In this document: piece after piece, positions 1-64,000 of the stretch
How positions within the stretch are numbered: the first letter of the stretch is position 1
How the letters are laid out: every line of letters starts with the position of its first letter
Assembly (NCBI GenBank): GCA_039188945.1
Contig: JBCCYW010000001.1
Span: 43,003 to 107,002, forward strand
DNA: 64,000 nucleotides
Source of the DNA: Patescibacteria group bacterium
GTDB taxonomy: Bacteria > Patescibacteriota > Minisyncoccia > Phycocordibacterales > UBA918
Direction of reading: 5' to 3'
Notes under the pieces: generated by a model
What the model was told of the DNA's origin: nothing
Databases searched by the model: none
The model's input: the letters and a program-made list of their open reading frames with translations, nothing else
Position numbers and translations under genes: made by a program

Positions 1-84
1 GTTGCTAAAGGAACACCTGAGGAAGTTGCTGAATCAAAAAAGTCTTTCACCGGAGAGTACCTCAAAAAGATACTAAAAAAGTAG
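1..84 (+). CDS. uvrA: Excinuclease ABC subunit A, C-terminal fragment (runs off the window start)
   Basis: Frame 1 translates to VAKGTPEEVAESKKSFTGEYLKKILKK then stop. This matches the conserved UvrA C-terminus (AEGTPEE...SHTARFLK). uvrC follows directly. Confidence 0.6.
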   Translation, partial: VAKGTPEEVAESKKSFTGEYLKKILKK

Positions 85-86
85 CT

Positions 87-1322
87 ATGAAAAAGAGTGA
101 ACTTTCAAAAAAGAAATTACCAGACGCGCCCGGCGTCTATTTCTTTCTCGGAGCCAGAAAGGAGATTTTGTATATTGGCAAGGCTACCAGTTTGCGCAAT
201 CGGGTTCGAAGTTATTTCGCATCAGATATTCGTGAAAAGCGTTCAGAATTAATAGAGAAAATGGTAGTTGAAGCCAAGAATCTTGAATGGACTGAAACTG
301 ATTCGGTGCTTGAAGCATTGATTCTTGAGACGAATCTCATACGCACCCACAAGCCGCACTACACCACTCTTAGCAAAGATGATAAAAGCTATAACCATTT
401 AGTGATAACCAACGAAGAGTACCCGCGTGTATTGGTGGTACGTGGAAAAGACCTCACCGAACAGTTCACTGAAAAAGAAATAAAATACCATTTTGGGCCG
501 TTTCCTAGTGGAGCACTTTTCAAAGAAGCGTTAAAAATTGTTCGACGATTATTTAAATTTTACGACACCAAAAAGCCAATTGGTAAAGAAACAAGCAAAG
601 TAGCTCGGGGCCAGATAGATTTTAATCGACAGATTGGATTGTTTCCCAGTGAAGATTCTAAGAGAGAATATCAGCGCACCATTCGCCACATCAAACTATT
701 TTTTGAAGGAAAAAAGAGACAGGTGATTAAAGAACTGAATAAGGAAATGATGCAGCTGGCAAAGCAAGAGCAATTTGAAGAGGCTGAGCAGGTGAAGCGA
801 CGTATTTTTGCACTGGAGCACATTCAAGACATCGCTCTCATTAAAGATGAAAATAAAACGTATCGAGATGATAAGCGGGTGCGGATTGAAGCTTATGATG
901 TTGCTCATTTACAAAGCGAGGATATGGTTGGTGTCATGACTGTCGTAGAGGGTGGAGAGCCAAAAAAGAGTGACTATCGCAAATTTAAAATTAAAAGCCT
1001 CTCTGGAGCTAATGATCCAGCCGCACTGAAGGAGGTGCTTGAGCGACGCCTCGCTCATCCAGAGTGGCCGTTCCCGCAGGTGATTGTGGTGGATGGCAGT
1101 ACCGCTCAGAAAAACGCTGCCGAGCATGTGCTTCGTAAGCTTGGCGTTGTTATTCCGGTTGCAGCAGTTGTCAAAGATGAGCGCCACAAGCCTAAAAATA
1201 TTTTAGCGGCTCGCAAACTTAGGGAACAGTTTGAGAATGATATGCTCTTAGCAAACGCTGAAGCTCATCGGTTTGCGATTTCTTATTTTAGACAAAAAAA
1301 GCGTAAACGTGCGTTGAGCTAG
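87..1322 (+). CDS. uvrC: Excinuclease ABC subunit C, short form lacking the C-terminal (HhH)2 domain
   Basis: The N-terminus has a GIY-YIG motif (GVYFF...ILYIGKA...LRNRVRSYF). A UvrB-interaction helix follows (QEQFEEAEQVKRRIFALEHIQD). The C-terminal part is an RNase H-like endonuclease domain (RIEAYDVAH...YRKFKIK). Total length is only 411 aa. Confidence 0.85.
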   Translation: MKKSELSKKKLPDAPGVYFFLGARKEILYIGKATSLRNRVRSYFASDIREKRSELIEKMVVEAKNLEWTETDSVLEALILETNLIRTHKPHYTTLSKDDKSYNHLVITNEEYPRVLVVRGKDLTEQFTEKEIKYHFGPFPSGALFKEALKIVRRLFKFYDTKKPIGKETSKVARGQIDFNRQIGLFPSEDSKREYQRTIRHIKLFFEGKKRQVIKELNKEMMQLAKQEQFEEAEQVKRRIFALEHIQDIALIKDENKTYRDDKRVRIEAYDVAHLQSEDMVGVMTVVEGGEPKKSDYRKFKIKSLSGANDPAALKEVLERRLAHPEWPFPQVIVVDGSTAQKNAAEHVLRKLGVVIPVAAVVKDERHKPKNILAARKLREQFENDMLLANAEAHRFAISYFRQKKRKRALS

Positions 1323-1339
1323 CGTGCTAAAATAGACAT

Positions 1340-2308
1340 ATGAAAACAACGAGAGTTGCTGTCTTACGTGGTGGTCCAAGCGAAGAATATGAGGTCTCGA
1401 TGGAAACGGGAAAGTCGGTTTTGGCAGCGCTAGAAAAACTGCAGTATCCAACAAAAGACATTATGATCTCTCGCTCAGGTGAATGGCTGATCGACGGAGT
1501 TGCCCGCCAACCTGAGCGAGCACTTGAGGCGATTGACGTTGTTTTTATCGCTCTGCATGGTAACTATGGTGAGGATGGTACTGTGCAGAAGATCCTAGAA
1601 CGTCACCATATTCCGTTTACTGGCAGTCGAGCTTTTGCTAGCGGTTTTGCGCTCAATAAAGATCTTACTAAAAATCTTATGCGCCAGTACGAGATTGCAA
1701 TGCCAAAGCATATGAAACTGAGTCGCTCTGGAGTATCTGACCCATATCGAAGCGCTACAGCATTACAAGAGCTGTTGGGACATCAGGTTGTCATAAAGCC
1801 TCTAGCGAGTGGATCTTCATTGGGAGTGCAGATTATTACTGAAGCACCAGAGTTGCCACTTGCTCTAACAAACGCTCTTACAGACTACGATGAGATCATT
1901 GTTGAAGAGTATATTCACGGTAAAGAAGCTACGGTTGGGGTGCTTGAAGGGTTTCGGGGCGCTGCTTTGTATCGCCTACCGGCTATCGAAATCGTACCGC
2001 CTGCTACTGAACAGTTTTTCAGCTACAATGCAAAATACAGTGGTGACTCAGACGAAATTTGCCCCGGAAGATTTTCTGAGGAAGAAAAGCATGTGCTCGG
2101 AGAAATTGCTTCATTGGTTCATGATCGTCTTGGTTTGGCACAGTATTCTAGAAGCGATTTTATTATTAAAGATGGCAGGCCATATTTTCTGGAAGTAAAT
2201 ACGCTACCAGGATTAACTGCTCAATCACTCTTTCCTAAAACGGTGAGCGCTGTGGGCGCTTCTTATGAAGATCTTATTGAACACTTAATAACGACCGCCA
2301 AAGTATAG
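1340..2308 (+). CDS. ddl: D-alanine--D-alanine ligase
   Basis: 322 aa. ATP-grasp Ddl pattern (VAVLRGGPSEEYEVS..., FIALHGNYGEDGTVQ). Confidence 0.9.
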   Translation: MKTTRVAVLRGGPSEEYEVSMETGKSVLAALEKLQYPTKDIMISRSGEWLIDGVARQPERALEAIDVVFIALHGNYGEDGTVQKILERHHIPFTGSRAFASGFALNKDLTKNLMRQYEIAMPKHMKLSRSGVSDPYRSATALQELLGHQVVIKPLASGSSLGVQIITEAPELPLALTNALTDYDEIIVEEYIHGKEATVGVLEGFRGAALYRLPAIEIVPPATEQFFSYNAKYSGDSDEICPGRFSEEEKHVLGEIASLVHDRLGLAQYSRSDFIIKDGRPYFLEVNTLPGLTAQSLFPKTVSAVGASYEDLIEHLITTAKV

Positions 2309-2310
2309 CT

Positions 2311-2643
2311 ATGAAAAAGAAGAATCCATATACCAAGACTGAGCTAACGAAGCACCTCAAAAAAGCTAAGCTTGATTGGTCTATGACACCAAAAGCAACA
2401 CAAATCAATAAACAATTTTCATTCAAAGATTATCTAGATGCGTTTATGTTTGTGGCTCGTGTTTCTGTACACGCTGAAATTCTTAAACACCACCCGGACA
2501 TCGAGCTGTCTTATGGAAAGGTAAAAGTGAAACTCACCACGCATGATCTCAAAGGAGTCTCAAAACTAGATGTCGATTTAGCAAAGCGCATTGAACATGT
2601 GGCTGATCGTATCAACGCTCGGGGAAAACAAAAACAAAACTGA
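2311..2643 (+). CDS. phhB: Pterin-4-alpha-carbinolamine dehydratase (PCD/DCoH family)
   Basis: 110 aa. W...P....I...F.F.DY..A..F...V...AE...HHPD pattern typical of PCD. Start is 3 nt after the ddl stop. Confidence 0.75.
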   Translation: MKKKNPYTKTELTKHLKKAKLDWSMTPKATQINKQFSFKDYLDAFMFVARVSVHAEILKHHPDIELSYGKVKVKLTTHDLKGVSKLDVDLAKRIEHVADRINARGKQKQN

Positions 2644-2666
2644 CTGAATAGCGTATACTAAGATCA

Positions 2667-3272
2667 ATGTTTGATCTTGAGGGAACTAAGAATGAACGAG
2701 GTATCATACTGATACTGGCCTATATCATCGGTTTCACCAGTGGTTACATTGCCTTCGGCTATCAGGACAATTATTTGCTCAAACAACCCAAACCATCTCT
2801 AGAGCAAACGAAGCAGCAGATACAGGGAGAACAGATGGTTGCTGAACCAAGTCTCACGACGTCTGTTCCTGAAGAAGGATCTGGCCGGCTGCGGTACGCT
2901 AGTGGCGTGCTCGAATATGTACACGAAGATGGAACGGTTCGAGCACTGAGCTTCTTACAAACTCCTTCTCTTGCGGCTTCTGCACTGTTGGGGGCAGATC
3001 AGCAAGGTGTCCACACTGCTTTGGATGCTTACAATACCAGTCCTGATGAGAGATTCGCATTTTTTTGCGAGCAAAAACTAGATCAAAGCCAGTGCTATCC
3101 ATTTGTCTATGATAGTACAGAAGATGAGATACGCTTTGTCAGAGAACGTGAAGTACCATTTCCTATAAGCATTGATGTAGCACGTAGGGTCTACTGGAAT
3201 GAGGACGGTATTGTGTTGGGTGAGTTTCATTCGCGCCAGAAAGATCAGCCCTGGATTGTCTCTATTGACTAA
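2667..3272 (+). CDS. Hypothetical membrane-anchored protein
   Basis: 201-aa ORF with an N-terminal TM helix (GIILILAYIIGFTSGYIAFGY). No recognisable domain. Confidence 0.5.
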   Translation: MFDLEGTKNERGIILILAYIIGFTSGYIAFGYQDNYLLKQPKPSLEQTKQQIQGEQMVAEPSLTTSVPEEGSGRLRYASGVLEYVHEDGTVRALSFLQTPSLAASALLGADQQGVHTALDAYNTSPDERFAFFCEQKLDQSQCYPFVYDSTEDEIRFVREREVPFPISIDVARRVYWNEDGIVLGEFHSRQKDQPWIVSID

Positions 3273-3329
3273 ACAGGCCTAAATTCGTAGTATTACGCCG
3301 TTAAATCCACATGTGTTTGAAGGTACTGT

Positions 3330-3403
3330 GGGCCCGTAGCTCAGATGGCTAGAGCACCTGTTTTGCACTCAGGAGGTCGCTGGTTCAAGTCCAGTCGGGT
3401 CCA
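3330..3403 (+). tRNA. tRNA-Ala (anticodon UGC)
   Basis: Cloverleaf folded by hand. Acceptor GGGCCCG/CGGGTCC has the G3:U70 alanine identity pair. D arm GCTC-AGATGGCTA-GAGC. Anticodon loop TTTGCAC gives anticodon TGC. T arm GCTGG-TTCAAGT-CCAGT. Discriminator A; no encoded CCA. Confidence 0.9.
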
Positions 3404-3423
3404 CAGTGCCTTTAAGTATTTGT

Positions 3424-3545
3424 GGGCCTGTTCATTAGTCTCCCAGACTAATGAACCTCAGATGGCTAGGGGCAATAACTGCTGGGAGCAGTTATTGCGG
3501 TTTCCGTTCAGTATAGGTCGCTGGTTCAAGTCCAGTCGGGTCCAC
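3424..3545 (+). pseudogene. Degenerate tRNA-Ala-derived copy with two inserted perfect 12-bp hairpins
   Basis: It shares the 5' GGGCC and D-loop CTCAGATGGCTAG with the intact tRNA. The whole 3' half (AGGTCGCTGGTTCAAGTCCAGTCGGGTCCAC) is identical. Hairpin GTTCATTAGTCT/CCCA/GACTAATGAAC sits between the acceptor and D arm. Hairpin GCAATAACTGCT/GGGA/GCAGTTATTGC replaces the anticodon arm. Confidence 0.6.
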
Positions 3546-3578
3546 GGTCATTGTCACTATTTGTTTATGAATTATTTT

Positions 3579-3657
3579 GGGAGTCACTCAGGAGGGTTCA
3601 TTAACATGGGGTGTTAGTGAGCGGTTCAACTCAGGTCCACAGTGCCTTTAAGTATTT
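3579..3657 (+). repeat. Third, more decayed tRNA-Ala 3'-half copy
   Basis: It contains GTCACTCAGGAGG and GGTTCAACTCAGGTCCACA remnants. An exact 24-nt direct repeat GGTCCACAGTGCCTTTAAGTATTT lies at 3398-3421 and 3634-3657. Confidence 0.5.
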
Positions 3658-3670
3658 ATATGGGTCTATT

Positions 3671-3708
3671 AAACAAAGCGCTCTCCATTGACTGAGAGCG
3701 CTTTGTTT
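3671..3708. terminator. Bidirectional hairpin terminator between the tRNA cluster (+) and the HAD gene (-)
   Basis: Perfect 15-bp stem AAACAAAGCGCTCTC / GAGAGCGCTTTGTTT with an 8-nt loop. T/A-rich flanks on both strands. Confidence 0.7.
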
Positions 3709-3710
3709 GT

Positions 3711-4406
3711 TTACTTCAACATCTCTTGTAGTTTTTTGTAGGTATCTAAATGATCTTCTACTGCAATGGTGTCGATTACACCAATAACTGATTCATCATT
3801 ACCGCCAGGATGTAATCTGTCTCCAAAATAAACTGCTTCTTCTTTGTTCCAGCCCATATAGTCAATAAGCTTTGCGACGTTATAGCCTTTGTGTAAATCT
3901 TTGTGTAAATAATCAAAGCTGGTGGACCCACCAATTTTTACGCTAACTTCTGCAGAGACAAAAGGAATTTTATCTAATAAGTCATTTCGCTTACTACTAT
4001 CGGGATCATAGGCGCGTTTGACTTCTACAGGGGCTCTGTTTCCAATTGGACTAAAACAGACCAGTGCACCACGATCTTCAAGCGGAGCCCAGTCTTCATT
4101 CGGTTCTTCATCAAGTAGCTCCTTTAATTTGGCAACATGCTCAAAAATTTCTTGTTTATGAGATTCAGACAATTCTTCTCGCCAGAGTTCTTTATTGGCC
4201 ACATCAGTGGCATGATTGCCACATTGCCCCATCGTAATGGCTGGCAAGTTATCACTTTGCCAGGCAATGTCATGCAAAGCTTGTCCACTCACTATGATGA
4301 TGTCGTGAGGGGTCTCATCTAGAAGCTTATACATCTCTGGCAAGATCGGCTCACGAGAGGGGGCAATAGTCTGATCAAGATCAAAAAACAAGTGTTTGTA
4401 CTTCAT
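3711..4406 (-). CDS. HAD-superfamily hydrolase (HAD-IIB-like phosphatase)
   Basis: 231 aa. N-terminal motif I FFDLDQTI (DxD). C-terminal GDRLHPGGND motif IV-like. Confidence 0.7.
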   Translation of the reverse strand: MKYKHLFFDLDQTIAPSREPILPEMYKLLDETPHDIIIVSGQALHDIAWQSDNLPAITMGQCGNHATDVANKELWREELSESHKQEIFEHVAKLKELLDEEPNEDWAPLEDRGALVCFSPIGNRAPVEVKRAYDPDSSKRNDLLDKIPFVSAEVSVKIGGSTSFDYLHKDLHKGYNVAKLIDYMGWNKEEAVYFGDRLHPGGNDESVIGVIDTIAVEDHLDTYKKLQEMLK

Positions 4407-4656
4407 AAAGACAGCTAAAGTATACAGTTTGTATAACTATGGAAAACTGGAATTGTTCACTTCACAAAGCTATTTTGTGGTGGTAGTATGTGCGCGAGTC
4501 ACGAATTAAGAGATCCGGTAAGCAGTGACCAAAGAGGCTTCATGAGCGGCAAATAAGCTCAAAATCCACACAAACGAAGGATTTTGTACTCAATGTGCCG
4601 CTGATACAAGCGGACGCGGATCTCAAAAACGGACTCAATAACTACTCCTATTTGTT

Positions 4657-5430
4657 ATGTCTGGATGGATACAGACAGCTCAGGCTGCTGAGGGAATATC
4701 AGTAAAACTAGACCCATATATTGTGGGAGAGTTTGCAGGTGTCGCAATTACCTCAACCATGCTAACCGTGTGGTTGGCGATGTTTTTGATTGCTGTGTTA
4801 GTAGTCAGTCTTGGTGTACTCAAAAAAGTTCCAGGCAAACTGCAAAGTATCGTTGAGGTAGTTATTGGTGGTGCATTCAATTACATGGCAACCACGCTTG
4901 GCAGCAAGGAAGCTGCGAAGAAGTATTTTCCAGTAGTCATGACTATCTTTATGTTTCTTTTAGTTATGAACTGGGTGGGACTCTTACCAGGCGTTACAAC
5001 CATTGGCTTAATGGAAGGGTATGGTGATAAGAGCCATTTGGTGCCATTCTTTTACCCACCAGCGACTGACCTCAACATCGCCATCGCGTTTGCTGTTGTT
5101 GCCATGGCTACGATTTGGTTTGCGGGCGTAGCAGCACTGGGAGTGTTCAAATACGCTAGTAAGTTTATTAGTTTCAAATCACCTCTAGCATTCCTAGTTG
5201 GTATTATCGAACTTATTTCTGAAATTGGACGCTTGGTAAGCTTCTCATTTCGATTGTTTGGTAATATCTTTGCTGGAAAAACCTTGTTGGTGGTGGCCAC
5301 ATTCTTTGTGCCGTTTATCCTGCCGGTACCAATTTTGGCGTATGAGGTGTTTGTAGGCTTTATCCAAGCTGGAGTATTTGCCTTCTTGACCTTAGTGTTC
5401 ATCAAGCTAGCTATTGAAGAACCGCATTAG
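4657..5430 (+). CDS. atpB: F0F1 ATP synthase subunit a
   Basis: Polytopic protein with the conserved Arg helix (SFSFRLFGNIFAGKTLL). First gene of the atp cluster. Confidence 0.9.
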   Translation: MSGWIQTAQAAEGISVKLDPYIVGEFAGVAITSTMLTVWLAMFLIAVLVVSLGVLKKVPGKLQSIVEVVIGGAFNYMATTLGSKEAAKKYFPVVMTIFMFLLVMNWVGLLPGVTTIGLMEGYGDKSHLVPFFYPPATDLNIAIAFAVVAMATIWFAGVAALGVFKYASKFISFKSPLAFLVGIIELISEIGRLVSFSFRLFGNIFAGKTLLVVATFFVPFILPVPILAYEVFVGFIQAGVFAFLTLVFIKLAIEEPH

Positions 5431-5510
5431 TCCCGTTAGAGATTATGAACAAGTTCACAAACAACAAAAAAGTATCATACATGACAAAACTTAATTATCT
5501 CTAACGGGAT
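5430..5510. repeat. Inverted-repeat element GTCCCGTTAGAGAT / ATCTCTAACGGGAT with a 53-nt spacer
   Basis: The left arm overlaps the atpB stop codon TAG. The same core (TCCCGTTAGAG / CTCTAACGGGA) recurs at 59993-60115. A partial third half-site ATGAGTCCCG lies at 5523-5532. Confidence 0.6.
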
Positions 5511-5586
5511 TAGTGAGTAATCATGAGTCCCGCAAACAGATCAGGCGTGACTCATAGTTGCACATTAATCACTAAGTAACTCAATT

Positions 5587-5853
5587 ATGTCTCCAGAAAT
5601 GGAATTGGCGCTCCAGGCGTCACAAATGAGTGCCGACTCAATCAAGGCGATTGCAATGGCGCTTGCTGCTGGTATCGGTGTACTCGGTCCAGGTATCGGT
5701 ATTGGTCTTTTGGTTTCAAAAGCCCTTGAAGCAATGGGTCGTAACCCTGAAGCTGCACCACAAATTCAGAGCACCATGATTCTTGGTATCGTGTTCGTGG
5801 AAGCTCTCGCTATTTTTGCACTCGTTGTAGCCTTCGTTATCCGCTTCGCCTAA
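5587..5853 (+). CDS. atpE: F0F1 ATP synthase subunit c
   Basis: 88-aa hairpin proteolipid (GIGIGLLVSKALEAMGRNPEA ... ILGIVFVEALAIFALVVAF). Confidence 0.9.
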   Translation: MSPEMELALQASQMSADSIKAIAMALAAGIGVLGPGIGIGLLVSKALEAMGRNPEAAPQIQSTMILGIVFVEALAIFALVVAFVIRFA

Positions 5854-5882
5854 CGTTCTAGGTCACTACGGCCATTTGTATT

Positions 5883-6329
5883 ATGGAACAACTAATCGAA
5901 GCGTTTGGCATTGATACTAAAGGTATTGTTATTCAAATCATTAACTTCGCTATTTTAGCGGCCGCTTTAACGTACTTTCTGTACAACCCAGTCCTCAAAC
6001 TCCTGAATGAACGGGAAGAAACCATCAAACAAGGTCTCAAGGACGCAGAGGATGCGAAGCAGGCTAAAGAATCAGCAGAAGAAGAGAAGAAAGCGGTGCT
6101 TGGTGAAGCTAATAAAGAAGCGGAAGCGGTGGCTGCCCGAGCAAAAGAACATGCCGATGAAAAAACTGCTGGGATTGTTGCTACTGCTGACGAGAAAGCT
6201 GCTGCAATCGTGAAGGACGCTGAAGCCAAGAGTGAAGAAATGAAAGCGCAAGCTCGCAAAGATAGTGAGGCTGAAATAAGTAAGCTGGCTATTCTAGCGG
6301 CTGAGAAAATTCTTCGTAAAGAAGCCTAA
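5883..6329 (+). CDS. atpF: F0F1 ATP synthase subunit b
   Basis: N-terminal TM helix, then a long Ala/Lys/Glu-rich helix. Position in the operon fits. Confidence 0.85.
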   Translation: MEQLIEAFGIDTKGIVIQIINFAILAAALTYFLYNPVLKLLNEREETIKQGLKDAEDAKQAKESAEEEKKAVLGEANKEAEAVAARAKEHADEKTAGIVATADEKAAAIVKDAEAKSEEMKAQARKDSEAEISKLAILAAEKILRKEA

Positions 6330-6336
6330 ACCAAAC

Positions 6337-6714
6337 ATGCGTGATAGTTACCTACAAGCCACTTTGGCATTAATTCAAGAAGGATACGATCCCCAAAAGC
6401 TCATTGATGGTCTTAAAGAGACCTTGGCTGCCAGAGGACACCAAGCTCTGTTGCCAAGTATCTTGCAAGCTGTTTTACGTGAACTTGAAGCGGGTAAGAC
6501 AACCACGAAGGTAACTGTCGCAAAAGCTACTGATGCTGAAGTCCTTAAAGCTGAAATCACCGCCGCACTAAAAAATATTCAAGCAACCGATGAGGTTGTG
6601 ACTGAAGTAGATGAAACTATTGTTGGTGGCTTTGTGGCTACTGGTAATGGAAAAACTATCGACGCTTCTTATAAACACAAGTTGGTACACCTGTATCGAT
6701 CACTTACTACCTAA
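6337..6714 (+). CDS. atpH: F0F1 ATP synthase subunit delta (short, 125 aa)
   Basis: Sits between atpF and atpA. Helical N-domain. Truncated relative to typical ~180-aa delta. Confidence 0.7.
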   Translation: MRDSYLQATLALIQEGYDPQKLIDGLKETLAARGHQALLPSILQAVLRELEAGKTTTKVTVAKATDAEVLKAEITAALKNIQATDEVVTEVDETIVGGFVATGNGKTIDASYKHKLVHLYRSLTT

Positions 6715-6729
6715 CATTCACACGTAATT

Positions 6730-8292
6730 ATGAGCACAACAATAATTGATCGGATCAAAAACGAGATCCAAAACCTCGACACCACGGCTTTGCCAGAGGA
6801 AGTCGGTATCGTCCAGACTGTTGGAGACGGTATTGCTGAAATAGAAGGACTCCAGAGCGCCCAGATGATGGAGATGGTGGTCTTTCAAGATGGTGATGGA
6901 AAGTCACTCGAAGAGACCATCGCCAAAGACGATGCGCTGTATGGTCTTATCCTCAACCTTGAAGAAGATGTCGTGAAGGTGGTTGTGCTTGGAGAGAGTG
7001 ATCGTGTGAAGGAGGGGATGCGCGTGATGCGTACTGAGAAGCTGCTCTCGATCCCGGTCGGTGAGGGAATTGTAGGGCGTGTCGTAAGTCCGCTTGGTGA
7101 GGCACTTGATGGGAAGGGGACGATCGAAACCAATCGTGATATGCCAATTGAGCGGGTAGCGTACGGAGTAATGGACCGCTCTGGTGTGAACGAACCAGTC
7201 CATACTGGCGTAAAGGCTATCGACTCAATGATTCCAATTGGTCGCGGGCAACGCGAACTCATCATTGGCGACCGCCAGACTGGTAAAACTACCATCGCGA
7301 TCGACACCATCATCAACCAAAAAAACGAACCAAAAGACAAACGCCTGATCTGTATTTATGTAGCAATTGGCCAGAAGCGTTCAAAGACCGCGTCGTTAGT
7401 TGCCAAATTACAAGAAGCTGGAGCGATGGAATACACCACCGTGATTGCTACTTCTGCTTCTGAGCCTTCTCCAATGCTCTTCTTGGCACCGTTTGCAGGT
7501 GCTGCTATTGGTGAGTACTTCATGGAGCAAGGAAAAGACGTGCTTGTGGTATTTGATGACCTTTCAAAGCACGCAGTTGCGTACCGACAGATGTCACTTC
7601 TCCTGCGACGTCCGCCGGGACGTGAAGCGTATCCGGGAGATATCTTCTACCTGCACTCACGTCTCTTGGAACGTTCGGCCAAGCTCTCAGCTGAGCTGGG
7701 TGGAGGCTCGATCACTGCACTCCCGATTATTGAAACCCAAGAAGGTGACGTATCTGCCTACATTCCAACTAATGTTATCTCAATTACCGATGGTCAGATT
7801 TTCCTTGAAACTGATCTCTTCAACAAGGGTATTCGCCCAGCACTTAATGTTGGTATTTCGGTATCACGCGTCGGTAGTTCTGCGCAAACCAAGGCGATGA
7901 AAAAGGTGTCTGGAAAGATTCGTCTCGAGTTGGCACAGTTTCGTGAGCTCGAAGCCTTCATGCAGTTTGCCTCCGATCTTGATGAAGATACAAAAGCTCG
8001 CATTGATTCTGGTCGTAAGTATGTAGAACTTCTCAAGCAAGACCAAGGAGACCCAATGCCATTTTATAAGCAAGTACTTTCAATTTATGCTGCCAACCAG
8101 GGTCTCTACGACGGTACGGCTCCAGACATGGTTCGTGAAATTGAAGCAAAGTACATTGAAATGGTTGAACGTGATCATAAGGACATTCTTGAAACTATTG
8201 AAACATCACGAGCCATCGATGATGTAACTGAAAAAATGGATCAAAGCATCGAAGCTTTCAAAACTGCACACAGTGATTGTTACGGAGCATAA
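6730..8292 (+). CDS. atpA: F0F1 ATP synthase subunit alpha
   Basis: 520 aa. Walker A GDRQTGKT. Typical alpha motifs. Confidence 0.95.
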
Positions 8293-8300
8293 AATTCAGC

Positions 8301-8630
8301 ATGACAAGTCTGGTCGATAAAAAGTACAAAAAAAATTCAGGCGCCGCGAGTGTTCTCGCGACGCCCAAGGGCATCTTAGCCGTCATTGACGATCGGTCTC
8401 ATTTCGAGAACTTGACCGTCTTTGTTCACGAATGTGAGCCTGAGGAGCGTGACAGCTTCATTTTTGTCGTTGAGGGCAATGCTCAGGTCGATAAAATAGT
8501 ACATGGTTCCTTCGGGCACTACACAAGAGAACTCCTTGACGCTGATGCCAAAGAAGGAACTGTTCGAGATGTTGAGAAGTGCCATTGCAATGGTCTCCAA
8601 TCTTCTGATGTTTCAATACATTTAACATAA
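8301..8630 (+). CDS. Hypothetical protein inserted between atpA and atpG (possible cupin-like small protein)
   Basis: 109-aa ORF fills an otherwise unexplained 340-nt gap inside the atp operon (MTSLVDKKYKK...FVHECEPEERDSFIFVVEGNAQV...HGSFGHYTRE). No atp subunit matches it. Confidence 0.4.
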   Translation: MTSLVDKKYKKNSGAASVLATPKGILAVIDDRSHFENLTVFVHECEPEERDSFIFVVEGNAQVDKIVHGSFGHYTRELLDADAKEGTVRDVEKCHCNGLQSSDVSIHLT

Positions 8631-8647
8631 TTTTGTATATTGTCAAT

Positions 8648-9553
8648 ATGGCGCTTAAACAAATCAAAAACAAAATAATTTCTACCCAAAAGACTGGCAA
8701 AGTGACTAAGGCCATGGAGTCTGTGTCTGCGGTGAAGATGCGTAAGAGCCAGGAGCGGGCGTTTGCTGGCCGACCATATGTTCATGCCGCGCTACGAATT
8801 CTTTCCCGCTTAGCTAACTCGCAAGATGGCCTCTCACACCCACTAGCTGAGAAACGAAGTGCTGGTAAGAAACTTATAGTTATTGTGACCAGCGATAAGG
8901 GTTTGGCGGGGAGTGTGAATAGCGCCGTACTCAAGCGAGTTGATGATATGGCTAAGAATGGCAATGAGTTTGACGTGATCGCAGTTGGTCGTAAGGCAAT
9001 AGAGTATGCAAAGCGCGAGGGACACACGCTGCTTGGGGAGTACATGAACATTGCTGATGATGTCACTATGGAAGATGTCTACGATATGACCGCCAAGGTG
9101 ATGGAGGCATTTTCAGGAGACTCTTCATATAGTGAAGTGGAGGTAGTCTATCAAAATTTTCTCTCAACTTTCGAGCAAGAACCAACCAAGCGACAGGTGT
9201 TGCCGCTCGATCCAGCTGAACTGCATTACATCATGCGTGGCATCAAGCCAAAAGAAGGGAAATGGAGTGGCGATGTAGAGGGGCCAGAATCAACCATTGG
9301 GTATACGGTAGAGCCTTCTGCAGAAGAAGTGTTGAATACCCTTATTCCCCAGTTGGTACAGATTGTGCTCTACCACGCCCTGCTTGAAAGCAAAGCGTCT
9401 GAGCATTCTGCGCGGATGGTGGCGATGAAAAACGCCACTGACAAGAGTAAGGAAGTAGCCAAGGCACTTACACTCAAGTACAACAAAGCCCGCCAGGCAG
9501 TGATTACGGCTGAGGTAAGTGAAATTACCGGAGGTATTGAAGCTATGAAGTAG
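8648..9553 (+). CDS. atpG: F0F1 ATP synthase subunit gamma
   Basis: MALKQIKNKIISTQKTGKVTKAMESVSAVKMRK. C-terminal ...ITGGIEAMK. Alternative start at 8633. Confidence 0.9.
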   Translation: MALKQIKNKIISTQKTGKVTKAMESVSAVKMRKSQERAFAGRPYVHAALRILSRLANSQDGLSHPLAEKRSAGKKLIVIVTSDKGLAGSVNSAVLKRVDDMAKNGNEFDVIAVGRKAIEYAKREGHTLLGEYMNIADDVTMEDVYDMTAKVMEAFSGDSSYSEVEVVYQNFLSTFEQEPTKRQVLPLDPAELHYIMRGIKPKEGKWSGDVEGPESTIGYTVEPSAEEVLNTLIPQLVQIVLYHALLESKASEHSARMVAMKNATDKSKEVAKALTLKYNKARQAVITAEVSEITGGIEAMK

Positions 9554-9579
9554 TTCCTGGTAGAAGAGGGCTTTTGTGA

Positions 9580-11028
<1,449 letters not shown>

Positions 11029-11033
11029 AAACT

Positions 11034-11276
11034 ATGGCTAAATTACTTAAACTCACGATCTCTAAAGTTGATGGACCAGTCTTTGACGGTGCGGTTGCTT
11101 CTGTCCATGTGCCGGGCATTGACGGAGAAATGGAGATTCTCGCTAATCATGAACCACTAATTTCTCCTCTGAAGGCAGGAAAGGTAACGGTAAAGAAGGA
11201 GAGCGGGGAAGAATCATATGACATCCAAGCTGGAACTCTAGAAATATCAAACAACCACGCTACTATTTTGATTTAA
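11034..11276 (+). CDS. atpC: F0F1 ATP synthase subunit epsilon (short, 80 aa; beta-sandwich only)
   Basis: Last gene of the operon. Lacks the C-terminal helical hairpin. Confidence 0.8.
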   Translation: MAKLLKLTISKVDGPVFDGAVASVHVPGIDGEMEILANHEPLISPLKAGKVTVKKESGEESYDIQAGTLEISNNHATILI

Positions 11277-11285
11277 TCTGTAGAC

Positions 11286-11316
11286 AAAAGCCCGCGCCTT
11301 CGGCGCGGGCTTTTGC
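11286..11316 (+). terminator. Rho-independent terminator of the atp operon
   Basis: AAAAGCCCGCGCC-TTC-GGCGCGGGCTTTTG: GC stem plus U-run. Confidence 0.85.
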
Positions 11317-11321
11317 TATAG

Positions 11322-11858
11322 TTGAGTAATATGGAACACATTACATCACTGATCGTTATCGCTCAAACAACTGCTATTTACTTAGGAGTTGGTTCGTCAA
11401 CACTGGCCATCACTAGCTTTTTTGTATCAATTTACGACGGTGTCATAGAACCAGTAGAGAGAAAAATGCTTGGAGTTATCTACTGGGTCCTGAGGCTGGC
11501 AATGGTGCTGATTGCGGCCACAACTCTTATCCTCCACTTAGCTTTCCCTGAAGTACTTGGCTCACTAGTTTGGTATATGTGGATTTTAATCGCTGTGCTA
11601 TACGCAAACGCTACATTGATGACACTAAAGCTGATGCCGAGCAAGTTTGGCCCGTCAATCCAAGCTGCTACGTGGTACACGCTCGGTTTTTTAGTCACCA
11701 TTCAAATGTTTGATCTCTATGTTGTAGATACACAACTGTTTATCAACCTCTATGCAGCAGACCTTTTAGTAATGCTCGCTAGTGTGAATGGCTATATGCA
11801 GCTTTTAAAGTGGAAACAAGCCAAAGCGAAAGAACATGATGACGAAGCTCGTCATTAA
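11322..11858 (+). CDS. Hypothetical polytopic membrane protein
   Basis: 178 aa with 4-5 predicted TM helices. No domain recognised. Confidence 0.5.
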   Translation: MSNMEHITSLIVIAQTTAIYLGVGSSTLAITSFFVSIYDGVIEPVERKMLGVIYWVLRLAMVLIAATTLILHLAFPEVLGSLVWYMWILIAVLYANATLMTLKLMPSKFGPSIQAATWYTLGFLVTIQMFDLYVVDTQLFINLYAADLLVMLASVNGYMQLLKWKQAKAKEHDDEARH

Positions 11859-11876
11859 GATATTTCTATTCAACGT

Positions 11877-14800
11877 CTAGTCAGCTAGCTCGCCTGGGTT
11901 ACGGTTGTAGATGATTGGAATAAAGAGAAGCGTGATCAATACTGAGAACACCAAACCAAACATGACTGCGTATGCGAGTGGCGCCCACAAATCACCAGCG
12001 TAGGTGAGTGGCACCATACCAATCACAGTGGTAAGCATCGTGAGAAGAATCGGTCGTAAGCGACTACCAGCTGATTCTAGTACTACCTCCGTGATGTTCA
12101 TAGTTGGATTATCACGACGCATCTGATTCATGATATCGATTAGAAGAATTGAATTATTGACGACAATTCCAGACAAAGCAATGAAGCCCATAATAGAAGG
12201 GAAGGAGAGTGAGCTCTGAGTAATGGCGAGTCCGGCAAAGATACCAATAAGCGAGTACGGCAGGATTGAGAGAACGTACAACATGTGACGGTACGAATTA
12301 AACTGAAGGGTGAGAATACCAACCATCAAAGACACACCAACCACCAACGCCAAAAGCATCTCAATAAAGGCTTGGTTAGATTCGTCTGTCTCACCGCCGC
12401 CAGTACTGATTTCAATACCATTAGGGATATCGATTTCACTATTTATTCGGGCCAACGCTTCGGTCTGGGCCTCGCGAGCATTACCAGCAGCGGTCACATC
12501 TGCAGTAACCGATACCACACGTTTGCCTTCTTCATGATCAATCACTGAGCTTGATTCCCGTAGCTTAATTGTGACCAATTCTGAGAGAGCGATCGGACCG
12601 TTAATACCAGGCAGATCAATTCGAGCTAGGTCGTCAACGGTCGCGAGATTAGTGGTGTCGCTGGTTACGGCTGTGCCTTGATCAATGTTTAGTTTTACAA
12701 CTACATCGATATCTTCATCAAGCGTGGTGAGTGAGGTTGCGTCTGATCCAAAGACAGCGGTACGAGCAATTTGAGATACAGTAAACGGTGAGAGGCCAGC
12801 TGCGGCTGTCTTGGCTCGATCAAGCTCTAGCACAAACTCGGTACTGTTGTTATTAGTACTTGTTTGTACATTTGTGCTATTTGGAACTGAAGCAAAGATT
12901 TGCGCCGCTTCGTTCGCAACACGCGTTAGCTCAGTGAGGTCATCACCGAGGAACTTCACAATAATTGCCGCACCAGTAGGAGGGCCATCAGACGGTTGGT
13001 TTACCGTTACTTTTACATCTCGAATATCACTCATCGCAGCGCGGAGTGTGGTCACCACATCGGTACTAGTGCGATCACGATCACCGTCAAGGGTAATAAA
13101 GAGGTTAGCGAGTTTTTCACCACTACCACCAGCCCCAAAATCACTACCACTACCAACCGTGACGGTGAATGAATCTATGTCAGGCTCGGCGTAGATCACT
13201 TCTTCAACTCGGCGCACGGCAATGTCGGTGATTTCTTTGGTGGTACCTTCAGTTTCTTCAACTTCGACGATCACAAAATCTACATCAGACTGCTCAAAGA
13301 AAATCACTTTCACTAAGCTAGCACTCGGCAAGACAGATGAGGCAAGAACTGCAGCAATACCCACGCTCACACCAGTAGTAAACACCCATAGACCAAGCGC
13401 AGATAGTGTTTTACAGAGTGGTCCGAAGGTAAGTCGTCGCACAAAGCGATACCGCCAGCGGTATGTTACATAAATCAGTACCGCTGCAACCAAACCGGCA
13501 TACGCGTTGAAGGTAAGGAAGATGCCAAGAATAAGGAGAGCAGCAATGAGAGCGGTAAACCGGTCTTCTTTGTCTGGGTTACCAAGAATCTGCGAGATGT
13601 ATCCTTTGTACCAAGTTTCAAGTTGGCGCGCATACTCAACTTGTTTTTGCTCAAGTTTTGTAGCACTACGACGTCGCAAGAAACCAGAAGCCAGTAGAGG
13701 AATAATGGCGAGTGATACAAACATCGAAGCAAAGAGGAGGAAGATGAGCGTAAACGGAATACTTGAGATGAATTGTCCGATCACTCCAGAGGTAATGAAG
13801 AGACCAACAAACATCGAGACGGTCGTCAGGGTTCCAGAGATCAACGGTGCTTTAAATTCACGAATTGTTTCTAGCGCCGCTTCTCGTTTATCGATGGTAG
13901 GGTCATTCTTCATTTTCCGGTTGATCCCCTCGACCATCACAATGGCAGAGTCAACCAAAATACCGACTCCAAGAATCAAGGAAAAGAGACTCAGGAAGTT
14001 AATGGTGTTTCCAGAGAAGTAGAGTCCGATAAATCCAAATAGGAAGGAGAGGGGAATAGCTGTTCCAGCTAGCAAGCCTTCACGCCAACCGATGGCGACA
14101 ATCAAGAGAAGGACTACCAAAATAACTGTCTGCAGACCAGAAGAACCAAGACGTACTAAGTCTTCATTGATATCATCACCGCCGTCTTGAATGGTGACAC
14201 TCTCAATACCGTCTAGTAATCCGCCGGGGAGCTTGAGTTCATCAATTCGATCGCCAACTGCACCGGTAATTCTGGTGATATCGCCACCACTTTGCTTGTA
14301 CACTGCCATTGAAATAGAAGGCTGGGAAGGTTGGTTGTTGAGACTTAATCGCGAGATAGTGGTAGCTGGTGCAAGCCCATCGACCACATCAGCTACATCG
14401 CGAATAAATACTGGCTGACCACCACGAGTGGTAATCGCAACATTAGGAATTTGACTAGCGTCAGATATGTCGCCTTCAAAAGCAACGTTGTATGAAATAC
14501 CATCATTTTCAATCTGGCCAATTGGGAAGGTGAGGTTGGCATTTCGTAAGGCGTTAGTGACATCAGAAAGCGTTAGATCAAATTGAAATAGTGAAGTCTG
14601 GTCGACAATTACCGTAATTTCGCGATCGCGGACACCACTAAACTCTACTCGTGATACACCAGTGATTGATTCAATTTCATCTTCCAAATCGAGCGACAAC
14701 TGATTAAACGATACATCTGAGAGCTCTGCTGAGAGAGCAACCTGCATGATTGGTTGATCTTGAAAATTTACTTCAGATACCAATGGGTCTTCTGCATCAT

Positions 14801-15155
14801 CTGGCAGCTCAGGTACAATTTTATCGACTTCGTCTTTGAGGTCACTGATTGATTTATCAAGATCGGCGCTGGCATCAAACTCAACGACTACACTTGAAAC
14901 ACCTTCGCGTGATACCGAAGTGATCTCGTCGACATTCTCAAGCGTATTTAAGTTGCGTTCAATTTCGTTTGTCACGAGCGACTCAACATCAGCCGCGGGG
15001 GCTCCTGGAAGAACGGTGGTAATAACACCAACGGGCACAATCACTTCTGGAGCAGATTCACGAGCAATAGAAAAGATAGAAAACGTCCCAATTCCAATCA
15101 ATCCAATAAGAAACAAGTAGGCAAACTTGTTATTTTTTATGAAGAATTCCCACAT
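11877..15155 (-). CDS. RND-family efflux transporter permease (AcrB/HAE-type, 12-TM)
   Basis: 1092 aa. Two large extracytoplasmic loops and two 6-TM bundles. Typical RND architecture. Confidence 0.85.
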   Translation of the reverse strand: MWEFFIKNNKFAYLFLIGLIGIGTFSIFSIARESAPEVIVPVGVITTVLPGAPAADVESLVTNEIERNLNTLENVDEITSVSREGVSSVVVEFDASADLDKSISDLKDEVDKIVPELPDDAEDPLVSEVNFQDQPIMQVALSAELSDVSFNQLSLDLEDEIESITGVSRVEFSGVRDREITVIVDQTSLFQFDLTLSDVTNALRNANLTFPIGQIENDGISYNVAFEGDISDASQIPNVAITTRGGQPVFIRDVADVVDGLAPATTISRLSLNNQPSQPSISMAVYKQSGGDITRITGAVGDRIDELKLPGGLLDGIESVTIQDGGDDINEDLVRLGSSGLQTVILVVLLLIVAIGWREGLLAGTAIPLSFLFGFIGLYFSGNTINFLSLFSLILGVGILVDSAIVMVEGINRKMKNDPTIDKREAALETIREFKAPLISGTLTTVSMFVGLFITSGVIGQFISSIPFTLIFLLFASMFVSLAIIPLLASGFLRRRSATKLEQKQVEYARQLETWYKGYISQILGNPDKEDRFTALIAALLILGIFLTFNAYAGLVAAVLIYVTYRWRYRFVRRLTFGPLCKTLSALGLWVFTTGVSVGIAAVLASSVLPSASLVKVIFFEQSDVDFVIVEVEETEGTTKEITDIAVRRVEEVIYAEPDIDSFTVTVGSGSDFGAGGSGEKLANLFITLDGDRDRTSTDVVTTLRAAMSDIRDVKVTVNQPSDGPPTGAAIIVKFLGDDLTELTRVANEAAQIFASVPNSTNVQTSTNNNSTEFVLELDRAKTAAAGLSPFTVSQIARTAVFGSDATSLTTLDEDIDVVVKLNIDQGTAVTSDTTNLATVDDLARIDLPGINGPIALSELVTIKLRESSSVIDHEEGKRVVSVTADVTAAGNAREAQTEALARINSEIDIPNGIEISTGGGETDESNQAFIEMLLALVVGVSLMVGILTLQFNSYRHMLYVLSILPYSLIGIFAGLAITQSSLSFPSIMGFIALSGIVVNNSILLIDIMNQMRRDNPTMNITEVVLESAGSRLRPILLTMLTTVIGMVPLTYAGDLWAPLAYAVMFGLVFSVLITLLFIPIIYNRNPGELAD

Positions 15156-15157
15156 AG

Positions 15158-16744
15158 TTAATTTTGCTGAATTGCTTCTACGCTTTCACCAGCGGTTAGT
15201 CCTCGAGCATCAAGGACAATTATGGTTGTCGCTTCAATCCCATTGAGTACCTCTACAAACGTCCCGCGAATTTCTCCAATTTCTACTGGGTTTGCAGTTA
15301 GAAGACCGTCCTCTACGGTAAAGATCGATCCGCTTTCTGCTGTGAATTTGACAGCTGTAATTGGCACAAATAGTCGCTGTTCAACAGTCTCTGGAACATT
15401 CTCTTGATCAAGAGTAATGGTTACTGTGTCGCCACTAAACAACTCTGCTTCGGTGGCGATTTTTACCTCAATCTTTCGGGTTTCTGAATCGACTGCCGGA
15501 GCGATACTGGTAACTGTCCCTTCAACACCGCCCTCAATTGAGACGATCTGTCCAACTGTAATACTTTCCCGGTCACGTTCACCGACAAACGTCGTGATCT
15601 CAAGAGCGTTGTTGTTTGCCACTTCAGCAATACGAGCAAATGAGCCAACAAAATCACCAGCGTCAACACTTAGGCTGTTTACGGTTCCAGCAATTGGCGT
15701 GCGGAGGATAGTTTTCTCAAGGTTAGCCTGGGCAGAACGAAGTGAGCCAAGAGCTTGTTTTACCTGAGCATCAGCGCTGGAAACAGCACTTCCGGTACCT
15801 GAAATCTGCGCTCGCTCAAGCGCTTCTTCAGCGTTGTTAATTGCAGTGATCGTTGTATCTATCTCATTGATAGATGAGTTCACGCTGACTCGAGCGGTAT
15901 TAAGTTGCTCCCGAAAAGCACCAAGTTCTGCAGCTGTATAGCGCTCTTCGTTTTTATTATCTGCAACAGTAATAGTGAAGGCGTCCACCATTGCGTTAAG
16001 ACGATTGAGCAGTTGCTGAGCTTCACGCAATTCAGCGACAAGATCCGCACCGCTCGTGATACTTTCAGCTCGTTGCTGCCAGTCACTGAGGATAGATCGG
16101 AAAGCAATTCGCTCTTCGTTAAGGAAAAGAGTGTTTGGACCTTCGAGACGAATACCTGGAATGGCACCATCTTCAGGATTCGTAAAAAACTGGTCCATGA
16201 CATTGCGAACCACGCTATTGGCAGTTGTGTATGAAGAGCGATACGTAGCTAGGGCTGAGTTGTTGGCTGCTGCAACATTGTTTGACGCTTCGTCTAAACC
16301 AACGTCACTACTAGCTGCTGCAGCTAGCGCTGCTTCATAAGCACCTTCAGCTTGCAGTACAGACGCTCGTTCGGAAGCATTTTCTTGTTGGGCTAAAATC
16401 TGTCCAGCAGCAACCGTATCGCCGAGATCTACATTTACACTGACAATCCGGCCTCCCACTTCAGTCTCAATCTGGGCCTGGCTAACCGCTTTTACTGTAC
16501 CAATGAGTTCAACTGAGGCAGCAGTGGTCTGACTAGCTGCTGGCGCCACGTTGACGGTTGGGAGTTGCTCAGCAACTTCTTCTGCTACTGTTGAACCACG
16601 TGAGCTAATAATAAGCCCTACTACAAGGAGGACAATTACAATCAAACCAATAATCCGTACAGTTCGTTTGCCGTACCACTCATATAATCGAGTGATGCCA
16701 CGAGATACCATGCTCATAATTCTCAATATATCCTTTAAAAACAA
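15158..16744 (-). CDS. Efflux periplasmic adaptor / membrane-fusion protein (HlyD-like) with an extended coiled coil
   Basis: 528 aa. N-terminal TM anchor, long Ala/Gln-rich coiled coil, beta-barrel/lipoyl-like C-terminus. Immediately upstream of the RND permease. No outer-membrane factor gene. Confidence 0.75.
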   Translation of the reverse strand: MFLKDILRIMSMVSRGITRLYEWYGKRTVRIIGLIVIVLLVVGLIISSRGSTVAEEVAEQLPTVNVAPAASQTTAASVELIGTVKAVSQAQIETEVGGRIVSVNVDLGDTVAAGQILAQQENASERASVLQAEGAYEAALAAAASSDVGLDEASNNVAAANNSALATYRSSYTTANSVVRNVMDQFFTNPEDGAIPGIRLEGPNTLFLNEERIAFRSILSDWQQRAESITSGADLVAELREAQQLLNRLNAMVDAFTITVADNKNEERYTAAELGAFREQLNTARVSVNSSINEIDTTITAINNAEEALERAQISGTGSAVSSADAQVKQALGSLRSAQANLEKTILRTPIAGTVNSLSVDAGDFVGSFARIAEVANNNALEITTFVGERDRESITVGQIVSIEGGVEGTVTSIAPAVDSETRKIEVKIATEAELFSGDTVTITLDQENVPETVEQRLFVPITAVKFTAESGSIFTVEDGLLTANPVEIGEIRGTFVEVLNGIEATTIIVLDARGLTAGESVEAIQQN

Positions 16745-16770
16745 ACCAAAATTACAACATTTTCATTGAT

Positions 16771-17142
16771 TTGTCTACATATTCTACTAACGCTACTACT
16801 ACACCACATGGTATGATTTCTTTCATTATGTTTGGAAAAATCAAAAATTACGCGATGAAGAAGGTCATGGAACGCCAAATGAAAAATGTTCCTGAAGACC
16901 AACGTCAGATGATAATGGAAATGGTGGAAAAAGATCCGGAAACCTTTGAAAAAATTGCCAAGGAAATGCAAGCTGAAATGAAGACTAATGGGAATAACCA
17001 GATGGCTGCTGCGATGAAAGTCTTTCCGAAATACCAAGCTGAGCTTATGAAATCGATGACGCCTGAGACTCGGCAAAAGTTGATGCAAATGCAGGGAGGC
17101 GCACAAGGCCAATTCAATCCGAATGGGTCAATTCGTCGCTAG
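16771..17142 (+). CDS. Met/Gln-rich small protein with LTxxQ-like repeats (Spy/CpxP-like?)
   Basis: Repeats VPEDQRQMIMEM and MTPETRQKLMQM. Divergently placed relative to the efflux operon. The true start may be an internal Met (16855). Confidence 0.4.
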   Translation: MSTYSTNATTTPHGMISFIMFGKIKNYAMKKVMERQMKNVPEDQRQMIMEMVEKDPETFEKIAKEMQAEMKTNGNNQMAAAMKVFPKYQAELMKSMTPETRQKLMQMQGGAQGQFNPNGSIRR

Positions 17143-17200
17143 ACAGTAATTAACAAGGAGTCAGGGTAAAATCCTGGCTTTTTTGTATACTTTAGTCATT

Positions 17201-17779
17201 ATGGCAAAGAAAATTTTAGTTCTTTTAGGTCATCCAGACCATGAGACATTCTCCGGTGGCGTAGCTGATCGCTACCAAGCTGCAGCAGAAGACGCAGGGC
17301 ACGAGGTGCAGCGAGTAAATCTTGGCCAGCTGCACTTTGACCCTATCCTCCATAAAGGCTACAAAGAAATTCAAGAACTAGAACCTGACCTTATCGATTT
17401 GCAAGAAAAATTTCGTTGGGCAGACCATATTGTCATCGTCTATCCGAATTGGTGGGTCACTATGCCGGCTCTACTGAAAGGTTTGTTTGATCGATTCTGG
17501 CTTCCAGGCTTTGCTTTTAACTTTAATAAAGAAACCAAGCAGATTGAAAAGCATCTCAAAGGTCGTACCGCGCGGGTGATTATTGTATCCGGTACGCATA
17601 GCCCATTCCAAACCTGGTGGCGCTTTGGTGATTATACCAATGAAATCCAGTACGGCATCTTAGAGTTTGCCGGTATCAAAACCGCAGTGTCCACTTTCGG
17701 CCCGTGCGAAAAAGTTGATAATACCTGCCGCGAACGCTGGATGAGTCAGATCGATAAATTAGCAAAGAAGGGTTGCTGA
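17201..17779 (+). CDS. Flavodoxin-like fold NAD(P)H-dependent oxidoreductase (Flavodoxin_2 / MdaB-KefF-like)
   Basis: MAKKILVLLGHPDHETFSGGVADRY...VIVYPNWWVTMPALLKG: classic NQO-type flavodoxin-like pattern. Confidence 0.7.
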   Translation: MAKKILVLLGHPDHETFSGGVADRYQAAAEDAGHEVQRVNLGQLHFDPILHKGYKEIQELEPDLIDLQEKFRWADHIVIVYPNWWVTMPALLKGLFDRFWLPGFAFNFNKETKQIEKHLKGRTARVIIVSGTHSPFQTWWRFGDYTNEIQYGILEFAGIKTAVSTFGPCEKVDNTCRERWMSQIDKLAKKGC

Positions 17780-17827
17780 TTTTGCTCTGCAATTGTAAGC
17801 TCTGAAGAGAAAAAATGGAGTTGTCCA

Positions 17828-18031
17828 ATGCAAAAAGCTGCACTGTGCCTGTTACTTATGCAGGTGATTATTATTCTATTCTGGATCCTAGGAGGTTTCA
17901 CCCTATTTGGATTCAGTGACACATGGCCCTTAATGCCATGGAGCAACAACTTCGGAGCAATTCTCCTTGTTCTTTCGTTGGTTGATCTACTCCTTTTCAT
18001 TGTCGCTTTCAGGAGTGATGAAGTAGGTTAG
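17828..18031 (+). CDS. Small hydrophobic membrane peptide (67 aa), hypothetical
   Basis: Two TM helices. Followed at 18038-18062 by a hairpin plus T-run terminator. Confidence 0.35.
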   Translation: MQKAALCLLLMQVIIILFWILGGFTLFGFSDTWPLMPWSNNFGAILLVLSLVDLLLFIVAFRSDEVG

Positions 18032-18037
18032 AGAAGA

Positions 18038-18062
18038 AACGGCCCTGTTTAGGGCCTTTCAA
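18038..18062 (+). terminator. Intrinsic terminator hairpin
   Basis: GGCCCT-GTTT-AGGGCC followed by TTTCAATTT. Confidence 0.5.
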
Positions 18063-18092
18063 TTTGTCTAAATACTGATAAGCTATCGGTCT

Positions 18093-19193
18093 ATGCAACT
18101 TTCTGTAGGAATTGTTGGGCTGCCAAACGTTGGGAAATCAACCCTTTTTAATGCACTAACCAAGAGCGCTGTACCCGCAGAGAACTATCCCTTTTGCACC
18201 ATTGATCCTTCAGTGGGGATTGTTCCGGTACCAGACAATCGTTTGTATACACTCTCAGACCTGTCAAAATCGCAAGAAACCATTCCGGCAGTAGTTGAAT
18301 TTGTAGACATCGCAGGCTTGGTAAAAGGCGCATCGGCTGGAGAAGGCCTCGGTAACCAATTTCTCGCCAACATTCGTGAGGTTGATATGATCGCCGAAGT
18401 GGTGCGTATCTTTGAAGACGAGAATATTCATCATGTTGATGGAGCAGTAGACCCTATGAGTGACATTGAAGTTATTAATCTTGAGCTCATTATGGCAGAC
18501 CAAGAGACAGTTTCGAAGCGTCTCGGTTCACTCGAGCGAGACGTAAAGCGTGGCGATAAAGAAGCTGCGAAAGAAGCTGAGGTACTGGAAAAAGTGGCTC
18601 GAGTACTTGAAGCTGGTAAGTTGGCGAATTCGACACAGTTAGAAAAAGAGGAGTTGAACCTGGTTAAGGGACTACATCTTTTAACGATGAAGCCATTTTT
18701 GTATGTCTGCAACAAAAAGAACGATGCCTTTAACTTTGATGAAAATAATGATGAGCGCTGGAAGGAGCTCCTCAATTTCTTTGAAACAACTGGCGCCCAG
18801 TATGTTGTTATTGATGCCGGAGTAGAGCATGAACTCAAAGACCTTGATGAAGAAGAGAAAACGGAGTTTCGCCGTGAATACGGTTCTCAAGCCAGTGGGA
18901 TCGACAATCTCATTCGAGCCAGCTACGACCTGCTGGGTCTGATGTCATACTTTACAACCGGTGAGAAAGAGACTCGTGCCTGGACCATTGAGAAGGGGAG
19001 TACTGGCCCCGAAGCTGGTGCCGCGATCCACACTGACTTTAAAGATAAATACATTAGAGCTCAGGTCGTAGCCTTTGACGATTTTGTGGCCGCTGGCTCA
19101 CAAGCAGCCGCCCGTGAGCAAGGCAAGCTTCGTACTGAAGGGAAAGAATATATTGTGCAAGACGGTGATGTGATTGAGTTCATGCACTCGTAG
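18093..19193 (+). CDS. ychF: Ribosome-binding ATPase YchF (Obg-like GTPase family)
   Basis: GIVGLPNVGKSTLFNALT; C-terminal TGS domain. 366 aa. Confidence 0.9.
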   Translation: MQLSVGIVGLPNVGKSTLFNALTKSAVPAENYPFCTIDPSVGIVPVPDNRLYTLSDLSKSQETIPAVVEFVDIAGLVKGASAGEGLGNQFLANIREVDMIAEVVRIFEDENIHHVDGAVDPMSDIEVINLELIMADQETVSKRLGSLERDVKRGDKEAAKEAEVLEKVARVLEAGKLANSTQLEKEELNLVKGLHLLTMKPFLYVCNKKNDAFNFDENNDERWKELLNFFETTGAQYVVIDAGVEHELKDLDEEEKTEFRREYGSQASGIDNLIRASYDLLGLMSYFTTGEKETRAWTIEKGSTGPEAGAAIHTDFKDKYIRAQVVAFDDFVAAGSQAAAREQGKLRTEGKEYIVQDGDVIEFMHS

Positions 19194-19334
19194 AAAGAGC
19201 TAGATGTCTCAAAACTTCTTGTGATACTACCTAAAGTAGACTCAAGCAAAGCTAGAGAGAAAGCGACTATGTTTGGGAGGGTTTGGCTGGGGCAAACAAG
19301 GAGTGATCGAATCAGTTTTGCTTGTGTGTACAAA

Positions 19335-19604
19335 CTAGCTGCCTTCAAGTGGAGGATTCGACTTTTGCAACGGGCTCATCACATTTGGGTTCCATTCAGC
19401 TGTGATTTCACCTTCTTTCTCTTCATATTCTTTTAGTTGATGATTGAGATACTGCTGCAAACGCTTGGCATGAGCTGGGGTCAGCGAGTAAATTTGGGCT
19501 TGCGATCCTGAAATGATACCCATCACAAAATATTCTGGGGTATAGCCAATTTTAATATTCTCAGCAAACAGCTTGGGTGCCTTCTTTAAATCATCTGGTT
19601 TCAT
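19335..19604 (-). CDS. DUF3467-family protein
   Basis: 89 aa. Pattern IGYTPEYFVMGI...LTPAHAKRL...YEEKEGEI matches the DUF3467 consensus. Confidence 0.6.
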   Translation of the reverse strand: MKPDDLKKAPKLFAENIKIGYTPEYFVMGIISGSQAQIYSLTPAHAKRLQQYLNHQLKEYEEKEGEITAEWNPNVMSPLQKSNPPLEGS

Positions 19605-19622
19605 GCAAACTATTGTACTGCC

Positions 19623-20567
19623 ATGTTACGTTCCAAGCAAAAGCGGCGTATACTAGTTGATATGAATCACACAGCGAGAAGCTTTGTTTTACAACTAGGA
19701 GCGCTTATTTCTTTATATATCTCATTATCATTTTTGCTGGTGCTCCTCTTTGGCATTATTAATTTAGCTTTTCCTGATGCTGCTGAGAGCTATTGGGCTG
19801 CGGAAAGCGCTCATAGTAGTATCCGGATCGGCATCGCGATGTTACTTGTATTTTTCCCTACCTATATTGTGCTGACCAGAATGGTTAATCAGATCAGAAG
19901 AGTAGATACAGACGGCCAATATTTAACTCTGACTAAGTGGCTCATTTATCTATCACTACTGATTGGAGGACTGGTTTTGCTGGGCGATTTAGTGGCCGTC
20001 ATTATGACATTTCTAGAAGGAGAGATTACGGAACGGTTTTTACTTAAAGCGTTAGCTATCTTGGTTGTCGTAGGTGCTGCATTCAAATACTACATTCTTG
20101 ATGCTGGTGGGTATTGGATTGATCATGTTGGTCAATCGGTAGTGTATGGCCTCGTTGCTTTTGCAGTAGTCATTGTGTCAGTTGCCTATGGGTTTGTGGT
20201 GGTAGATTCACCCGAATTAGTTCGTGAAAAGAGAGTAGACCAGAATCAGCTGCAAGATCTACAAGAAATCCAGTGGCGAGTGATTGACTATTATGCTGTT
20301 AACCAGTCACTTCCAAATTCAATTGATATGGTATTTGAGTCTGGCGTACCAACTGCTCCAGAGAATCGTGACCAGTACAGCTACACCGCTACTGAAGAAG
20401 GTTTTGAGTTGTGCGCTAGCTTTAGTCAGGCCAGTAGTCCGAGCGACAGTTGGCCATCACGACCCGCCGACAAAGATGAATTTTTCGGAAGCACCAATAA
20501 CTGGGATCATGGTATAGGGTATCACTGTTTTGTAAGACCACTCCTTTCATCTGATGTGAGCGGGTAG
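19623..20567 (+). CDS. Polytopic membrane protein with a C-terminal pseudopilin-like segment
   Basis: About 5 TM helices. The segment QDLQEIQWRVIDYYAVNQSLPNSIDMV resembles the type II secretion / pilin G-domain motif. Start is uncertain (alternative Met at 19662). Confidence 0.4.
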   Translation: MLRSKQKRRILVDMNHTARSFVLQLGALISLYISLSFLLVLLFGIINLAFPDAAESYWAAESAHSSIRIGIAMLLVFFPTYIVLTRMVNQIRRVDTDGQYLTLTKWLIYLSLLIGGLVLLGDLVAVIMTFLEGEITERFLLKALAILVVVGAAFKYYILDAGGYWIDHVGQSVVYGLVAFAVVIVSVAYGFVVVDSPELVREKRVDQNQLQDLQEIQWRVIDYYAVNQSLPNSIDMVFESGVPTAPENRDQYSYTATEEGFELCASFSQASSPSDSWPSRPADKDEFFGSTNNWDHGIGYHCFVRPLLSSDVSG

Positions 20568-20621
20568 TGCATTCTCTACATAACTTTACGCTTCTAGGTT
20601 GTCGTGGCAGACTAAGAGCTC

Positions 20622-23435
20622 ATGCATAAACGTTTTGATAGCGCCGCCATTGAGAAGAAGTGGCAAGAAATTTGGGCTGAACAAAAGCTCTATGAAGTAG
20701 GAGAGCGAGATACTAGTAAGGAAAAAGAATACGTACTCGTCGAACTACCGTATCCATCAGGCAATTTACACATTGGTCACTGGCACGCCTTTGCAGTACC
20801 AGACATTTACGTGCGCTTTCTGCGCATGAGTGGGAAACAAGTGATCTACCCAATGGGGTTTGATGCCTTTGGCTTACCAGCCGAAAACGCTGCTATCAAA
20901 CGCAACATCAACCCACGCGAATGGACCGAAAGTAATATTGAGTTCATGAAAGGCCAGCTCCAAAGCATGGGCGCTAGTTTTTCTTGGGATAAAACTGCCA
21001 GCACGATTGATCCTAACTACTACAAATGGACACAATGGATGTTCACAAAGTTTTTTGAAAACGACTTAGCTTATCGGGGTGAAGCGATTGTTAATTGGGA
21101 TCCAGTAGACAATACGGTGATTGCAAACGAACAGGTGTTAGCAGACGGCACCTCGGAGCGCTCGGGAGCAGTAGTGGAGAAAAAGGTGATGCCGCAATGG
21201 ATGCTTCGGATCACGAAATACGCAGACCGCCTCATTGACGACCTCGACAACCTCGACTGGCCAGAACCAATCAAAGAGGCTCAACGACGGTGGATTGGTC
21301 GCTCTGAGGGAGCGGAGATTGATTTTAAGCTATCAACTGGAGACACTGTAACTGTCTTTACCACTCGTCCAGATACGCTTTTTGGTGCCACGTATATGGT
21401 GTTAGCGCCAGAGCATGCGTTGGTTAAACAAAACAAGGATAAGATTACGAACTGGGATACGGTTGAGTCATACGTAAAGGAAGCGGCTAAAAAAGATGAG
21501 CAGGACCGCCTTAATGACACCAAAGAAAAGACTGGTGTAAAACTTGAAGGCATTACTGCCACCAACCCAGCCAACAACGAAGAAATCCCTGTCTACATTG
21601 CTGATTATGTCCTCGCTTCCTACGGTACAGGGGCAATTATGGCTGTACCGGCACATGATGAGCGTGATGGTGCATTCGCTAATAAATACAATATTAAAAC
21701 AGTATCTGTGGTATACCCTGTTACTGGTATACCACAAGAAAATCCTGAGTTTAGAGAAAGTATCGTCGCTATTGTTCATAATCCAAAAAACGATCTATAC
21801 GCAACCATTAACTGGAAAGATCCACAAAAAACTTTATTTGTTGGCGGCGGCATTGATAGCGGAGAGAGTCCTGAGCAGGCAGCAGTGCGAGAGATTCGCG
21901 AAGAAACCCCCTGTGAGCATCTTGAACTTGTTTCAAAAACTACCACAATAGAACACTCTTACTTTGCCCACTCAAAAAACGTTGCTCGAAAGATAAGCGC
22001 CATAGGTTTATTGTTTACATTAACTTCTAGTGAGGAGACGGCTCAAGCCCTTGAGGTTGATGAAGCTGACCAGTTCCATTTCGAATGGAAAGACGCTCAA
22101 ACTATCGAGCGAGAACTTGATGACGAACTTCATAAAACAGTTTGGAACATGTTGGTGAAGAAAGAGGTCTTCACTAGTACTGGAAAGCTAATGAATTCAG
22201 GTGAATTTAATGGCATGGACTCAGAAGAGGCTAAGGAAGCCATTACCAAGAAAGTTGGTGGGCGAATGACCAGTACGTACCGAATGCGTGACTGGTCGGT
22301 TGGTCGGCAGCGCTATTGGGGAGTGCCGATTCCAATTGTCTATGATCCGGAAGGTAAGGCACATGTAGTGCCTGAAGAACATCTCCCATGGCTCTTGCCG
22401 GAAGATGTCGACCACAAGCCTACCGGAGAAGCACCACTGGCAAAATCTAAAGAGCTAAAAGAGCGGACCGAAAAAATCTTTGGTAAAGGGTGGACTCCTG
22501 AAGTGGAGACGATGGATGCCTTTGTCGATTCTTCGTGGTACTTCCTTCGTTACATCGATAATCAAAACGACTCGGCTCCAGTCTCAACAGAAGCTCAAAA
22601 GGACTGGATGCCAATAGATCTTTATTTCGGTGGCGCTGAGCACACTACCATGCACCTCTTATATTCTCGTTTCTGGCAAAAAGCGCTTTACGACTTAAAA
22701 CTAGTAGCGCATGAAGAGCCATACCAGAGGCGTATCAACCGTGGGCTCATTCTTGGCCCTGATGGCAACAAAATGAGTAAGTCTAAAGGGAATGTTATCG
22801 ACCCAGACGAGCAGGTGAAACTGGTTGGCGGAGACTCGGTGAAGATGTACCTAGCGTTCATGGGTCCATATGGCGAAACCGCTAATTACCCATGGGATAT
22901 GGGTGGGATTGCTGGCATTCGCCGTTTTTTGGAGAAGGTGAATGGTTTGCATGAACATCTTGCAGACACTGAACCCGAGTCAGTGACCAAACAACTTCAT
23001 AAAACCATTGCCAAGCTCAATGACGACATTCCAGTTTTCAAGTTCAATACCGCTATCTCAGCTATGATGGTCTTTGTAAATCTAGCGGAAAAGGAGGGTC
23101 TTAGTAAAGAATCATATCGGACATTCCTCACACTACTGGCTCCATTCGCTACTCATTTGAGTGAAGAATTGTGGGAGCAGGCTGGAAATACCACTTCTAT
23201 ACATAGAGAACCTTTTCCGGAGGCAAACAAAGAATTAGTTAAAGATGATGAAGTGACCATCGGCGTACAAATTAACGGTAAGCATCGTGGTGAAATCACC
23301 ATCGCTCCCGATGCCAGCGAAACTATAGCGCTCGTGGCAGCAAAAGCCGACGCACAACTAGCAGAAAAGCTAGGGGCGAGTGAACCAAAAAAAGTCATCT
23401 ACGTACCAGGCCGGATTCTTAATATTATTATCTAG
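20622..23435 (+). CDS. leuS: Leucyl-tRNA synthetase with an embedded Nudix-hydrolase domain
   Basis: HIGH-type motif PYPSGNLHIGH. CP1 editing-domain motifs TTRPDT and GTGAIMAVPAHDERD. KMSKS. An extra ~160 aa between CP1 and the catalytic core carries the Nudix box GGIDSGESPEQAAVREIREETP. Confidence 0.95.
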   Translation: MHKRFDSAAIEKKWQEIWAEQKLYEVGERDTSKEKEYVLVELPYPSGNLHIGHWHAFAVPDIYVRFLRMSGKQVIYPMGFDAFGLPAENAAIKRNINPREWTESNIEFMKGQLQSMGASFSWDKTASTIDPNYYKWTQWMFTKFFENDLAYRGEAIVNWDPVDNTVIANEQVLADGTSERSGAVVEKKVMPQWMLRITKYADRLIDDLDNLDWPEPIKEAQRRWIGRSEGAEIDFKLSTGDTVTVFTTRPDTLFGATYMVLAPEHALVKQNKDKITNWDTVESYVKEAAKKDEQDRLNDTKEKTGVKLEGITATNPANNEEIPVYIADYVLASYGTGAIMAVPAHDERDGAFANKYNIKTVSVVYPVTGIPQENPEFRESIVAIVHNPKNDLYATINWKDPQKTLFVGGGIDSGESPEQAAVREIREETPCEHLELVSKTTTIEHSYFAHSKNVARKISAIGLLFTLTSSEETAQALEVDEADQFHFEWKDAQTIERELDDELHKTVWNMLVKKEVFTSTGKLMNSGEFNGMDSEEAKEAITKKVGGRMTSTYRMRDWSVGRQRYWGVPIPIVYDPEGKAHVVPEEHLPWLLPEDVDHKPTGEAPLAKSKELKERTEKIFGKGWTPEVETMDAFVDSSWYFLRYIDNQNDSAPVSTEAQKDWMPIDLYFGGAEHTTMHLLYSRFWQKALYDLKLVAHEEPYQRRINRGLILGPDGNKMSKSKGNVIDPDEQVKLVGGDSVKMYLAFMGPYGETANYPWDMGGIAGIRRFLEKVNGLHEHLADTEPESVTKQLHKTIAKLNDDIPVFKFNTAISAMMVFVNLAEKEGLSKESYRTFLTLLAPFATHLSEELWEQAGNTTSIHREPFPEANKELVKDDEVTIGVQINGKHRGEITIAPDASETIALVAAKADAQLAEKLGASEPKKVIYVPGRILNIII

Positions 23436-23447
23436 GCACAATGGGTG

Positions 23448-23476
23448 TTGACGTTTGTCAAATAGCATGATAAAAA
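23448..23476 (+). promoter_or_regulatory. Putative sigma-70-like promoter (TTGACG - 17 nt - TAAAAAT)
   Basis: -35/-10 hexamers with 17-nt spacing, about 65 nt upstream of the 23540 gene. Confidence 0.3.
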
Positions 23477-23539
23477 TACCGGCACGTCTAAATTCTACGG
23501 GCTAAACGGCCCAGCAGATTTATTAGAGAATGAGGAACT

Positions 23540-24565
23540 ATGATTACATTTAAACCAAAAAACGTAACGAAGAAGCTGTTGGCAGTACTGCCAGACCGGG
23601 CTTGTGATGTGCTGGAGAAGCGCTATGGACTCGGTAAAGACGGCGAAACATATACTCTGGAATCGATCGGTCAGTCATACGGTATTACCCGTGAGCGCGT
23701 CCGTCAGATTGAAAACTACGGTATTCAGAGCATTCAAAAAGCCGATGTATACGGTGAGTTTGAAGAGGTATTTGCTGAGCTGCATAAGCTGATTGATGAA
23801 CTTGGCGGCGGTCTCATAGCTGAGCATGTACTCCTTGACGAGCTTACCAACGATCCAATCCTTCGTAATCATATTTATTTCCTCCTCGTTCTTGGTGACC
23901 CCTTCTATCGATCAAAAGAGAACCCCCAGTACGCTCACCGTTGGTACACGGAAAAGAAAATTGCTGAGCTAGTTGAAAAAGCCCTCAAAAGTGTTCATGG
24001 CACCATCAAACGAGACGAGCTTATCTCTGAGCAAGAAGTACTCAATCGCTTCCGAAACGAGCTGATTGAAATTGCTGATAAGTATGATGAACAGGTGATG
24101 AAGCGCTGGCTCATGATTTCAAAGCAAATCAGTAACAATCCACTTGGTGACTGGGGACACGCAGATAGTCCAAATGTCCGCGTTAAAGGTATTCGTGATT
24201 ATGCGTACCTAGCGGTAAAGCGTCACGGTTCACCAATGCACTTCCGTGAAGTAGCAGAAGCAATTGACGAATTGTTTAATCGCAAAGCACACACTGCTAC
24301 CACACACAACGAACTCATCAAGGACGACCGGTTTGTGCTCGTCGGCCGTGGACTCTACGCTCTCTCAGAATGGGGCTACTCAGCTGGTGTCGTAAAAGAA
24401 GTGCTCCGCGATATTCTTGAAAAAGAAGGACCGCTATCTCGTGAGGAACTTATTGATAAGGTACGCAAAGAACGATACGTCAAAGACAACACGATTGTTG
24501 TTAATCTTCAGGATGGCGCCCTCTTCAAGCGCCTCGCCAACGGTACGTACGCTGTTGTTGAATAA
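23540..24565 (+). CDS. DNA-binding protein: N-terminal sigma-70 region-4 HTH plus C-terminal HARE-HTH-like domain(s)
   Basis: LESIGQSYGITRERVRQIE matches sigma region 4. PMHFREVAEAIDEL...DDRFVLVGRGLYALSEW resembles the HARE-HTH of RpoE/delta. Confidence 0.55.
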   Translation: MITFKPKNVTKKLLAVLPDRACDVLEKRYGLGKDGETYTLESIGQSYGITRERVRQIENYGIQSIQKADVYGEFEEVFAELHKLIDELGGGLIAEHVLLDELTNDPILRNHIYFLLVLGDPFYRSKENPQYAHRWYTEKKIAELVEKALKSVHGTIKRDELISEQEVLNRFRNELIEIADKYDEQVMKRWLMISKQISNNPLGDWGHADSPNVRVKGIRDYAYLAVKRHGSPMHFREVAEAIDELFNRKAHTATTHNELIKDDRFVLVGRGLYALSEWGYSAGVVKEVLRDILEKEGPLSREELIDKVRKERYVKDNTIVVNLQDGALFKRLANGTYAVVE

Positions 24566-24583
24566 GAAACGTATCGTTTTACA

Positions 24584-24620
24584 CAATGCCCGGCGACTGT
24601 TCAGCAGTCGCCGGGCATTG
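24584..24620 (+). terminator. Perfect 14-bp hairpin (terminator-like; weak T-run)
   Basis: CAATGCCCGGCGAC-TGTTCA-GTCGCCGGGCATTG, immediately after the 23540 gene stop. Confidence 0.5.
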
Positions 24621-24639
24621 TTGTACAATAGTCGTATCA

Positions 24640-25959
24640 ATGTCTGATGCAGTTAAAGCTTTGTTCGGCACACTTGGCGGCCCACTTTTGGTACTAGTGG
24701 GTCTCTATTTCATGAATCTTTCACTGCGGATCATGGGTATTGACGCTGAGCCAGTGTTTGCTTTAGTGATCGCCCTAACCCCTCTATGGCTGCCATTTGT
24801 GCTCTTTTACTTGTTTTATGACAATTGGATGGATTTTGTGCGCCTGCAGTTTGCTGTAGAAAACGGTCGAACAACGCTGCGTATTAAATTACCGCAAGAG
24901 GTATTCAAATCACCGGAGGCGATGGAAACAGTCTTTAATCAAATCCATAATCTCAATGGTCCTGACAATCTTTGGCAAGCGTACATCGATGGCAAAGTAC
25001 CGCTGATGTTCAGCTTTGAATTAGTTTCGATTGGTGGTGACGTACGGTTTTACGCCAACGTGCCAACTAAAAAAATTAAAAATCTACTCGAAGCACAGCT
25101 CTACGCTCAGTACCCAGGTATTGAAATAGTTGAAGAAACACTCGACTACACAGCTGAAATCGACAAGATCGGGGAAGACTTTGGCTGTATGTCGTTTCAC
25201 TTGGTTAAAAAGGAAGATCAGGAGTTTCCTATCAAAACCTACATTGATTTTGGCCTAGATAAAATGCCGAAGGAAGAAGAGAAGGTCGAGCCAATGGCGC
25301 CAATGTTAGAAGCGCTTGGTGCTGCCTCGCCAAACGAACGGTTATGGATTCAATTCCTAGTCAAACCGCACGGCAAGAAAAACTTTAATAATGGTCACCT
25401 TTCAGCTAGTCCTACCTGGGAAAAGAAAGTGTTTGCTAAGATTGACCAGTTACTTGGACGTGAAGGAGGTTCAAAGCTTGGCCCAGCTGAGCTGGAGCAA
25501 CAGCCCCGACTCACGACTGGTGAGCGAGACACCATCACTGCCATGGAGCGCAATGCTGGAAAGTACGCTTACGATACTGCTGTGCGCTGGATGTACATTG
25601 CTCGAGAAGGACATTTCAATGGAGATACAATTGGGCTCATTAATCGCAGCTTTAGTAATTACGACATCCTCAACCGCAACGGTATTGGCATTCGTTGGCG
25701 GACAGACTTTGATTATAATTGGTTTTCTGATTTTAGCGGCAAACGAAAGTTAAAAATGAAAAATGACGAACTGAAACAGTATAAGCTGCGCAAATATAGC
25801 AACGGCGGTCGTTCGGTAGATAAAACAAAAATAATGACTTCTGAAGAGCTCGCTACGGTATGGCATATTCCTGGGCGGTCAGTAGTCACTCCAGGACTAG
25901 CTCGCATTCCTTCTTCGCGCAGTGAAGCTCCAGCTAACTTGCCAATTAATGCTACGTAG
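24640..25959 (+). CDS. Hypothetical membrane-anchored protein (2 N-terminal TM helices plus a ~380-aa soluble domain)
   Basis: 439 aa from the Met at 24640. C-terminal ...ELATVWHIPGRSVV. No domain recognised by eye. Confidence 0.5.
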   Translation: MSDAVKALFGTLGGPLLVLVGLYFMNLSLRIMGIDAEPVFALVIALTPLWLPFVLFYLFYDNWMDFVRLQFAVENGRTTLRIKLPQEVFKSPEAMETVFNQIHNLNGPDNLWQAYIDGKVPLMFSFELVSIGGDVRFYANVPTKKIKNLLEAQLYAQYPGIEIVEETLDYTAEIDKIGEDFGCMSFHLVKKEDQEFPIKTYIDFGLDKMPKEEEKVEPMAPMLEALGAASPNERLWIQFLVKPHGKKNFNNGHLSASPTWEKKVFAKIDQLLGREGGSKLGPAELEQQPRLTTGERDTITAMERNAGKYAYDTAVRWMYIAREGHFNGDTIGLINRSFSNYDILNRNGIGIRWRTDFDYNWFSDFSGKRKLKMKNDELKQYKLRKYSNGGRSVDKTKIMTSEELATVWHIPGRSVVTPGLARIPSSRSEAPANLPINAT

Positions 25960-26991
25960 ATGCACGTTCACTATACCGACAACGTCACTTTGGTGACGCC
26001 TAAGAGAAGCTTACTGCACCGTAGTTTTCGGATCTTTGGTGTTTTGCTCGTGATTACTATTCCACTAGCGCTACTGGCAGCAGGCTATGGCTACGCACAA
26101 CTGCAGCCGCCAGATTCGTTTCCCAGCGGCGAACGCATTACGATTGAGGAGGGAAGTACTGTGCCAGAAATTGTCGCTCTATTTAAAGAAAATAATCTAA
26201 TTCGTTCACGAGATATCTTTTATCTTGCTCTCGTTTTAGCAACCGATCCAACTACAATTAAAGCGAGCACCTATCGCTTTCCAGAACCACTTAACGCAAT
26301 TGAGTTAGCGCAGCGATTGGCAGAAGGTGAGTTTGGGATCGATCTGGAACGGTTTGTGCACTACGAAGGGGAGCGAGTCGAGCAAATTGCCGAACGAGCA
26401 GAGATTGTACTGGAAGACTTTGATGCTGAACGTTTTATCCAATTAGCTTTACCAGGAGAAGGAAGATTATTTCCTGATACCTACCTAATCCCTGAGAATT
26501 TTTCGGCTGATGAACTCTACGAACTCATGATTGAGAATTTCGAAGCTCGGGTCGGCCCATTGCGACCAGCCATTGAAGCTAGCAACTTCACTGAAGAAGA
26601 GGTGCTTATTCTGGCTTCAATTCTAGAACGTGAGGCAAATTCACGTGAATCAAAGCGCATTGTATCCGGCATTCTTCAAAATCGGCTGGATATTGATATG
26701 GCGCTACAAGCTGACGCTACTATTGAATACGCACTCGAGGGCCCTCTTAATGAATTAGCGCCGGGTGAATTAGCTCGCAACTTGCAAGAACTTGAAAGTC
26801 CGTACAACACCTACAAAAATACGGGGTTACCACCAACACCAATTGGCAATCCTGGCTTAACTGCAATTGAAGCGGTGCTTGAACCAGATGCATCTTCATA
26901 CCTCTTCTATATCACCGGGCGCGACGGCAATTTCTACTACGCTAACAACTTTACTGAGCACCAGGCAAATGTGAACGCTTATTTACGTTAG
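25960..26991 (+). CDS. mltG: Endolytic murein transglycosylase MltG (YceG family)
   Basis: N-terminal TM helix. YceG signature ASILEREANSRE...IEYAL. Confidence 0.85.
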   Translation: MHVHYTDNVTLVTPKRSLLHRSFRIFGVLLVITIPLALLAAGYGYAQLQPPDSFPSGERITIEEGSTVPEIVALFKENNLIRSRDIFYLALVLATDPTTIKASTYRFPEPLNAIELAQRLAEGEFGIDLERFVHYEGERVEQIAERAEIVLEDFDAERFIQLALPGEGRLFPDTYLIPENFSADELYELMIENFEARVGPLRPAIEASNFTEEEVLILASILEREANSRESKRIVSGILQNRLDIDMALQADATIEYALEGPLNELAPGELARNLQELESPYNTYKNTGLPPTPIGNPGLTAIEAVLEPDASSYLFYITGRDGNFYYANNFTEHQANVNAYLR

Positions 26992-27119
26992 ACATTTTTA
27001 TGGTAAATTGTTGATGTGTTCGCTAGCGGCGCGCTCTTCTGTGGGAAGCCGGGATCGAGCGCGGCGTGGACCCGCTAGTGGACACACCTACCAGGCAACC
27101 ACAAGTCCTGGTGTTTTTT

Positions 27120-28172
27120 ATGAAAACTGTATTTGTAGGACTTTCAGGCGGTGTCGATTCTTCAGTGGCAGCACTCAGGCTCAAAAACCAGGGCTTTAAC
27201 GTCGTCGGAGTGTTTATTAAAGTCTGGCATCCAGATTGGATGGTGTGCAATTGGGAAGAGGAGCGACTCGATGCGATGCGAGTTGCTGCTCACCTCGATA
27301 TTCCATTTTTAACCTGCGATGCTGAAGAAGCCTACAAGCAAGAGGTGGCTGATTATTTTATCGCCGCCTACCAAGCCGGCAAGACACCCAATCCAGATGT
27401 CATGTGCAACCAGTCAGTGAAATTTGGTGCCTTTCTAAGATTTGCTAAAGAAAAGGGAGCTGATTATGTAGCTACCGGACACTATACTCGCAAGACCGTT
27501 GCCGAAGATGGTACGCAGCAGCTCTGGCGTGGCGTCGATACGAACAAAGACCAGAGTTATTTTCTCTGGACCCTTACTCAAGAGCAACTCAAACAAGTGC
27601 TGCTTCCAGTAGGCGACACAACTAAGGACAAGATCAGAGAAGAAGCTGAGGCAGCTGGTGTTCCTACTGCTAGTAAGAAAGATAGTCAGGGAATCTGCTT
27701 CCTCGGACATATCGATATTCCCGAATTCCTCAGTCATTACACTGAGCTAGTTCCAGGAGACGTTCGCAATGAAGCAGGCGAGACGATCGGACAACACGAA
27801 GGCGCCTTGGTGTATACCATCGGACAACGACATGGTTTTACGATAACTAATACAGATACTGAACCAAAACCACACTTTGTCATCGCTAAAGACACAACCC
27901 AAAACAGCATTACCGTCTCAACTGAACGCCCATTCTTAGAAAGTAGTGCACTAGTTACGTTGCTGACTCCGAATCTTATTGCTGAAATACAACCTGGAGA
28001 TAGGATTGAAGCTCAATTCCGCTATCGGCAAACACCGTTTGCAGTCACCGTAAAAGAAACTGGTAATGAAGTTGTCCTGGCGGTTGTAGAAACTACTGAT
28101 ACACCCGCTGCAGGGCAATCATGTGTACTGTATCGAGGTGAGGAGTGTCTTGGTGGTGGTATTATTGGGTGA
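27120..28172 (+). CDS. mnmA: tRNA-specific 2-thiouridylase MnmA
   Basis: PP-loop VFVGLSGGVDSSVAA. Catalytic Cys pattern. 351 aa from the Met at 27120. Confidence 0.9.
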   Translation: MKTVFVGLSGGVDSSVAALRLKNQGFNVVGVFIKVWHPDWMVCNWEEERLDAMRVAAHLDIPFLTCDAEEAYKQEVADYFIAAYQAGKTPNPDVMCNQSVKFGAFLRFAKEKGADYVATGHYTRKTVAEDGTQQLWRGVDTNKDQSYFLWTLTQEQLKQVLLPVGDTTKDKIREEAEAAGVPTASKKDSQGICFLGHIDIPEFLSHYTELVPGDVRNEAGETIGQHEGALVYTIGQRHGFTITNTDTEPKPHFVIAKDTTQNSITVSTERPFLESSALVTLLTPNLIAEIQPGDRIEAQFRYRQTPFAVTVKETGNEVVLAVVETTDTPAAGQSCVLYRGEECLGGGIIG

Positions 28173-29011
28173 TGTCAGTTCTCATTACTAAAGCCGACGG
28201 CAACCAAGAACCTTTCAAGGAGGAGAAACTGAAGCATTCATTGCGTCGAGCTGGAGCACACAAAGATGAGATAGACTCGATTCTCGCTCAAGTAACCTCT
28301 GAACTTCATAACGGAATAACAACCCAAGAGATTTATCGTCGCGCCTTTGCTTTGTTACGTGAAAGCTCCGCTCCAGTACGAGCCCGTTATTCACTGCGCC
28401 GCGCTTTGTTTGGCTTAGGGCCAACCGGCTTTCCGTTTGAGACTTTTTTAGCTCGCCTGTTCGAGGCTGAGGGCTACACCACCAGTAACAGTAATATTCT
28501 GCAGGGCAAATGCGCTGAGCATGAAATTGATCTAGCGGCCTACCAGCCAGAGCATAGTTTCGTAGCCGAAGCCAAGTTCCATGCTCGGCCAGGCATTAAG
28601 TCTGATCTACAAGTGGCAATGTATTCGTATGCTCGATTGCTAGATCTTCAGGAGCAGAAAATATGTAACGAAGATATTTGTGGTATTCAAGAGTTCTGGA
28701 TCATTACCAATACTAAATTTACCAGTGCAGCGCGCAAGTATGGTGAATGTGTTGGACTTAATATGTTGAGTTGGGACTACCCTAAGACAGGAAATCTTCA
28801 CGATCTGATCCAAAAGCATGGCGTATACCCAATTACCGTTCTCCAAAGCCTTTCTTCAGCGCAAGCAGCGACCTTAATTGCACGAGATATTATTCTTTGT
28901 AGTGAGCTCATTCAAAACCACAAAATACTTCGGCATCTCCACATCAGTAAGCGAAAAACAGAGTCAATTTTGAATGAAGCGACTGCACTATGTCGAAAAA
29001 CTGAACAATAA
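28172..29011 (+). CDS. ATP-cone domain fused to an Mrr-type (PD-(D/E)xK) restriction-endonuclease-like domain
   Basis: N-terminus VLITKADGNQEPFKEEKLKHSLRRAG... matches the ATP-cone as in NrdR/RNR. Then FETFLARLFEAEGY...EIDLAAYQ...FVAEAKF is the Mrr_cat D...E.K core. The start overlaps the mnmA stop (ATGA). Confidence 0.65.
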   Translation: MSVLITKADGNQEPFKEEKLKHSLRRAGAHKDEIDSILAQVTSELHNGITTQEIYRRAFALLRESSAPVRARYSLRRALFGLGPTGFPFETFLARLFEAEGYTTSNSNILQGKCAEHEIDLAAYQPEHSFVAEAKFHARPGIKSDLQVAMYSYARLLDLQEQKICNEDICGIQEFWIITNTKFTSAARKYGECVGLNMLSWDYPKTGNLHDLIQKHGVYPITVLQSLSSAQAATLIARDIILCSELIQNHKILRHLHISKRKTESILNEATALCRKTEQ

Positions 29012-29096
29012 GCTTTTCTGACTGCTTTTTGTCAATAGATTCTTAAAAAACCCTTGTGATATAATCCCCGCATAGTAGATTATTCGAGTTTTTTGT

Positions 29097-29666
29097 ATGT
29101 CAGAAGTAGAAAATCAAGAAAAGCAAGAAGGACAAAAGACTGTTGTGGCCTTTGTGGTCGGTCTTCTCGTCGGTGGACTCCTCGTCTGGGTATTCTCAGC
29201 TCCGGGAGATATGCACAAGCACGATGATGATCGCAATAAAGACGAAGCAGCAGAAACAGGGGAAACTGTCGGGGAAGAAGTGGACTCTACTAACGAAACT
29301 GCAGAGGATCAGGTTGCCGAACCAGAAACTCCAGCGGTAGCAGCCTTACCAGTAGGCGACGGCAGTGTTGAAGTCGCTGACCAACCAGCCGGTACGAGCG
29401 TAGCATTGAGCGGTGCAACCTATCCGACCAGTGAAGGCTGGATCGGTGTGCGTGACTACGCAAATGGACAGCTCGCAGGATTGCTTGGTGTGGTTCGCTA
29501 CAGTGAGGAGCAAGGTCTTGTACCACAGGAAATTATCCTCCAACGAGCGACTGAAGCTGGCAATGAGTACGCTGTAGTCTTCTACACAGAGAGCGGCGAT
29601 CGACAGTTCAGTCTGGCAGACGATGTACAGATTGATGAAGTGTTCGCAACCTTCACGGCTCGATAA
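29097..29666 (+). CDS. Hypothetical membrane-anchored protein with an acidic low-complexity linker
   Basis: 189 aa. One TM helix (VVAFVVGLLVGGLLVWVF), then a D/E-rich stretch and a ~90-aa C-terminal domain. A strong extended -10 (TGTGATATAAT) lies at ~29056. Confidence 0.5.
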   Translation: MSEVENQEKQEGQKTVVAFVVGLLVGGLLVWVFSAPGDMHKHDDDRNKDEAAETGETVGEEVDSTNETAEDQVAEPETPAVAALPVGDGSVEVADQPAGTSVALSGATYPTSEGWIGVRDYANGQLAGLLGVVRYSEEQGLVPQEIILQRATEAGNEYAVVFYTESGDRQFSLADDVQIDEVFATFTAR

Positions 29667-29730
29667 TCACCAATTCTTGTTCAAAAAGCGCTCGTATATG
29701 GGCGTTTTTTGTGTGGTGTATACTGGTGCC

Positions 29731-30513
29731 ATGGCAGAATTTGTAAAGCGCTATAACCCTAACCGTAGTGCTGAATGGAACTATGGTGGCAGTAAGTGGA
29801 AATTGTCTCGCTCCAAGATTGATTTGTTTGTTGAGTGCCCACGTTGTTTTTATCTTGATAACAAACTAGGTACGAAACGACCTGGCTTTCCAGCATTTAA
29901 TCTCAACATCGCCGTCGACGAGTTATTTAAAAAGGAGTTCGATGAACATCGGAAAGCCGGAACACCACACCCCATAATGGAAGAGTATGGTATTGAGGCA
30001 GTGCCGTTTGCCCACAACGATCTTGATGCCTGGCGAGACAACTTTACGGGCATCACCTATACCGAACCAGAAACTGGACTTACGGTAAGTGGGGCGGTGG
30101 ATGATATTTGGGTGACTCCACAAGAGACGCTCATTATTGTTGATTATAAATCAACGTCTAAAGAGGGTCGTATTGAAGCCCTGGGCGACAGTCCTTGGGA
30201 GCAGCAATACACCAGACAGCTTGGTGTCTACCGTTGGCTCTTAGAACAAAATGGCTTCACTGTTGAAACGACTGGTTATTTGATATATGCAAACGCTAGT
30301 AAGGCTGAGGTTGGCTTCAATAATCAGCTCACATTCGAAACCACCTTGGTATCAGTTGAAACGACGACGGACTGGATACGAGACACGCTAGTAGAAATTA
30401 AAGATAGCTTAGAAAAAGAGCATATCCCGGCATCCGGACCGACGTGTGAATATTGTCCGTATCGCGAAGCCGCCGGTAAAAAGCTGTTAACCATCCACAA
30501 TAAACTAAAATAA
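29731..30513 (+). CDS. PD-(D/E)xK nuclease with a Cas4/AddB-like Cys cluster (putative Fe-S nuclease)
   Basis: N-terminal CPRCFYL. Core IIVDYKST (D-x-K). C-terminal CEYCPYREA. This is the Cas4/RecB-family architecture. Confidence 0.6.
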   Translation: MAEFVKRYNPNRSAEWNYGGSKWKLSRSKIDLFVECPRCFYLDNKLGTKRPGFPAFNLNIAVDELFKKEFDEHRKAGTPHPIMEEYGIEAVPFAHNDLDAWRDNFTGITYTEPETGLTVSGAVDDIWVTPQETLIIVDYKSTSKEGRIEALGDSPWEQQYTRQLGVYRWLLEQNGFTVETTGYLIYANASKAEVGFNNQLTFETTLVSVETTTDWIRDTLVEIKDSLEKEHIPASGPTCEYCPYREAAGKKLLTIHNKLK

Positions 30514-30514
30514 T

Positions 30515-30778
30515 ATGAGTAATTTTTCTGATCAGGTAAAACAAGTGGTTGCAAAGATTCCTAAGGGCCAGGTTATGACCTATAGTGAAGTAGCTAAGCG
30601 AGCTGGTTCACCAAAAGCCGCGCGGGCTGTCGCTAACCTCATGGCCAAAAACTATGATCCAGCAATTCCTTGTCACCGAGTGATTAGAACAGATGGTTCC
30701 CTAGGAGGCTATAACCGCGGCGGGGTAGAGAAAAAGCGTGCTATATTACAAGCTGAAGGAGCTGTCTTATGGAAGTAA
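30515..30778 (+). CDS. MGMT-family protein (methylated-DNA-protein-cysteine methyltransferase DNA-binding/active-site domain only)
   Basis: 87 aa. Active-site motif PCHRVI. Start is 1 nt after the nuclease stop. Confidence 0.75.
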   Translation: MSNFSDQVKQVVAKIPKGQVMTYSEVAKRAGSPKAARAVANLMAKNYDPAIPCHRVIRTDGSLGGYNRGGVEKKRAILQAEGAVLWK

Positions 30779-31071
30779 ATCAAGCCAAACAAGCACTTGA
30801 GAGAGCTCGAGAAAAGTTACAAGACGCAGATACAGAAAAAAATGCGTTAGCTACGAAGTTACGAGAACTACAACAAGATCGTACGCATAAAGTAGCCGAG
30901 TTAACTGATAAGCATCGAATTGAGATGGATCGATTGACTGACCGCTTTGATAATGAGGTTCGCCGCCTCGACGGTGAGGTTAGACAAGCAGAGACTAAAG
31001 TTCGTCGTACGCAGGGCGAAGTAGAATCTCGTGAGCGTGATGTGCAGGACGCCGAACGACATGCTGCCTAA
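30769..31071 (+). CDS. Hypothetical coiled-coil protein
   Basis: 100 aa, Glu/Arg/Gln-rich heptad-like sequence. Overlaps the MGMT gene stop by 10 nt. Confidence 0.4.
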   Translation: MEVNQAKQALERAREKLQDADTEKNALATKLRELQQDRTHKVAELTDKHRIEMDRLTDRFDNEVRRLDGEVRQAETKVRRTQGEVESRERDVQDAERHAA

Positions 31072-31080
31072 AAAATAACT

Positions 31081-31677
31081 ATGTATACCTACAGAATTGA
31101 ACAAGCTATTCGCGCTGCGGCTGTCTTGCATAAAGATCAGTTGCGAAAAGGATCAATGCCCTTTCCGTTTATTACACACATCATGTCGACCGTCATGATC
31201 CTGCGTGATTATACTGACGACGAAGATACACTGGTAGCTGCTTTACTGCATGATACTCTCGAAGATACCGACTACACAGCCGAGGAACTACAGGAAGACT
31301 TCGGCGGGAAAGTACTGGATATTGTTCTTGCGCTATCCGAACCACGCACAGACAGTGAGAACAAAGTTTCGTTTAAAGACAGGAAAAAACAGTACGCTAA
31401 GCAGCTTAAAAAAGCTCCTCAAGAGGCTCTCTTAATTGCTGCTGCAGATAAAAGCCATAATTTTAGAACAATTGTTGAAGAGTACTATGAAGATCCGCTT
31501 CGCTTTACCAAAGATTTTGGCAACATTATTGAAGATCGCCTAGAGGCATATCAAGAAATCGCTAACGTTATCAATTCACGTCTAAAAAGTGATATAGTAG
31601 CGGAGTTTAATCACGTCTTTGAGGAATATAAAAACTTTATCTACGATGTCAAAAAAGCAACCGAGCAACAGTTTTAA
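31081..31677 (+). CDS. Rel/SpoT-type HD-domain hydrolase (small alarmone hydrolase-like)
   Basis: H..Q.R.....PFITHIMSTVMIL......DEDTLVAALLHDTLEDT matches the (p)ppGpp hydrolase HD domain. 198 aa with no synthetase domain. Confidence 0.7.
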   Translation: MYTYRIEQAIRAAAVLHKDQLRKGSMPFPFITHIMSTVMILRDYTDDEDTLVAALLHDTLEDTDYTAEELQEDFGGKVLDIVLALSEPRTDSENKVSFKDRKKQYAKQLKKAPQEALLIAAADKSHNFRTIVEEYYEDPLRFTKDFGNIIEDRLEAYQEIANVINSRLKSDIVAEFNHVFEEYKNFIYDVKKATEQQF

Positions 31678-33460
31678 ATACACTCCAACTCAGAAACTAT
31701 CAAAATTAGGTAAGGTGAAAACTGAATGGGATCTTAAGAATTTGTTCTATACAAGACCGAACGATACCCGAATCAAAACAATTGTTAATGCCCTTGAAAA
31801 AAAATATATTGCATTTGCGAAGAAGCATCAGAAACTTGCTTTTACAAAGAGCGATAAAGCTTTGCTTGCCAGCTTGCGTGAATATAAACGATTGGCTAAT
31901 TCAGACATGCATAAAGTGTTTATTTATCTATTTCTGGCTCGCGAAAAGAATGCTAGCGACACAGTAGCTGAACAAATCATCAATGTGCTCGAGCAACGGG
32001 TTACAAAATTCACAAACCATATAATCTTTTACACTTTAGCGATTGGAAAACTGCCAAAACAAAGACAGAAATCAATTTTGGCTAACAGTGACTTTAGAGA
32101 ATACCGCTTCTTACTACAAGGCATCTTTGAATCTGCAAAGTACAACTTGTCGGAGGCAGAAGAGAAAATTCTCAGTCTCAAGGCAATGACGTCACGCGGC
32201 CTCTGGATCGCAGGAACCGAAAAAATACTCAACAAGGCTACCGTCTTGGTTGATAAACAAGACATTCCACTTAACGGAGCACTGATGGAAATGATTGATG
32301 CTCCACAACCTCGTCGTGGCAAACTCTGGAAAGCATGTAGTGCAAAATTGAAAGAAATTGGACCTATTGCCGAGAACGAATTGACTGCATTAATTTTAGA
32401 TAAGAAGATTTCGGATGAGTTACGAGGTTACGAAAAACCGTATTCAGCGACCGTTCGATCTTTTGATACAACCGAAAAGAGTCTCGAGGCTCTTACAGAC
32501 TCTGTTGTACATAGAGGATATGCTGCAGCCAAAAAGTACTACACTCTCAAGAAAAAAATTTACGGGAAACAATTGGATTACATTGATCGTGATGATTTTC
32601 CAAAGCGATTACCGCCGGTTGATTTCAAACAAGCAGTTACTATCTGTCGCGATGGCTTCTATGGTTTTAACCCGATATACGGTGAGATTTTTGATGAAAT
32701 GCTAGAAGGTGGACATATCGATGTATACCCTAAAAAAGGTAAGGGTGGCGGGGCATTTTGCATCAGTGCAACAAACAGTCCAACTATGGTTATGCTCAAT
32801 CATTCCAGTGATTTCGGTTCTGTTCGTACGTTAGCACATGAGATGGGACATGCTATTCATGGCTACCGAAGCAAAAAACAAGGTGTACTTTACGACGATC
32901 ATTCCGTTCTTACCGCAGAAACTGCTAGTACATTCTTTGAAGCAGTCATCGGTGAGTCGCTGATGAAGCAAATGACTGATACAGAACGTACAATTTATCT
33001 TAATTCACTTATCAGCGACAAAATCGCTACGATGGTTCTCTGTATTGCTCGCTATCGAGCTGAACTAGAAATGCATGAAACGATTCGACTGAAAGGATCA
33101 ATGACATGGCAAGAGATGTCACAGGTACTAGCAAAACACTTGAAAGCACACTGTGGTTCTGCAATCAAAATCACTGATGACGATGGCTTATCAGTTATTG
33201 CAAAAACTCATTATCGACGCAATTTCTATCAGTTCAGCTATTCTTTTGGTGTCATTGTCAGCTCAATAATGTTTAAACGCTGTCTTGAGGATGCAACTTA
33301 CAAAGATCAGGTTGATACGTTCCTCTGCGCTGGTGAAAAAGATACGGTTGAAAACATTTTTAAGGAAATCGGTATCGACACTACTAAACCTGCTGTGTTC
33401 AATGAAGGTATTGAAATGTTAGAAAATGAGATAGCTCAATTAGAGAAACTCACAAAGTAA
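31646..33460 (+). CDS. pepF: Oligoendopeptidase F (M3 family metallopeptidase)
   Basis: Zinc motif HEMGHAIHG. ~600 aa. The start is ambiguous and overlaps the upstream gene. Confidence 0.85.
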   Translation: MSKKQPSNSFKYTPTQKLSKLGKVKTEWDLKNLFYTRPNDTRIKTIVNALEKKYIAFAKKHQKLAFTKSDKALLASLREYKRLANSDMHKVFIYLFLAREKNASDTVAEQIINVLEQRVTKFTNHIIFYTLAIGKLPKQRQKSILANSDFREYRFLLQGIFESAKYNLSEAEEKILSLKAMTSRGLWIAGTEKILNKATVLVDKQDIPLNGALMEMIDAPQPRRGKLWKACSAKLKEIGPIAENELTALILDKKISDELRGYEKPYSATVRSFDTTEKSLEALTDSVVHRGYAAAKKYYTLKKKIYGKQLDYIDRDDFPKRLPPVDFKQAVTICRDGFYGFNPIYGEIFDEMLEGGHIDVYPKKGKGGGAFCISATNSPTMVMLNHSSDFGSVRTLAHEMGHAIHGYRSKKQGVLYDDHSVLTAETASTFFEAVIGESLMKQMTDTERTIYLNSLISDKIATMVLCIARYRAELEMHETIRLKGSMTWQEMSQVLAKHLKAHCGSAIKITDDDGLSVIAKTHYRRNFYQFSYSFGVIVSSIMFKRCLEDATYKDQVDTFLCAGEKDTVENIFKEIGIDTTKPAVFNEGIEMLENEIAQLEKLTK

Positions 33461-33498
33461 TATCTATACATTAAACTAACGTGGCATAATACACATGT

Positions 33499-33774
33499 AT
33501 GAACTTACTCTTTTGGGGACTGACAATTAGCGTAATTGGCAAGGTACTCTTGGCAATCGGTGTTTTGTGGGCGCATCGAGAATTAGCGATTGAGGGCAAA
33601 ATCGACAAGGAAGTGATTCGCTCTTTTACCCTTGAGCGTTGGTTAACTATCATTGGGCTTCTACTGATTGTGTTGGGATACGCAATGGAGATCTACTTCT
33701 ACGGCTTTACACCATTTCTCACCTGTGAAGGTTTTGATTGTATGAGCGCAGTCTCTGGCTCTATTTCACAATAA
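33499..33774 (+). CDS. Small membrane protein, hypothetical
   Basis: 91 aa with 2-3 TM helices. Confidence 0.35.
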   Translation: MNLLFWGLTISVIGKVLLAIGVLWAHRELAIEGKIDKEVIRSFTLERWLTIIGLLLIVLGYAMEIYFYGFTPFLTCEGFDCMSAVSGSISQ

Positions 33775-33815
33775 AATCTAATTTGCTATAGTGGCTGACG
33801 TTAGCAACTGCTTTT

Positions 33816-35762
33816 ATGACTGGAAACGAAATCCGAAAGAAATACCTAGCTTTTATGGCTGCTCGTGAGCACGCAGTAGTTCCGTCTGCAGCACTTGTGC
33901 CAGAAAATGACCCAACCACCCTCTTTACCGGAAGTGGTATGCAACCTCTCGTACCGTATCTATTAGGAGAAATCCATCCAAAAGGTACGCGAATTGTCGA
34001 CTCACAAAAATGTTTTCGAGCCGAAGATATTGAAGAAGTCGGGGACACGAGTCATACGACATTCTTTGAAATGCTCGGTAACTGGTCGTTAGGTGACTAT
34101 TTCAAAAAAGAACAGATTCCTTGGATCGCTAGTTTTTACCTTGATGAAGTTCGTCTTGACCCTGAGCGCTTCTACGTAACTGTCTTTGCTGGAGACGAAG
34201 CCGCTGGCGTACCAAAAGATGAAGAAGCGGCGCTTATTTGGCAAGAGGAGTTTAAAAAACGTGGTTTGAGTCACGGTATTGCATATATGGGAAGTGCTGT
34301 GGAGGCAGCCAAACGAGGTATGAAAGAAGGGGAGCGGATTTTCTACTACGATGCTAAAGAGAACTGGTGGAGCCGCGCTGGTGTACCAGAGAATATGCCG
34401 GTAGGAGAAATTGGTGGGGGAGATAGTGAGATGTTTTTTGATTTTGGCGTGACCCCAAACCCAGACGCCCTTGAGCCGTGCCAGCACGACCACCCAGCTA
34501 GTGATACGGGCCGCTTTATGGAAATCGGCAACTCAGTCTTCATGGAATACATCAAGACCGAAAATGGTTTTGAACCACTGCCGGCTCAGAACGTGGACTT
34601 TGGTGGTGGGCTAGAACGCATCGCTGCAGCTTCTATCAATTCTCCTGATGTGTATAAAGTAGATTTGCTCTGGAATGTTATTGAACAAATCCAGAAGCTT
34701 TCAGGTAAGCAGTATGAAGACGACTTAGAAGCGTTTCGAGTGATTACGGATCATATTCGGGGCGCAGTGTTTATGATTGGTGATGGCGTCCTGCCCAGTA
34801 ATACCGAACAAGGCTACTTTGTACGTCGCTTACTTCGTCGTAGTGTTCGTTATGCCGATAAGCTAGGTATTCCAGCGGGAGAATTCAAGAATCTGGCAGA
34901 AAGTGTGATTACCACCTACGAAGGCCACTACACAAACCTGGGCGAAAAGAGAAACGTAATCAAAGACGCTATTCAGGGCGAAGAAGAACAGTTCCGAAAA
35001 ACACTCGAGAAAGGCCTCAAACAATTCAATAAAATTGGTCTTCAACTCCATATCACTTCTGAACAAATCAAACAAGCTCAAGAAACCAAAGAGAAAATTA
35101 CGCCAGATGTAACCAAAGCAATTACGGCAGAAAATGCATTTGAACTTTTTGCGACCTATGGGTTTCCGATTGAACTCACTGAAGAAATTGCTACCGAAAA
35201 AGGTCTGGTGGTTGACCGACCAGGCTTCAAGAAACTCATGGAAGAGCATCGTGAGAAGTCGCGGGCCGGAGCCGAGCAGAAGTTTAAAGGTGGTTTGGCT
35301 GATCAATCGGAAAAGGTGGTGCAGTATCATACCGCGACCCATCTCATGCTAGCTGGATTACGGAAGTATGTGGGCGATCATGTTCACCAAGCTGGCTCAA
35401 ACATTACAGGAGAGCGATTACGCTTTGACTTCACAAATGGAGAAAAAGTGGAGCGAGAAACCCTTGATAAAATCGAAGGCTTCGTAAATGATGCGCTACA
35501 AACTGGTGGAGAAGTGACCATTGAAACTATGCCTAAAACCGATGCTGAGAATGACCCAACGGTTGAAGGTAGTTTCTGGGATCGATATCCTGACGAGGTA
35601 AAGGTCTACACCATGACAGGCTCCGACGGCACCGTGTACTCTCGTGAGCTCTGCGGCGGCCCACATGTCGAAAACCTCTCTGAAGTCGAAGGAACCTTCA
35701 AAATCACTAAAGAAGAATCGTCTTCAGCAGGAGTACGGCGTATTAAAGCTATCTTGCAGTAA
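33816..35762 (+). CDS. alaS: Alanyl-tRNA synthetase, short form lacking the C-terminal C-Ala domain
   Basis: Catalytic core (DPTTLFTGSGMQP). Editing-domain Zn motif HTATHLM ... CGGPHV. Only 648 aa. Confidence 0.9.
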   Translation: MTGNEIRKKYLAFMAAREHAVVPSAALVPENDPTTLFTGSGMQPLVPYLLGEIHPKGTRIVDSQKCFRAEDIEEVGDTSHTTFFEMLGNWSLGDYFKKEQIPWIASFYLDEVRLDPERFYVTVFAGDEAAGVPKDEEAALIWQEEFKKRGLSHGIAYMGSAVEAAKRGMKEGERIFYYDAKENWWSRAGVPENMPVGEIGGGDSEMFFDFGVTPNPDALEPCQHDHPASDTGRFMEIGNSVFMEYIKTENGFEPLPAQNVDFGGGLERIAAASINSPDVYKVDLLWNVIEQIQKLSGKQYEDDLEAFRVITDHIRGAVFMIGDGVLPSNTEQGYFVRRLLRRSVRYADKLGIPAGEFKNLAESVITTYEGHYTNLGEKRNVIKDAIQGEEEQFRKTLEKGLKQFNKIGLQLHITSEQIKQAQETKEKITPDVTKAITAENAFELFATYGFPIELTEEIATEKGLVVDRPGFKKLMEEHREKSRAGAEQKFKGGLADQSEKVVQYHTATHLMLAGLRKYVGDHVHQAGSNITGERLRFDFTNGEKVERETLDKIEGFVNDALQTGGEVTIETMPKTDAENDPTVEGSFWDRYPDEVKVYTMTGSDGTVYSRELCGGPHVENLSEVEGTFKITKEESSSAGVRRIKAILQ

Positions 35763-35816
35763 CTATCCCCGGAGTCAGAATTACTGGCCTGTAAGTAAAG
35801 ATATACTAATAGGAAT

Positions 35817-37046
35817 ATGGGACTCTTTTCCTCTGGCACTTCTGATGTGCGCTATGGAGCGATTGTTGATGTTGGCTCTGGCAGTGTGTTGGTATCAATC
35901 ATTAAATCTGACATAGCAAGTGATCATCCTGAAGTTGTGTGGTCAAAGCGTGAGTATGTGCTCCTAAAAGATACCGTTACCGTTCAACAAGGAGCCAAGA
36001 ATATTCTGACAGCACTTATGAACGGTATTTTGGCACTAGGTAAGGAGGGAATCGCAACCCTGAAGCAAACTGAAGGAACTACAAAAATCGGGCAGATTCA
36101 ATTCAGCATCTCTGCTCCTTGGTCATACACTATTTCAAAAACAGTCAATTTTACTGATGATGCTGAATTTGAGATTACCAAAACTCTCATTGCTGAACTC
36201 ACTGAAGCAGCTCAAAAGAAAACCCTTGAGGAACTCAAGGGAAATGAGATCACTGAGCTTCTGGGGCTCGAAATTATCGCCCGCACCACTACCGACCTTA
36301 TAGCTAACGGTTACCGTACTGAGCAGCCGTATGGCCAGCAAACCAAGAAATTATCCTTAGCTCATGTGAGCGCTGTTGCACAACAAGATCTGATTGAGGC
36401 GCTGGGCCAGGCGCAAGAAAAGATTATGCCTCGTGCCCAGGTTGAGAAGTTTTCATTCATGCTGGTGTACTACTGTGTCATGCGTGAACTGTATCCAACC
36501 GCAACTGAGTTTTGTTTGGTGGATGTAACGTTTGAAGCAACTGAAATCGCTATCATCAGAGATGGAATTTTCAAATACAGCACACATGCGCCATACGGAT
36601 CGTACACACTGGCACGAGAACTCTCAGAAGCACTGCAAATACCAAAAGAAGAAGCGTTTTCACTGCTGAAAAAACCACACGAGCAGTGTGTTGAAGAGCT
36701 GCCAGCAAGCAAACGAGAAGCATTTCAGAAAGTCATACGCGGGTATCAGCAACTGATAACTGACCTTTTCAAGCAAACTGGAGATGCACTGACTATTCCG
36801 AAAACAATTTACCTGCACGCTGACCTATATACAGAAATGTTTTTCCACAACAGTATAGATCTCGCAGCCCAAGAAGCGACTCGCGGCTCGCATATTATTC
36901 ATGAAGTAACCAGTGAACTACTCACCAAAAACTATCGGCCAGAAGAGAAAAAGGCCCTTAAAAAAGACCTCGTTGACACGGCTTTGCTCATTTCGGCCCA
37001 ATTTTTCCACAAACAACACCATTGTAAGGATTTTGAACAACTTTAA
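35817..37046 (+). CDS. Actin-like (ASKHA-fold) ATPase, FtsA/PilM/Ppx-like; hypothetical
   Basis: Phosphate-1-like motif GAIVDVGSGSVLVSIIKS near the N-terminus. 409 aa. Confidence 0.4.
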   Translation: MGLFSSGTSDVRYGAIVDVGSGSVLVSIIKSDIASDHPEVVWSKREYVLLKDTVTVQQGAKNILTALMNGILALGKEGIATLKQTEGTTKIGQIQFSISAPWSYTISKTVNFTDDAEFEITKTLIAELTEAAQKKTLEELKGNEITELLGLEIIARTTTDLIANGYRTEQPYGQQTKKLSLAHVSAVAQQDLIEALGQAQEKIMPRAQVEKFSFMLVYYCVMRELYPTATEFCLVDVTFEATEIAIIRDGIFKYSTHAPYGSYTLARELSEALQIPKEEAFSLLKKPHEQCVEELPASKREAFQKVIRGYQQLITDLFKQTGDALTIPKTIYLHADLYTEMFFHNSIDLAAQEATRGSHIIHEVTSELLTKNYRPEEKKALKKDLVDTALLISAQFFHKQHHCKDFEQL

Positions 37047-37070
37047 GAGCTATACTACAATAACAACGTT

Positions 37071-38372
37071 ATGGCGCAGAAGTGGAATTTGCAAGATATT
37101 AAACCGGCCGGGAAGCGAAAGCGCCTTGAGCCAACTAAACAGGGTGGGCTTGTACATACACCAACCCACACGGCTCCGGTCCGTGAAGAAATTCCTAATA
37201 TTAGGATTGAAGACGGTAATCAAAAGAAGCGATCAAAAGGCTGGTTGGCAGCCATTACCTTCATAGTTATTATCGTTGGTGGCATTGTCGCCAGCGCATT
37301 CATGAGCGGTGCTGAACTGACTGTACATCCACGGTTTCGCGAGCCAAATTTAAACGCTACTTTTACTTCGTACCCAGAGCCTCGTGCCAACGAACTCTCC
37401 TACGAAATCATGTCTCTTGAGGCCACCGGCGAGCGTCAAGTTACGGCTTCTGGCGAAGAAACAGTAACCGAACAAGCAACGGGAGAAATCGAAATCATCA
37501 AAACTACTGCTGGTTCTGAACGCCTTATAAAAAATACCCGCTTCGAGTCACCAAACGGTCTGATTTTTAGGATAGAAGAATCAGTAGTGGTTCCAGGGGC
37601 GGTTGATTCTGTGCCGGGAACAATCAGAGCCAGGGTGTTTGCTGAGTCACCAGGCGATGAATACAACCTACTTTCAGGGACAACTCTCACTATTCCTGGC
37701 TTCGCTGAAAACGGTTTTGATGACCTTTTCCAAAGCATCACAGCAGTAAACAGAGCCGACATAACTGGCGGTTTTGATGGGCCACGGTTTATTATCGACG
37801 ACGACGAGCTAGCCACCGCCCGGCAATCATTGCAGATGGAACTGCGTGACTCACTTCTCGAACGAGTCCCTACCGAACGCCCGGCTGGCTTTACCACCTT
37901 TGATTCTGCAGTTGCATTCACATATGTTGAATTGCCAGCCGTAGAATATGGCAACAACCTTGTGACTATTCGTGAACAAGCGATACTGCAGCTACCTCTA
38001 TATCAAGAGCGAGACTTTGCAAACTACATTGCAGCCGCTACTGTACCAGGGTATGAAGGAAACCCAGTTCGCATTGATAATCTGAGTGATCTTACATTCA
38101 CGTATACCTCAGCTACAACCAGCGCAACCAATATTGCAAATGAGACTTCTATTGAATTCAATTTGGCTGGCCGCCCGCTTCTCGTTTGGGTGTATGACCC
38201 AGACAAACTAAAGGCTGATCTACTTGGAGTGCCAAAAACTGCACTTTCCAATATCTTAAGTTCGTACCCAGCTATAGAGAGCGCCAGTGCCGTTGTGAGA
38301 CCGTTCTGGAAACGCTCATTCCCAACTGACATGAGCGACATAGATGTGATTGAGATGTTGAAAGAGGAGTAA
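37071..38372 (+). CDS. Hypothetical bitopic membrane protein (basic cytoplasmic tail, one TM, ~350-aa extracytoplasmic domain)
   Basis: TM helix GWLAAITFIVIIVGGIVASAF. Sits immediately downstream of the actin-like ATPase. Confidence 0.45.
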   Translation: MAQKWNLQDIKPAGKRKRLEPTKQGGLVHTPTHTAPVREEIPNIRIEDGNQKKRSKGWLAAITFIVIIVGGIVASAFMSGAELTVHPRFREPNLNATFTSYPEPRANELSYEIMSLEATGERQVTASGEETVTEQATGEIEIIKTTAGSERLIKNTRFESPNGLIFRIEESVVVPGAVDSVPGTIRARVFAESPGDEYNLLSGTTLTIPGFAENGFDDLFQSITAVNRADITGGFDGPRFIIDDDELATARQSLQMELRDSLLERVPTERPAGFTTFDSAVAFTYVELPAVEYGNNLVTIREQAILQLPLYQERDFANYIAAATVPGYEGNPVRIDNLSDLTFTYTSATTSATNIANETSIEFNLAGRPLLVWVYDPDKLKADLLGVPKTALSNILSSYPAIESASAVVRPFWKRSFPTDMSDIDVIEMLKEE

Positions 38373-38397
38373 TTAACATAATCTCACAGCTACAGTA

Positions 38398-38426
38398 TTG
38401 ACGTTTTTACACTGTTTTGATAGACT
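38398..38426 (+). promoter_or_regulatory. Putative promoter of the infA-rpmJ-rpsM... operon (TTGACG - 17 nt - TAGACT)
   Basis: Same -35 context (GTTGACGTTT) as the 23448 promoter, with 17-nt spacing. Confidence 0.3.
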
Positions 38427-38438
38427 CATGCTCGTTTA

Positions 38439-38663
38439 ATGGATCAAGAGGAGCACAAGCAAGACGACCTCGTCTACGGCGTAGTTGAGGAGGCGCTTCC
38501 AAACGCGCTTTTTCGCGTTACGCTGGACGGGCAAGATGAGTCTGTGATTGTCTACCTCGCCGGGAAAATGCGGAAATTCCGTATCCGGGTTCTGGTTGGC
38601 GATCGGGTTGGCATTGTGCCAGACCAGTACGGAGGCCGGGGCAGAATCACTAAACGACTTTAA
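38439..38663 (+). CDS. infA: Translation initiation factor IF-1
   Basis: S1-like OB fold ([36 protein letters not shown]). Confidence 0.9.
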
Positions 38664-38673
38664 CCTGTTGATT

Positions 38674-38790
38674 ATGAAAGTACGATCATCTGTAAAAAAG
38701 CGAAGTGCTGATGATATTATCGTCCGACGACGAGGTCGTATTTACGTAATCAACAAGAAAAAGCCACGCCACAAGCAACGTCAGGGTTAA
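38674..38790 (+). CDS. rpmJ: 50S ribosomal protein L36
   Basis: 38 aa, [38 protein letters not shown]. It is below the ORF-track cutoff and was found by reading the gap. Confidence 0.85.
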
Positions 38791-38793
38791 TAT

Positions 38794-39171
38794 ATGCGAA
38801 TTTCAGGTATCACAATTCCAGACACGAAACATCTCGAATACGGTCTCACAGCAGTATATGGGATCGGTCTTTCACGTTCACAAGATATTCTTGATGAACT
38901 TAAAATTGAGCGCACAGCTAAACCAGATTCACTCTCAACTGAGCAGGAGAACGCCATTCGAGAAGCAATTGAAAGCTTCACTATCGAAGGTGAGCTTAAG
39001 CGCCAAACTGCGGCAAACATTAAGCGCCTGAAAGATGTTGGTTCATATCGCGGAAGCCGACACACCAAGCGTCTACCAGCCCGTGGACAACGAACCAAAA
39101 CAAATGCTCGCAGTCTTAAGGGAGCTAAGAAGACCATGGGTTCAGGTCGTCGTAAGCTTGAGAAGACGTAG
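38794..39171 (+). CDS. rpsM: 30S ribosomal protein S13
   Basis: MRISGITIPDTKHLEYGLTAVYGIG...; basic C-terminus. Confidence 0.9.
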   Translation: MRISGITIPDTKHLEYGLTAVYGIGLSRSQDILDELKIERTAKPDSLSTEQENAIREAIESFTIEGELKRQTAANIKRLKDVGSYRGSRHTKRLPARGQRTKTNARSLKGAKKTMGSGRRKLEKT

Positions 39172-39200
39172 AATTCTTTTGCATATTTTTCAATTTTCCT

Positions 39201-39632
39201 ATGGGTAAGAAACGAATAATTAAAAAAGGTGGAGGATCAGATGTTGCGGGGACTTCTCGCGCTCTGAACCGCATTCCAAAGAAAAAGTTAGCTGCAGGTG
39301 TACTTAATGTTATGGCGACTTTTAATAACACACTGGTTACACTATGTGACCAAAAAGGTAACGCGGTTATGAGTGCCTCTTCAGGAGCTCTTGGTTTTAA
39401 AGGATCACGAAAGAGCACGCCATTTGCAGCTGCAAAAGTTGGTGAGATTATTGGCGAAAAAGCACAACAGATGGGCATGAAAGAAGCTGAAGTAGTGGTG
39501 CGTGGTGTAGGGGCAGGACGCGAGTCAGCCCTACGAGCGTTTGCCGGTAAAGGTATTTCTATTAGCCGCATCACTGACATGACTCCAGTGCCATTTAATG
39601 GTCCACGAGCACCTAAAGCTCGTCGCGTATAG
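39201..39632 (+). CDS. rpsK: 30S ribosomal protein S11
   Basis: GVLNVMATFNNTLVTLCDQKGN...GSRKSTPFAA. Confidence 0.9.
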   Translation: MGKKRIIKKGGGSDVAGTSRALNRIPKKKLAAGVLNVMATFNNTLVTLCDQKGNAVMSASSGALGFKGSRKSTPFAAAKVGEIIGEKAQQMGMKEAEVVVRGVGAGRESALRAFAGKGISISRITDMTPVPFNGPRAPKARRV

Positions 39633-39635
39633 TTA

Positions 39636-40250
39636 TTGCTTATGAAAATCGGTCCTAAGTTTAAAATTGCCAAACGTCTCGGAGCACCAATCTTCGAGAA
39701 GACGCAGACCCAGAAATTTCAACTTTCTGAAGCCCGCGGTGGTCGTACGCGCCAGCGTCGTCCCGGTGCTATGAGTGATTACAAGCGCCAATTGCTTGAG
39801 AAGCAGAAAATGCGCTTCACCTACGGTATTTCTGAGAAGCAACTACGTCGCTATGTTGATGAAGCGGTTGCTAAAAGTCATCAGCCGATCTCACTTTTAA
39901 TGGAACGCCTCGAATCACGACTTGATAATGTAATTTACCGTATGGGCCTAGCCAAGACCCGACGTTTAGCGCGCCAGATCGTCTCACATGGTCATATCAT
40001 GGTAAATGGCAAGAAATTTACTATTCCTTCGCATCGAGTGAAGCCTGATGACGTTATTTCAATCCGCGAGGGTAGTCGCCAGACCGGACTCTTCCAAGAC
40101 CTAGGAGAAAAGCACGAAGCAGCTGCTGTACCGACCTGGGTTACATTTGATGTAAAGAAGCACGAAGGAACGATGAAATCAGCTCCGGTACACGATCCGT
40201 CCGAAACTCTGTTTGACCCAGCCCAAGTCCTTGAGTACTACAGTCGATAG
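39636..40250 (+). CDS. rpsD: 30S ribosomal protein S4
   Basis: GPKFKIAKRLG...; S4 RNA-binding domain (RLDNVIYRMGLAKTRRLARQIVSHGHIMVNG). Confidence 0.9.
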   Translation: MLMKIGPKFKIAKRLGAPIFEKTQTQKFQLSEARGGRTRQRRPGAMSDYKRQLLEKQKMRFTYGISEKQLRRYVDEAVAKSHQPISLLMERLESRLDNVIYRMGLAKTRRLARQIVSHGHIMVNGKKFTIPSHRVKPDDVISIREGSRQTGLFQDLGEKHEAAAVPTWVTFDVKKHEGTMKSAPVHDPSETLFDPAQVLEYYSR

Positions 40251-40287
40251 GAAATTATTTATTCGCTTAGTCACTAACCACCTTGTT

Positions 40288-41253
40288 ATGTTAGAAACAA
40301 ATGTTACGTTGCCAAGTAAGCCTCGCGTTGTAAACGAAGAGGACTTTCGTGGTGTTTACGAGATCGACGGCCTGTACCCAGGCTATGGTCACACCCTTGG
40401 TAACTCACTACGCCGCATTATCCTCTCATCATTGCCGGGAGCTGCTGTTACGCAGGTAAAAATTGATGGTGTAGAACACGAGTTTTCTACCATGTCAGGC
40501 GTTAAAGAGGATGTAATCACCATCCTGCTTAACATCAAGCGAATCCGCATGGCACTTCATAGCGACGAACCAATGACCATTACGCTCAAGAAATCAGGTA
40601 ATGGCGTAGTAACTGCTGGCGATATTGAAGTACCATCACAAGTAGAAATTCTTAACCCAGAGCAGCCGATTGCTGAAATCACTACCAAGAGCACAACCCT
40701 AGAGATTGAGATGACGGTTGAGAAGGGTCTTGGTTATGTTGCTCGTGAAATTCACCAAAAAGACAAGGTAGAAATTGGTACCATCGCCCTTGATGCAGTG
40801 TTCACACCAATTCGTCGCGCTAACTACGAAGTAGAGAATATGCGTGTTGGTGACCGAACCGACTACAACCGACTACGGTTTATGGTCGAGACTGACGGAA
40901 CTCTTTCTCCGCGAGAAGCAATGGAGAACGCTATTGAAATCATGATTCACCAGCTTAAAGCGGTGATTGGTTTCCAGGAAGAGCAGCCAGAGGTTGAAGA
41001 AGCTCCAGAAGAAGCTGCAGAAGAAGCGGTTGAAGCTGAGGAAGTGGATCCTGATGTACTCAAGACTCGTATCGAAACCCTTGATCTTTCGCCACGAACC
41101 TTGCAGGCACTTGAGGAAGCGAGTATCCGCACCGTCGGAGGACTTGTCCGAAAGAAAAAAGATGATATTCTGTCGCTCGACGGATTGGGCCCTAAAGCAT
41201 TAGAGGAAATTGAAGTCCTTTTGAAGGATATGGGTGTAACCCTCAGTGAATAA
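40288..41253 (+). CDS. rpoA: DNA-directed RNA polymerase subunit alpha
   Basis: N-terminal dimerisation domain. Acidic linker. C-terminal HhH domain (LDLSPRTLQALEEASIRTVGGLV). Confidence 0.9.
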   Translation: MLETNVTLPSKPRVVNEEDFRGVYEIDGLYPGYGHTLGNSLRRIILSSLPGAAVTQVKIDGVEHEFSTMSGVKEDVITILLNIKRIRMALHSDEPMTITLKKSGNGVVTAGDIEVPSQVEILNPEQPIAEITTKSTTLEIEMTVEKGLGYVAREIHQKDKVEIGTIALDAVFTPIRRANYEVENMRVGDRTDYNRLRFMVETDGTLSPREAMENAIEIMIHQLKAVIGFQEEQPEVEEAPEEAAEEAVEAEEVDPDVLKTRIETLDLSPRTLQALEEASIRTVGGLVRKKKDDILSLDGLGPKALEEIEVLLKDMGVTLSE

Positions 41254-41259
41254 CGATAT

Positions 41260-41613
41260 ATGCAACACGCAAAAGCCAACCGAACACTTGGACGAAAGCG
41301 CGATCAGCGAACTGCTCTTTTGCGTGGCTTAGCGGTTTCTCTTATTCGAGACGGAAAGATTAAAACTACTGAAGCGAAAGCAAAAGAATTGCGTCCATTT
41401 GTCGAGCGACTTGTAACATACGGTAAGAAAAATACCGTAGCGTCACGTCGACTCGCTTCAAGCACTCTTGGTGCACCGCAGCAGCAGACACTTACCAAGT
41501 TATTTGGTGAAATCGCAGAAAACTACAAAGAACGTTCTGGTGGCTACACTCGTATCATCAAGATGGGACGCACTCCAGCTGGTCGTGATGAAGCGGTAAT
41601 TGAATTTGTATAA
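41260..41613 (+). CDS. rplQ: 50S ribosomal protein L17
   Basis: MQHAKANRTLGRKRDQRTALLRGLAVSLI. Confidence 0.9.
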   Translation: MQHAKANRTLGRKRDQRTALLRGLAVSLIRDGKIKTTEAKAKELRPFVERLVTYGKKNTVASRRLASSTLGAPQQQTLTKLFGEIAENYKERSGGYTRIIKMGRTPAGRDEAVIEFV

Positions 41614-41618
41614 ATCAT

Positions 41619-41981
41619 ATGGCAACTGAAAGCACAACCCGTATTCATGAAATTGACGCTACTGGAAAGCGCCTTGGTATTGTGGCGACCGAAGCAGCGA
41701 CCGTTTTGATGGGGAAGGATCAACCAGACTTTGCACCTAATGTCGTAGCAGACGTGCAGGTAAAGATTTCAAATGCTAGCAAGCTTGATATCACTGAGAA
41801 GCGAGGGCAAGAGATCTACCAATCATACTCAGGTTACCCAGGAGGTCGCAGTACTGAAACCCTCGAACATTTGGCTGGTCGTCTTGGCTACCACGAAGCA
41901 GTCCGCCGCACTATCGCTGGCATGCTGCCGAAGAACAAGCTACAGAAGCCAATGCTTAAGAATTTAGAAATTACTGATTAA
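41619..41981 (+). CDS. rplM: 50S ribosomal protein L13
   Basis: IDATGKRLGIVATEAATVLMGKDQPDFAPN. Confidence 0.85.
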   Translation: MATESTTRIHEIDATGKRLGIVATEAATVLMGKDQPDFAPNVVADVQVKISNASKLDITEKRGQEIYQSYSGYPGGRSTETLEHLAGRLGYHEAVRRTIAGMLPKNKLQKPMLKNLEITD

Positions 41982-41983
41982 TT

Positions 41984-42385
41984 ATGGCAACTACAAACTA
42001 CATCGAAGGAATTGGTCGCCGTAAGACAGCTACTGCGCGCGTACGACTTACTCCGGCTAAAGAAACAAAAATCACCGTTAACGATCGTCCATTTGAAGAG
42101 TACTTCCCACACGAATCACTCCGTCAGGTAGTGATGTCTGTACTCGGTACCGAAGAAGCAGGGATTGAACACTACGAAGTCTCAGTGCATATTTCAGGTA
42201 GCGGTATTGCAGCTCAAGCTGACGCTGTGCGACTCGGCATTGCACGAGCTCTTGTTAAGGAAAAAGCCGATCGTCGTACCACCCTCAAGAAAGCGGGTTA
42301 TCTCAAACGAGACCCGCGTTCTGTTGAACGAAAGAAGTTTGGTCTCAAGAAAGCCCGCAAACGCCCAGCTTGGTCGAAGCGTTAG
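41984..42385 (+). CDS. rpsI: 30S ribosomal protein S9
   Basis: Ends ...KKFGLKKARKRPAWSKR. Confidence 0.9.
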   Translation: MATTNYIEGIGRRKTATARVRLTPAKETKITVNDRPFEEYFPHESLRQVVMSVLGTEEAGIEHYEVSVHISGSGIAAQADAVRLGIARALVKEKADRRTTLKKAGYLKRDPRSVERKKFGLKKARKRPAWSKR

Positions 42386-42412
42386 AAAAAATCCGCCAGC
42401 GCGGCTTTTTTC
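42385..42412 (+). terminator. Intrinsic terminator after rpsI
   Basis: AAAAAATCCGC-CAGC-GCGGCTTTTTT. Confidence 0.6.
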
Positions 42413-42414
42413 AC

Positions 42415-42550
42415 GCTTCGACAGCCGCAGCGATGTGAGTGGTGCAATACTAGCACCACGAACCGCGAGGCGGGCTCGCGAGCACTTAGTAGAATTACAT
42501 GAAGTGTAATTATACTTAGTGACTTGTGAGGTAAGCGATAAACCACAACA
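42415..42550 (+). ncRNA. Candidate small structured RNA between two terminators (function unknown)
   Basis: ~135 nt with three local hairpins: GGTGC..GCACC, CGCGAG-GCGG-CTCGCG, AATTACA..TGTAATT. It ends at a second terminator at 42551-42582. No convincing ORF. Confidence 0.25.
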
Positions 42551-42582
42551 CAAAAGCCTCCATTGTGGAGGTTTTTGTTTTT
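42551..42582 (+). terminator. Intrinsic terminator
   Basis: AAAAGCCTCCA-TTG-TGGAGGTTTTTGTTTTT. Confidence 0.7.
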
Positions 42583-42627
42583 CTCACTTGGTGGTAGTCT
42601 CAAAAACAGAGCCAGTTGGAGAAAACA

Positions 42628-42942
42628 ATGAAATATATAATTTTTGTCGCTTCTCTTTTTGCAGCATATTCACCTGCTTTAAGTGACGATAGGGTTCAGA
42701 AGAGTGTTGATGTCCATGGATATATTCACTTTGACATAAATGGTGAACCAGACGCTTGTTGCTCTTGTGTCAAAGCAAGTGAAGTTGAGACTGCCAGTAA
42801 AACCATGCGAGCCTTTAAGAGTTCTTTGGGTGTAAGTCATGTCGAACACAACCAAATTTATGACTCTCCAGATGGCAATACATGGTACTGTCCACCAGGA
42901 ATCAGCTCTCCGCCTTGCGCTTTGCTCCAAGCGGTAGGGTGA
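42628..42942 (+). CDS. Small secreted Cys-rich protein (signal peptide plus ~85-aa mature part with 6 Cys), hypothetical
   Basis: MKYIIFVASLFAAYSPALS signal peptide. Cys pairs in ...DACCSC... and ...WYCPPGISSPPCALL. Stand-alone unit flanked by terminators. Confidence 0.5.
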   Translation: MKYIIFVASLFAAYSPALSDDRVQKSVDVHGYIHFDINGEPDACCSCVKASEVETASKTMRAFKSSLGVSHVEHNQIYDSPDGNTWYCPPGISSPPCALLQAVG

Positions 42943-42952
42943 GTAATGTTAG

Positions 42953-42976
42953 AAAGGCGCCTACGGGCGCCTTTTT
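42953..42976 (+). terminator. Intrinsic terminator (first of a tandem pair)
   Basis: AAAGGCGCC-TACG-GGCGCCTTTTT. Confidence 0.75.
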
Positions 42977-42994
42977 CAGTTTCCAGACAAAGAG

Positions 42995-43020
42995 AAAGAC
43001 CGGGCAAGCCCGGTCTTTCT
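42995..43020 (+). terminator. Second tandem terminator hairpin
   Basis: AAAGACCGGG-CAAG-CCCGGTCTTTCT. Confidence 0.6.
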
Positions 43021-43192
43021 CTTGGAGATGGCGACCCGGAGGTCTCCACCAGCCGTACCTTAAACGTAGAGCTTAAGGTTCAACTATTTTACTTAAAAAT
43101 TAAAAAGTGCGATCTAGACAAAACAATAATTAGTTATGTAGTTCAAAATATGTGAATGAATACTGAAAACAAAAGTCATTCTACATCTTTAC

Positions 43193-43822
43193 ATGAAAAC
43201 GATTGGCCGGTATAATGCGCTCGCTATGGATGAACGAGATGAACATCAGGTACCAGAAGATATTGAAATTGAAACTGAATCAGTACCAGAAGAAGATATT
43301 AGCATCGAAGATGCTGAAGCAATGAGTAACGATAAACTCAAAGATCTGCGCACGAAGCTAAAGCAGTGTGAGGCAGAGAAGAGTGATCATCTAGAAGAAT
43401 TACAGCGTGCAAAAGCAGATTTCCTTAACGCTCGAAAACGATTAGACGAGGAACGAGTCGCTGATCGCACTAGAAACAAGATCGCTCACGTTGAAGAACT
43501 GTTACCGCTTTGTGACAGCTTCACCATGGCAATGGGAGATACAGCAGCCTGGGAAGAAGCTCCAGAGAAATGGCGGAAAGGGGTGGAGGGTATTCATGCT
43601 CAGCTACATAACCTACTCCAGCAGTACGGTGTGAAAGAAGTAGCCCCAACCGGAGAGCAGTTTGATCCACAACATCACGAAGCAATGGGTAGCGAAGCGG
43701 TTGAGGACAGCAAACTTGTAGATACGGTCGTCAAAGTAATTCAGCCGGGCTACACCATGATTGTTGACGGTACAGAACGACAGATACGACCGGCTCGCGT
43801 CATTGTTGGAGTATCAGCATAG
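43193..43822 (+). CDS. grpE: Nucleotide exchange factor GrpE
   Basis: Acidic N-terminus. Coiled coil LEELQRAKADFLNARKRLDEE. C-terminal beta domain. Confidence 0.85.
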   Translation: MKTIGRYNALAMDERDEHQVPEDIEIETESVPEEDISIEDAEAMSNDKLKDLRTKLKQCEAEKSDHLEELQRAKADFLNARKRLDEERVADRTRNKIAHVEELLPLCDSFTMAMGDTAAWEEAPEKWRKGVEGIHAQLHNLLQQYGVKEVAPTGEQFDPQHHEAMGSEAVEDSKLVDTVVKVIQPGYTMIVDGTERQIRPARVIVGVSA

Positions 43823-43864
43823 AAAGAGAAACTTTTTTGTAAACTAATCGTATTAGAACATACT

Positions 43865-45784
43865 ATGGCAAAGATAATTGGAATTGACTTGGGAACCACA
43901 AACTCTGCAGTTGCAGTAGTTGAAGGTGGCGAACCAACCGTCATTGAGAATAGCGAGGGTAATCGAACCACCCCTTCAGTGGTAGCGATTTCAAAGACCG
44001 GCGAACGGCTCGTTGGTCAAATCGCTAAGCGACAAGCGGTCACGAACCCAGAAAATACTATTTATGGCATCAAGCGCTTCATGGGGCACGACTATGAAGA
44101 CGAAGCAGTGCAGAGCGATAAGAAAATTGTCCCGTATGAAGTAAAGAAAGGAGACGACAATGGTGTCATCGTCCATATGGGTGAGAAGGATTATCGACCG
44201 GAAGAAGTCTCTGCCATGATCCTTTCAAAGCTCAAGGCAGATGCAGAAGCAAAGCTAGGCGAGAAAGTAACCGAGGCAGTTATTACCGTGCCAGCGTACT
44301 TTGATGACACCCAACGAAAAGCTACTCAAGATGCTGGTAAGATTGCTGGTCTCGATGTAAAGCGAATCATTAACGAACCAACTGCTGCTGCGCTGGCTTA
44401 TGGTTTTAATAAAAAGAACGAAGAGAAAATTGTTGTCTATGACTTTGGTGGCGGAACGTTTGACGTTACCGTACTTGAGGTGGGTGACGATGTGGTTGAG
44501 GTTCGATCAACCGATGGTGATGCTCACATGGGTGGGCGCGACATTGACCAAGGAATTGTGAAGTTCTTGATTGATGAATTTAAGAGCAACGAAGGCATAG
44601 ATCTTGGACAAGACAAGCTCGCGCTCCAGCGTCTAGACGAAGCGGCTGAGAAAGCCAAGCTGGAGCTCTCTTCAACTGCCGAAACTGAGATTAATATTCC
44701 GTTTATCTCTTCAGATGCTGCCGGGCCGAAACACATGCTGGTGAAGCTCTCTCGCACCAAACTAGAAGAACTCGCAGCTGAGTATATTGATCGTTCAGTT
44801 GAGATCACGAAGCGTGCGCTTGAAGCTTCTGGTTTCCAGAAAGGGGATATCAACGAAATTATTATGGTTGGTGGGCAGACTCGTATGCCAGCAGTAGTAA
44901 ACGCTGTAAAAGAACTCTTTGGCAAAGAACCAAACAAAACCATCAATCCAGACGAAGTGGTGGCAATGGGCGCAGCCATTCAAGCTGGTATTTTCCAGGG
45001 TGACGTACAAGACATTACACTCGTAGACGTCATCCCACTATCGCTTTCAATTGAAACCATGGGTGGTGTAGCAACCAAATTGATTGAGAAGAACACACAC
45101 ATTCCGACCAGTAAGTCGCAAATTTTCTCAACCGCTGCTGACAACCAAACTTCTACAGAAATTCACATCACACAGGGAGAACGTCCGATGTCTAACGACA
45201 ACAAGTCACTCGGGAAGTTTGTACTCGATGGTATTCCGCCAGCTCCACGTGGCGTACCGCAAGTTGAAGTAACCTTTGACGTTGACTCTAATGGTGTCTT
45301 GAACGTAACCGCTAAGGATAAGGCTACCAACAAGGAACAATCTATCCGTATTGAAGCAACCTCTGGTCTCACTGAAGAAGATATTGAGCGCATGAAGCAA
45401 GAAGCTGAAGAGCACGCTGGTGAGGACGAAAAGAAGAAAGAACTCATCGACGCTCGTAATCTAGCTGAACAAGCTGTCTACACAGCTGAGAAGGCTCTTA
45501 AAGATCACGGTGAGCAAGTGCCAGCTGAGGTAAAGACTGACATTGAGGATAAGGTTAAAGCAGTAAATGAAGTAAAGGATAAAGACGACAAAACTGCTAT
45601 TGAAGAGACCACCGCACAACTTACTGAGGCTATGCAGAAAATCGGTGAGATCATGCAGCAAGCAGCTGCAGCTGCTGAGCAAGGCAGTGAGGCTGGAGAA
45701 GAAAAAGCTTCAGAATCAGACGAGCCAATGCGTGATGCTGAAGTGACTGAAGAAGAGAAGCAAGACGAAGATAAAAAGAAGTAA
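43865..45784 (+). CDS. dnaK: Chaperone DnaK (Hsp70)
   Basis: [14 protein letters not shown]; DFGGGTFDV; C-terminal acidic tail. Confidence 0.95.
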
Positions 45785-45911
45785 TCCGAAATAAGTGTAT
45801 TTTGATCAAATCTCGACTCGCACACTCCTTGTGCGCCCCAGCCAAACCCTCCCGCACATAGTCGTTACTCGCTGAGATTTGACACAAAACACACATTAGC
45901 AACCTGAACAC

Positions 45912-46982
45912 ATGAAAGACTACTATAAAATTCTTGGACTAGAACGAGGCGCTAGTCGCGACGAAGTGAAAAAGGCTTTTCGAAAGTTGTCTTCGCAGTA
46001 CCATCCAGACAAGAAAACCGGCGATGAGGCTAAGTTCAAAGAAATCACAGAAGCGTACGCTGTCCTTGGTGACGAGAAGAAGAAGGCTGAGTACGATACC
46101 TACGGACACGCCTTTAACCAAGCTGGTGGGGGAGCCGGTGGCTTTGGCGGCTTCAACTGGGCTGACTTTCAACAAGGCGGTGGCTTTCAAGGCAATGGTC
46201 AATCCTTTGAATTTGATCTTAACGACATCTTTGAAGGGTTTGGTTTTGGTGGACAACGTACCCAGCGCGGCCGCGACATTTCAATCGATATTGAACTACA
46301 GTTTCAGGATGCTGTTTTTGGTATCGAGCGTAAAGTACTCCTAACTAAAAATAATACCTGTACCTACTGTAATGGTACTGGTGCCAAAGAGGGAACCGAG
46401 ATGATCACCTGTACTACCTGCGGAGGAAACGGCAAGATCCGCGAAACTCGTCAAAGTGTTATGGGTAGTTTCTCAACGGTACGAGAGTGTAATGTCTGTC
46501 ATGGTCGCGGGAAGGTGCCAAAAGAAAAATGTCCGCATTGTGCTGGAACTGGTGTTCGGCGTAGTGAAGAAGAAATCGCTATCAAAATCCCGAGCGGTAT
46601 CCAGGACGGGGAAGTGATTCGGATGACAGGCCGAGGCGAAGCAATTCCTAATGGCGAGCCAGGCGATCTCTATGTAAAAATTCATGTTAAAGCACATGAG
46701 AAAATTCGCCGCGAGGGCACGACACTTTCTGTCGAACTGCCAGTCAAACTCACTGACGCACTTCTGGGAGCAAAATACAACGTAGAGACTCTAGACGGCA
46801 ACGTAGAAATTACTGTTCCTGCTGGTGTGCGACACAACGAACTGTTACGAATCAAAGATAAGGGTGTACCAATTGATAATCGTCGGGGCGATTTCATGGT
46901 TCGCATCAAAATCGAAACTCCACAAAAGTTATCCCGAAAGGCCCGAAAAATTGTTGAAGAATTACGAGAAGAGGGAATATAA
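45912..46982 (+). CDS. dnaJ: Chaperone DnaJ (Hsp40)
   Basis: J domain with HPD. G/F region. Four CxxCxGxG zinc-finger repeats. Confidence 0.95.
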   Translation: MKDYYKILGLERGASRDEVKKAFRKLSSQYHPDKKTGDEAKFKEITEAYAVLGDEKKKAEYDTYGHAFNQAGGGAGGFGGFNWADFQQGGGFQGNGQSFEFDLNDIFEGFGFGGQRTQRGRDISIDIELQFQDAVFGIERKVLLTKNNTCTYCNGTGAKEGTEMITCTTCGGNGKIRETRQSVMGSFSTVRECNVCHGRGKVPKEKCPHCAGTGVRRSEEEIAIKIPSGIQDGEVIRMTGRGEAIPNGEPGDLYVKIHVKAHEKIRREGTTLSVELPVKLTDALLGAKYNVETLDGNVEITVPAGVRHNELLRIKDKGVPIDNRRGDFMVRIKIETPQKLSRKARKIVEELREEGI

Positions 46983-46983
46983 T

Positions 46984-47011
46984 AAAAAGTGAGGGTATAC
47001 CCTCACTTTTT
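46984..47011 (+). terminator. Intrinsic terminator after dnaJ
   Basis: AAAAAGTGAGGGTA-TACCCTCACTTTTT: 18-nt perfect palindrome with A/T flanks. Confidence 0.85.
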
Positions 47012-47016
47012 ATTAT

Positions 47017-47496
47017 ATGGACCTCGGCTTCTTTACCACAGTGCTTAGCGAATCGATGTATTTGATTCTCGTCTTTTTGTTCTTTTTTTTCTATGCCACC
47101 TTTAAAGGTCGTCAGGCACTGATCGACCTTATTTTTGGTTTGTACTTAGCTCTACTGATCTCAATTGAATTTCCGTACTACGAAGCAATCTTTGGCGGGG
47201 GAGCAGGTAGTGAGTCACTTATTCGTCTGGTGCTATTTGCCGTGTTCACCATTCTCGCCACGCTCTTGTTTCACCGCATCATGCCTGATGAGTTTGAGGA
47301 GAAGAAACTGGAAAGTTTAGGCAAGAAAATCCTTCTTGCTGCCTCTGCCACCATTTTGGTAATGATCTTTAGTTTCCATGTTCTTCCAGTAACAGAATTT
47401 ATCACCCCCGGATCACCGCTCAACACTTTGTTTGGTAACGCCGAATACTTCTTCTGGTGGCTCATTGCACCGCTCGTGCTACTGTATTTGGTGTGA
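47017..47496 (+). CDS. Hypothetical polytopic membrane protein
   Basis: 159 aa with 4 TM helices. Confidence 0.45.
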   Translation: MDLGFFTTVLSESMYLILVFLFFFFYATFKGRQALIDLIFGLYLALLISIEFPYYEAIFGGGAGSESLIRLVLFAVFTILATLLFHRIMPDEFEEKKLESLGKKILLAASATILVMIFSFHVLPVTEFITPGSPLNTLFGNAEYFFWWLIAPLVLLYLV

Positions 47497-48167
47497 TTGA
47501 GATTTTTGACATAGGCACCATAGCTGGCCTGGTTCTGTTTGCTGGATATGTTATCTATATCTGGCTCGATGTCGTATATGACATGATTGACCCCAATCCG
47601 ACCACCTGGTTCATGTTTGCCTATGGCACTTTAATACTTACCGTTTTAGAGTGGGACGGAGAGGCGACACTAAGCTTATTGATACTACCAACCCTCTGCT
47701 CGCTGGGTGGTGTAATTGTCGCCCTGCGGCTTTGGTACAAAGCTTTTAAAAAAGATCCTACGCAATGGTGGCCAGCTGATTGGTGGCCGGAGGACCCATG
47801 GGAAAGGTGGTCGTTTATTGGAGATATTGTGATCACCGTAGCGTATATCGGAGTCTGGATTTTTGCTTACTCTGCACTGGTAGATGAAGCTTCTCGCGAA
47901 TGGTGGGTCTTGGTATTTCTATTTCTTTCTAACCTCTCGACCTTCCCGCAATTTTATCCGCTTATTAGCACAACTTGGAAAGACCCAGAAACAGAGCATT
48001 GGCTACCTTGGACTGTCTGGACCATTTCCTACGCACTGCTCATTGTTGCCACCCTCGACGCAACTAACGGAGTTTGGTGGCATGCACTCATGTTCTATCC
48101 TGCGTCGAATGTTTTGATGCATGGGATCGTCGCGCTCATTGCTCTGCGAAGAAACCCACAGTACTAA
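47457..48167 (+). CDS. Hypothetical Trp-rich polytopic membrane protein
   Basis: 236 aa, multiple TM helices, W-rich loops (WWPADWWPEDPWERW). Overlaps the upstream ORF in a different frame; the true start may be internal. Confidence 0.45.
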   Translation: MAHCTARATVFGVIEIFDIGTIAGLVLFAGYVIYIWLDVVYDMIDPNPTTWFMFAYGTLILTVLEWDGEATLSLLILPTLCSLGGVIVALRLWYKAFKKDPTQWWPADWWPEDPWERWSFIGDIVITVAYIGVWIFAYSALVDEASREWWVLVFLFLSNLSTFPQFYPLISTTWKDPETEHWLPWTVWTISYALLIVATLDATNGVWWHALMFYPASNVLMHGIVALIALRRNPQY

Positions 48168-48219
48168 CTATCAACAACATCGCTAACGAAAAACATATTC
48201 TCGTATATAGTTAGGTTTC

Positions 48220-48705
48220 ATGAGACGTTTTAAAGTCACCAAAAGCACTATCGATGGAAATGGTCTTTTCTCTACTGAATCAATCAAAAAAGATAGTTTT
48301 GTAGCCTATATTCACGGTCCGATCCATGTCTTCAGAACCTTTACTCCAGAGATATCCGAGAAGATGTTGGACTGGATTGGAGTTGGTCGCTTTAGTTGGA
48401 TTGATACGACGAATTCACCATTTCGATACATCAACCATTCTTGTGAACCAAACGTAGCCCAAATCTCAAAACGTAAAGTGATAGCAATAAAAGATATTTC
48501 TGAAGGTGAGGAGCTTACCATGGACTACTCGCTTACCGAAGCTGAACCAGGGTGGGGATTTCCCTGTAACTGCAAAACGAAAACGTGCAGGAAGAATATT
48601 GGACCAATATTTGATTTGCCTATAGCCCACGTAAGAAAAATGAAGCCCTATATACCAAAACCATTTTTAAAAATATACGAAATTGAAACTGGCCACAAAA
48701 TATAA
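48220..48705 (+). CDS. SET-domain protein (putative protein-lysine methyltransferase) with a post-SET Cys motif
   Basis: FRYINHSCEPNV, GEELTMDYS, and CNCKTKTCRKN post-SET cysteines. 161 aa. Confidence 0.7.
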   Translation: MRRFKVTKSTIDGNGLFSTESIKKDSFVAYIHGPIHVFRTFTPEISEKMLDWIGVGRFSWIDTTNSPFRYINHSCEPNVAQISKRKVIAIKDISEGEELTMDYSLTEAEPGWGFPCNCKTKTCRKNIGPIFDLPIAHVRKMKPYIPKPFLKIYEIETGHKI

Positions 48706-48768
48706 CTTTATACACACAATTTACAAGCACAGATTATTTCTACTCGTTCAGTCGCTATACTTAAGTAA

Positions 48769-48951
48769 ATGAACAAAGCACATCACATATCGTTAGCCAT
48801 TAGATCTGTAACGGTTCTTTTAATTTTCTTTTCGATTGTGACAACGTACTACGTTATGGTAATTCAGCGTGATTATGTCATTGAAGTTAACGAAGACGGT
48901 GGTCCAGATACGTCAGATTATTTTGAAGAATTAGGCGTGTTAGAAGCATAG
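48769..48951 (+). CDS. Small membrane protein (60 aa), hypothetical
   Basis: One TM helix plus an acidic tail. Its stop abuts the kinase start. Confidence 0.3.
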   Translation: MNKAHHISLAIRSVTVLLIFFSIVTTYYVMVIQRDYVIEVNEDGGPDTSDYFEELGVLEA

Positions 48952-48952
48952 T

Positions 48953-50647
48953 ATGCAACCGATCATTGACAATCTTGCCAATCCTGCAGTTTGCCTTTGG
49001 GAGCCAGCTCCTTACTTAATTGTTTCAGGAAACATTTGGGGTAATTTTATTTACTACTCACACTTGTTTCCATCTATTTCCGTATTGGTTATTGCCATCT
49101 TTGTGTTTTGGCACAACCCGAGAGGAAAGGCAGCTCAAGCGCTACTCTTACTAGCTACCGCATTCACCGCCTGGAGTCTGATCGATCTTGTTCTGTGGGC
49201 ATCTGAACGATCAGATCTGATTATGTTTTTCTGGTCAATCCTCATTCATTTTGACCTACTCATCTACGTTTCGGCTTTCTATTTTGTTCACGCCTTTATG
49301 ACCAACCGATGGCCGAATTGGCAGAGTGAATTACTGATCGCGCTTCTTTTTGTCCCCTTAGTATTATTTGCTCACACCAGCCTCAATCTGACCGCTTTCG
49401 ATTTCACCAATTGCTGGCGCGAAGCTCTAGAAGGACCATTATGGCAATTTTACGTATATAATGCCGAACTATTCATAGCAGCCTGGATCTTAGTCTTTGC
49501 TATCCTCCAAATCAGAAAACAAGAAGACCAAATCAAGAAACAAGAATTTGTCTTAACCACTGTCGGTATTCTTGCATTCCTGTTTTCTTTCTCACTAGGA
49601 AATATCCTCGGGAGCTTAGGAACAGACTGGGAGCTTGGTCAGTATGGACTATTTGGAATGCCAATTTTCGTTGCTTTTCTTACGTACTTAATGGTGCGAT
49701 ATCAGGCCTTCAGAGCAAAAATTCTTGCTACTGAAGCTCTCATTGCCGGCTTGGGTATTCTCATTATTTCATTAATGTTCGTGAGGAAGATCGAAAACGT
49801 ACAAGCAATTGCTCTTGTAACTTTGCTACTTACAATTGCGCTGGGAATATTGCTAGTACGAAGTGTCAGAAAAGAAATCCAGCAGCGTGAAGAAATTGAA
49901 GGTTTAGCATTGCGCCTAGATAAGGCTAATTCAAAACTAAAAGCGCTTGATAAGTTGAAGTCAGAATTTGTCTCAATTGCCTCGCACCAACTACGTAGTC
50001 CACTTACGGCAATCCGGGGCTATGCAGCTATGCTTGTCGAGGGTTCATACGGAAAAGTACCTGAAAAAGCTGCTGAACCATTGCGACGAATCGAAGCTTC
50101 AGCTCACAATATGGCTCTCTCAGTAGAAGACTACTTGAATGTCTCTCGGATTGAGTCGGGCAACATGAAATACAGCTACACTGACTTCAATTTGAAAGAC
50201 TTGGCTGAGACTATTACTGATGACATCCGCCCGCAAGCCATGAAGAAAACCCTAGTAATGTCTTTCAAGTCTGATATGAACGGTAAGGGGGTAGTGCATG
50301 CTGACCAAGGAAAAGTGCAGCAGATTCTTCACAATCTTATTAATAACGCACTCAAGTACACACCAAAAGGTACCATTACCGTCTTCGCTCATGATGATAA
50401 GAAGAAAAAGAAGATGTACATCGAAATTATTGACACGGGTGTTGGTATGGAACCAGACACGATCGAACATCTCTTCGATAAATTTGAACGAGCGAAAGAC
50501 GCCAGTCAGGTAAATCAGGGTGGGGCCGGACTTGGGCTTTTTGTCGCTCGCAAGATGGCACAAGCGATGAAAGGTGATGTGACTGCCCATTCTAAAGGAA
50601 AAGGAGAGGGCTCTCACTTTATCCTCGAACTCCCACTGGCAATGTAG
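48953..50647 (+). CDS. Sensor histidine kinase with an N-terminal 7-TM sensor region (no adjacent response regulator)
   Basis: About 7 TM helices. HisKA H-box SIASHQLRSPLTAIRGY. HATPase_c N/G boxes (HNLINNALKYT, DTGVGM, GGAGLGL). Confidence 0.85.
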   Translation: MQPIIDNLANPAVCLWEPAPYLIVSGNIWGNFIYYSHLFPSISVLVIAIFVFWHNPRGKAAQALLLLATAFTAWSLIDLVLWASERSDLIMFFWSILIHFDLLIYVSAFYFVHAFMTNRWPNWQSELLIALLFVPLVLFAHTSLNLTAFDFTNCWREALEGPLWQFYVYNAELFIAAWILVFAILQIRKQEDQIKKQEFVLTTVGILAFLFSFSLGNILGSLGTDWELGQYGLFGMPIFVAFLTYLMVRYQAFRAKILATEALIAGLGILIISLMFVRKIENVQAIALVTLLLTIALGILLVRSVRKEIQQREEIEGLALRLDKANSKLKALDKLKSEFVSIASHQLRSPLTAIRGYAAMLVEGSYGKVPEKAAEPLRRIEASAHNMALSVEDYLNVSRIESGNMKYSYTDFNLKDLAETITDDIRPQAMKKTLVMSFKSDMNGKGVVHADQGKVQQILHNLINNALKYTPKGTITVFAHDDKKKKKMYIEIIDTGVGMEPDTIEHLFDKFERAKDASQVNQGGAGLGLFVARKMAQAMKGDVTAHSKGKGEGSHFILELPLAM

Positions 50648-50694
50648 TCATTTCGCGTTGAAAAGAAAGTGTTTTCTGATACTATTAGCTGGTT

Positions 50695-51693
50695 ATGAGT
50701 AGCGAAAAGAAACGACTGCTTTCTGGTGTCAAACCAACTGGCAAGCTCCATGTGGGGAACTATTTTGGTGCTATGAAGCAGTTTGTAGACCTGCAGGACG
50801 AGTTTGAGTCGTTTATTTTCGTTGCCGACATTCACTCCTTAAACCGCCTCCAACATCTTGGTGCAGACAACAACGCTCGCCAGGAGCAGCTCGATAATAC
50901 CTTTCATGTCATTTGTGGCTACCTAGCAATTGGCATCGACCCAGAGAAGACCGTGCTCTTTAAGCAATCAGATGTTTTGGCTCATCCGTACGTTGGTTGG
51001 ATCTTCAATGCACTCACCAGCATGCCGTACCTCATGCGCGCACACGCCTTTAAAGATGCTGAAGCCAAGAGTAAAGAAATCTCAGTCGGAACCTTTGTGT
51101 ACCCAATGCTCATGGCTTCAGACATTCTGCTTTATGACCCAGATGTGGTGCCAGTCGGAAAAGATCAAAAACAGCACATTGAGTACGCTCGTGATACCGC
51201 ACAAAAGTTCAATCGTATCTTTGGCGATACCTTTAAGCTACCAGAAGAGAAAATCATTGATTCGGTAGAGTCAGTCCCTGGCTTGGACGGCCAGAAGATG
51301 TCGAAATCGTACTTTAATACCCTGCCGCTCTTTGCTGACAAAGAAGATACCAAGAAATTAATCATGTCGGCTGCAATGGATAGCAAAGACATCAACGAAA
51401 CCAAGAATCCAGACGACTATCCAATCTATAAAATCTATAAGTTATTTGCTTCAGAGGAGGAAAATAATGCCATGCGGGCGAATTTTGAAAATGGTGGAGT
51501 AGGGTATGGCGAGATCAAACAAGAAATTGCTGAGAAGATAAACAACGAGCTCCAACCAATGCGCGATCGCTACAATGAATTCAGTAATAATCCCGACCTC
51601 GTGACAAAGATTCTCAAGGACGGTGCTGACAAGGCCAATGCAGTAGCAAATCAAAAACTAGAAATTATTAAAGATAGAGTAGGACTGCAATAG
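50695..51693 (+). CDS. trpS: Tryptophanyl-tRNA synthetase
   Basis: SGVKPTGKLHVGNY (HIGH-like) and KMSKS. 332 aa. Confidence 0.9.
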   Translation: MSSEKKRLLSGVKPTGKLHVGNYFGAMKQFVDLQDEFESFIFVADIHSLNRLQHLGADNNARQEQLDNTFHVICGYLAIGIDPEKTVLFKQSDVLAHPYVGWIFNALTSMPYLMRAHAFKDAEAKSKEISVGTFVYPMLMASDILLYDPDVVPVGKDQKQHIEYARDTAQKFNRIFGDTFKLPEEKIIDSVESVPGLDGQKMSKSYFNTLPLFADKEDTKKLIMSAAMDSKDINETKNPDDYPIYKIYKLFASEEENNAMRANFENGGVGYGEIKQEIAEKINNELQPMRDRYNEFSNNPDLVTKILKDGADKANAVANQKLEIIKDRVGLQ

Positions 51694-51695
51694 CT

Positions 51696-51929
51696 ATGAC
51701 ATACTCGTTGAAAATTTTTATTGGTGGACAACCTGGTTACTATCAATACGAAATAGGTAAAGACAAAGACCAGGCACTGGAACACTTTAGTAATGTGATC
51801 AGGGATAGATACCGCAGAGTGAACGAGCGCGGACAACTCGTACACCACATGCCTCGGACTATCGATAAAGTAGTATTGGATGGGCCAGATATTTCAACCG
51901 ATTATCCAGATCAGAATGTAACAACATAG
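51696..51929 (+). CDS. Hypothetical small protein (77 aa)
   Basis: ORF translationally coupled between trpS and the next aaRS. No recognisable motif. Confidence 0.35.
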   Translation: MTYSLKIFIGGQPGYYQYEIGKDKDQALEHFSNVIRDRYRRVNERGQLVHHMPRTIDKVVLDGPDISTDYPDQNVTT

Positions 51930-51931
51930 CC

Positions 51932-53296
51932 ATGGAACGAACACTAATACAAAACCTCAAAACAGAAACCGGTAAAGAAGTAACCATTAACGCTTGGGTG
52001 GATGTAGCACGTAACCAAGGCAAGGTGGCGTTCTTTGATTTTCGAGATCGCTCTGGGAAGGTGCAGGGAGTGGTGTTTGGTAAACCCGAAGTGCTGGAAG
52101 TAGCAAAAACCCTTCGTCCCGAGTGGGCAGTGGCGGTGGCAGGGATCGTGAAAGAACGTGACGCTAAGCAGGTAAATGAAAAGATCCAAAACGGTGATAT
52201 AGAACTCGAGATCACTGGTATTACAGTACTCAACCAAGCGATGGAATTGCCGTTTGCCATGGACGCCGACCTCAACCTCGAAACCATTCTCGACAACCGC
52301 CCGCTCACTATCAAAACCACCCGAGCCAATGCCATCTTCACGATCCAGGCTGCAATCACAAAATGCTACGGGGATTTCCTGCGATCAGAAGGTTTTATTG
52401 AATTCCAAGCTCCAAAGCTCGTTGGTGGTGACGCTGAAGGGGGTGCTGACGTCTTTAAGCTTGAATACTTTAAAGACCGAGTGGCTTATTTGGCTTCAAG
52501 TCCACAACTGTACAAGCAAATCATGGTGGGTGGTTTTGAGAGAGTGTTCTCATTTGCAACCGCCTTCCGCGCTGAGAAGAGTGCCACTAGTCGTCATCTC
52601 AGTGAATACACCTCGCTCGATATGGAGATGGGCTTTATCACTGACCATCTCGATGTGATGCGAGTTGAGACCGCTCTCATGCGCCACATTACCGAATACA
52701 TTAAGGAACATCATCAAGTTGAGCTCGACATCCTTGGCACCGAAGTGCCGCTCGTACCAGAAGGTGACTTGTTCCCACACATGAAACTACATGAAGCCCA
52801 GGAATTAATTAAAGAAAAAACTGGCCAAGATAAGGTTGGTGATCCTGATCTTGAACCAGAAGATGAGCGCTGGTTGTGCGATTACGCAAAGGAAGAACTC
52901 GGTAGTGACTTTATCTTTATTACGCACTACCCAGTCAGCAAGCGGCCCTTCTACACCTACGAAGACGAGAATGATCCTGGCTTCACAAAAAGTTTTGACC
53001 TCTTGTTCCGTGGGGTCGAAATCACCACTGGCGGACAGCGCGTTCATGATATTGAAGTTCTAAAGCAAAACGCCGAAAAGAAAGGACTTGATCCGGAGAA
53101 GTTCTCGTTCTACCTCCAAGCGTTTCAATACGGTATTCCACCACACGGTGGATGGGGGATGGGCTTAGAACGCCTTACCCAAAAATTCTGTGGCGTCCAG
53201 AACGTGAAAGAAGCCACTCTCTTCCCACGAGACATTAACCGTATTGACTCTTTGCTTTCTAGAGGAGAAACAAAAGCAGAAGAAGGCTCTGAGTAG
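51932..53296 (+). CDS. aspS: Class IIb aminoacyl-tRNA synthetase, Asp/Asn type (likely archaeal-type AspRS)
   Basis: N-terminal OB anticodon-binding domain. Motif 2 FRAEKSATSRHLSEYTSLDMEMGF. Motif 3 GGWGMGLERL...FPRD. 454 aa. Confidence 0.75.
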   Translation: MERTLIQNLKTETGKEVTINAWVDVARNQGKVAFFDFRDRSGKVQGVVFGKPEVLEVAKTLRPEWAVAVAGIVKERDAKQVNEKIQNGDIELEITGITVLNQAMELPFAMDADLNLETILDNRPLTIKTTRANAIFTIQAAITKCYGDFLRSEGFIEFQAPKLVGGDAEGGADVFKLEYFKDRVAYLASSPQLYKQIMVGGFERVFSFATAFRAEKSATSRHLSEYTSLDMEMGFITDHLDVMRVETALMRHITEYIKEHHQVELDILGTEVPLVPEGDLFPHMKLHEAQELIKEKTGQDKVGDPDLEPEDERWLCDYAKEELGSDFIFITHYPVSKRPFYTYEDENDPGFTKSFDLLFRGVEITTGGQRVHDIEVLKQNAEKKGLDPEKFSFYLQAFQYGIPPHGGWGMGLERLTQKFCGVQNVKEATLFPRDINRIDSLLSRGETKAEEGSE

Positions 53297-53303
53297 ACGG
53301 AAC

Positions 53304-53371
53304 AAGGGGTGTCATTTCTCAGCGCGCTCCAGGCCGCTAGGCCAAGTCTAACCCTTCAAAATGACACCCCT
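53304..53371. repeat. 13-bp inverted repeat AAGGGGTGTCATT / AATGACACCCCTT around a 42-nt GC-rich palindromic core
   Basis: Directly downstream of the aspS stop. The inner core contains AGCGCGCT and GGCCGCTAGGCC palindromes. Probable terminator or processing structure. Confidence 0.5.
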
Positions 53372-53392
53372 CATTCCAGACTAAATCCATAA

Positions 53393-54805
53393 TTGATGAA
53401 ATTAAGCACAACCACAAAAAGCCTCGATCAAGTAGCGAAAAAGTACTGTCGACTGATCGTCACTGAAGACGCGCCGAACGTACATCGATTGGTTGAGACC
53501 AAAGACGGCACACTGGAATATCGCCTAGGAGCAGGGAAGTGGAAACAAATGACTCCACGTAAATTCAGGTTATTTTTGCGCAGCATTGTGCAAGCTGCCA
53601 AAAGCCACCAGATTGAGTACCTAGCAATACAAATTCAATGGCCATTGTTTCCAAAACTCGAGAAAACATATGGTTTGGAATGGGTATATGCAACTGTAGC
53701 TGAAAATCTTTTACTGGCAGCGTATGAATTCACTGCTTACAAAAGCAAAAAAACTGACAAAAAACAACTTAAAGAAATCCTCATCTGTGGTGGCCTCAAC
53801 AAAGAAGCTGAGGCTGGTTTTAAGCGAGGGCAAGTTGTGGGCCATTACACAAACCTCACTCGAGACATTGCCAATACTCCGGGTGAAGACATGACCCCAA
53901 ACAAGCTGGCAGCTGCTGCCAAGAAAGCCGTGACTGGCACCAAAGCAAAAGTAACAGTGCTCGATCATAAGAAAATAAAATCCCTTAAAATGGGTCTGCT
54001 TGATGCAGTAGGGAAGGGAGCAAGTGATAAACCGCGCCTGATCCGTATCGACTACTCAGGTGGAATGAAGTCTGAGCAACCGATTGTGCTGATTGGTAAG
54101 GGTATTACTTACGACACTGGTGGAATTAATCTGAAACCAACCGGAGCTCTCCATGAGATGCACATGGATATGTCAGGTGGAGCAGCTGTAATTGGTGCCA
54201 TTGCTGCAATTGCCAAACTTGGACTCAAGAAAAATGTCATCGCTCTTATTCCTGCAGCAGAGAACTCAATCTCAGATAAAGCTATGCGTACTGGAGATAT
54301 TCTTACTTCAATGTCTGGAAAGACAGTTGAGGTTCTAAACACTGATGCAGAAGGACGTCTTGTGCTAGCAGATGCTTTGACCTACACCGAAAAACACCTG
54401 AATCCCAAAGCAATCGTTGATTGCGCTACGCTTACTGGCGCTGCTCTGGTAGCCCTAGGTCAGCGCGCGAATGCCGTGATGACGCCCAATAAAAAACTAC
54501 AATCAGATCTCGAGAGACTGGGCGAAGAAAGTGGTGATCTAACTTGGCCATTGCCTTTATGGGACGAATATAAAGAAGGACTTACCAGCAGCAGAGCTGA
54601 TCACACAAATATGTCTGGTCCAGCTGACCGCCTAGGAGGTTCCGTGGTAGCTGGAGCGTTTTTAGCACTCTTCGCTCCCAAGAACATCCCATGGGCTCAC
54701 ATCGATATAGCCCCACGCATGGTAAGCATTCCAAGCGACAAATTAGCCAAAGGAGCAGCCGGTGAACCGGTTCGCTTATTGGTGAAGTTTGTTGAAAGCC
54801 ACTAG
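53393..54805 (+). CDS. pepA: Leucyl aminopeptidase (M17 family)
   Basis: NTDAEGRLVLADALTY signature. Metal ligands. Confidence 0.9.
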   Translation: MMKLSTTTKSLDQVAKKYCRLIVTEDAPNVHRLVETKDGTLEYRLGAGKWKQMTPRKFRLFLRSIVQAAKSHQIEYLAIQIQWPLFPKLEKTYGLEWVYATVAENLLLAAYEFTAYKSKKTDKKQLKEILICGGLNKEAEAGFKRGQVVGHYTNLTRDIANTPGEDMTPNKLAAAAKKAVTGTKAKVTVLDHKKIKSLKMGLLDAVGKGASDKPRLIRIDYSGGMKSEQPIVLIGKGITYDTGGINLKPTGALHEMHMDMSGGAAVIGAIAAIAKLGLKKNVIALIPAAENSISDKAMRTGDILTSMSGKTVEVLNTDAEGRLVLADALTYTEKHLNPKAIVDCATLTGAALVALGQRANAVMTPNKKLQSDLERLGEESGDLTWPLPLWDEYKEGLTSSRADHTNMSGPADRLGGSVVAGAFLALFAPKNIPWAHIDIAPRMVSIPSDKLAKGAAGEPVRLLVKFVESH

Positions 54806-54810
54806 ACACC

Positions 54811-55440
54811 ATGACAGTTGAGCAGATCCAAAAGCAAATACTCACTTCAGACGAATTTGTATTAGAGGAAGTTGCTAAATTGCAATACCTTTATGGTTTA
54901 AAAAACGAAATCAGGTGGGACAGCTCAAGGACTGAAGAAGTGAACACTGAATCTGTAGGTGAGCACATTTACGGGATGATCGTCATCGCAAATTATTTTC
55001 TGCTTCTAGAAAACCCTCAGGGGGACTGGGATATAAAGCGCATCTACGACATGATTGCTTGGCATGATATTGATGAGATTGAGACTGGAGATACACTTGG
55101 TTGGAAAAAAACACAGAAAGTTCGTGACGAGGAAATTAATGCCATGAAGCGAGTTATCGCAAATGCTCCACATCATCTGCAAAATAGTATGGTAACCGCA
55201 ATTGAAGAGTATGAAGCACAGGTTACACCAGAATCTCGCTTTACCAGAGCAATTGATAAAATTGAATCAACGATTGAAATTTTTAATGAAAACGGGAAAT
55301 TTGTACTACTACGAAATCAAACCAAGCTGGAGCACCATCGTGCCTGCAAAGATAAGTATTTTGTTGATTTTCCTATTATCCATCACGTAAACGAAGTAAT
55401 TACACAGCAGATGATCAAGAACGGATACTTCTTTGATTAG
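54811..55440 (+). CDS. HD-domain phosphohydrolase (YfbR-like 5'-deoxynucleotidase family)
   Basis: GEHIYGMIVIANYFL...AWHDIDEIETGD (H..HD...D pattern). Confidence 0.6.
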   Translation: MTVEQIQKQILTSDEFVLEEVAKLQYLYGLKNEIRWDSSRTEEVNTESVGEHIYGMIVIANYFLLLENPQGDWDIKRIYDMIAWHDIDEIETGDTLGWKKTQKVRDEEINAMKRVIANAPHHLQNSMVTAIEEYEAQVTPESRFTRAIDKIESTIEIFNENGKFVLLRNQTKLEHHRACKDKYFVDFPIIHHVNEVITQQMIKNGYFFD

Positions 55441-55457
55441 CGTGCTACCATGGACAG

Positions 55458-56198
55458 GTGAGCACCGCTACTAACCTAAATTTCTCCATTAAAACCGAGG
55501 TGTTTGAAGGACCGCTTGAGCTGTTGTTGGAGCTCGTGGAGCGGCGAAAATTTCTGATTAACGACATCTCGCTCGCTTCGGTTACTGACGAGTACATGCA
55601 GTACGTTAGTGATATGCAAGAGGAATCGCTGCCGAACACCTCTCGCTTTGTCGCTTTAGCCGCCACGTTACTGCTCCTCAAGTCAAAATCACTGCTGCCA
55701 GTGCTTGAGCTAACCCAAGACGAAGAGGAAAGTATTGATAACCTTGAAGAACGATTACGGCTGTATCAAATCTACCGCGATGCCGCCAAAAATTTAATGA
55801 ATCAATTTGGGCAAACCATGCTGTATGAGCCTCTATTTGCTCCACCGAAAGAACCGCTCTTTCTGCCTGATAGTTTGTGCACCGTGGAGGTACTCCATGC
55901 AGCCATTGGTGAAGTGGTTGTCCAATTACCTAAAACCGAAGAAAAGCCAAAAGCTCGAGTGCGACCAACCATTTCGCTCGAAGAAATGATCGATAAGTTG
56001 CAACACCGAATTGAGCAGCAAATGAAAACACGTTTCTCAGAGCTGAAACAAGAGGTAACCGAGCACAAAGAAGTAATTGTCGGCTTTTTAGCGATTTTAG
56101 AGCTCGTGAAGCAGGGGAATGTGCTGGTAAAGCAAATCAGTCGCTTTGATGATATTGAAATCGAGGTCGAGCAGACCGGAGTACCAAACTACCATTAG
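55458..56198 (+). CDS. scpA: Segregation and condensation protein A
   Basis: FEGPLELLLELVERRKFLINDISLASVTDEYMQYV matches the ScpA N-terminus. Confidence 0.8.
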   Translation: MSTATNLNFSIKTEVFEGPLELLLELVERRKFLINDISLASVTDEYMQYVSDMQEESLPNTSRFVALAATLLLLKSKSLLPVLELTQDEEESIDNLEERLRLYQIYRDAAKNLMNQFGQTMLYEPLFAPPKEPLFLPDSLCTVEVLHAAIGEVVVQLPKTEEKPKARVRPTISLEEMIDKLQHRIEQQMKTRFSELKQEVTEHKEVIVGFLAILELVKQGNVLVKQISRFDDIEIEVEQTGVPNYH

Positions 56199-56247
56199 TG
56201 TCGATAATTTGACTGAAAAATAAGGCTATTTCTGCTAAAATGCTGGC

Positions 56248-56784
56248 ATGGGACTCGATGTCTATATCGAAGGGCTACTTTTTTATAAAGCCGTACCAAT
56301 GAAAAAAGCTGCCGTAGCGAAAGCTTTGGGAGTGAAGTTGGAGGAGGTTAGCGCCGGTGTTGCGGCGCTGAAAGCGCGTCTCAACACCGGCGCTCTCCGA
56401 CTCCTTGAAACCGACGACACTCTACAGCTCGTGACCGCACCCGAATTGAGTCATTTTATGGAAGGAGTACAGAAAGATGAGATCCGCGGTGATATCGGTA
56501 AAGCAGGAGCTGAAACACTAGCAATCATTTTATATCGCGGTCCGGTTACTCGAGCAGAGATTGATTCTATTCGTGGCGTGAATTCATCCTACATCTTACG
56601 CAACCTGCTTATCCGCGGCTTGATCGAGCGCAGCAGCACCAAGAGCGGGGGAGGATATGCCTTTTCAGTCTCGCCACCACTCTTGCAACATCTTGGTGTC
56701 ACTGAGAAACAACACTTACCTGATTACGCTAGAATTCTAGATCAACTTGAAGCTTTTGAGACTGCACAGCAAGCAGAAACATAA
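56248..56784 (+). CDS. scpB: Segregation and condensation protein B
   Basis: Tandem winged-helix pattern (IEGLLFYKAVPM ... AETLAIILYRGPVTRAEIDSIRGV). Confidence 0.8.
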   Translation: MGLDVYIEGLLFYKAVPMKKAAVAKALGVKLEEVSAGVAALKARLNTGALRLLETDDTLQLVTAPELSHFMEGVQKDEIRGDIGKAGAETLAIILYRGPVTRAEIDSIRGVNSSYILRNLLIRGLIERSSTKSGGGYAFSVSPPLLQHLGVTEKQHLPDYARILDQLEAFETAQQAET

Positions 56785-56786
56785 TT

Positions 56787-57797
56787 ATGGCCAAACCAGA
56801 AGACAGCGTAGACATTATAGATCCAGTTACCACGCCAGCGTATGAAGAGCGCAAATTTCCTGTGTTCCAACAACTCTTTCTCCTCTTGCTTGTGCTCGGC
56901 CTTGTATTTGGTGGAGCCTATGTGCCACAACTACTTCGTGACGTTTCTGATGAGCAAACGGCAACACCAATTAAGCCATTACCTCCGATAGAAAATGTAG
57001 AGGCTATTTCTGAGCTACCTGAGCTACCAATTCAGGCACGTATGGCCTATGTGTGGGATGTTCGAGAACAACGGGCTTTGTATAGTAAAAATCCAGATGA
57101 CGTGTGGCCACTAGCTTCGATTACCAAACTCATGACCGCTCTGGTTGCTTACGAACTCATCGAGAGTGAGAAAGATGTTGCTTTAAGTCTTGAAGCCATC
57201 AGGCAAGATGGTAATAGTGGCCTTATTGATGGCGAGCGATTTAGCTTGAGTACCCTAAGCGACTTTGCCCTCGTCACCTCATCGAACGATGCTGCCTATG
57301 CAATGGCACAGACCGCAGGCGCACTTCTGAGTAACGGTAATCATACTGAAGCGTTTGTGGCTGGGATGAACATCCGGGCTGATGAGCTCGGGTTGATGAA
57401 TACTAACTTCCGTAACCCAACTGGTTTGGATGTTAATGAAACCGAGGCGGGCGCTATGGGTACCGCGCGTGACGTCACGTTTCTTATGGAATATATCTTA
57501 AAAGAGCATCCAGAAATCCTTGAAGCCACCCAGAAGACGTATGATCGAGTCTACAACCAGGATGGGGCGTACCATGGTTCAGAGAACACCAATGCCTTGG
57601 CTGCTGATATTCCTAACTTAATTGGCTCCAAAACCGGCTATACCGACCTGGCTGGTGGTAATTTGGTGGTTGCTTATGATACCGGGCTCAATCGCCCGAT
57701 TATCGTTACCGTACTGGGTTCTTCTCGTAATGGTCGCTTCCAGGATGTAAAAACAATCATCGATGCCGTGAGCGACGGCTACAGCCTTAAAGAGTAG
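56787..57797 (+). CDS. D-alanyl-D-alanine carboxypeptidase (S11 / PBP5-like)
   Basis: SxxK (ASITKLM), SxN (SSND) and KTG (KTGYT) motifs. N-terminal TM anchor. Confidence 0.85.
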   Translation: MAKPEDSVDIIDPVTTPAYEERKFPVFQQLFLLLLVLGLVFGGAYVPQLLRDVSDEQTATPIKPLPPIENVEAISELPELPIQARMAYVWDVREQRALYSKNPDDVWPLASITKLMTALVAYELIESEKDVALSLEAIRQDGNSGLIDGERFSLSTLSDFALVTSSNDAAYAMAQTAGALLSNGNHTEAFVAGMNIRADELGLMNTNFRNPTGLDVNETEAGAMGTARDVTFLMEYILKEHPEILEATQKTYDRVYNQDGAYHGSENTNALAADIPNLIGSKTGYTDLAGGNLVVAYDTGLNRPIIVTVLGSSRNGRFQDVKTIIDAVSDGYSLKE

Positions 57798-57799
57798 TT

Positions 57800-58870
57800 A
57801 TGGAAACCGAAATCATCAAATTGCTTGTACCCGCCATCTTGGCGTTTATCGTCGGGATCGCAATTACACCAGCCATCACACACTTCCTCTACAAGCATGA
57901 GATGTGGAAGAAGAAAGCTGGCAAAGGCACTGGGTATGGTGGCGGGGGAACTCCAATCTTTGATCAACTCCATAAAGAAAAAGATACCAATACACCCCGG
58001 ATGGGAGGATTGGTGATCTGGGTTGCGTTATTAATTACGATCGTGCTCTTAGCAGGTCTGGACTTCCTATTTCCAAATTCTCTAGTTGGCCAACTCGATT
58101 TCTTGAGTCGCTCGCAAACTTGGATCCCACTCTTTACTCTCCTGGTCGGCGCAGTGGTTGGGTTTCTTGACGATTACTTAGAAGTGAAAGGTCTCGGCAA
58201 ACACTTCGCTGGTGGGTTACCGCTATCACAGCGGATGCTGGTGGTTCTGCTCACCTCAAGTTTTATTGCTTGGTGGTTTTACGAAAAACTTGAGGTGTCG
58301 AGCATTAGCTTCTTTATGGAGACGATTGAACTCGGGGTCTGGTTTATTCCGTTCTTCTTACTTGTTTCGGTCTGTATCTACATGAGTAGTGTGATTGATG
58401 GTATAGACGGTCTCTCCGGAGGGGTCTTTGTATTTATCTTTGGCGCTTATACGTTTATTGCTTTCTCTCAGAGCCAATTCGATCTGGCAGCTTTTTGTGC
58501 CGCTCTCGTTGGCGCTACTTTGGCGTTCTTGTGGTTCAACGTACCACCGGCTCGGTTTTACATGACCGAGACTGGTGTTATGGCGCTTACCATGACGATT
58601 ACGGTAGTTGCGTTCATGACTGACACGCTGGGTGATGGGGAAGGACTGACAGTCTTGCCTATTATCGGTTTCTTACTAGTAGCAACTGTAGCTGGTAATA
58701 CTATCCAGATTCTCTCGAAGAAATTGTTGGGGCGAAAGGTCTTCTTAGTAGCACCGATTCACCATCACTTTGAAGCACTAGGCTGGCCGGGGCATAAAGT
58801 TACGATGCGATACTGGATCATTGGGCTGATTTGCGCGGTTATTGGGATTGTTATTGCAGCCGCCATCTAG
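57800..58870 (+). CDS. mraY: Phospho-N-acetylmuramoyl-pentapeptide transferase
   Basis: DDYLEVKG, VIDGIDGLSGG, PIHHHFE signatures. Confidence 0.9.
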   Translation: METEIIKLLVPAILAFIVGIAITPAITHFLYKHEMWKKKAGKGTGYGGGGTPIFDQLHKEKDTNTPRMGGLVIWVALLITIVLLAGLDFLFPNSLVGQLDFLSRSQTWIPLFTLLVGAVVGFLDDYLEVKGLGKHFAGGLPLSQRMLVVLLTSSFIAWWFYEKLEVSSISFFMETIELGVWFIPFFLLVSVCIYMSSVIDGIDGLSGGVFVFIFGAYTFIAFSQSQFDLAAFCAALVGATLAFLWFNVPPARFYMTETGVMALTMTITVVAFMTDTLGDGEGLTVLPIIGFLLVATVAGNTIQILSKKLLGRKVFLVAPIHHHFEALGWPGHKVTMRYWIIGLICAVIGIVIAAAI

Positions 58871-58873
58871 GCT

Positions 58874-59980
58874 ATGTTTCATAACGTCGACAAGATACTC
58901 CTCCTCTTAACTGGGCTCTTGGTGATTGTTGGGTATTTTATTTTCTCCTCTGCTTCACTTGGACTGCTGGCTCGTGATGGCGCCTCTTTCTCTTCGGTGG
59001 CGTTCTCACAATTTATCTTTGGCATTGTTGGTGGGGGAGCAGCGCTTTTGATCACTAGTCATATCCACTATCGGCATTGGCGTAAGTACGCGTTTTATAT
59101 TTTTATTATCGGCCTCATACTTACGCTAGCGGTATTTATTCCTGGTCTTGGCTTTAGCTACGGTGGAGCGACTCGCTGGATTAGCTTAGGATCCTTCACC
59201 TTTCAACCAGCCGAGATTCTGAAGATTGCGTTTGTGATCTACATGGCGACCTGGCTATCTGGCACCTATCGTTCAATCGAAACCTATAAGAAAGGGTTAT
59301 TTCCGTTTATTGGGTTACTTGGATTAGTGGGAGTCGTGATGCTCCTCCAGCCTGATACCGACACCTACGCCATTATGGTCATGGCAGCGGTGGCGATGTT
59401 TTTAACTGCTGGCGGTAGCTGGCGACACATCGCTATGATGGGAGTTGGTGGACTGATCTTGATTGCTATTCTGGCTTTCTCACGGCCATACATTATGGAT
59501 CGACTAACTACGTTTATCGACCCTTCACTCGATCCGCTTGGCAAGAGTTATCAGGTACAACAATCACTTATTGCGGTTGGCTCTGGTGGAGTTTCAGGGC
59601 GCGGGTTTGGACAGAGTATTCAAAAGTTTGAATACTTACCGGAACCAACTGGTGACTCTATTTTTGCTGTCTACGCCGAGGAGTTTGGATTTATTGGTAC
59701 AAGTGTATTGATTTTGCTCCTCACGTTCTTTGTCTTTCGAGGGTACAAGATTGCTGCCCAAGCTAAAGACTTATTCGGCATGTTACTAGTAGTTGGATTT
59801 ATGACCGTCATAATTGCTCAGGCTTTTCTCAATATTGCTGCCATGTTGAGCTTGGCTCCATTGTCGGGATTACCACTACCGTTTATCAGTCACGGTGGTA
59901 CGGCCCTGTTGGCCTTATTAGCTTCGATTGGTATCGTTCTCAATGTATCGAAATTTAAAAAACCCGTTCGTGGTGCGTGA
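58874..59980 (+). CDS. ftsW: SEDS-family peptidoglycan glycosyltransferase FtsW/RodA
   Basis: 10-TM SEDS pattern. Positioned between mraY and murG. Confidence 0.85.
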   Translation: MFHNVDKILLLLTGLLVIVGYFIFSSASLGLLARDGASFSSVAFSQFIFGIVGGGAALLITSHIHYRHWRKYAFYIFIIGLILTLAVFIPGLGFSYGGATRWISLGSFTFQPAEILKIAFVIYMATWLSGTYRSIETYKKGLFPFIGLLGLVGVVMLLQPDTDTYAIMVMAAVAMFLTAGGSWRHIAMMGVGGLILIAILAFSRPYIMDRLTTFIDPSLDPLGKSYQVQQSLIAVGSGGVSGRGFGQSIQKFEYLPEPTGDSIFAVYAEEFGFIGTSVLILLLTFFVFRGYKIAAQAKDLFGMLLVVGFMTVIIAQAFLNIAAMLSLAPLSGLPLPFISHGGTALLALLASIGIVLNVSKFKKPVRGA

Positions 59981-59992
59981 TAAACTTCTGAT

Positions 59993-60115
59993 ATGAGTCC
60001 CGTTAGAGTCTGCGGCGGCGCACTTATAAGTATTTATATTTCTATACCATGGTCGAAAAAAATAATCTTTCAGGCATAAAGCTTCTGAACGACAGCCTGC
60101 CTCTAACGGGATGAG
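59993..60115. repeat. Second copy of the TCCCGTTAGAG inverted-repeat element (92-nt spacer)
   Basis: Left arm ATGAGTCCCGTTAGAG at 59993-60008. Right arm CTCTAACGGGATGAG at 60101-60115, which includes the murG ATG start codon. Confidence 0.6.
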
Positions 60116-61223
60116 AATTGGGTTTGTTGGTGGAGGCAGTGGGGGACATTTTTACCCTTTAATTGCTGTGGCTGAGAGTCTTAATCAAGCTCCAGAAAAA
60201 CCCGAGCTATATTACTTTGGGCCAACTGCTTACAACCAAGACATCCTCGACCAGCACAGCATTACCTTCATAAGAATCCCGGCCGGAAAGTTACGACGAT
60301 ACTTCTCAATTCAGAATTTTATCGACATCTTTCGTAACTTCGTCGGCCTTTTGGTTGCGTTCTATCAATTATTTAGGGTTTATCCCGACGTGATTTTTAG
60401 TAAAGGTGGCTATACCAGTGTGCCAGTACTCCTCATTGCTCGCTGGTACCGAATCCCAGTAGTCATTCACGAATCTGATGCCGTACCAGGGAAAGCCAAT
60501 AAACTAGCCGCTCCGTTTGCAAGATATATTGCTATTTCATACGACGACGCTGCGCAGTTTTTTCCTCCGGAAAAAACTGCGCTTACCGGTATTCCCATGC
60601 GCTTTGGCATTATCCAGCCACACCAAAACCCATTCACAGCTCTCGGGCTCGATCCAGCTATACCGGTTATTTATGTGACGGGCGGCTCTCTGGGAGCAGA
60701 GCGAATCAATAATCTCGTTCTTTCTTCGCTCACCAATCTCTTACCGCACTATCAAATCCTGCATCAAACCGGCCCCGTGCAAGAAGGTCTCGTAAAAGAA
60801 TCAGTTGCTGCCTTAATTAACGACCAGACATTGCGTAACCGTTACCACGTAATTGGGACAGGTTCGGTTGATTTTGTCTCCGCCGCCCTTGCAGCTGCGT
60901 CACTAGTGATTTCGCGCGCTGGTAGTACCACTATGTTTGAGATTGCTATCCACGGAAAACCATCCATCATCATCCCAATCCCAGAGGTAGTTAGTCACGA
61001 TCAGCGCACCAACGCCTACGCCTACGCCCGCACTGGCGCTGCCTCCGTGCTTGAGGAAGACAACCTCACCCCAAACTTGCTCACCGGAGAAATTAACTCT
61101 ATTATGACTGACCAAACCAAGTATCAAGAAATGGCAGGAGCAGCCAAACGCTTCACTGTAACGGATGCAGCACCAAAAATTGCTGCTCAATTAATACAGA
61201 TTGGAAACGAACATGGATCATAA
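60111..61223 (+). CDS. murG: Undecaprenyldiphospho-muramoylpentapeptide beta-N-acetylglucosaminyltransferase
   Basis: MRIGFVGGGSGGHFYPLIAVAESL (GT28 N-domain). 370 aa. Confidence 0.9.
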   Translation: MRIGFVGGGSGGHFYPLIAVAESLNQAPEKPELYYFGPTAYNQDILDQHSITFIRIPAGKLRRYFSIQNFIDIFRNFVGLLVAFYQLFRVYPDVIFSKGGYTSVPVLLIARWYRIPVVIHESDAVPGKANKLAAPFARYIAISYDDAAQFFPPEKTALTGIPMRFGIIQPHQNPFTALGLDPAIPVIYVTGGSLGAERINNLVLSSLTNLLPHYQILHQTGPVQEGLVKESVAALINDQTLRNRYHVIGTGSVDFVSAALAAASLVISRAGSTTMFEIAIHGKPSIIIPIPEVVSHDQRTNAYAYARTGAASVLEEDNLTPNLLTGEINSIMTDQTKYQEMAGAAKRFTVTDAAPKIAAQLIQIGNEHGS

Positions 61224-62640
61224 AGTAGTTACACGATTTGCCCCATCACCAACGGGTTATATGCATATTGGCGGAGTCCGTACCGCGCTGTTTGCCTTCC
61301 TTTATGCCAAGCAACAGGGTGGTGAATTTATTTTGCGCATTGAGGATACTGACAAAGAACGAGAAGTACCTGGCTCAATTGAGCATATTCAACAATCATT
61401 GCGTTGGCTTGGCATAGAATGGGAATATGGCCCAGACAAAGCTCATCCTGAGTGGGGGAGCGCGATTCAATCTGAGCGACTCGACACGTACAAACAATAT
61501 GTTGATGTACTACTTGAAAAAGGGTTAGCGTATTGTGATAAAACCGCTCCAGAAGAAATGGCCCGATTTCGCGAAGCTGATAAAGCTGCTGGGCGGCCAT
61601 TCCTATTCAGAAACCACCGACGGGAATGGCCATATGATGAAGGGTATCCCATTCGCCTCAAAGTGACTGATATCAAGCGATATGAATGGACTGACACGGT
61701 TCGTGGCCAGCTTTCTGCCGGTGAGGAGGCCTTGGATGATTTTATTATTATGAAAGCAGATGGGTATCCAACCTATAATTTTGCCCACATTATCGACGAT
61801 CTTCAGATGGGTGTAACCCACGTTATGCGCGGGGAGGAGTTTATTAGTAGTATGCCGAAGTTTTTGAGCTTATATGATGCTCTGGAAATTCCTTGGCCAA
61901 CATTTGTCACCTTGCCACCGATCATGGGTCCAGATGGAAAGAAGAAACTCAGTAAGCGAGACGGCGCGAAAGACTTACTCGAGTATCGTGATGATGGTTA
62001 CTTGCCCGAGGCAATGGCTAACTTCCTAGCTCTCATTGGGTGGAACCCAGGTAGTGAGCAAGAGTACTTTAACGCTGAAGAGTTGCTGCAAGCGTTTTCA
62101 CTAGAACGAATTCAAAAGTCAGGTGGAGTTTTTAATGAAGAAAAGCTGCAGTGGCTCAACAAACAACACATAGAGCATCTGCCAGAGCCAGAAAAGATCG
62201 ACTATGTACTTGAGGCGTTACCGACGTATGACAAACTCATTCTCACGCGCTTCGCACCCACCATACTAGAACGTGTACACACACAGACCGAAATCAGGCA
62301 GGCTGCTGAAGCAGGGGAGTATGCCTGGGCATTTGGCGACATCGAATACGATGCCAGCTTATTACAGTGGAAAAACGATGAATCAGAAGCAGCCAGCTTG
62401 CCGCGCCTGCAACAGGTGATTGTATTACTAGAAGCAGCTGACTTTACTTCGCCAGAAACAATCAAAACTAGTGTTTGGGCCTATGCCGAAGAGGTTGGGA
62501 AGGGAGAGGTCTTGTGGCCGACCCGAGTGGCCCTTACTGGACGAGAACAATCGCCTGATCCATTCACCTCAGCGTATATTTTAGGAAAAGATGAAGCTCT
62601 GCAACGCCTAACAGCAGCTTGTGCTAAAATAGAAGGGTGA
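61201..62640 (+). CDS. gltX: Glutamyl-tRNA synthetase
   Basis: VVTRFAPSPTGYMHIGGVRTALF (HIGH) and KLSKRDG (KMSKS). Start is ambiguous (61201 or 61213) and overlaps the murG end. Confidence 0.9.
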   Translation: METNMDHKVVTRFAPSPTGYMHIGGVRTALFAFLYAKQQGGEFILRIEDTDKEREVPGSIEHIQQSLRWLGIEWEYGPDKAHPEWGSAIQSERLDTYKQYVDVLLEKGLAYCDKTAPEEMARFREADKAAGRPFLFRNHRREWPYDEGYPIRLKVTDIKRYEWTDTVRGQLSAGEEALDDFIIMKADGYPTYNFAHIIDDLQMGVTHVMRGEEFISSMPKFLSLYDALEIPWPTFVTLPPIMGPDGKKKLSKRDGAKDLLEYRDDGYLPEAMANFLALIGWNPGSEQEYFNAEELLQAFSLERIQKSGGVFNEEKLQWLNKQHIEHLPEPEKIDYVLEALPTYDKLILTRFAPTILERVHTQTEIRQAAEAGEYAWAFGDIEYDASLLQWKNDESEAASLPRLQQVIVLLEAADFTSPETIKTSVWAYAEEVGKGEVLWPTRVALTGREQSPDPFTSAYILGKDEALQRLTAACAKIEG

Positions 62641-63947
62641 AAAAGCCACCACCATTTCTGGCCTTTTTCTGTGGGCTCGTACTGCTTCCGAGCTTGTTTT
62701 GGGTGGCGGAACAAGTTGAAGCCAACTCCGAAATAGAGCGCCTGCAAGATCAAATCAGTGAACGCAGCGACCGTTTATCGGAGATTGAAGCAGAAATCAC
62801 ACGTTTTGAGTTGGCGCTCCTAGAAGTAGGTGCAGAACGAGAAACCTTGCAAAAAGCCATCAATCAACTTGAGCTGGAACGAAAAAAAGTTGTCGCTGAC
62901 ATTGCTTTTACAGAAAACAAAATTAGCTCAACCGACCTTGAGCTCAATAAACTGATTCTGGAGATTTCTCGCACAGAAGCTGACATTGAACAAAATCAAA
63001 CTGCCATAGCAGAGATTATACGTCAGATAGACGTGGTGGATGACGACACGCTCGTTGAAGTACTCTTGCAGCACGAACGTCTTTCAGACTTCTGGAGTAC
63101 GGTTGAACGATATCAAACTGTGCGTAATGAAATTGTAATTAAAGTAGAGGAACTAGAATCGCTGCAAGAATTACTAGTAAACAAGCGAGACGAAACAACC
63201 GAGCAGCGTGATCAGCTCGTTGCGCTTAAAGAACAATATGATGACCAGAGTCAGGTGCTATTAAATAATCGTGCCGAGCAAGCAGATTTACTGCAAGCAA
63301 CCAGAAACGAGGAGAGTGAATACCAACGTCTCTTGGACGAAAAACAGTCAGCTAGGGAGCAGATTTTGGCTGAATTACGATCATTTGAAGCAGAATTACA
63401 ATTTATTCTTGACCCAACCACCATTCCAACTCCTGGCACCCAAGTGTTTCAGTGGCCACTCAAGAACATTATAATTACGCAGTACTTTGGTGGTACTGAA
63501 TTCGCAAGACGCAACCCTGGTATTTATGGTGGGAGAGCGTATCATCCTGGTGTCGATTTTGGCGCACCACGAGGCACCCAGTTATTTGCTCCCTTAAGCG
63601 GAGTTGTCCGCGCGACTGGTAATACCGATGCAGTTCCGGGTTGTTATTCTTGGGGTAAATGGACACTTATCGATCATGCTAATGGCCTTTCGACGCTGTA
63701 TGCTCACCAGGACCTTATTTCTGTGACCCCAGGACAGACTGTCTCTACCGGCGAAATTATCGGCTACATCGGCAATACCGGCTTCTCAACTGGTCCGCAC
63801 TTGCACTTTAGTGTCTACGCTACCGATGGTGTCTCAGTACGCCAATTTAATGAAATTAAGACAGTCACGAGCTGTGGGCCAGCTTCGACTCCAGTAGCAG
63901 CGACCGAGGCGTACCTCGACCCGATGGACTATCTGCCACCAGCATAA
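62637..63947 (+). CDS. M23-family peptidase with an N-terminal coiled coil (EnvC-like)
   Basis: Signal/TM, then a ~250-aa coiled coil, then a LytM domain (YHPGVDFGAP...HLHFSVY). Confidence 0.85.
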   Translation: MKKPPPFLAFFCGLVLLPSLFWVAEQVEANSEIERLQDQISERSDRLSEIEAEITRFELALLEVGAERETLQKAINQLELERKKVVADIAFTENKISSTDLELNKLILEISRTEADIEQNQTAIAEIIRQIDVVDDDTLVEVLLQHERLSDFWSTVERYQTVRNEIVIKVEELESLQELLVNKRDETTEQRDQLVALKEQYDDQSQVLLNNRAEQADLLQATRNEESEYQRLLDEKQSAREQILAELRSFEAELQFILDPTTIPTPGTQVFQWPLKNIIITQYFGGTEFARRNPGIYGGRAYHPGVDFGAPRGTQLFAPLSGVVRATGNTDAVPGCYSWGKWTLIDHANGLSTLYAHQDLISVTPGQTVSTGEIIGYIGNTGFSTGPHLHFSVYATDGVSVRQFNEIKTVTSCGPASTPVAATEAYLDPMDYLPPA

Positions 63948-64000
63948 GCTGTGGATAAGTAGCCTTAAAATAGTGGATAAGTTGGGGAAGAGAGTGGTAC

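Follow-up and report, generated by a model that had tools for sequence, protein, structure and literature searches.

The Correia elements of Neisseria (CREE/NEMIS) are non-autonomous elements of about 100–155 bp with 26-bp ends and a TA duplication, which occur in many copies near genes, and their transcripts fold into long hairpins, which may undergo processing and influence the gene next to them. The family that we describe here for the Patescibacteria is similar in that its members are small and non-autonomous, carry terminal inverted repeats, and lie near genes in many copies, but the terminal sequence is another one, 4 bp are duplicated instead of TA, and the host is not Neisseria. To our knowledge, an insertion that is start-codon-precise and fixed in orientation has not been reported for Correia elements. 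REP/REPIN sequences also are intergenic pairs of inverted repeats with a variable spacer whose arms are recognized by a trans-acting protein; this protein, RAYT, is encoded by a single-copy, host-kept gene, and a protein of such a kind could explain the very conserved arms of our family. However, REP/REPINs rely on HUH enzymes acting on hairpins and do not generate target-site duplications, whereas 4 bp are duplicated at 93 of the 133 copies listed here, and membership in the REP/REPIN–RAYT group was rejected because of this duplication. IS200/IS605-derived palindrome-associated elements, which have subterminal hairpins at both ends and neither terminal inverted repeats nor a duplication, do not fit either, as our family has inverted repeats, duplicates its target, and carries the hairpin at one end only. 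The Rickettsia palindromic elements (RPE) are comparable as small palindromic mobile elements that are tolerated in or at essential genes of reduced genomes, but they lie in-frame within coding regions, whereas the elements described here lie at the first codon, which is rebuilt, and there is no sequence relationship. Integron attC sites are imperfect palindromes of 60–140 bp between genes, and the motifs GTTAGAG and CTCTAAC of our elements resemble their core and inverse core. In attC sites, however, RYYYAAC is at the 5′ side and GTTRRRY at the 3′ side, whereas here GTTAGAG is at the 5′ side, CTCTAAC at the 3′ side, and the last core base is G; this reversed motif order, the 4-bp flank repeats, the position at 5′ ends of housekeeping genes, and the lack of cassette arrays led us to discard this assignment. 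Finally, piggyBac/IS1380-type DDE transposons share with our elements a 4-bp duplication of an A/T-rich target of the T..A form (TTAA in piggyBac) and similar ends, CCCTAGAAAGATA compared to (T)CCCGTTAGAGATA here, which we take as a lead only, as there is an extra T/A between the duplication and CCC in our elements and the resemblance is short enough for coincidence.

Patescibacteria have tiny, gene-dense genomes that are thought to be poor in mobile DNA. What we describe in them is a family of MITEs whose termini are unusually conserved and whose insertion is start-codon-precise and gene-oriented. No description of it was found in the literature on the sequence itself, on MITEs, on inverted repeats, or on leaderless genes in Patescibacteria, and the family apparently is undescribed so far. 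Three of its properties are unusual: the termini are near-invariant across very distant lineages, the elements land on the first codon of genes, essential genes included, and this codon is preserved.

In the window, by which we mean the whole stretch of 64,000 nucleotides that was analysed, the core TCCCGTTAGAG is exactly present at 5431-5441 and 59998-60008 on the plus strand and at 5499-5509 and 60101-60111 on the minus strand, and a search with up to one mismatch gave these four sites and no further ones. In shuffled sequences, 0.69 sites are expected and four were reached in none of 100 shuffles, and the expected number of matches to an inverted pair with a gap of 41–101 nt is zero. The two recurrent core pairs noticed in a preliminary description of this DNA are therefore exact and non-random; its further proposals, that both pairs represent one recurrent element with the arms as the constrained part and that this element is linked to gene boundaries, were confirmed, and the link to gene boundaries holds family-wide. 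A third copy was not detected in the window, neither with the core at up to two mismatches nor with nhmmer family profiles, which leaves two copies only, and the 6.8 kb past the window end did not contain any copy. The coordinates of all features are listed in Table 1.

Table 1. Features of the two element copies in the window and of their flanking sequences.
Feature	Position	Strand	Remarks
Copy 1	5431..5509	.	79 nt, short derivative with A-rich interior, without subterminal hairpin
Copy 1, left target-site duplication TTAG	5427..5430	+	Includes the atpB stop codon TAG (5428-5430)
Copy 1, left terminal inverted repeat TCCCGTTAGAGAT	5431..5443	+	Repeat pair I12
Copy 1, right terminal inverted repeat	5497..5509	-	ATCTCTAACGGGA on the + strand
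Copy 1, right target-site duplication TTAG	5510..5513	+	First four bases of the native atpB-atpE hairpin
TAAACT, -10-like box	59981..59986	+	6 nt upstream of the original murG ATG
Original murG ATG (59993-59995) and left target-site duplication TGAG (59994-59997) of copy 2	59993..59997	+	The ATG opens the upstream ORF of 28 codons
Copy 2	59998..60111	+	114 nt, typical long-class, usual orientation, CCTGCCTCTAACGGGA end adjoins murG
Copy 2, left terminal inverted repeat	59998..60008	+	Core match
Copy 2, right terminal inverted repeat	60101..60111	-	Last base A (60111) starts the rebuilt murG ATG
Copy 2, right target-site duplication TGAG	60112..60115	+	Bases 2-5 of murG

Copy 1 is found between the genes for ATP synthase subunit a (atpB) and subunit c (atpE), as identified by Pfam, in the arrangement cat-TTAG, element, TTAG-tgag. 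The inverted repeat is perfect over 13 bp, and a weaker similarity extends to about 25 nt. The 14-mers that had been described from position 5430 are complementary at 13 of their 14 positions, but only 13 bp represent the perfect repeat; the spacer of 53 nt is A-rich, and the atpB stop codon TAG occupies 5428-5430. We gathered related Saccharibacteria-like contigs by protein similarity, and in four of them (L147, L149, L151, and L152, AtpB 73–77% identical) the atpB-atpE junction is an empty site with a single (C/T)TAG, where CCGCA(C/T)TAG is directly followed by TGA(A/G)TAATCA. While the relatives have CCGCACTAG joined to TGAATAATCA, the window has CCGCATTAG, then the 79 nt and TTAG, and then TGAGTAATCA, and the difference is exactly the 79-nt element plus the second TTAG. 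The native spacer between atpB and atpE forms a hairpin of 59 nt with 21 pairs, four of them with compensating changes, and this hairpin is kept in the element-free relatives. The third half-site ATGAGTCCCG (5523-5532) that had been assigned to the element is indeed present, but it lies inside the native hairpin, with ATGAGTCTCG at the equivalent place in L151, and because the hairpin is conserved in relatives without the element, this half-site is not part of it. The duplication caused by copy 1 preserves both the atpB stop codon and the base of the downstream native hairpin.

Copy 2 is flanked by the genes for FtsW and MurG (Pfam), in the arrangement at-A TGAG, element, TGAG-aatt, and it has the 11-bp arms and the 92-nt spacer that had been noted. 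The murG ORF comprises 60111-61223, and the N-terminal MurG domain (Pfam Glyco_transf_28) can be aligned from residue 4 onwards, in support of a start at 60111; an exact look-up in the protein collection gave no record for the predicted MurG or for the first protein of the window. At the ftsW-murG junction, the motif is absent from all of 23 related contigs, namely 19 metagenome contigs with a MurG that is 57–65% identical and four more distant ones, and in these the ftsW stop codon is followed by 15–25 nt and then the murG ATG. L122 provides the empty site for comparison, TGAtacactaactggtATGAGAATTG versus TGAtaaacttctgatATGAG, the 114 nt, and TGAGAATTGG in the window, and its sequence at the original murG ATG reads ...ctggtATGAGAATTG. 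With the nhmmer family profile, copy 2 was recognized with E=7.5e-10 on the plus strand and 0.033 on the minus strand, and it is a slightly decayed member of the long class. The element starts with T and has A as its last base. When it inserts at A/TGNN, the old ATG is retained at the left copy of the duplication, and the last A of the element together with the duplicated TG forms a new ATG for the gene. This is exactly what copy 2 did at murG. The original ATG now opens an upstream ORF of 28 codons (MSPVRV...) that runs into the element and stops 31 nt before the murG ATG. The TAAACT box probably represents the native leaderless-type promoter of murG, now parted from its gene by copy 2; the murG relatives have TACACT or TACAAT 7–9 nt before the murG ATG. 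Based on the duplicated flanks and the precise empty sites, both copies in the window are lineage-specific insertions that duplicated 4 bp of their target.

The same inverted pair is widespread. We scanned 185,579 species-representative genomes for the exact pair, and all family counts given here refer to the matches listed. The pair was found in at least 120 genome stretches, nearly all of them labelled as Patescibacteria/CPR, at a chance estimate of about 2, and the lineages listed include Saccharibacteria, Parcubacteria/Paceibacteria, and Wolfe-, Kaiser-, Yanofsky-, Lipton-, Nomura-, Campbell-, Harrison-, Kerfeld-, and Sungiibacteria, among others. Among the few GC-rich matches that are labelled as other phyla are L021 and L045; these do not have flank repeats and may be chance matches. 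The stretches contain at least 133 elements of 32–192 nt, with a sharp length peak at 116–123 nt. Identical 4-nt flanks are present at 93 of the 133 listed elements, compared to 11% for randomly paired flanks, and a perfect 4-nt repeat is absent from the remaining 40. The preferred duplications are TGAA/TTCA (52 elements), followed by TGGA, TGAG, TTGA, and TTTA, and most are of the T..A form. While the 11-nt core is common to all 133 listed copies, this number exaggerates the conservation of the termini, as the search demanded exact ends, and further copies of the same loci have the compensated terminal variant TCCCGTTAGAAG / CTTCTAACGGGA, which defines TCCCGTTAGA as the invariant core. The conserved arms with this core are the terminal inverted repeats of the element. 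In many assemblies there are several copies per genome, two of them in the 64-kb window, and near-identical copies at different genes of one genome (L118, L038, L106) indicate recent duplication. Nested copies (L028, L088) and tandem copies with one common 4-nt spacer (L036, L049, L062) were also found. Rfam gave no match at the elements, neither in the window at the gathering threshold nor in seven loci at E values up to 1.

The family was compared with what characterizes a MITE. Terminal inverted repeats are present, 13 bp long and perfect in copy 1 and 11 bp long in copy 2, and the variants keep TCCCGTTAGA. A target-site duplication of fixed length is seen as TTAG/TTAG and TGAG/TGAG in the window and at 93 of the 133 listed copies, the elements are small and without internal transposase gene (79 and 114 nt; 32–192 nt in the listed family), and the copies are dispersed and present or absent between relatives, as evidenced by the multi-copy genomes and the empty orthologous sites. 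Our data therefore make it very probable that a non-autonomous DNA transposon of the MITE type has inserted at both loci, and that it belongs to a family that is spread across the Patescibacteria (CPR). A transposase supplied in trans would bind the termini and make 4-bp staggered cuts. An autonomous element or transposase gene with the same termini was not found among pairs 0.4–5 kb apart in Patescibacteria loci (about 0.9–1 Mb) or among ten large ORFs of the window. Widely spaced terminal pairs with matching flanks turned out to be neighbouring small copies only. Apparent single termini had a partner with one mismatch or represented a chance 10-mer within a gene. Matches of ATGAATCCCGTTAGA in viral contigs were mostly chance 15-mers; among them were a viral ORF of 491 codons and a false "pair" of 1553 bp that recurred in one phage. 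A DNA uptake sequence was rejected, as the motif is found only as flanked pairs, and L080 and L113 were rejected as an orthologous insertion, as their flanking genes are unrelated.

The preliminary description had come to another conclusion, namely that unrelated spacers between conserved arms speak against a MITE and in favour of paired operator sites of a dimeric regulator or a native regulatory RNA stem. Such a native, non-mobile device would agree with the observations that the two window copies have only their arms in common, that copy 1 has a stem of high stability (z=-5.5, calculated for a 176-nt stretch that includes the native hairpin), and that the stem of copy 2 takes in the A of the murG AUG. 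The unrelatedness of the spacers holds true for the two window copies, but the interiors of the family have conserved strand-specific features, and many copies with conserved internal sequence, which had been named as the mark of a mobile repeat, are what we found, with at least 133 elements at unrelated genes. Together with the target-site duplications, the precise empty sites in relatives, the tandem and nested copies, the 96 downstream genes without common function, and the fact that the same operons of relatives function without the element, this contradicts the operator pair as well as the native stem, and we consider a native device highly improbable. For a cis-regulatory RNA or riboswitch the situation is similar: the 96 downstream proteins comprise 142 Pfam families, orthologous murG and atp junctions lack the element, and there is no Rfam match. 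The genes downstream are ordinary and unrelated, with pheT, frr, rplQ (L17), rplI (L9), adk, and genes for epimerases and glycosyltransferases among them, and the element therefore is not a gene-specific regulatory RNA.

The MITE-type insertions are positioned with high precision. In 97 of the 133 listed elements, the last A begins the ATG of an ORF of at least 60 aa. When only elements of at least 95 nt are considered, this applies to 89 of 108, and a further three belong to tandem arrays that precede such a gene. Insertions into ATGAA targets were counted at starts and elsewhere at a ratio of 48:4, whereas free ATGAA sites, which are called starts versus other non-coding DNA of the same loci, have a ratio of 115:388, which gives an odds ratio of 40 (p=1e-23) on the basis of crude gene calls. 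Sequence preference alone thus fails to account for the position at start codons. Other recurrent landing sites are stop codons, as in the case of copy 1, and TTGACA hexamers with the duplication TTGA. At start codons, stop codons, and TTGACA sites, the duplicated 4 bp keep the signal whole on both sides of the element.

The elements are also oriented. Their gene-proximal end has the form ACGG-stem-loop-stem-CCT-R-Y-CTCTAACGGGA, and it faces the gene in 58 cases and points away from it in two. Of 85 elements, 64 have a stable local hairpin at the proximal end and 7 have one at the distal end, and the stem of the proximal hairpin varies with compensating changes (GGAAAT/ATTTCC, GGTCGC/GCGACC, GGTTGC/GCAACC, GATTGT/ACAATC). 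Strand-specific motifs were also found in the interior, where 24 of 71 elements contain CGGG versus 3 with CCCG, and 31 contain GTCG versus 3 with CGAC. An orientation linked to replication was considered and rejected, as the orientation of the element follows the gene in 11 of 11 cases in which the gene lies on the locally minority strand. Given the start-codon and orientation biases, something beyond plain transposition is involved. These biases could be explained by a targeting of transcription or translation starts, or by selection for copies that are compatible with expression.

Several observations speak against a plain MITE. Very distant lineages have identical termini of 10–11 nt, which is unusual for a MITE family, and the ends could be constrained by a host function as well. 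The biases for start codons (odds ratio 40) and for orientation (58:2) are far stronger than with ordinary MITEs. The 40 listed elements without a perfect 4-nt flank repeat, one pair (L114) that lacks a duplication, and the negative result for a transposase in the loci and ORFs covered are also to be counted here.

The sequence context suggests how the elements may be transcribed. The organism of the window is essentially without Shine-Dalgarno sequences and has TAnAnT boxes 6–12 nt before many ATGs, and such boxes are also present before murG in the relatives and at more than half of the listed family insertion sites, which suggests that many targets are leaderless-type starts. If the target is leaderless, the element would enter at transcript positions +2 to +5 and would be transcribed as a new leader. 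A scan for promoter and terminator consensus sequences detected none on the gene strand of either copy; a single promoter-like match, on the minus strand of copy 1 (5503-5474), does not exceed the number obtained with shuffled sequence. In a transcript, the arms would form a stem of 11–14 bp that takes in the A of the AUG, and a possible effect of this long stem on the downstream start at the RNA level could be a secondary consequence of the insertion.

It is possible, although we are tentative on this point, that the mobile family has been co-opted as a start-codon cassette, in which the element would serve as a 5′ leader of the host promoter, its structure would gate the rebuilt AUG, and an upstream ORF would permit reinitiation, or in which the stem would be cut to free the mRNA. 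This extends the MITE explanation and does not exclude it. In its favour, copies are located directly on start codons of essential genes, the orientation is tied to the gene and not to the majority strand, and a leaderless context would place the retained ATG at or near the 5′ end of the transcript. From this ATG, the left arm would be read as M-x-P-V-R, while the other two frames of the left terminus contain TGA or TAG. In 27% of the copies, the reading frame of the retained ATG stays open over the entire element, compared to 7–14% for the other five frames, and lengths divisible by three are enriched (41 of 84 elements), although these statistics are soft, as related copies are not independent. 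In 19 of 73 copies, the stop codon of the upstream ORF is a TAA located 4 nt upstream of the rebuilt ATG, in 5 of 73 it is a TGA that overlaps this ATG, and most copies have early stops. With its stop at this TAA, which is part of the right arm, or at the overlapping TGA, the upstream ORF could pass ribosomes on to the gene, and these features are compatible with termination-reinitiation. Copy 2 itself speaks against this view, as its upstream ORF ends 31 nt before the murG ATG and its fold does not exceed shuffled sequence in stability (z=-1.1). With respect to the structure, G-U pairs (38) only slightly outnumber A-C near-pairs (23) in the hairpins, and the folding energies of sense and antisense are -38.0 and -37.7 kcal/mol, which only weakly indicates a structure at the RNA rather than the DNA level, and a DNA-level palindrome fits equally well. 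The orthologous pair L107/L116 suggests constraint after insertion, as the two elements have 83% identity, with changes in the stem that compensate each other, compared to 46% at third codon positions of the gene next to them, but the pair was ascertained by its exact termini, which biases this comparison.

A further explanation is that the arms form an RNA processing stem, for example for an RNase III-like enzyme, which would release the enclosed or following RNA as in the case of the stems of rRNA and tRNA precursors, and that the elements are cassettes of such a signal. The pair at L114 encloses a tRNA-Thr gene without any duplication, flanking it exactly and lengthening the acceptor stem by 10 bp, and in the long class, the 14-bp terminal stem could stack with the adjacent hairpin of 6–9 bp to about two helical turns. 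A cut before the AUG would, moreover, recreate a leaderless mRNA, which apparently is the type used by the window organism. However, the tRNA example is the only one, RNase III cleaves within stems and not at their base, and the duplicated flanks are left unexplained, so that processing would need to be combined with mobility. We therefore regard the processing stem as improbable.

Returning to the transposon of the MITE type, its most specialized form would be a superphylum-wide mobile family adapted to land in sense orientation on start codons of genes that are largely leaderless. The element would keep the promoter and ATG of the host at its 5′ side and rebuild an ATG at its 3′ side, with the left end open as M-x-P-V-R and a right-end stop 4 nt before the rebuilt ATG, and the element or an unseen autonomous parent would be expressed from the host signals before ribosomes are handed over to the host gene. 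In this full form, we consider the idea rather unlikely.

An insertion with fixed orientation at transcription or translation starts would be of interest for research on mobile DNA and for the development of tools for the few genetically manipulable Saccharibacteria, and the family provides a handle on translation start in organisms without Shine-Dalgarno sequences. It also accounts for odd long "intergenic" gaps and duplicated ATGs in Patescibacteria genomes, and gene callers should be aware of false short ORFs that start with MNPVR. In some cases, the copies are read in frame as N-terminal extensions of the gene (L024, L107, and L116).

Between atpB and atpE lies a conserved native hairpin whose 5' edge is the atpB stop codon, and a comparison of five genomes found compensating changes at four of its 21 pairs. 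The hairpin may serve as a signal for the subunit c gene, acting on processing, stability or translation. The 10-nt sequence at 5523-5532, which the preliminary description had counted as a third half-site of the inverted-repeat element, sits within this hairpin and is thus not part of the element.

No Shine-Dalgarno sequences were found at about 60 gene starts in the window, and many start codons are preceded, 6-12 nt upstream, by TAnAnT boxes, which suggests that leaderless or near-leaderless mRNAs are widespread in this organism and its relatives.

In five of the genome stretches that carry the element (L063, L065, L077, L100 and L117), the element flanks place several copies away from start codons and within TTGACA hexamers, which resemble −35 boxes; here the duplication is TTGA, and the downstream TTGACA stays intact. 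Short copies of 65-71 nt in L024, L107 and L116 keep the reading frame of the gene that follows them, and starting at the retained original ATG would add an N-terminal extension of 22-24 residues beginning with MNPVR. In L114, the inverted-repeat pair exactly brackets a tRNA-Thr(UGU) gene, lengthening its acceptor stem by 10 bp, without a flank duplication.

A cluster of three related, closely spaced blocks of about 50 nt each includes two tRNA calls, the second unusually long; the third block received no ARAGORN call, and Rfam reported only the first tRNA across the cluster. Two other intergenic regions share a 50-nt block that is inverted in one relative to the other (86% identity; pattern CGACTATGT..GGGAGGGTTTGGCTGGGGC..ACAAGGAGTG) and has no relation to the inverted-repeat element. 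Within the leucyl-tRNA synthetase ORF, residues 378-495 additionally match a NUDIX domain, which is an unusual insertion.

Coordinates of the features (window positions unless L114 is named)
Feature	Position	Basis
atpB-atpE hairpin	5510-5568	
Gene starts (examples)	1340, 2667, 35817, 37071, 56248, 62637	
Pair around tRNA-Thr(UGU)	L114 2731-2821	
Cluster of three related blocks	3330-3659	
tRNA-Ala	3330-3404	ARAGORN
tRNA-Pro(GGG), 93 nt	3453-3545	ARAGORN
Third block	3610-3659	
50-nt block	19264-19313, 45815-45864	
Leucyl-tRNA synthetase ORF	20622-23432

Follow-up and report, generated by a model that had tools for sequence, protein, structure and literature searches.

The window analysed here, a 64,000-nt stretch from a Patescibacteria (Parcubacteria/Paceibacteria-like) MAG, contains an F1Fo ATP synthase operon in which a spacer with an ORF of its own separates the genes for the alpha and gamma subunits. 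The region is made up of the following features, of which atpB, atpE, atpF, atpH, atpD and atpC were assigned from the ORF listing and Pfam:

4657-5430, plus strand, atpB
5587-5853, plus strand, atpE
5883-6329, plus strand, atpF
6337-6714, plus strand, atpH (delta)
6730-8292, plus strand, atpA (F1 alpha), stop codon TAA at 8290-8292, upstream flank of the insert
8301-8630, plus strand, ORF of 109 aa (NCBI AAGA35_00200, hypothetical protein), ATG at 8301, TAA at 8628-8630
8648-9553, plus strand, atpG (F1 gamma), downstream flank of the insert
9637-11028, plus strand, atpD
11034-11276, plus strand, atpC (epsilon)

The preliminary description of this locus had placed a 109-aa ORF between atpA and atpG, and the ORF, here called the plus ORF, matches that account exactly, down to its start and stop codons. 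It begins 8 nt past the atpA stop codon, ends 17 nt short of the atpG ATG and is preceded by a GGAG 12 nt upstream of its start. The gap between alpha and gamma had been given as 340 nt; the gap itself is real, but its true length is 355 nt, with atpG starting at ATG 8648, as in its relatives (MALKQIKNKI), and not at the upstream TTG 8633 of the ORF listing. Pfam confirmed the operon order as a-c-b-delta-alpha-(gap)-gamma-beta-epsilon, and it also confirmed that two of the subunits are as short as had been described. The 125-aa delta matches only positions 64-172 (of 172) of the OSCP profile, approximately its C-terminal two thirds, and the 80-aa epsilon consists of the beta-sandwich domain alone, without the C-terminal domain. 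Upstream of the operon, ARAGORN places a 93-nt tRNA-Pro(GGG) at 3453-3545, next to a tRNA-Ala (3330-3404). The Rfam tRNA model at its gathering threshold recognizes the tRNA-Ala alone, and the long tRNA-Pro could hold an insertion or intron or be a false call.

An AtpG scan of genome and metagenome collections yielded 160 fetched loci, about 58 of which are Patescibacteria relatives with a readable atpA-atpG junction (atpG 46-74% identical). In all but seven of these relatives, the gap between the tblastn matches of atpA and atpG is 6-121 nt (with one slight overlap). Measured exactly, the spacers of the closer relatives are 2-111 nt long, and those of most relatives are 2-30 nt long. A homologous insert was found at a single one of the fetched loci, L001, which is also the only one of the seven long-gap relatives whose spacer is homologous to that of the window, and this homology is limited to window positions 8290-8440. 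The atpA products of the two are 79% identical, and a tree of AtpA and AtpG does not place the window and L001 (77% identity) as sisters. The loci nearest to L001, L081 and L003 (92.5% and 91.2% identical), have spacers of 20 and 66 nt in which the insert is absent. The insert is patchily distributed and probably dispensable. It is known from two genomes, and all comparative tests described below rest on this one pair. The plus ORF is present in only one other contig, Logan SRR22824305, the sequence of which agrees with that of the window at 100% and hence offers no strain variation.

Within and next to the spacer, the following features were located, most of them on the strand opposite to that of the atp genes:

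8301-8319, no strand assigned, 19-nt box ATGACAAGTCTGGTCGATA, identical at 17/19 positions in L001 (5624-5642)
8327-8368, minus strand, predicted intrinsic (Rho-independent) terminator with a 14-bp stem (8368-8337), loop AACA and U-tract AUUUUUUUUG (8336-8327)
8376-8600, minus strand, ORF of 74 aa from TTG 8600, in register with the plus ORF and proposed to be the real gene; JGI called its L001 equivalent
8403-8438, minus strand, conserved coding block LTFVNKDGQVLE (LTFVNSAGDVLE in L001) with the C-terminal motif LTFVNxxGxVLE
8641-8646, minus strand, putative -35 box TTGACA, abutting the atpG start codon, with a weak -10 box in the window
8700-8672, minus strand, alternative candidate promoter TTGCCA-17-TATTTT

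The hairpin at 8368-8337 has 14 pairs, 9 of which are G-C, and a tail ATTTTTTTTG. It ranks first among the terminator-like sites of the atp region and, by the number of G-C pairs, also among those of the 60 kb scanned. When folded as minus-strand RNA, the window sequence forms 14 unbroken pairs (-24.9 kcal/mol, z -5.6), whereas in the plus-strand RNA the stem is broken by a C.A mismatch (-18.3 kcal/mol, z -2.8). The asymmetry is greater still in L001, where the minus-strand RNA again forms 14 unbroken pairs (-26.2 kcal/mol, z -5.2), whereas the plus-strand RNA, with C.A and A.C mismatches, folds no better than shuffled sequences (z -0.13). These plus-strand mismatches are G.U pairs on the minus strand. 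When the window is compared with L001, three pairs of the stem have changed on both sides (U-A to A-U, A-U to G-C and G-C to A-U) and two further pairs have changed through wobble, so that all 14 of the 14 pairs are kept. The plus side of the hairpin carries no U-tract. Folding and covariation show the features of a Rho-independent terminator that is predicted to act in the minus direction only, and atp transcription should read through it, since on the plus strand the U-tract is lacking and the stem is mismatched. The G+C-rich 14-bp hairpin, the tetraloop, the U-tract and the position a few nucleotides past a stop codon are all as in other Rho-independent terminators, but the hairpin of the window lies inside an operon and points in the antisense direction. 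A similar hairpin is found at the end of the atp operon (11286-11315). It is symmetric, AAAAGCCCGCGCC-TTCG-GGCGCGGGCTTTT, with an A-tract before it and a T-tract after it, and looks bidirectional; it is absent from the listing of the consensus terminator scan.

The stop codon that precedes the terminator belongs to the minus ORF (TAA, 8378-8376), and in both the window and L001 it lies 7 nt before the stem. The minus frame of the window is open for 78 codons. Apart from the TTG at 8600, it offers an alternative start at ATG 8585, which would give a 69-aa product and has a GGAG 9 nt upstream. In L001 the minus cassette consists of TTGACA-17-TATTCT, an AGGAG 8 nt before an ATG, an 80-aa ORF and the stop codon at the same distance from the stem; the corresponding minus-strand promoter of the window is weak. 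The two public annotation pipelines disagree on this locus: PGAP at NCBI called the plus ORF in both genomes, whereas the JGI call in L001 is the minus ORF.

A comparison of the 36-nt block at 8403-8438 between the window and L001 bears on the choice of the strand. The two sequences differ at 12/36 nt, and 8/12 of these differences fall at codon position 3 of the minus frame. Read in that frame, three codons are identical, six differ synonymously only and three differ nonsynonymously, and 9/12 residues are kept. If the changes are placed at random, at least 9/12 minus-frame residues are kept with P=0.0003, which rises to about 0.002 once six frames are corrected for. In the plus in-register frame only 3/12 residues are kept (P=0.96), the changes falling at plus position 1. 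The phase bias by itself, 8/12 at one position, amounts to about 0.06 after correction for three phases. These values should be read with the knowledge that the block was chosen post hoc from one sequence pair and that the last 8 codons of the ORF have no wobble bias. With this qualification, the block shows wobble-biased conservation of the minus frame at the level of the nucleotide comparison. The N-terminal 54 codons of the minus ORF are not alignable between the window and L001.

Single-sequence AlphaFold predictions gave a pLDDT of 70.8 and a pTM of 0.59 for the minus product, with residues 20-70 scoring 74-88 and forming three long beta strands, and a pLDDT of 36.6 and a pTM of 0.27 for the plus product, in which no residue reaches 70 or more; the comparison of the two was made without a control. 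From the model, we infer that the minus product is a beta-rich orphan protein. A Foldseek search against PDB and BFVD returned no significant match, and neither product has a recognizable fold. The codon-usage log-odds per codon (sense versus mirror) are -0.006 for the minus and -0.11 for the plus frame in the window, and +0.17 and -0.25, respectively, in L001; both are near zero in the window, and the minus frame scores above the plus frame in each genome. Native genes have a mean of 0.65 in the sense frame (sd 0.23) and of -0.55 in the mirror frame, so that the minus ORF, at about 0, is far from native. On this ground the insert gene looks compositionally foreign. The GGAG and AGGAG sequences before the minus ORFs may also point to a foreign origin, as a Shine-Dalgarno sequence is lacking in every one of the 13 native genes of the window that were inspected alongside the plus ORF; their start regions (57-86, 4627-4656, 6700-6729, 8618-8647 and 9607-9636, for example) are A/T-rich upstream instead. 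The absence of this signal from native genes fits the reported loss of the anti-Shine-Dalgarno motif in a subgroup of Parcubacteria (PMC9297842). The window itself contains no rRNA gene.

Searches for relatives of either product were negative throughout. Pfam, NCBIfam, PHROGs and PADLOC contain no family to which the plus ORF could be assigned. The earlier statement that it does not resemble any ATP synthase subunit thus holds for Pfam and NCBIfam, while its description as loosely cupin-like finds no support: there is no cupin match in Pfam at E<=1, and the AlphaFold model is not confident. In a word-indexed search of 5.8 bn proteins the plus ORF retrieved itself alone, and an exhaustive HMMER search of 1.84 bn representatives found no true homologues. 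The two proteins that it returned besides the ORF itself, P0002 and P0003 (E 3e-5 and 3e-4), are long and repetitive and were judged to be spurious matches. Searches of the 5.8-bn protein set, of phages and of plasmids yielded no homologue of the minus ORF, and no homologues of the insert were found in viral contigs, phages or plasmids. In PDB, the plus frame had one weak sequence match that missed the threshold (3peb_A, E 0.017), and no match of the minus frame had an E-value lower than 0.87. Neither frame of either genome matches a toxin-antitoxin or defence system in PADLOC, Pfam, PHROGs or NCBIfam, and these searches revealed no family, partner gene, or defence or toxin-antitoxin signature for the minus product. 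The motif LTFVNxxGxVLE, which we had presumed to be DUF2283-like, cannot be kept under that name, as Pfam is silent even at E<=10.

The atpA-atpG spacers of several other relatives also hold genes, all on the atp strand and unrelated to the insert of the window:

L002, 1263-1667, atp strand, NUDIX hydrolase
L099, 1765-2301 and 2307-2726, atp strand, inosine/xanthosine NTPase and MazF-like endoribonuclease
L017, 5711-5986, atp strand, small two-TM ORF
L086, 981-1250, atp strand, small two-TM ORF
L089, 1321-1608, atp strand, small two-TM ORF

The three two-TM ORFs (90-96 aa) share the architecture of a TM helix, a Cys-containing loop, a second TM helix and a basic tail. Their mutual similarity is weak (Smith-Waterman z 2.4-5.4), they have no Pfam or NCBIfam match, and they could be a genuine operon-associated small membrane protein in those lineages. 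All of these other inserts are ORFs on the plus strand, and each stops 1-11 nt short of the ATG of atpG. Other spacers of the L001 operon are occupied as well. A 111-aa orphan ORF lies between atpG and atpD, and the atpD-atpC spacer holds a HicA toxin (PF07927, 1.9e-14), a UPF0150/HicB-like ORF and a 38-aa ORF; all are on L161, which is the same contig as L001, and these four ORFs lie there at 2618-2953, 821-1048, 631-843 and 511-627. The best-supported reading of these observations is that the atpA-atpG junction is an insertion hot spot for unrelated small genes, and it is this junction, together with other atp spacers of the clade, that serves as their landing site. The suggestion that the 109-aa ORF is a hitchhiking gene is therefore correct in so far as the junction gathers unrelated small genes in several relatives, but the hitchhiker is most likely on the opposite strand. 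The observation also bears on how insertions into an essential and otherwise tightly packed operon are tolerated in streamlined genomes free of Shine-Dalgarno sequences.

We also looked for traces of the insertion event itself. A joint horizontal transfer of the insert and its flanks was rejected, as the adjacent atpA and atpG segments of the window are no closer to L001 in nucleotide identity than they are to L081. Neither terminal repeats nor a target-site duplication could be recognized, there being no convincing flanking repeats at the insert. The two junctions resemble the insert-free junction TAAATTCAATATGG of L085 and L029, over a stretch too short to test. In L001 a 14-nt inverted repeat (5632-5645/6029-6042, 13/14 complementary) connects the 19-nt box to atpG codons 10-14 (nt 29-42). 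Long-range pairing between the box and this part of atpG was considered and discarded, since relative to shuffles the duplex has a z of -0.67 in the window and a marginal z of -2.2 in L001; the L001 repeat may be due to chance or be a lineage-specific remnant of an insertion event.

On balance, we lean towards the explanation that the insert is an antisense orphan mini-gene with its own one-way terminator, lodged at an insertion hot spot, and that the plus ORF is its mirror frame. The functional content of this dispensable insert of about 350 bp would then be a small minus-strand gene, antisense to the atp operon, the promoter region of which would abut the atpG start codon. Its product would be a beta-rich orphan protein of 69-74 aa ending in the LTFVNxxGxVLE region, and its function might be that of a selfish or accessory protein, although this is a guess. 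Transcription would run past the stop codon into the Rho-independent terminator 7 nt beyond it, leaving atp read-through on the plus strand unblocked. The 109-aa plus ORF would be the in-register mirror of the minus gene, extended over the terminator. The insert as a whole would be one of several small genes, unrelated to each other, that came to lie at the atpA-atpG junction of related Patescibacteria, and convergent transcription of the mini-gene could incidentally dampen the expression of atpGDC.

Mirror, or shadow, ORFs are a classical source of wrong-strand gene calls, and the locus resembles them in that the plus and minus frames share their codon boundaries, the stop codons of each corresponding to TTA, CTA and TCA in the other, and in that two pipelines picked opposite strands in L001. 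We thus appear to have documented a likely wrong-strand call that was resolved differently by two public pipelines. The locus differs from a simple shadow ORF in that the plus frame overshoots the minus gene on both sides, has a conserved ATG 6-8 nt past the atpA stop codon and stays open in both genomes despite their unrelated insert bodies, which is rare for a passive shadow. In its small size, patchy occurrence and possession of its own expression signals, the insert is also similar to spacer-lodged genes and toxin-antitoxin modules such as the HicA/HicB-like pair of the L001 atpD-atpC spacer, but it is a single antisense gene with no toxin-antitoxin, defence or phage match and no detectable partner.

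The properties of the plus frame that do not fit a simple shadow lead to the foremost of the alternatives, which we consider unlikely but worth weighing, namely that both strands are used. The minus gene would be real, and the plus frame would be translated as a functionless relay ORF that hands ribosomes over from atpA to atpG. In a tentative version of such a relay, ribosomes ending atpA might reinitiate at ATG 8301 and be carried across the insert as far as 17 nt from the atpG start. It is conceivable, if doubtful, that termination-reinitiation coupling would be preserved in this way in a Shine-Dalgarno-free genome, for which the absence of that signal from the 13 native genes and its reported loss (PMC9297842) provide a fitting background. 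The plus frame is open for 109 codons in the window and for 117 in L001, even though the insert bodies share no similarity, whereas an in-register mirror frame is open in only about 7.5% of the 74-codon windows of the window's real genes. Beyond the minus ORF it stays open for a further 35-43 codons, the chance of which is about 0.12 and 0.08. The 19-nt box, which begins at the plus ATG and lies beyond the minus terminator, is conserved at 17/19 positions, the other junction inserts are plus ORFs that approach atpG closely, and most relatives have short spacers. The plus frame is thus open in both genomes more than chance predicts, and it may be translated. However, ORF-free spacers of 58-111 nt in L082, L084, L003 and L006 indicate that tight coupling is not obligatory. 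Furthermore, these probabilities were estimated post hoc, and the estimate shrinks if TTA, CTA and TCA are simply codons that the minus gene avoids; it has none of them and favours CTC for Leu. Were both strands in use, which we regard as a minor possibility, the F1Fo operon would contain a mobile antisense mini-gene with a relay frame selected to be open, and convergent transcription could tune atpGDC. It would also provide a clean case from nature in which selection acts to keep a frame open and not on what that frame encodes.

It is improbable that the plus ORF is itself the real gene, a fast-evolving orphan co-transcribed with atp as a hitchhiker or accessory factor, and that the minus-strand features are incidental. 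Its orientation and tight packing between atpA and atpG are those of an operon gene, PGAP called it in both genomes, and the segments covered by the plus frame alone have positive plus-frame codon scores. The start ATG and the first six codons are conserved (M-x-S-L-V-D), and the N-terminal 44 residues are 40% identical to those of L001 with a pairwise E-value of 1e-5. However, the first 26 codons of the ORF overlap the strong minus-strand terminator hairpin, and the conservation found there is accounted for at the RNA level by base pairing, G.U wobbles and compensatory changes; in particular, the conservation of residues 13-24 (GAA..ATP.G) follows from the pairing of the minus-strand hairpin. 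A closer inspection of the 25 aligned N-terminal codons shows that the differences are spread evenly over the codon positions (7/8/8) and that 12 of the 15 changed codons are nonsynonymous and 3 are synonymous. The remaining C-terminal 65 residues are not alignable with L001, the changes in the block at 8403-8438 fall at plus position 1, the predicted fold is not confident, and there are no homologues beyond the two weak spurious matches. Moreover, a real plus gene leaves the strand-specific terminator 7 nt past the minus stop codon in two genomes unexplained. As far as can be judged from the two sequences, the plus frame has no amino-acid-level conservation, and the sequence of its product is most likely not under selection.

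Slightly more improbable still is that the insert encodes no protein, being a cis-antisense non-coding RNA that ends at the minus terminator or a decaying insertion remnant: the insert body at 8440-8600 is not conserved between the window and L001, homologues and families are missing, and codon usage is atypical in both frames, but at a stop probability of 0.058 per codon 74 codons remain open by chance with a probability of only about 0.012 per frame per genome, and here both genomes keep a pair of in-register frames open over sequence that is unrelated between them, a wobble-biased block lies beside the terminator, the fold prediction for the minus ORF is fairly confident, and an Rfam scan of 8000-8900 at E<=1 gave no structured-RNA match.

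Several small regulatory or accessory parts of F-type ATP synthases are known, such as the epsilon C-terminal domain, the alpha-proteobacterial zeta, the cyanobacterial AtpTheta and AtpI/AtpZ. Like zeta, AtpTheta and AtpI/AtpZ, the plus ORF would be a small protein encoded beside atp genes. It differs from them in that it resembles none of them in sequence or profile, is not conserved with the operon and is uncorrelated with a short epsilon, and in that the frame with support lies on the opposite strand. It had been proposed that the ORF encodes a lineage-specific accessory or regulatory subunit, with conservation of its position in related genomes as a check. This proposal does not withstand the comparison, in which the homologous insert is confined to L001 and is missing from all other relatives of the roughly 58, L081 and L003 included. 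The insert is not supported as a conserved component of the ATP synthase, and the plus ORF is most likely not one of its subunits. With this, a candidate for a new patescibacterial ATP synthase subunit, tempting as it was but unsupported, can be struck off.

The more specific idea that the ORF replaces the missing C-terminal domain of epsilon fares no better. In every relative that could be measured, epsilon is 79-92 aa and delta 116-131 aa long, whatever the length or content of the atpA-atpG spacer. Since the insert is patchy and the short subunits occur irrespective of the spacer, the idea of an epsilon substitute is not supported, and the presence of the insert shows no link to the short epsilon. 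The truncation of delta and epsilon is instead a clade-wide lineage trait, which may merit a study of its own.

Follow-up and report, generated by a model that had tools for sequence, protein, structure and literature searches.

A leucyl-tRNA synthetase with an embedded Nudix domain

Why should a leucyl-tRNA synthetase (LeuRS) carry an unrelated domain with the signature of a nucleotide hydrolase, and what might that domain do there? The question is raised by a 64,000-nucleotide stretch of DNA (the window) from a Patescibacteria group bacterium, in which an earlier note had described a Nudix hydrolase domain embedded in an otherwise complete LeuRS. The host gene is intact, and its 937-aa product scores 893.7 bits against NCBIfam TIGR00396 (leuS_bact), far above the cutoff of 548.4, and 633 bits against Thermus thermophilus LeuRS (1H3N). 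All of the canonical motifs quoted in the earlier note (PYPSGNLHIGH, TTRPDT, GTGAIMAVPAHDERD and KMSKS) were located, so that the above-cutoff family score is accompanied by the HIGH, KMSKS and CP1 editing signatures, including the GTG/HDxRD editing motifs. Judged by these motifs, the aminoacylation and CP1 editing sites are predicted to be intact. The identical protein in NCBI is named merely [quoted passage not shown], a label that we attribute to the insert; hence, the LeuRS of this genome is under-annotated. The features discussed below are as follows.

20622..23435, + strand: leuS open reading frame, intact, 937 aa plus stop; bacterial-type LeuRS hosting the Nudix insert
20748..20780, + strand: HIGH signature PYPSGNLHIGH, aa 43-53, of the synthetic site; residues invariant across the family alignment
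21285..21713, + strand: CP1 editing domain, part 1 (Pfam PF13603), aa 222-364; aligned with T. thermophilus residues up to 362
21360-21377, + strand: T-rich editing motif TTRPDT, aa 247-252, within CP1 part 1
21624-21668, + strand: editing motif GTGAIMAVPAHDERD, aa 335-349, within CP1 part 1
aa 355-364: KYNIK...VV, the motif just before the insert
21714..22169, + strand: nested Nudix-fold module, aa 365-516, about 152 aa, in place of a short surface loop of CP1
21846..21914, + strand: Nudix box GGIDSGESPEQAAVREIREETPC, aa 409-431, with predicted metal-binding/catalytic residues E415, R423, E424, E427 and E428
21954..21971, + strand: X-loop HSYFAH, aa 445-450; Y447 and F448 lie 16-17 residues past the box, the position of the ApnA-hydrolase Tyr motif
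22062..22064, + strand: E481, a downstream Glu conserved in at least 90% of the insert alignment
22086-22088, + strand: W489, near E481, likewise conserved in at least 90% of the insert alignment
22170..22289, + strand: CP1 editing domain, part 2, aa 517 to about 556 (FTSTGKLMNSGEFNG...TYRM), aligned from T. thermophilus residue 377 and returning to the catalytic core
aa 521-531: GKLMNSGEFNG, the motif after the insert
22770..22784, + strand: KMSKS, aa 717-721, the second class I signature

The insert is nested within the CP1 editing domain

The earlier note had placed the extra segment at 21698-22182. The insertion itself is real, although that start misses the reading frame by one base; in frame, the segment runs 21699-22181, and alignment to insert-free close relatives sets the limits of the true insert at aa ~365-516 (nt 21714-22169). 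In the alignment with T. thermophilus LeuRS, query residues 4-364 correspond to 3-362 and query residues 517-714 to 377-581, such that the insert stands in place of a 14-residue loop (363-376) inside CP1. This is not an ordinary LeuRS insertion. Nor does it lie between the editing domain and the catalytic core, as had been proposed, since PF13603 is split by it into two stretches (aa 222-369 match profile positions 1-145 of 185) and the isolated CP1 constructs that have been crystallized (2AJG, 4K47, 3PZ5 and 7N11) run 45-55 residues beyond the insertion point. The insert thus occupies a surface loop towards the C terminus of CP1, a site at which insert-free relatives have 7-49 residues. Because CP1 in its turn interrupts the Rossmann fold, the module sits at a second level of nesting.

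The window protein is otherwise colinear throughout with bacterial LeuRS of known structure (T. thermophilus 1H3N/2BYT, E. coli 4AQ7/4ARC; 596-633 bits), sharing HIGH, KMSKS, the editing motifs and the location of CP1 in the Rossmann fold. Apart from the 152-aa enzyme domain in place of loop 363-376, it differs from T. thermophilus LeuRS in lacking the leucine-specific domain before KMSKS (~582-637); here the alignment passes from query residue 714 to 718 as it runs from 581 to 638 of T. thermophilus. That domain is typical of the E. coli and T. thermophilus enzymes and not strictly defining. Insert-free relatives are colinear with the window protein at this position, indicating that its absence characterises the clade and has nothing to do with the Nudix insert.

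The inserted module is a predicted active Nudix hydrolase

We searched the whole 937-aa protein with Pfam NUDIX (PF00293) and obtained a significant match at aa 378-495 (46.0 bits, E 6.6e-12, gathering cutoff 21.1), which rose to 50.1 bits for the excised segment. A score of this size against a cutoff of 21.1 means that the similarity is far above chance. NUDIX was the sole significant Pfam family on the insert, the other match being a sub-threshold one to the related Nudt16-like family. An AlphaFold2 model of the insert alone was confident (pLDDT 93.3, pTM 0.88) and has the alpha/beta/alpha Nudix fold; the full-length model (pLDDT 89.3) has the same secondary-structure elements at aa 376-511. 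Given a Pfam score of twice the cutoff, a confident fold model and loops of only 7-49 residues in insert-free relatives, chance similarity and an ordinary LeuRS loop can both be rejected, and the central claim of the earlier note stands. In the full-length model the junction residues have pLDDT values of 92-95, and such junctions could hold the module in a fixed orientation on CP1 instead of on a loose tether.

The Nudix box, described beforehand as near-perfect and as lying at nt 21844-21909, is indeed present, at slightly different coordinates (nt 21846-21914). It reads G409-x5-E415-x7-R423-E424-I-R-E427-E428-T-P-C and deviates from the consensus GX5EX7REUXEEXGU solely at the last two positions, where P430 and C431 stand for G and U and where most relatives carry TG. 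There is no second Nudix box in the 64-kb window. Among 103 insert-bearing LeuRS, mean identity to the window protein is 74% for the scaffold and only 27% for the insert; however, E424 is conserved in 100%, G409, E427 and E428 in 99%, and E415 and R423 in 83%. Retention of the core glutamates in the face of such divergence argues for an active hydrolase, and the module of the window LeuRS is apparently catalytically intact. By analogy with other Nudix enzymes, E481 may provide an additional metal ligand or the base. One subclade has a degenerate box (E415Q, R423A, ending in AA), so activity may not be universal.

An intein, self-splicing or mobile-element origin was considered and rejected: the insert contains no Hint, splicing or endonuclease domain and the reading frame is continuous. 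At the DNA level, the search for target-site repeats gave only short flanking repeats of the kind expected by chance.

The Nudix insert is widespread in Patescibacteria and is exchanged as a cassette

Many LeuRS from Patescibacteria carry a Nudix insert at this very site. We found it in 103 of the 120 best LeuRS matches and in ~32 of 80 loci from GTDB species representatives; the insert-bearing loci include records with Uhrbacteria, Moranbacteria, Jacksonbacteria, Nomurabacteria and Kaiserbacteria in their titles. A word-indexed homology search with the insert alone gave no matches, and its relatives came instead from an exhaustive HMMER search of 1.84 billion cluster representatives, in which 80 of the best 150 were flanked by LeuRS. 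The leuS neighbourhood (YchF, DUF5671, YceG and MnmA) is a conserved synteny of unrelated housekeeping genes, in which no functional link to a Nudix module is visible, and free-standing Nudix ORFs lie near or adjoining leuS at 3 of the 80 loci. PADLOC, which we consulted for an affiliation with anti-phage defence, returned a generic Nudix match alone (PDC-S07, 21-36 bits), which is uninformative.

We compared the inserts with their hosts and found their identities to be uncorrelated (Spearman -0.24). The inserts form 14 clusters, and pairs of hosts that are 88-96% identical fall into different ones. In two pairs of proteins (P0002 and P0093; P0073 and P0083), flanks that are ~96% identical enclose inserts that are ~25-30% identical, with sharp edges. 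The same is seen in the DNA, where flanks are 78-100% identical and identity falls to random exactly across the insert. Near-identical scaffolds, dissimilar inserts and sharp DNA boundaries together imply that the cassette has been replaced. We conclude that the insert is an exchangeable cassette that does not co-evolve with its LeuRS host. Since scaffolds that are ~96% identical carry inserts that are ~25% identical, no co-adapted interface with CP1 is evident, and the suggestion in the earlier note of a novel editing chemistry is made unlikely.

Related LeuRS carry further modules in other loops, namely Ham1, an alpha/beta-hydrolase (Ser_hydrolase), ASCH or an extra Nudix domain; for example, one locus (L011) has Ham1/ITPase together with Nudix, another (L051) Ham1 alone and a third (L043) ASCH. 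That such unrelated hydrolase modules are present suggests that LeuRS is less a mechanistic partner than a permissive carrier.

Clues to the substrate

In ApnA hydrolases, a conserved Tyr lies in the X-loop ~16-18 residues past the Nudix box (the rule of Dunn 1999, via PMC5389931). Among 180 boxes from LeuRS-type proteins, 77% have Tyr within the five-residue window and 92% an aromatic residue, with Pro at 0-2% per position, and the NADH motif SQPWPFPxS is absent from all 180. The X-loop is therefore of the kind expected of an ApnA hydrolase, a likeness that is suggestive only, as other Nudix classes also place aromatics there.

We attempted to assign the inserts to a curated Nudix subfamily, and abandoned the assignment because all NCBIfam matches, whether of the window insert or of five further types of insert, fell far below the cutoffs. 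The single best NCBIfam match of the window insert is MutT (TIGR00586, 35.7 bits, cutoff 97.9), and it scores 29.6 bits against RppH (PRK00714 models, cutoff 116). Across 30 inserts, RppH models were matched most frequently (23 of 30, best E 5.9e-8, all below cutoffs of 116-259), followed by YtkD, annotated as RNA pyrophosphohydrolase (17 of 30), with MutT matched by 10 of 30; RppH and YtkD scores were 20-31 bits. The closest solved structure is Enterococcus faecalis 2AZW, to which no function has been assigned, after which the Foldseek list is dominated by E. coli RppH entries. Fold neighbours include Ap4A and Ap6A hydrolases and RppH bound to Ap4A; profile matches extend to Ap4A hydrolases from plant, human, nematode and Aquifex (42-46 bits), and a high rank is also taken by the decapping effector AvrM14. 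No Nudix protein of solved structure is more than distantly similar in sequence, with identities of 16-21%.

A tethered hydrolase and its alternatives

We consider it probable that the module is an autonomous, tethered nucleoside-polyphosphate pyrophosphohydrolase nested in LeuRS, rather than a new editing chemistry. It would be a Mg2+/Mn2+-dependent enzyme, held to LeuRS by both of its ends, that cuts the pyrophosphate linkage in a nucleoside 5'-polyphosphate compound and takes no part in tRNA-editing chemistry. What LeuRS would bring is chiefly a loop that permits insertion, together with constitutive co-expression, and perhaps nearness to the nucleotides that it forms as by-products. As to the substrate, the X-loop residues and the matches described above lead us to propose, tentatively, an RppH/ApnA-hydrolase-like class, acting on dinucleoside polyphosphates such as Ap4A or on 5'-polyphosphorylated or Np4-capped RNA ends; we rate a house-cleaning NTPase of the MutT/ITPase kind as hardly less likely. 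A pure permissive-loop model falls short in one respect, since it leaves the strong preference for LeuRS as carrier unexplained.

One alternative is that the module, like MutT or NudI, clears away (d)NTPs that are damaged or non-canonical, a function unrelated to leucylation, and merely rides in a permissive loop in reduced, nucleotide-scavenging genomes. In its favour are the top NCBIfam rank of MutT for the window insert, the interchangeability of the modules, a neighbourhood devoid of visible functional links and the presence in related LeuRS of ASCH and of Ham1/ITPase, a classic house-cleaning NTP pyrophosphatase. We nonetheless regard this as somewhat doubtful: MutT scores are far under the cutoff, MutT is matched by fewer inserts than are the RppH models, and the choice of LeuRS over other abundant proteins, in 80 of the 150 closest clusters, is left unexplained. 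That choice is a strength of the converse proposal that the Nudix domain is coupled in cis to LeuRS, destroying Ap4A/Ap3A or another adenylate-derived nucleotide from the synthetic site, so that alarmone synthesis and turnover would reside on one polypeptide. Aminoacyl-tRNA synthetases make Ap4A from aminoacyl-adenylate and ATP, and the near-exclusive tie of this Nudix clade to LeuRS, the intact catalytic box, the ApnA-type aromatic X-loop, the Ap4A/Ap6A hydrolases and Ap4A-bound RppH among the fold neighbours, and the profile matches to Ap4A hydrolases all fit. However, in classical surveys LeuRS produces Ap4A only weakly next to LysRS and PheRS, cassette swaps between near-identical scaffolds speak against a tuned geometry of two sites, the co-resident Ham1, ASCH and alpha/beta-hydrolase modules have no link to Ap4A, and family scores are all below cutoffs; we judge this coupling unlikely.

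An RNA-directed role, in which LeuRS would recruit tRNA-Leu precursors or further RNAs and a tethered enzyme like RppH or NudC would strip them of a 5'-pyrophosphate or nucleotide cap, draws on the frequency of RppH and YtkD matches, the RppH entries in the Foldseek list, the rank of AvrM14 and the fact that the host is an RNA-binding enzyme. It appears improbable, given how far the scores lie beneath the cutoffs and that cassette turnover speaks against precise placement at the tRNA 5' end; it would also require that the tRNAs of these organisms keep 5'-triphosphates or caps. We consider it very improbable that the fold is non-catalytic, whether it were to sense a ligand or regulate LeuRS allosterically, in the manner of NrtR or the NUDT9H domain of TRPM2, or to serve purely as a structural spacer. 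Non-catalytic Nudix domains are typically found in multidomain proteins (PMC5389931), E415 and R423 are replaced by Q and A in one subclade, and the window box ends in PC instead of GU; against this, near-invariant E424, E427 and E428 within otherwise divergent inserts are a signature of selection on catalysis and metal binding, a spacer needs no Nudix box, and loops of 7-49 residues suffice in insert-free relatives. Returning to the tethered hydrolase that we favour, a broader in-cis role has little probability in our estimation, namely that it acts on nucleotides made by or aimed at LeuRS: Ap4A or adenylate by-products, or leucyl-adenylate-mimicking or other nucleotide-type poisons or signals from competitors or phages.

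Relation to known systems

The earlier note did not recognise this architecture as a described one, and our full-text literature searches found no published description of a Nudix domain in LeuRS. A review of the Nudix clan (PMC5389931) mentions no tRNA synthetase, and the one co-occurrence of Nudix, CP1 and aminoacyl-tRNA synthetase (PMC12077802) is an entry in a reference list. In a 2026 survey of 213 insertion events, PF13603 was always the inserted domain and never the host (PMC13114784), unlike in the window LeuRS, where it is the host. Free-standing, single-domain Nudix hydrolases (E. faecalis 2AZW, E. coli RppH/NudH, and the Ap4A/Ap6A types Aquifex aeolicus 3I7U and T. thermophilus Ndx1) are separate proteins, whereas this one is nested in a loop of an editing domain; its low identity to those of known structure and its scores below every curated family cutoff also set it apart.

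A comparable case is NCBIfam NF040702 (isoleucine--tRNA ligase, N-acetyltransferase domain-containing), likewise a class Ia synthetase with an unrelated catalytic domain, but with an IleRS host, a GNAT passenger and other chemistry. NadM-Nudix (NMN adenylyltransferase/ADP-ribose pyrophosphatase) and MutT1 (Nudix plus a histidine phosphatase domain), both of which are among the weak matches and fold neighbours of the insert, also join Nudix covalently to a nucleotide-handling enzyme. These are end-to-end fusions with a defined metabolic logic, in contrast to the internal, cassette-exchanged insertion in LeuRS. Aminoacyl-tRNA synthetases are also known to take part in Ap4A signalling in trans, in which Ap4A made by LysRS is degraded by NUDT2 or ApaH. 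That system likewise pairs an ApnA-making synthetase with a Nudix-type hydrolase able to degrade ApnA; there, however, the activities reside on separate proteins and the synthetase is LysRS, and any such link in LeuRS-Nudix is hypothetical.

Implications for Patescibacteria

Bacterial aminoacyl-tRNA synthetases are textbook conserved, modular housekeeping enzymes. Across a broad swath of Patescibacteria, the LeuRS editing domain hosts a second, apparently active enzyme, and recombination between near-identical essential genes swaps this passenger but leaves its catalytic residues in place. If the module does act in cis on nucleotides made by or aimed at LeuRS, its repeated wholesale replacement would reflect diversifying, arms-race selection on substrate specificity; Patescibacteria LeuRS would be a self-cleaning or self-protecting synthetase, and LeuRS would serve generally as a platform on which hydrolase cassettes (Nudix, Ham1, ASCH and alpha/beta hydrolase) can dock and be swapped. 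These genes offer a natural system for studying how an essential enzyme tolerates a nested domain insertion, whether ultra-small, nucleotide-scavenging bacteria physically couple the charging of tRNA to nucleotide hydrolysis (of Ap4A, capped or triphosphorylated RNA, or damaged NTPs), and what drives the turnover of cassettes.

A Nudix domain nested in the CP1 editing domain of LeuRS

The leuS gene of the window is an intact ORF encoding a LeuRS of the bacterial type (NCBIfam TIGR00396, 893.7 bits; cutoff, 548.4), which matches the LeuRS of T. thermophilus at 633 bits and that of E. coli at ~594 bits. Every LeuRS motif quoted in an earlier note, made from the sequence alone, was located in the protein.

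Features of the window leuS gene and its product
20622-23435, + strand: leuS ORF, intact, 937 aa (ORF listing)
aa 43-53: PYPSGNLHIGH
aa 247-252: TTRPDT
aa 335-349: GTGAIMAVPAHDERD
21846-21914, + strand: Nudix box, G409-x5-E415-x7-R423-E424-I-R-E427-E428-T-P-C
aa 717-721: KMSKS

The earlier note had also reported an embedded Nudix domain. Our analysis confirms it: with a gathering cutoff of 21.1 bits, Pfam NUDIX (PF00293) scores 46.0 bits over aa 378-495 of the whole protein (E 6.6e-12) and 50.1 bits on the excised segment. The Nudix box departs from the consensus at its last two positions only, and no second Nudix box was found elsewhere in the 64-kb window. A model of this segment on its own, built on 30 aligned inserts, shows a confident alpha/beta/alpha Nudix fold (pLDDT 93.3, pTM 0.88), and a full-length model reproduces the same Nudix elements (pLDDT 89.3, pTM 0.78).

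We aligned the protein to T. thermophilus LeuRS, such that query residues 4-364 correspond to residues 3-362, and 517-714 to 377-581. The gap in this alignment bounds the insert, with ~152 residues (aa 365-516; nt 21714-22169) in place of a loop of 14 residues, and in close relatives that lack the insert this site spans 7-49 residues. The insertion had previously been placed after the editing domain, but its actual site is inside CP1: the Pfam PF13603 match is split, with aa 222-369 covering profile positions 1-145 of 185, and the isolated CP1 crystal constructs 2AJG, 4K47, 3PZ5 and 7N11 run 45-55 residues past the insertion point. The segment first described was real, but its coordinates were off frame by one base and become 21699-22181 in frame. 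Since the Rossmann fold already carries CP1 as an insertion, the architecture is nested at two levels. In a 2026 survey of domain insertions, the LeuRS editing domain occurs solely as an insert, and as host in 0 of 213 events (PMC13114784).

The 5' junction of the insert coincides with a perfect 11-nt inverted repeat (TGTGGTATACC / GGTATACCACA, 8 nt apart, window 21707-21736), which may be due to chance. Overall GC is 0.423 in the insert versus 0.464 in the host part of leuS, and GC3 is 0.355 (21714-22169) versus 0.456 in the host rest of 20622-23432, a gap of only ~2.5 standard errors by a rough binomial estimate for 152 codons. The lower GC3 could reflect a different origin or weaker codon adaptation.

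Just before KMSKS, the window LeuRS (22761-22784, aa 714-721) is without the leucine-specific domain found there in the enzymes of T. thermophilus (~582-637) and E. coli. Relatives that have no insert align colinearly with the window protein at this position, so the absence is a trait of the clade and not tied to the Nudix insert. NCBI holds an identical protein as 'class I tRNA ligase family protein [Patescibacteria group bacterium]', and the insert-bearing proteins P0001, P0035, P0062, P0090, P0096 and P0106 likewise bear only this family name rather than leucine--tRNA ligase; the Nudix insert is probably the cause of this naming.

Distribution and gene neighbourhood

The insert is present in 103 of the 120 best LeuRS matches, the remaining 17 being close relatives (792-961 aa) that lack it. 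Among GTDB species representatives, the scan showed a Nudix domain at the same site in ~32 of the 80 best loci, and it persists even where the identity of the host LeuRS is only 40-50%. The insertion seen in the window recurs across Patescibacteria LeuRS. Record titles among the insert loci include Uhrbacteria, Moranbacteria, Jacksonbacteria, Nomurabacteria, Kaiserbacteria, Parcubacteria and Minisyncoccia; several automated TPA_asm titles on clearly Patescibacteria-like loci (Gammaproteobacteria, Saccharibacteria, Bacilli and Muribaculaceae) look unreliable. Searched exhaustively with HMMER, 1.84 billion representatives gave only 252 matches to the insert alone, and LeuRS flanks are found in 80 of the best 150 of these; this Nudix clade therefore resides mostly within LeuRS. 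Among the relatives of the insert outside LeuRS, P0201 (1318 aa) combines an M17 leucyl aminopeptidase with several GNAT and two Nudix domains, and P0246 (825 aa) combines a class I aaRS fragment, DUF559 (a Vsr-like endonuclease) and Nudix, a combination that could hint at a mobility mechanism.

Gene order around leuS is kept between the window (18093-28172) and the related loci L081-L084: YchF GTPase, DUF3467, a DUF5671 membrane protein, leuS, Sigma70_r4/HARE-HTH, a DUF8128-type protein (the window copy is without a Pfam match), YceG/MltG and MnmA. We saw no obvious functional tie of these neighbours to the Nudix module in the window or in L081-L084. Free-standing Nudix ORFs lie near or adjoin leuS in three related loci (L021, 8747-9319; L006, 4764-5282; L002, 12478-12945). 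At L021 (titled Uhrbacteria) a Nudix ORF of 191 aa directly adjoins the LeuRS gene at its 3' end, and this LeuRS has its own 142-aa insert, with no Nudix score, in the CP1 loop that holds the window insert.

Replacement of the Nudix module

Similarity of the insert to that of the window is uncoupled from similarity of the host (Spearman -0.24, n=132 proteins). Most hosts of 63-76% identity carry inserts ~31% identical to that of the window, and the hosts at loci L007-L010, L014 and L018, which are 47-49% identical, carry inserts 43-50% identical. At 40% identity the inserts form 14 clusters, between which host pairs that are 88-96% identical are split. Pairwise BLASTP of related proteins (P0002 with P0093, P0073 with P0083) gave ~96% identity in both flanks and ~25-30% in the insert, with sharp edges. 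The leuS genes of L081 (4001-6808) and L083 (4001-6826), which share the syntenic context of the window, have flanks 78-100% identical at the DNA level per 60-nt interval, and identity is random over a ~500-nt block coinciding with the insert (L081 5075-5570). Near-identical flanks, sharp edges and random identity within the insert rule out accelerated vertical divergence. These sequence comparisons show that recombination has replaced the Nudix module within an essential gene. Since near-identical scaffolds take very different modules, a co-adapted interface between Nudix and CP1 is unlikely, which counts against the novel editing chemistry suggested in the earlier note, and for an autonomous tethered enzyme.

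Longer LeuRS relatives bear further nested domains, often alongside the Nudix domain at the CP1 loop.

Additional modules in related LeuRS (P, related proteins; L, LeuRS of related loci)
Second site, near the CP1 start (window aa ~240): Ham1/ITPase, L011 aa 255-413, L051 aa 246-326
Second site: alpha/beta Ser_hydrolase, P0072 aa 245-398, L044 aa 242-382, L038 aa 246-392
Second site: ASCH, L043 aa 245-343
Second site: two tandem Nudix, P0125 aa 239-531 (three Nudix in P0125 altogether)
Third site, after CP1: Ser_hydrolase, P0158 aa 601-766
Third site, after CP1: another Nudix, P0146 and P0177

Predicted activity and function

Across 103 insert-bearing LeuRS with 63-71% overall identity to the window protein, mean identity to the window is only 27% for the insert versus 74% for the scaffold. 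Within the insert the Nudix core is kept (E424, 100%; E427, E428 and G409, 99%; E415 and R423, 83%), as are the downstream E481 and W489, in at least 90%. In a domain that otherwise diverges fast, strong conservation of the metal-binding and catalytic residues alone indicates that hydrolase activity is selected for, and the Nudix domain of the window LeuRS is probably active. One subclade has E415Q and R423A, and hence activity is perhaps not universal.

A profile built from the inserts matches MutT, Ap4A hydrolases, NudI and ADPRases about equally (42-56 bits), and the window insert reached no curated NCBIfam Nudix family (MutT, 35.7 against a cutoff of 97.9; RppH, 29.6 against 116). Among 30 diverse inserts, weak NCBIfam matches were to RppH-type (23/30), YtkD (17), NudB (13) and MutT (10) families. 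Specificity motifs of Nudix enzymes reside in the X-loop, ~17 residues past the Nudix box (PMC5389931). In 180 boxes from the LeuRS-type proteins, the X-loop has Tyr in 77% and an aromatic residue in 92% (Y447 and F448 in the window); Pro is essentially missing (0-2% per position), which counts against the ADP-ribose motif, and none has the NADH motif. The X-loop leans weakly to the ApnA/RppH class, and no further.

The Nudix module is complete and well folded, has intact catalytic residues, and sits within CP1 of a LeuRS that is canonical in other respects; it is recurrent in Patescibacteria and exchangeable. We infer that it would work on its own as a metal-dependent enzyme hydrolysing the pyrophosphate linkage of some nucleoside polyphosphate. 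Given the X-loops and the weak family matches, a substrate of the RppH/ApnA-like class is the leading, though tentative, suggestion. Within that class, coupling of Ap4A turnover in cis to LeuRS, as the earlier note proposed, is unlikely. It is doubtful, though somewhat easier to envisage, that the module is a MutT/ITPase-like house-cleaning hydrolase, a passenger on an essential protein; in favour of such a passenger, Ham1, a house-cleaning NTP pyrophosphatase, is also nested in related LeuRS. Processing of RNA 5' ends on bound tRNA would be a further role for a hydrolase of the RppH type, and is improbable. With the catalytic residues so widely kept, a non-catalytic Nudix domain is very improbable.

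The earlier note did not recognise the LeuRS-Nudix architecture as one already described, and our full-text literature searches likewise found no description of it; a comprehensive review of the Nudix clan makes no mention of tRNA synthetases (PMC5389931). Public databases hold these proteins with precomputed Pfam matches, such that the architecture is visible there, and an IleRS with a GNAT domain (NCBIfam NF040702) is an earlier example of an enzyme embedded in an aaRS. LeuRS-Nudix is a variation on known kinds, combining Nudix fusion with domain accretion by aaRSs, apparently without a description in the literature. Most surprising are the turnover of the cassette and the hosting of several modules by LeuRS.

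What the first reader, a model, noticed from the sequence alone, without database searches (positions are those of the whole stretch)
28172..29011. ATP-cone domain fused to an Mrr-type restriction-endonuclease fold, translationally coupled to mnmA
The N-terminal ~90 aa (VLITKADGNQEPFKEEKLKHSLRRAG...) match the ATP-cone, the ATP/dATP-sensing regulatory domain known from NrdR and ribonucleotide reductases. The next ~110 aa match the Mrr_cat PD-(D/E)xK core (FETFLARLFEAEGY ... EIDLAAYQ ... FVAEAKF). A ~90-aa uncharacterised tail follows. The start codon overlaps the mnmA stop (ATGA). Inference: this is a nucleotide-pool-sensing nuclease, either a regulatory or defence-type effector gated by ATP/dATP, or a DNA-repair or regulatory factor. 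I cannot verify whether this exact fusion has been characterised.
Basis: partly seen in the sequence, partly recalled or inferred. Interest (0 to 1): 0.65.

Follow-up and report, generated by a model that had tools for sequence, protein, structure and literature searches.

The report
ATP-cone-gated AF1548/Mrr-type nuclease
This gene encodes an ordinary member of a large, conserved but never-studied protein family that joins an ATP/dATP-sensing "ATP-cone" to an intact DNA-cutting domain, so it is probably a nuclease switched by the cell's adenine-nucleotide status rather than a restriction or defence enzyme.

Summary
The ORF is real: + strand, ATG 28172 to TAA 29011, 279 aa. It has three domains. 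The first is an ATP-cone (Pfam 35.9 bits, cut-off 25.8). The second is a PD-(D/E)xK nuclease domain, and the third a helical C-terminal domain. The last two together match the crystal structure of AF1548 (PDB 1Y88, function unknown) at E=1e-30. So the "uncharacterised tail" is the known AF1548-like_C domain, which looks HhH-like.

The catalytic residues E90, D120, E133 and K135 are invariant in 128 of 128 diverse representatives. The ATP-cone residues that contact nucleotide in E. coli NrdR are also conserved. The most conserved 9-mer in the family is the junction between cone and nuclease, LGPTGFPFE.

The family is large (more than 3,200 clusters at 90% identity) and almost always has this same architecture. 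It occurs in Patescibacteria, Bacteroidota, Planctomycetota, Gammaproteobacteria and several archaeal groups.

The mnmA adjacency (1-nt overlap TGATG, not ATGA) is common but specific to one lineage. Other bacteria place the gene in a Usp/Hsp20/β-CASP stress island. I found no methyltransferase, PADLOC hit, viral copy or defence neighbours, and the gene evolves as slowly as mnmA.

No functional study was found. The best reading is an adenine-nucleotide-gated housekeeping or stress nuclease. Biochemistry has not been done.

The parts
28172..29011 (+). Complete ORF, 279 aa plus TAA stop: ATP-cone, then AF1548/Mrr-type nuclease, then AF1548-like_C domain
   Evidence: AF2 model pLDDT 94.9, pTM 0.91
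28172..28417 (+). ATP-cone domain (aa 1-82; Pfam match aa 5-77). Residues I5, K7, E13, P14, F15, K19 and L20 align to the inner-site nucleotide contacts of E. coli NrdR
28415..28441 (+). Cone-nuclease junction LGPTGFPFE (aa 82-90). It is the most conserved 9-mer of the family and ends in the invariant helix-alpha1 glutamate E90
   Evidence: 3.79 bits per column; G83, G86, F89 and E90 in 128/128
28427..28786 (+). PD-(D/E)xK nuclease domain (aa 86-205). Catalytic residues are E90 (28439-41), D120 (28529-31), E133 (28568-70) and K135 (28574-76). E118, R155, D158 and N180 are also invariant
   Evidence: D/E/K are equivalent to D38/E51/K53 of 1Y88 (PMC1821046, PMC1874628)
28787..29008 (+). C-terminal helical domain (aa 206-279; Pfam AF1548-like_C aa 219-273), HhH-like and probably binding the nucleic-acid backbone
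   Evidence: Folded alone it matches the 1Y88 C-terminus (TMq 0.74). It then matches RAD51-N, Pol beta/kappa/iota, Hel308 domain 5 and BAF only weakly
28170..28174 (+). TGATG: the mnmA stop (TGA) and the start codon (ATG) share base 28172
   Evidence: Gaps of 5 bp or less between mnmA and the gene occur in 20 related loci
27120..28172 (+). mnmA (tRNA 2-thiouridylase), the upstream operon partner in Patescibacteria

Best explanation
The gene encodes a soluble three-domain enzyme. The central domain is an Mrr/AF1548-clade PD-(D/E)xK nuclease with a complete metal-binding and catalytic set (E90, D120, E133-x-K135). It most likely cleaves nucleic acid, probably DNA, in a Mg2+-dependent way with little or no sequence specificity. 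The C-terminal HhH-like helical domain would hold the backbone.

The N-terminal ATP-cone binds an adenine nucleotide (ATP, with dATP or ADP competing) at a single NrdR-like 'inner' site. As in ribonucleotide reductase and NrdR, occupancy would change how the domains pack or how the protein oligomerises. That change would pass through the invariant LGPxGFPFE junction straight into catalytic helix alpha1, switching cleavage on or off.

Biologically it behaves as a vertically inherited chromosomal housekeeping or stress gene that ties nucleic-acid processing (repair, turnover or salvage) to energy or dNTP status. It does not behave as a restriction or defence enzyme.

Shown here: the architecture, the fold, conservation of catalytic and nucleotide-contact residues, the distribution and the genomic contexts. 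Inferred: nucleotide binding, the direction of the switch, the substrate and the physiological role.
For: Domains.

Active site: E90, E118, D120, E133, K135, R155, D158 and N180 are invariant in 128/128 representatives drawn from 50%-identity clusters. These are the same D/E/K predicted as catalytic in 1Y88 (PMC1821046, PMC1874628).

Cone: K7 in 128/128, G10 in 128/128, F15 in 117 plus 11 Y, K19 in 124, and K or R at position 76 in 128/128. The residues align one-to-one with the E. coli NrdR contacts V51, K53, E59, P60, F61, K65 and L66 (bioRxiv 10.1101/2025.03.28.645925).

Coupling: the junction 82-90 is the most conserved 9-mer, and pTM 0.91 implies a fixed arrangement of the domains.

Fixed architecture: almost all of the top 150 representatives are 265-310 aa and cover the query end to end. 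ATP-cone is detected in 117/128 and Mrr_cat in 115/128.

Housekeeping character: median identity is 63.2% against 62.4% for mnmA in close relatives, and 43.4% against 48.2% in distant ones. A roughly 10-gene syntenic block is conserved in Patescibacteria. There is no PADLOC hit and no relative in 2.9 million viral contigs. No methyltransferase or defence gene was recognised next to it in the loci examined.

Stress link: in Bacteroidota-type loci the gene sits between tandem Usp genes and a β-CASP/RMMBL hydrolase. Hsp20, a GAF histidine kinase and a response regulator fused to a Crp-type regulator lie nearby.

DNA rather than RNA: the C-terminal fold matches, though weakly, are all DNA-binding HhH-type modules.
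Against: There are no biochemical data for any family member, AF1548 included. Mrr_cat is sub-threshold for this particular sequence (19.7 against 21 bits). The C-terminal fold matches beyond 1Y88 are not statistically significant (E of 0.37 or higher). The NrdR outer-site tyrosine (Y131) aligns to a variable position (R77), so ATP/dATP discrimination of the NrdR kind is not assured. Both conserved operon partners, mnmA and the β-CASP/RMMBL protein, are RNA-linked, which leaves an RNA substrate open. AF1548 itself lacks the cone, so the nuclease module can exist unregulated. I could not inspect coordinates or PAE, so the cone-nuclease interface is inferred from pTM alone.
Confidence: 0.6

Rival explanations
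1. It is an ATP-gated ribonuclease. It would act on tRNA, rRNA or mRNA, for example RNA turnover when energy charge falls, rather than on DNA.
For: The two conserved operon partners are both RNA-linked. One is mnmA (tRNA thiolation), found in 54 of 83 loci. The other is a β-CASP hydrolase with the RMMBL 'RNA specificity' domain, found directly downstream in 8 non-CPR loci. PD-(D/E)xK nucleases such as Can2/Card1 cut RNA as well as DNA, and 2 of 128 representatives weakly hit Card1_endonuc.
Against: The nearest fold relatives of the nuclease domain are DNA enzymes (MspJI, AspBHI). The C-terminal domain resembles DNA-binding HhH modules. Synteny in Patescibacteria spans about 10 unrelated genes, so adjacency to mnmA is weak functional evidence. 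β-CASP enzymes also include DNA-repair nucleases (established knowledge).
Confidence: 0.15
2. It is a defence or abortive-infection effector. This would be a restriction-type nuclease unleashed when phage infection perturbs ATP or dNTP pools.
For: It has a Mrr-type catalytic fold. Some databases name relatives 'restriction endonuclease'. It is a single-gene sensor-plus-nuclease arrangement analogous to CARF nucleases. Disrupted copies exist: an IS200 insertion in L033 and frameshifts in L029 and L030.
Against: There is no PADLOC match. No methyltransferase or recognised defence gene neighbours it in any surveyed locus. No viral copies were found. Gene order is conserved and the rate of evolution equals that of mnmA, where defence genes are typically patchy and fast-evolving. 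There is no Mrr_N or other modification-reader domain.
Confidence: 0.1
3. It is a non-catalytic, nucleotide-dependent DNA-binding regulator. This would be an NrdR analogue that uses the nuclease fold and HhH domain only to bind DNA. A variant of this reading is that the cone is only an oligomerisation module and senses no nucleotide.
For: The best-characterised stand-alone ATP-cone protein, NrdR, is a repressor. Inactive restriction-endonuclease folds are common DNA binders, and 2 of 128 representatives weakly hit NA-iREase1.
Against: Every catalytic residue is invariant in 128/128 sequences across bacteria and archaea, which is not expected for a degenerate fold. The nucleotide-contact residues of the cone are also conserved. 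There is no Zn-ribbon, and TIGR00244 (NrdR) scores 12.6 bits against a cut-off of 124.65.
Confidence: 0.1

Closest known systems
AF1548 of Archaeoglobus fulgidus (PDB 1Y88, structural genomics, function unknown; grouped with Mrr_cat and COG1787 in Steczkiewicz et al. 2012, PMC3424549)
   Same: The nuclease domain and the C-terminal helical domain are homologous over aa 92-271 (E=1.2e-30; profile E=2e-53; Foldseek E=1.9e-15). The D/E/K triad is the same.
   Different: AF1548 has no ATP-cone, whereas the fused form is the norm in the family. AF1548 has Q where this family has H117.
NrdR (ATP-cone plus Zn-ribbon repressor of ribonucleotide reductase genes)
   Same: The ATP-cone fold matches at 1.8 A rmsd over 82 residues. 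The inner-site contact residues are conserved. The likely logic is the same: adenine-nucleotide occupancy controls an output that acts on nucleic acid.
   Different: There is no Zn-ribbon. The output domain is a nuclease, not a DNA-binding finger. The outer-site Tyr is not conserved. The NrdR model fails (12.6 against 124.65 bits).
ATP-cone 'activity site' of ribonucleotide reductases (NrdA, NrdD, NrdB)
   Same: It is the same regulatory module placed N-terminal to a catalytic domain. ATP/dATP-driven oligomerisation there is the precedent for the proposed switch (established knowledge).
   Different: The catalytic partner is unrelated. Sequence similarity is weak (E about 0.03-0.4).
Mrr/MspJI/AspBHI type IV restriction endonuclease catalytic domains
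   Same: The PD-(D/E)xK core is of the Mrr_cat type. Of the family representatives, 115 of 128 hit PF04471, and Foldseek matches MspJI and AspBHI.
   Different: There is no modification-reader domain (Mrr_N or SRA-like), no defence context, and slow vertical evolution.
Can2/Card1/Cdn1 (CARF-sensor PD-(D/E)xK nucleases gated by cyclic oligoadenylate)
   Same: It works alike in principle: an adenine-nucleotide-binding sensor domain fused to a restriction-endonuclease-fold nuclease. There are weak structural hits and weak Card1_endonuc hits.
   Different: The sensor is an ATP-cone, not CARF. There is no CRISPR or CBASS context. The ligand is presumably a housekeeping nucleotide, not a second messenger.
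XPF/Mus81/Hef structure-specific endonucleases (nuclease domain followed by a C-terminal (HhH)2 domain); comparison from general knowledge, not tested here
   Same: The order of modules is the same: a restriction-endonuclease-like nuclease followed by an HhH-type DNA-binding domain.
   Different: There was no detectable sequence or Foldseek match to ERCC4 domains here. The HhH assignment of the tail is only weakly supported.

Membership tests
ATP-cone (PF03477) | Profile score above Pfam's gathering threshold | tested here: met
   35.9 bits against 25.8, aa 5-77; 117 of 128 family representatives also match
ATP-cone (PF03477) | Beta-hairpin lid plus four-helix cone fold | tested here: met
   AF2 model pLDDT 94.9; Foldseek to NrdR 9gex at rmsd 1.8 A over 82 aa, and to RNR cones at E about 1e-3
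ATP-cone (PF03477) | Conserved nucleotide-contact residues (lid Lys, E-P-F, helix-1 Lys-Leu) | tested here: met
   K7, E13, P14, F15, K19 and L20 align to NrdR K53, E59, P60, F61, K65 and L66. K7 is in 128/128 and K19 in 124/128
ATP-cone (PF03477) | Actual binding of ATP or dATP and an allosteric effect | not testable with these tools
   Needs ITC or DSF and activity assays
Mrr_cat / PD-(D/E)xK nuclease | Profile score above the Pfam gathering threshold for PF04471 | tested here: not met
   This sequence scores 19.7 bits against 21. At family level 115 of 128 representatives match at E<=1e-3, best 9.8e-11. Membership of the clade therefore rests on homologues and on 1Y88
Mrr_cat / PD-(D/E)xK nuclease | Catalytic E...D...(D/E)xK motif present and conserved | tested here: met
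   E90, D120, E133 and K135 are invariant in 128/128
Mrr_cat / PD-(D/E)xK nuclease | Restriction-endonuclease-like alpha-beta-beta-beta-alpha-beta core | tested here: met
   Secondary structure H88-99, E103-111, E116-125, E128-135, H146-161, E174-179; 1Y88 match
Mrr_cat / PD-(D/E)xK nuclease | Phosphodiesterase activity | not testable with these tools
   No assay has been reported for any family member in the literature searched
AF1548-like family (PDB 1Y88; PF22357 C-terminal domain) | Homology across the nuclease and C-terminal helical domains; PF22357 above threshold | tested here: met
   E=1.2e-30 over aa 92-271; PF22357 29.8 bits against 23.9; C-terminal model TMq 0.74 to 1Y88
Type IV restriction enzyme Mrr, or a restriction-modification or defence system | Modification-reader domain, a partner methyltransferase or defence-island context, and a match to defence-system models | tested here: not met
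   No Mrr_N or other reader domain; no PADLOC hit; neighbours are housekeeping or stress genes; no viral copies
NrdR | N-terminal Zn-ribbon plus ATP-cone; TIGR00244 equivalog score | tested here: not met
   12.6 bits against a cut-off of 124.65; no Zn-ribbon, and the cone is at the extreme N-terminus

The most novel reading that the evidence does not exclude
This family would be a third functional class of ATP-cone proteins, after ribonucleotide reductases and NrdR. It would be a nuclease whose cleavage of DNA (or RNA) is set directly by the ATP/dATP or energy state of the cell.

In genome-reduced Patescibacteria that depend on salvage, it could be the feedback-controlled step that turns DNA into deoxynucleotides, or that processes stalled forks when dNTPs run low. 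In Bacteroidota it would be part of a Usp/Hsp20/β-CASP dormancy programme.
Probability: 0.3. Interest if true: 0.75.

Novelty: new variant of a known kind. Interest (0 to 1): 0.55.

Why it matters
ATP-cones are the classic allosteric sensors of the dNTP supply system, and only RNR and NrdR outputs have been studied. A nuclease output would link nucleotide or energy status directly to nucleic-acid cleavage.

The family is large. It is conserved about as strongly as mnmA across Patescibacteria, whose nucleotide economy is poorly understood, and it also sits in a stress island in Bacteroidota.

It is small, soluble and predicted with very high confidence, and a homologue has been crystallised. 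The hypothesis is therefore cheap to test. It would also finally give a function to the 2004 structural-genomics orphan AF1548.

Tried and rejected
- **Defence reading.** PADLOC scan: no hit. Viral contig scan with the two most conserved motifs: no relative.
- **NrdR membership.** Rejected.
- **Second ATP-cone gene in the window.** A family-cone HMM run against the six-frame ORFs gave one other hit, at 6298-6711. This is the ATP synthase delta subunit (OSCP) and the hit is spurious.
- **Promoter and terminator scan of 25800-29800.** Counts were no higher than in shuffled sequence, so it was uninformative.
- **Literature.** Nine full-text searches: ATP-cone with restriction endonuclease, nuclease, Holliday junction, endonuclease and Mrr; AF1548; 1y88; 'ATP cone domain-containing protein'; COG1787. 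They turned up only fold-level predictions for 1Y88 and no functional work. I could not retrieve the original ATP-cone description (Aravind, Wolf and Koonin 2000, cited from memory), so I cannot say whether it already lists this fusion.
- **mnmA adjacency as a family-wide functional link.** Rejected, because it is absent outside Patescibacteria.
- **Cone-less 221-aa representative P0202.** Probably a truncated gene call, since its cluster contains a 277-aa member.
Full report
**Observation**

The + strand ORF runs from ATG 28172 to TAA 29009-29011 and encodes 279 aa. An in-frame GTG at 28145 is unlikely to be the start, because homologues align from M1. An identical protein is in public data as 'MAG: ATP cone domain-containing protein [Patescibacteria group bacterium]'. 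The same gene order is found on an independent assembly.

**Domains**

Pfam gives three matches:
- ATP-cone, aa 5-77: 35.9 bits against a cut-off of 25.8.
- AF1548-like_C, aa 219-273: 29.8 bits against 23.9.
- Mrr_cat, aa 86-192: 19.7 bits, just under the cut-off of 21.

The weak Mrr_cat score is rescued in two ways. First, aa 92-271 match the crystal structure of A. fulgidus AF1548 (PDB 1Y88, 'unknown function') at E=1.2e-30, or 2e-53 with a family profile. Second, 115 of 128 diverse family members hit Mrr_cat at E<=1e-3, 117 hit ATP-cone and 70 hit AF1548-like_C. Steczkiewicz et al. 2012 place 1Y88 in the Mrr_cat/COG1787 group (PMC3424549).

An AlphaFold2 model built on 128 representatives has pLDDT 94.9 and pTM 0.91. 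Against the PDB, Foldseek returns the following:
- 1Y88 at E=1.9e-15.
- NrdR and RNR ATP-cones at about 1e-3, with 9gex at rmsd 1.8 A over 82 residues.
- Weaker matches to MspJI and AspBHI, and to the cA4-gated nucleases Can2 and Cdn1.

The tail folded alone (pLDDT 84) matches the 1Y88 C-terminus with TMq 0.74. Beyond that it matches only non-significantly (E of 0.37 or higher). Several of those weak matches, though not all, are DNA-binding HhH-type modules: the RAD51 N-terminal domain, Pol beta, kappa and iota, Hel308 domain 5 and BAF. So the 'uncharacterised tail' is a known domain with a solved structure, and it plausibly binds the DNA backbone.

**Conservation**

The word-indexed search found 3,226 clusters at 90% identity. 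The top 120 are all 274-296 aa, 66-75% identical (apart from the identical record) and share the architecture. The exhaustive search of 50%-identity representatives found 1,200 at E<=1e-3 and 433 at E<=1e-30. Almost all of the top 150 are 265-310 aa and cover the query end to end.

In an alignment of 128 representatives (33-48% identical to the query, apart from one close relative), these positions are invariant: K7, G10, G83, G86, F89, E90, G112, E118, D120, E133, K135, R155, D158, N180 and P220. D120, E133 and K135 correspond to the D38, E51 and K53 predicted as catalytic in 1Y88 (PMC1821046; PMC1874628). It is not met.

In the cone, I5, K7, E13, P14, F15, K19 and L20 align to E. coli NrdR V51, K53, E59, P60, F61, K65 and L66. 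Those residues line the inner nucleotide site (bioRxiv 10.1101/2025.03.28.645925). The NrdR outer-site Tyr131 aligns to a variable position (R77). A single nucleotide site is therefore more likely than the two-site ATP-plus-dATP mechanism of NrdR.

The most conserved 9-mer of the whole family is the cone-nuclease junction LGPTGFPFE (aa 82-90, 3.79 bits per column). It is more conserved than the catalytic GKCAEHEID and the WIITNTKFT motif. This is the sequence signature expected if the cone is mechanically coupled to catalytic helix alpha1.

**Distribution and context**

Species-representative genomes carrying the full-length protein include:
- Many Patescibacteria: Paceibacterota, Kaiser-, Zambryskii-, Adler- and Campbellbacteria.
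- Bacteroidota: Draconibacterium and Nonlabens.
- A gammaproteobacterium.
- Archaea: Methanocellales, Methanoperedens, Hadarchaeota and Aenigmatarchaeota.

Planctomycetota also appear.

Of the 83 loci with at least 1.3 kb of upstream sequence, 54 have mnmA immediately upstream on the same strand. In 20 of these the gap is 5 bp or less. These loci also share a longer block: a Sigma70_r4/HARE-HTH protein, a 457-aa unknown, YceG, mnmA, this gene, a 189-aa unknown, a PDDEXK_1/Cas4-like nuclease, an 87-aa MGMT DNA_binding_1 protein, an HD_4 protein and an M3 peptidase. Across that block this gene is exactly as conserved as mnmA: median identity 63.2% against 62.4% in close relatives, and 43.4% against 48.2% in distant ones.

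The 28 loci without mnmA include all the archaeal, Bacteroidota and gammaproteobacterial ones. The mnmA link is therefore an operon feature of one lineage.

A second, unrelated conserved context appeared in Nonlabens (L021) and in several metagenome loci (L068, L094, L099, L104 and L109, and partly L069, L080 and L095). Its gene order is as follows:
- A GAF histidine kinase.
- A response regulator fused to a cNMP-binding Crp-type regulator.
- Three to six tandem universal-stress-protein genes.
- A small unknown gene.
- The ATP-cone nuclease.
- A β-CASP/RMMBL metallo-hydrolase, directly downstream in 8 loci and usually within about 25 bp.
- An unknown gene.
- Hsp20.

This looks like a stress or dormancy island built around ATP-binding Usp proteins.

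Nowhere did I see a methyltransferase or a recognised defence gene next to the gene. PADLOC gives nothing, and 2.9 million viral contigs hold no relative.

**Interpretation**

The evidence supports an active PD-(D/E)xK nuclease whose N-terminal ATP-cone senses adenine nucleotides. The domains are tightly coupled, and the gene behaves as a chromosomal housekeeping or stress gene.

By analogy with RNR and NrdR, where ATP or dATP occupancy of the cone changes oligomeric state (established knowledge), I propose that nucleotide occupancy toggles cleavage through the invariant junction. The direction of the switch, the substrate and the physiological role are inferences. Candidate roles are repair of stalled forks when dNTPs are low, DNA turnover or salvage in salvage-dependent Patescibacteria, and nucleic-acid remodelling in dormancy.

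An RNA substrate remains a serious rival, because both recurrent operon partners are RNA-linked. The defence reading and the inactive-regulator reading are disfavoured by the context data and by the invariant active site respectively.

**Novelty**

The architecture is catalogued. Pfam domains are precomputed for these proteins, NCBI names them 'ATP cone domain-containing protein' or 'restriction endonuclease', and a relative lacking the cone was crystallised in 2004.

Nine full-text searches found only fold-level predictions for 1Y88 and no functional study of the fusion. The window's gene is thus an ordinary member of a large, uncharacterised family. As a system, an ATP-cone-controlled nuclease would be a new variant combining two known kinds: ATP-cone allostery and ligand-gated PD-(D/E)xK nucleases.

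**Limits**

Noticed in passing
L021:1-8300; L068, L094, L099, L104 and L109 (around positions 300-10000); partly L069, L080 and L095: In Bacteroidota-type loci the homologue lies in a conserved island. The order is GAF histidine kinase, a response regulator fused to a cNMP-binding/Crp HTH regulator, 3-6 tandem Usp genes, a small unknown gene, the ATP-cone nuclease, a β-CASP/RMMBL hydrolase (directly downstream in 8 loci), an unknown gene, Hsp20, and further unknown genes. It resembles a dormancy or stress regulon.
   Followed up: partly
L033:4028-5534 (Methanoperedens MAG); L029:5001-5830; L030:4131-4992: In L033 the gene is split between the cone and the nuclease by an inserted IS200-like Y1 transposase on the opposite strand (PF01797, E=2e-27). 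L029 and L030 carry apparent frameshifts at about the same place. So the gene is dispensable, or mis-assembled, in some genomes.
   Followed up: partly
window 28511-28513 (C114), 28520-28522 (H117), 28580-28582 (H137), 28748-28750 (C193): C114 (124/128), H117 (123/128), H137 (114/128) and C193 (124/128) are nearly invariant. From the strand topology they probably lie close together beside the active site, which suggests a possible structural metal site. AF1548 has Q at the H117 position. I could not check this without coordinates.
   Followed up: no
window 29698-30513 and 30515-30778: Two genes downstream lies a PDDEXK_1/Cas4-like nuclease with N- and C-terminal cysteine motifs. It is followed by an 87-aa protein consisting only of the MGMT DNA_binding_1 domain, which retains the PCHR motif. 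Both are syntenic with the ATP-cone nuclease across Patescibacteria, so this is a small neighbourhood of DNA-repair flavour.
   Followed up: partly
window 23540-24565: A 341-aa protein combines Sigma70_r4 with a HARE-HTH domain and a DUF3320-like stretch. It is the most conserved gene of the syntenic block, with median identity 76% in close relatives.
   Followed up: no
window 24586-25959 and 29097-29666: The 457-aa and 189-aa proteins have no Pfam match but are conserved in position across Patescibacteria loci. The 189-aa protein has an N-terminal hydrophobic segment and an acidic linker.
   Followed up: no
window 3453-3545: ARAGORN calls a 93-nt tRNA-Pro(GGG) next to tRNA-Ala(TGC). Rfam's tRNA model does not reach its gathering score there. 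It may be an intron-containing or otherwise atypical tRNA, or a false call.
   Followed up: no
P0233, P0293 and P0294 (Planctomycetota cluster): Some homologues carry an N-terminal extension of about 240 aa that is lysine-rich and histone-H1-like (a weak HC2 hit, below the Pfam cut-off) ahead of the cone. Other members of the same cluster are 280 aa, so this is either a DNA-binding add-on or a gene-calling artefact.
   Followed up: no
L020:6315-6974 (Draconibacterium): The convergent downstream neighbour is QueC, another PP-loop enzyme of the tRNA-modification pathways, like mnmA. This is probably coincidence.
   Followed up: no
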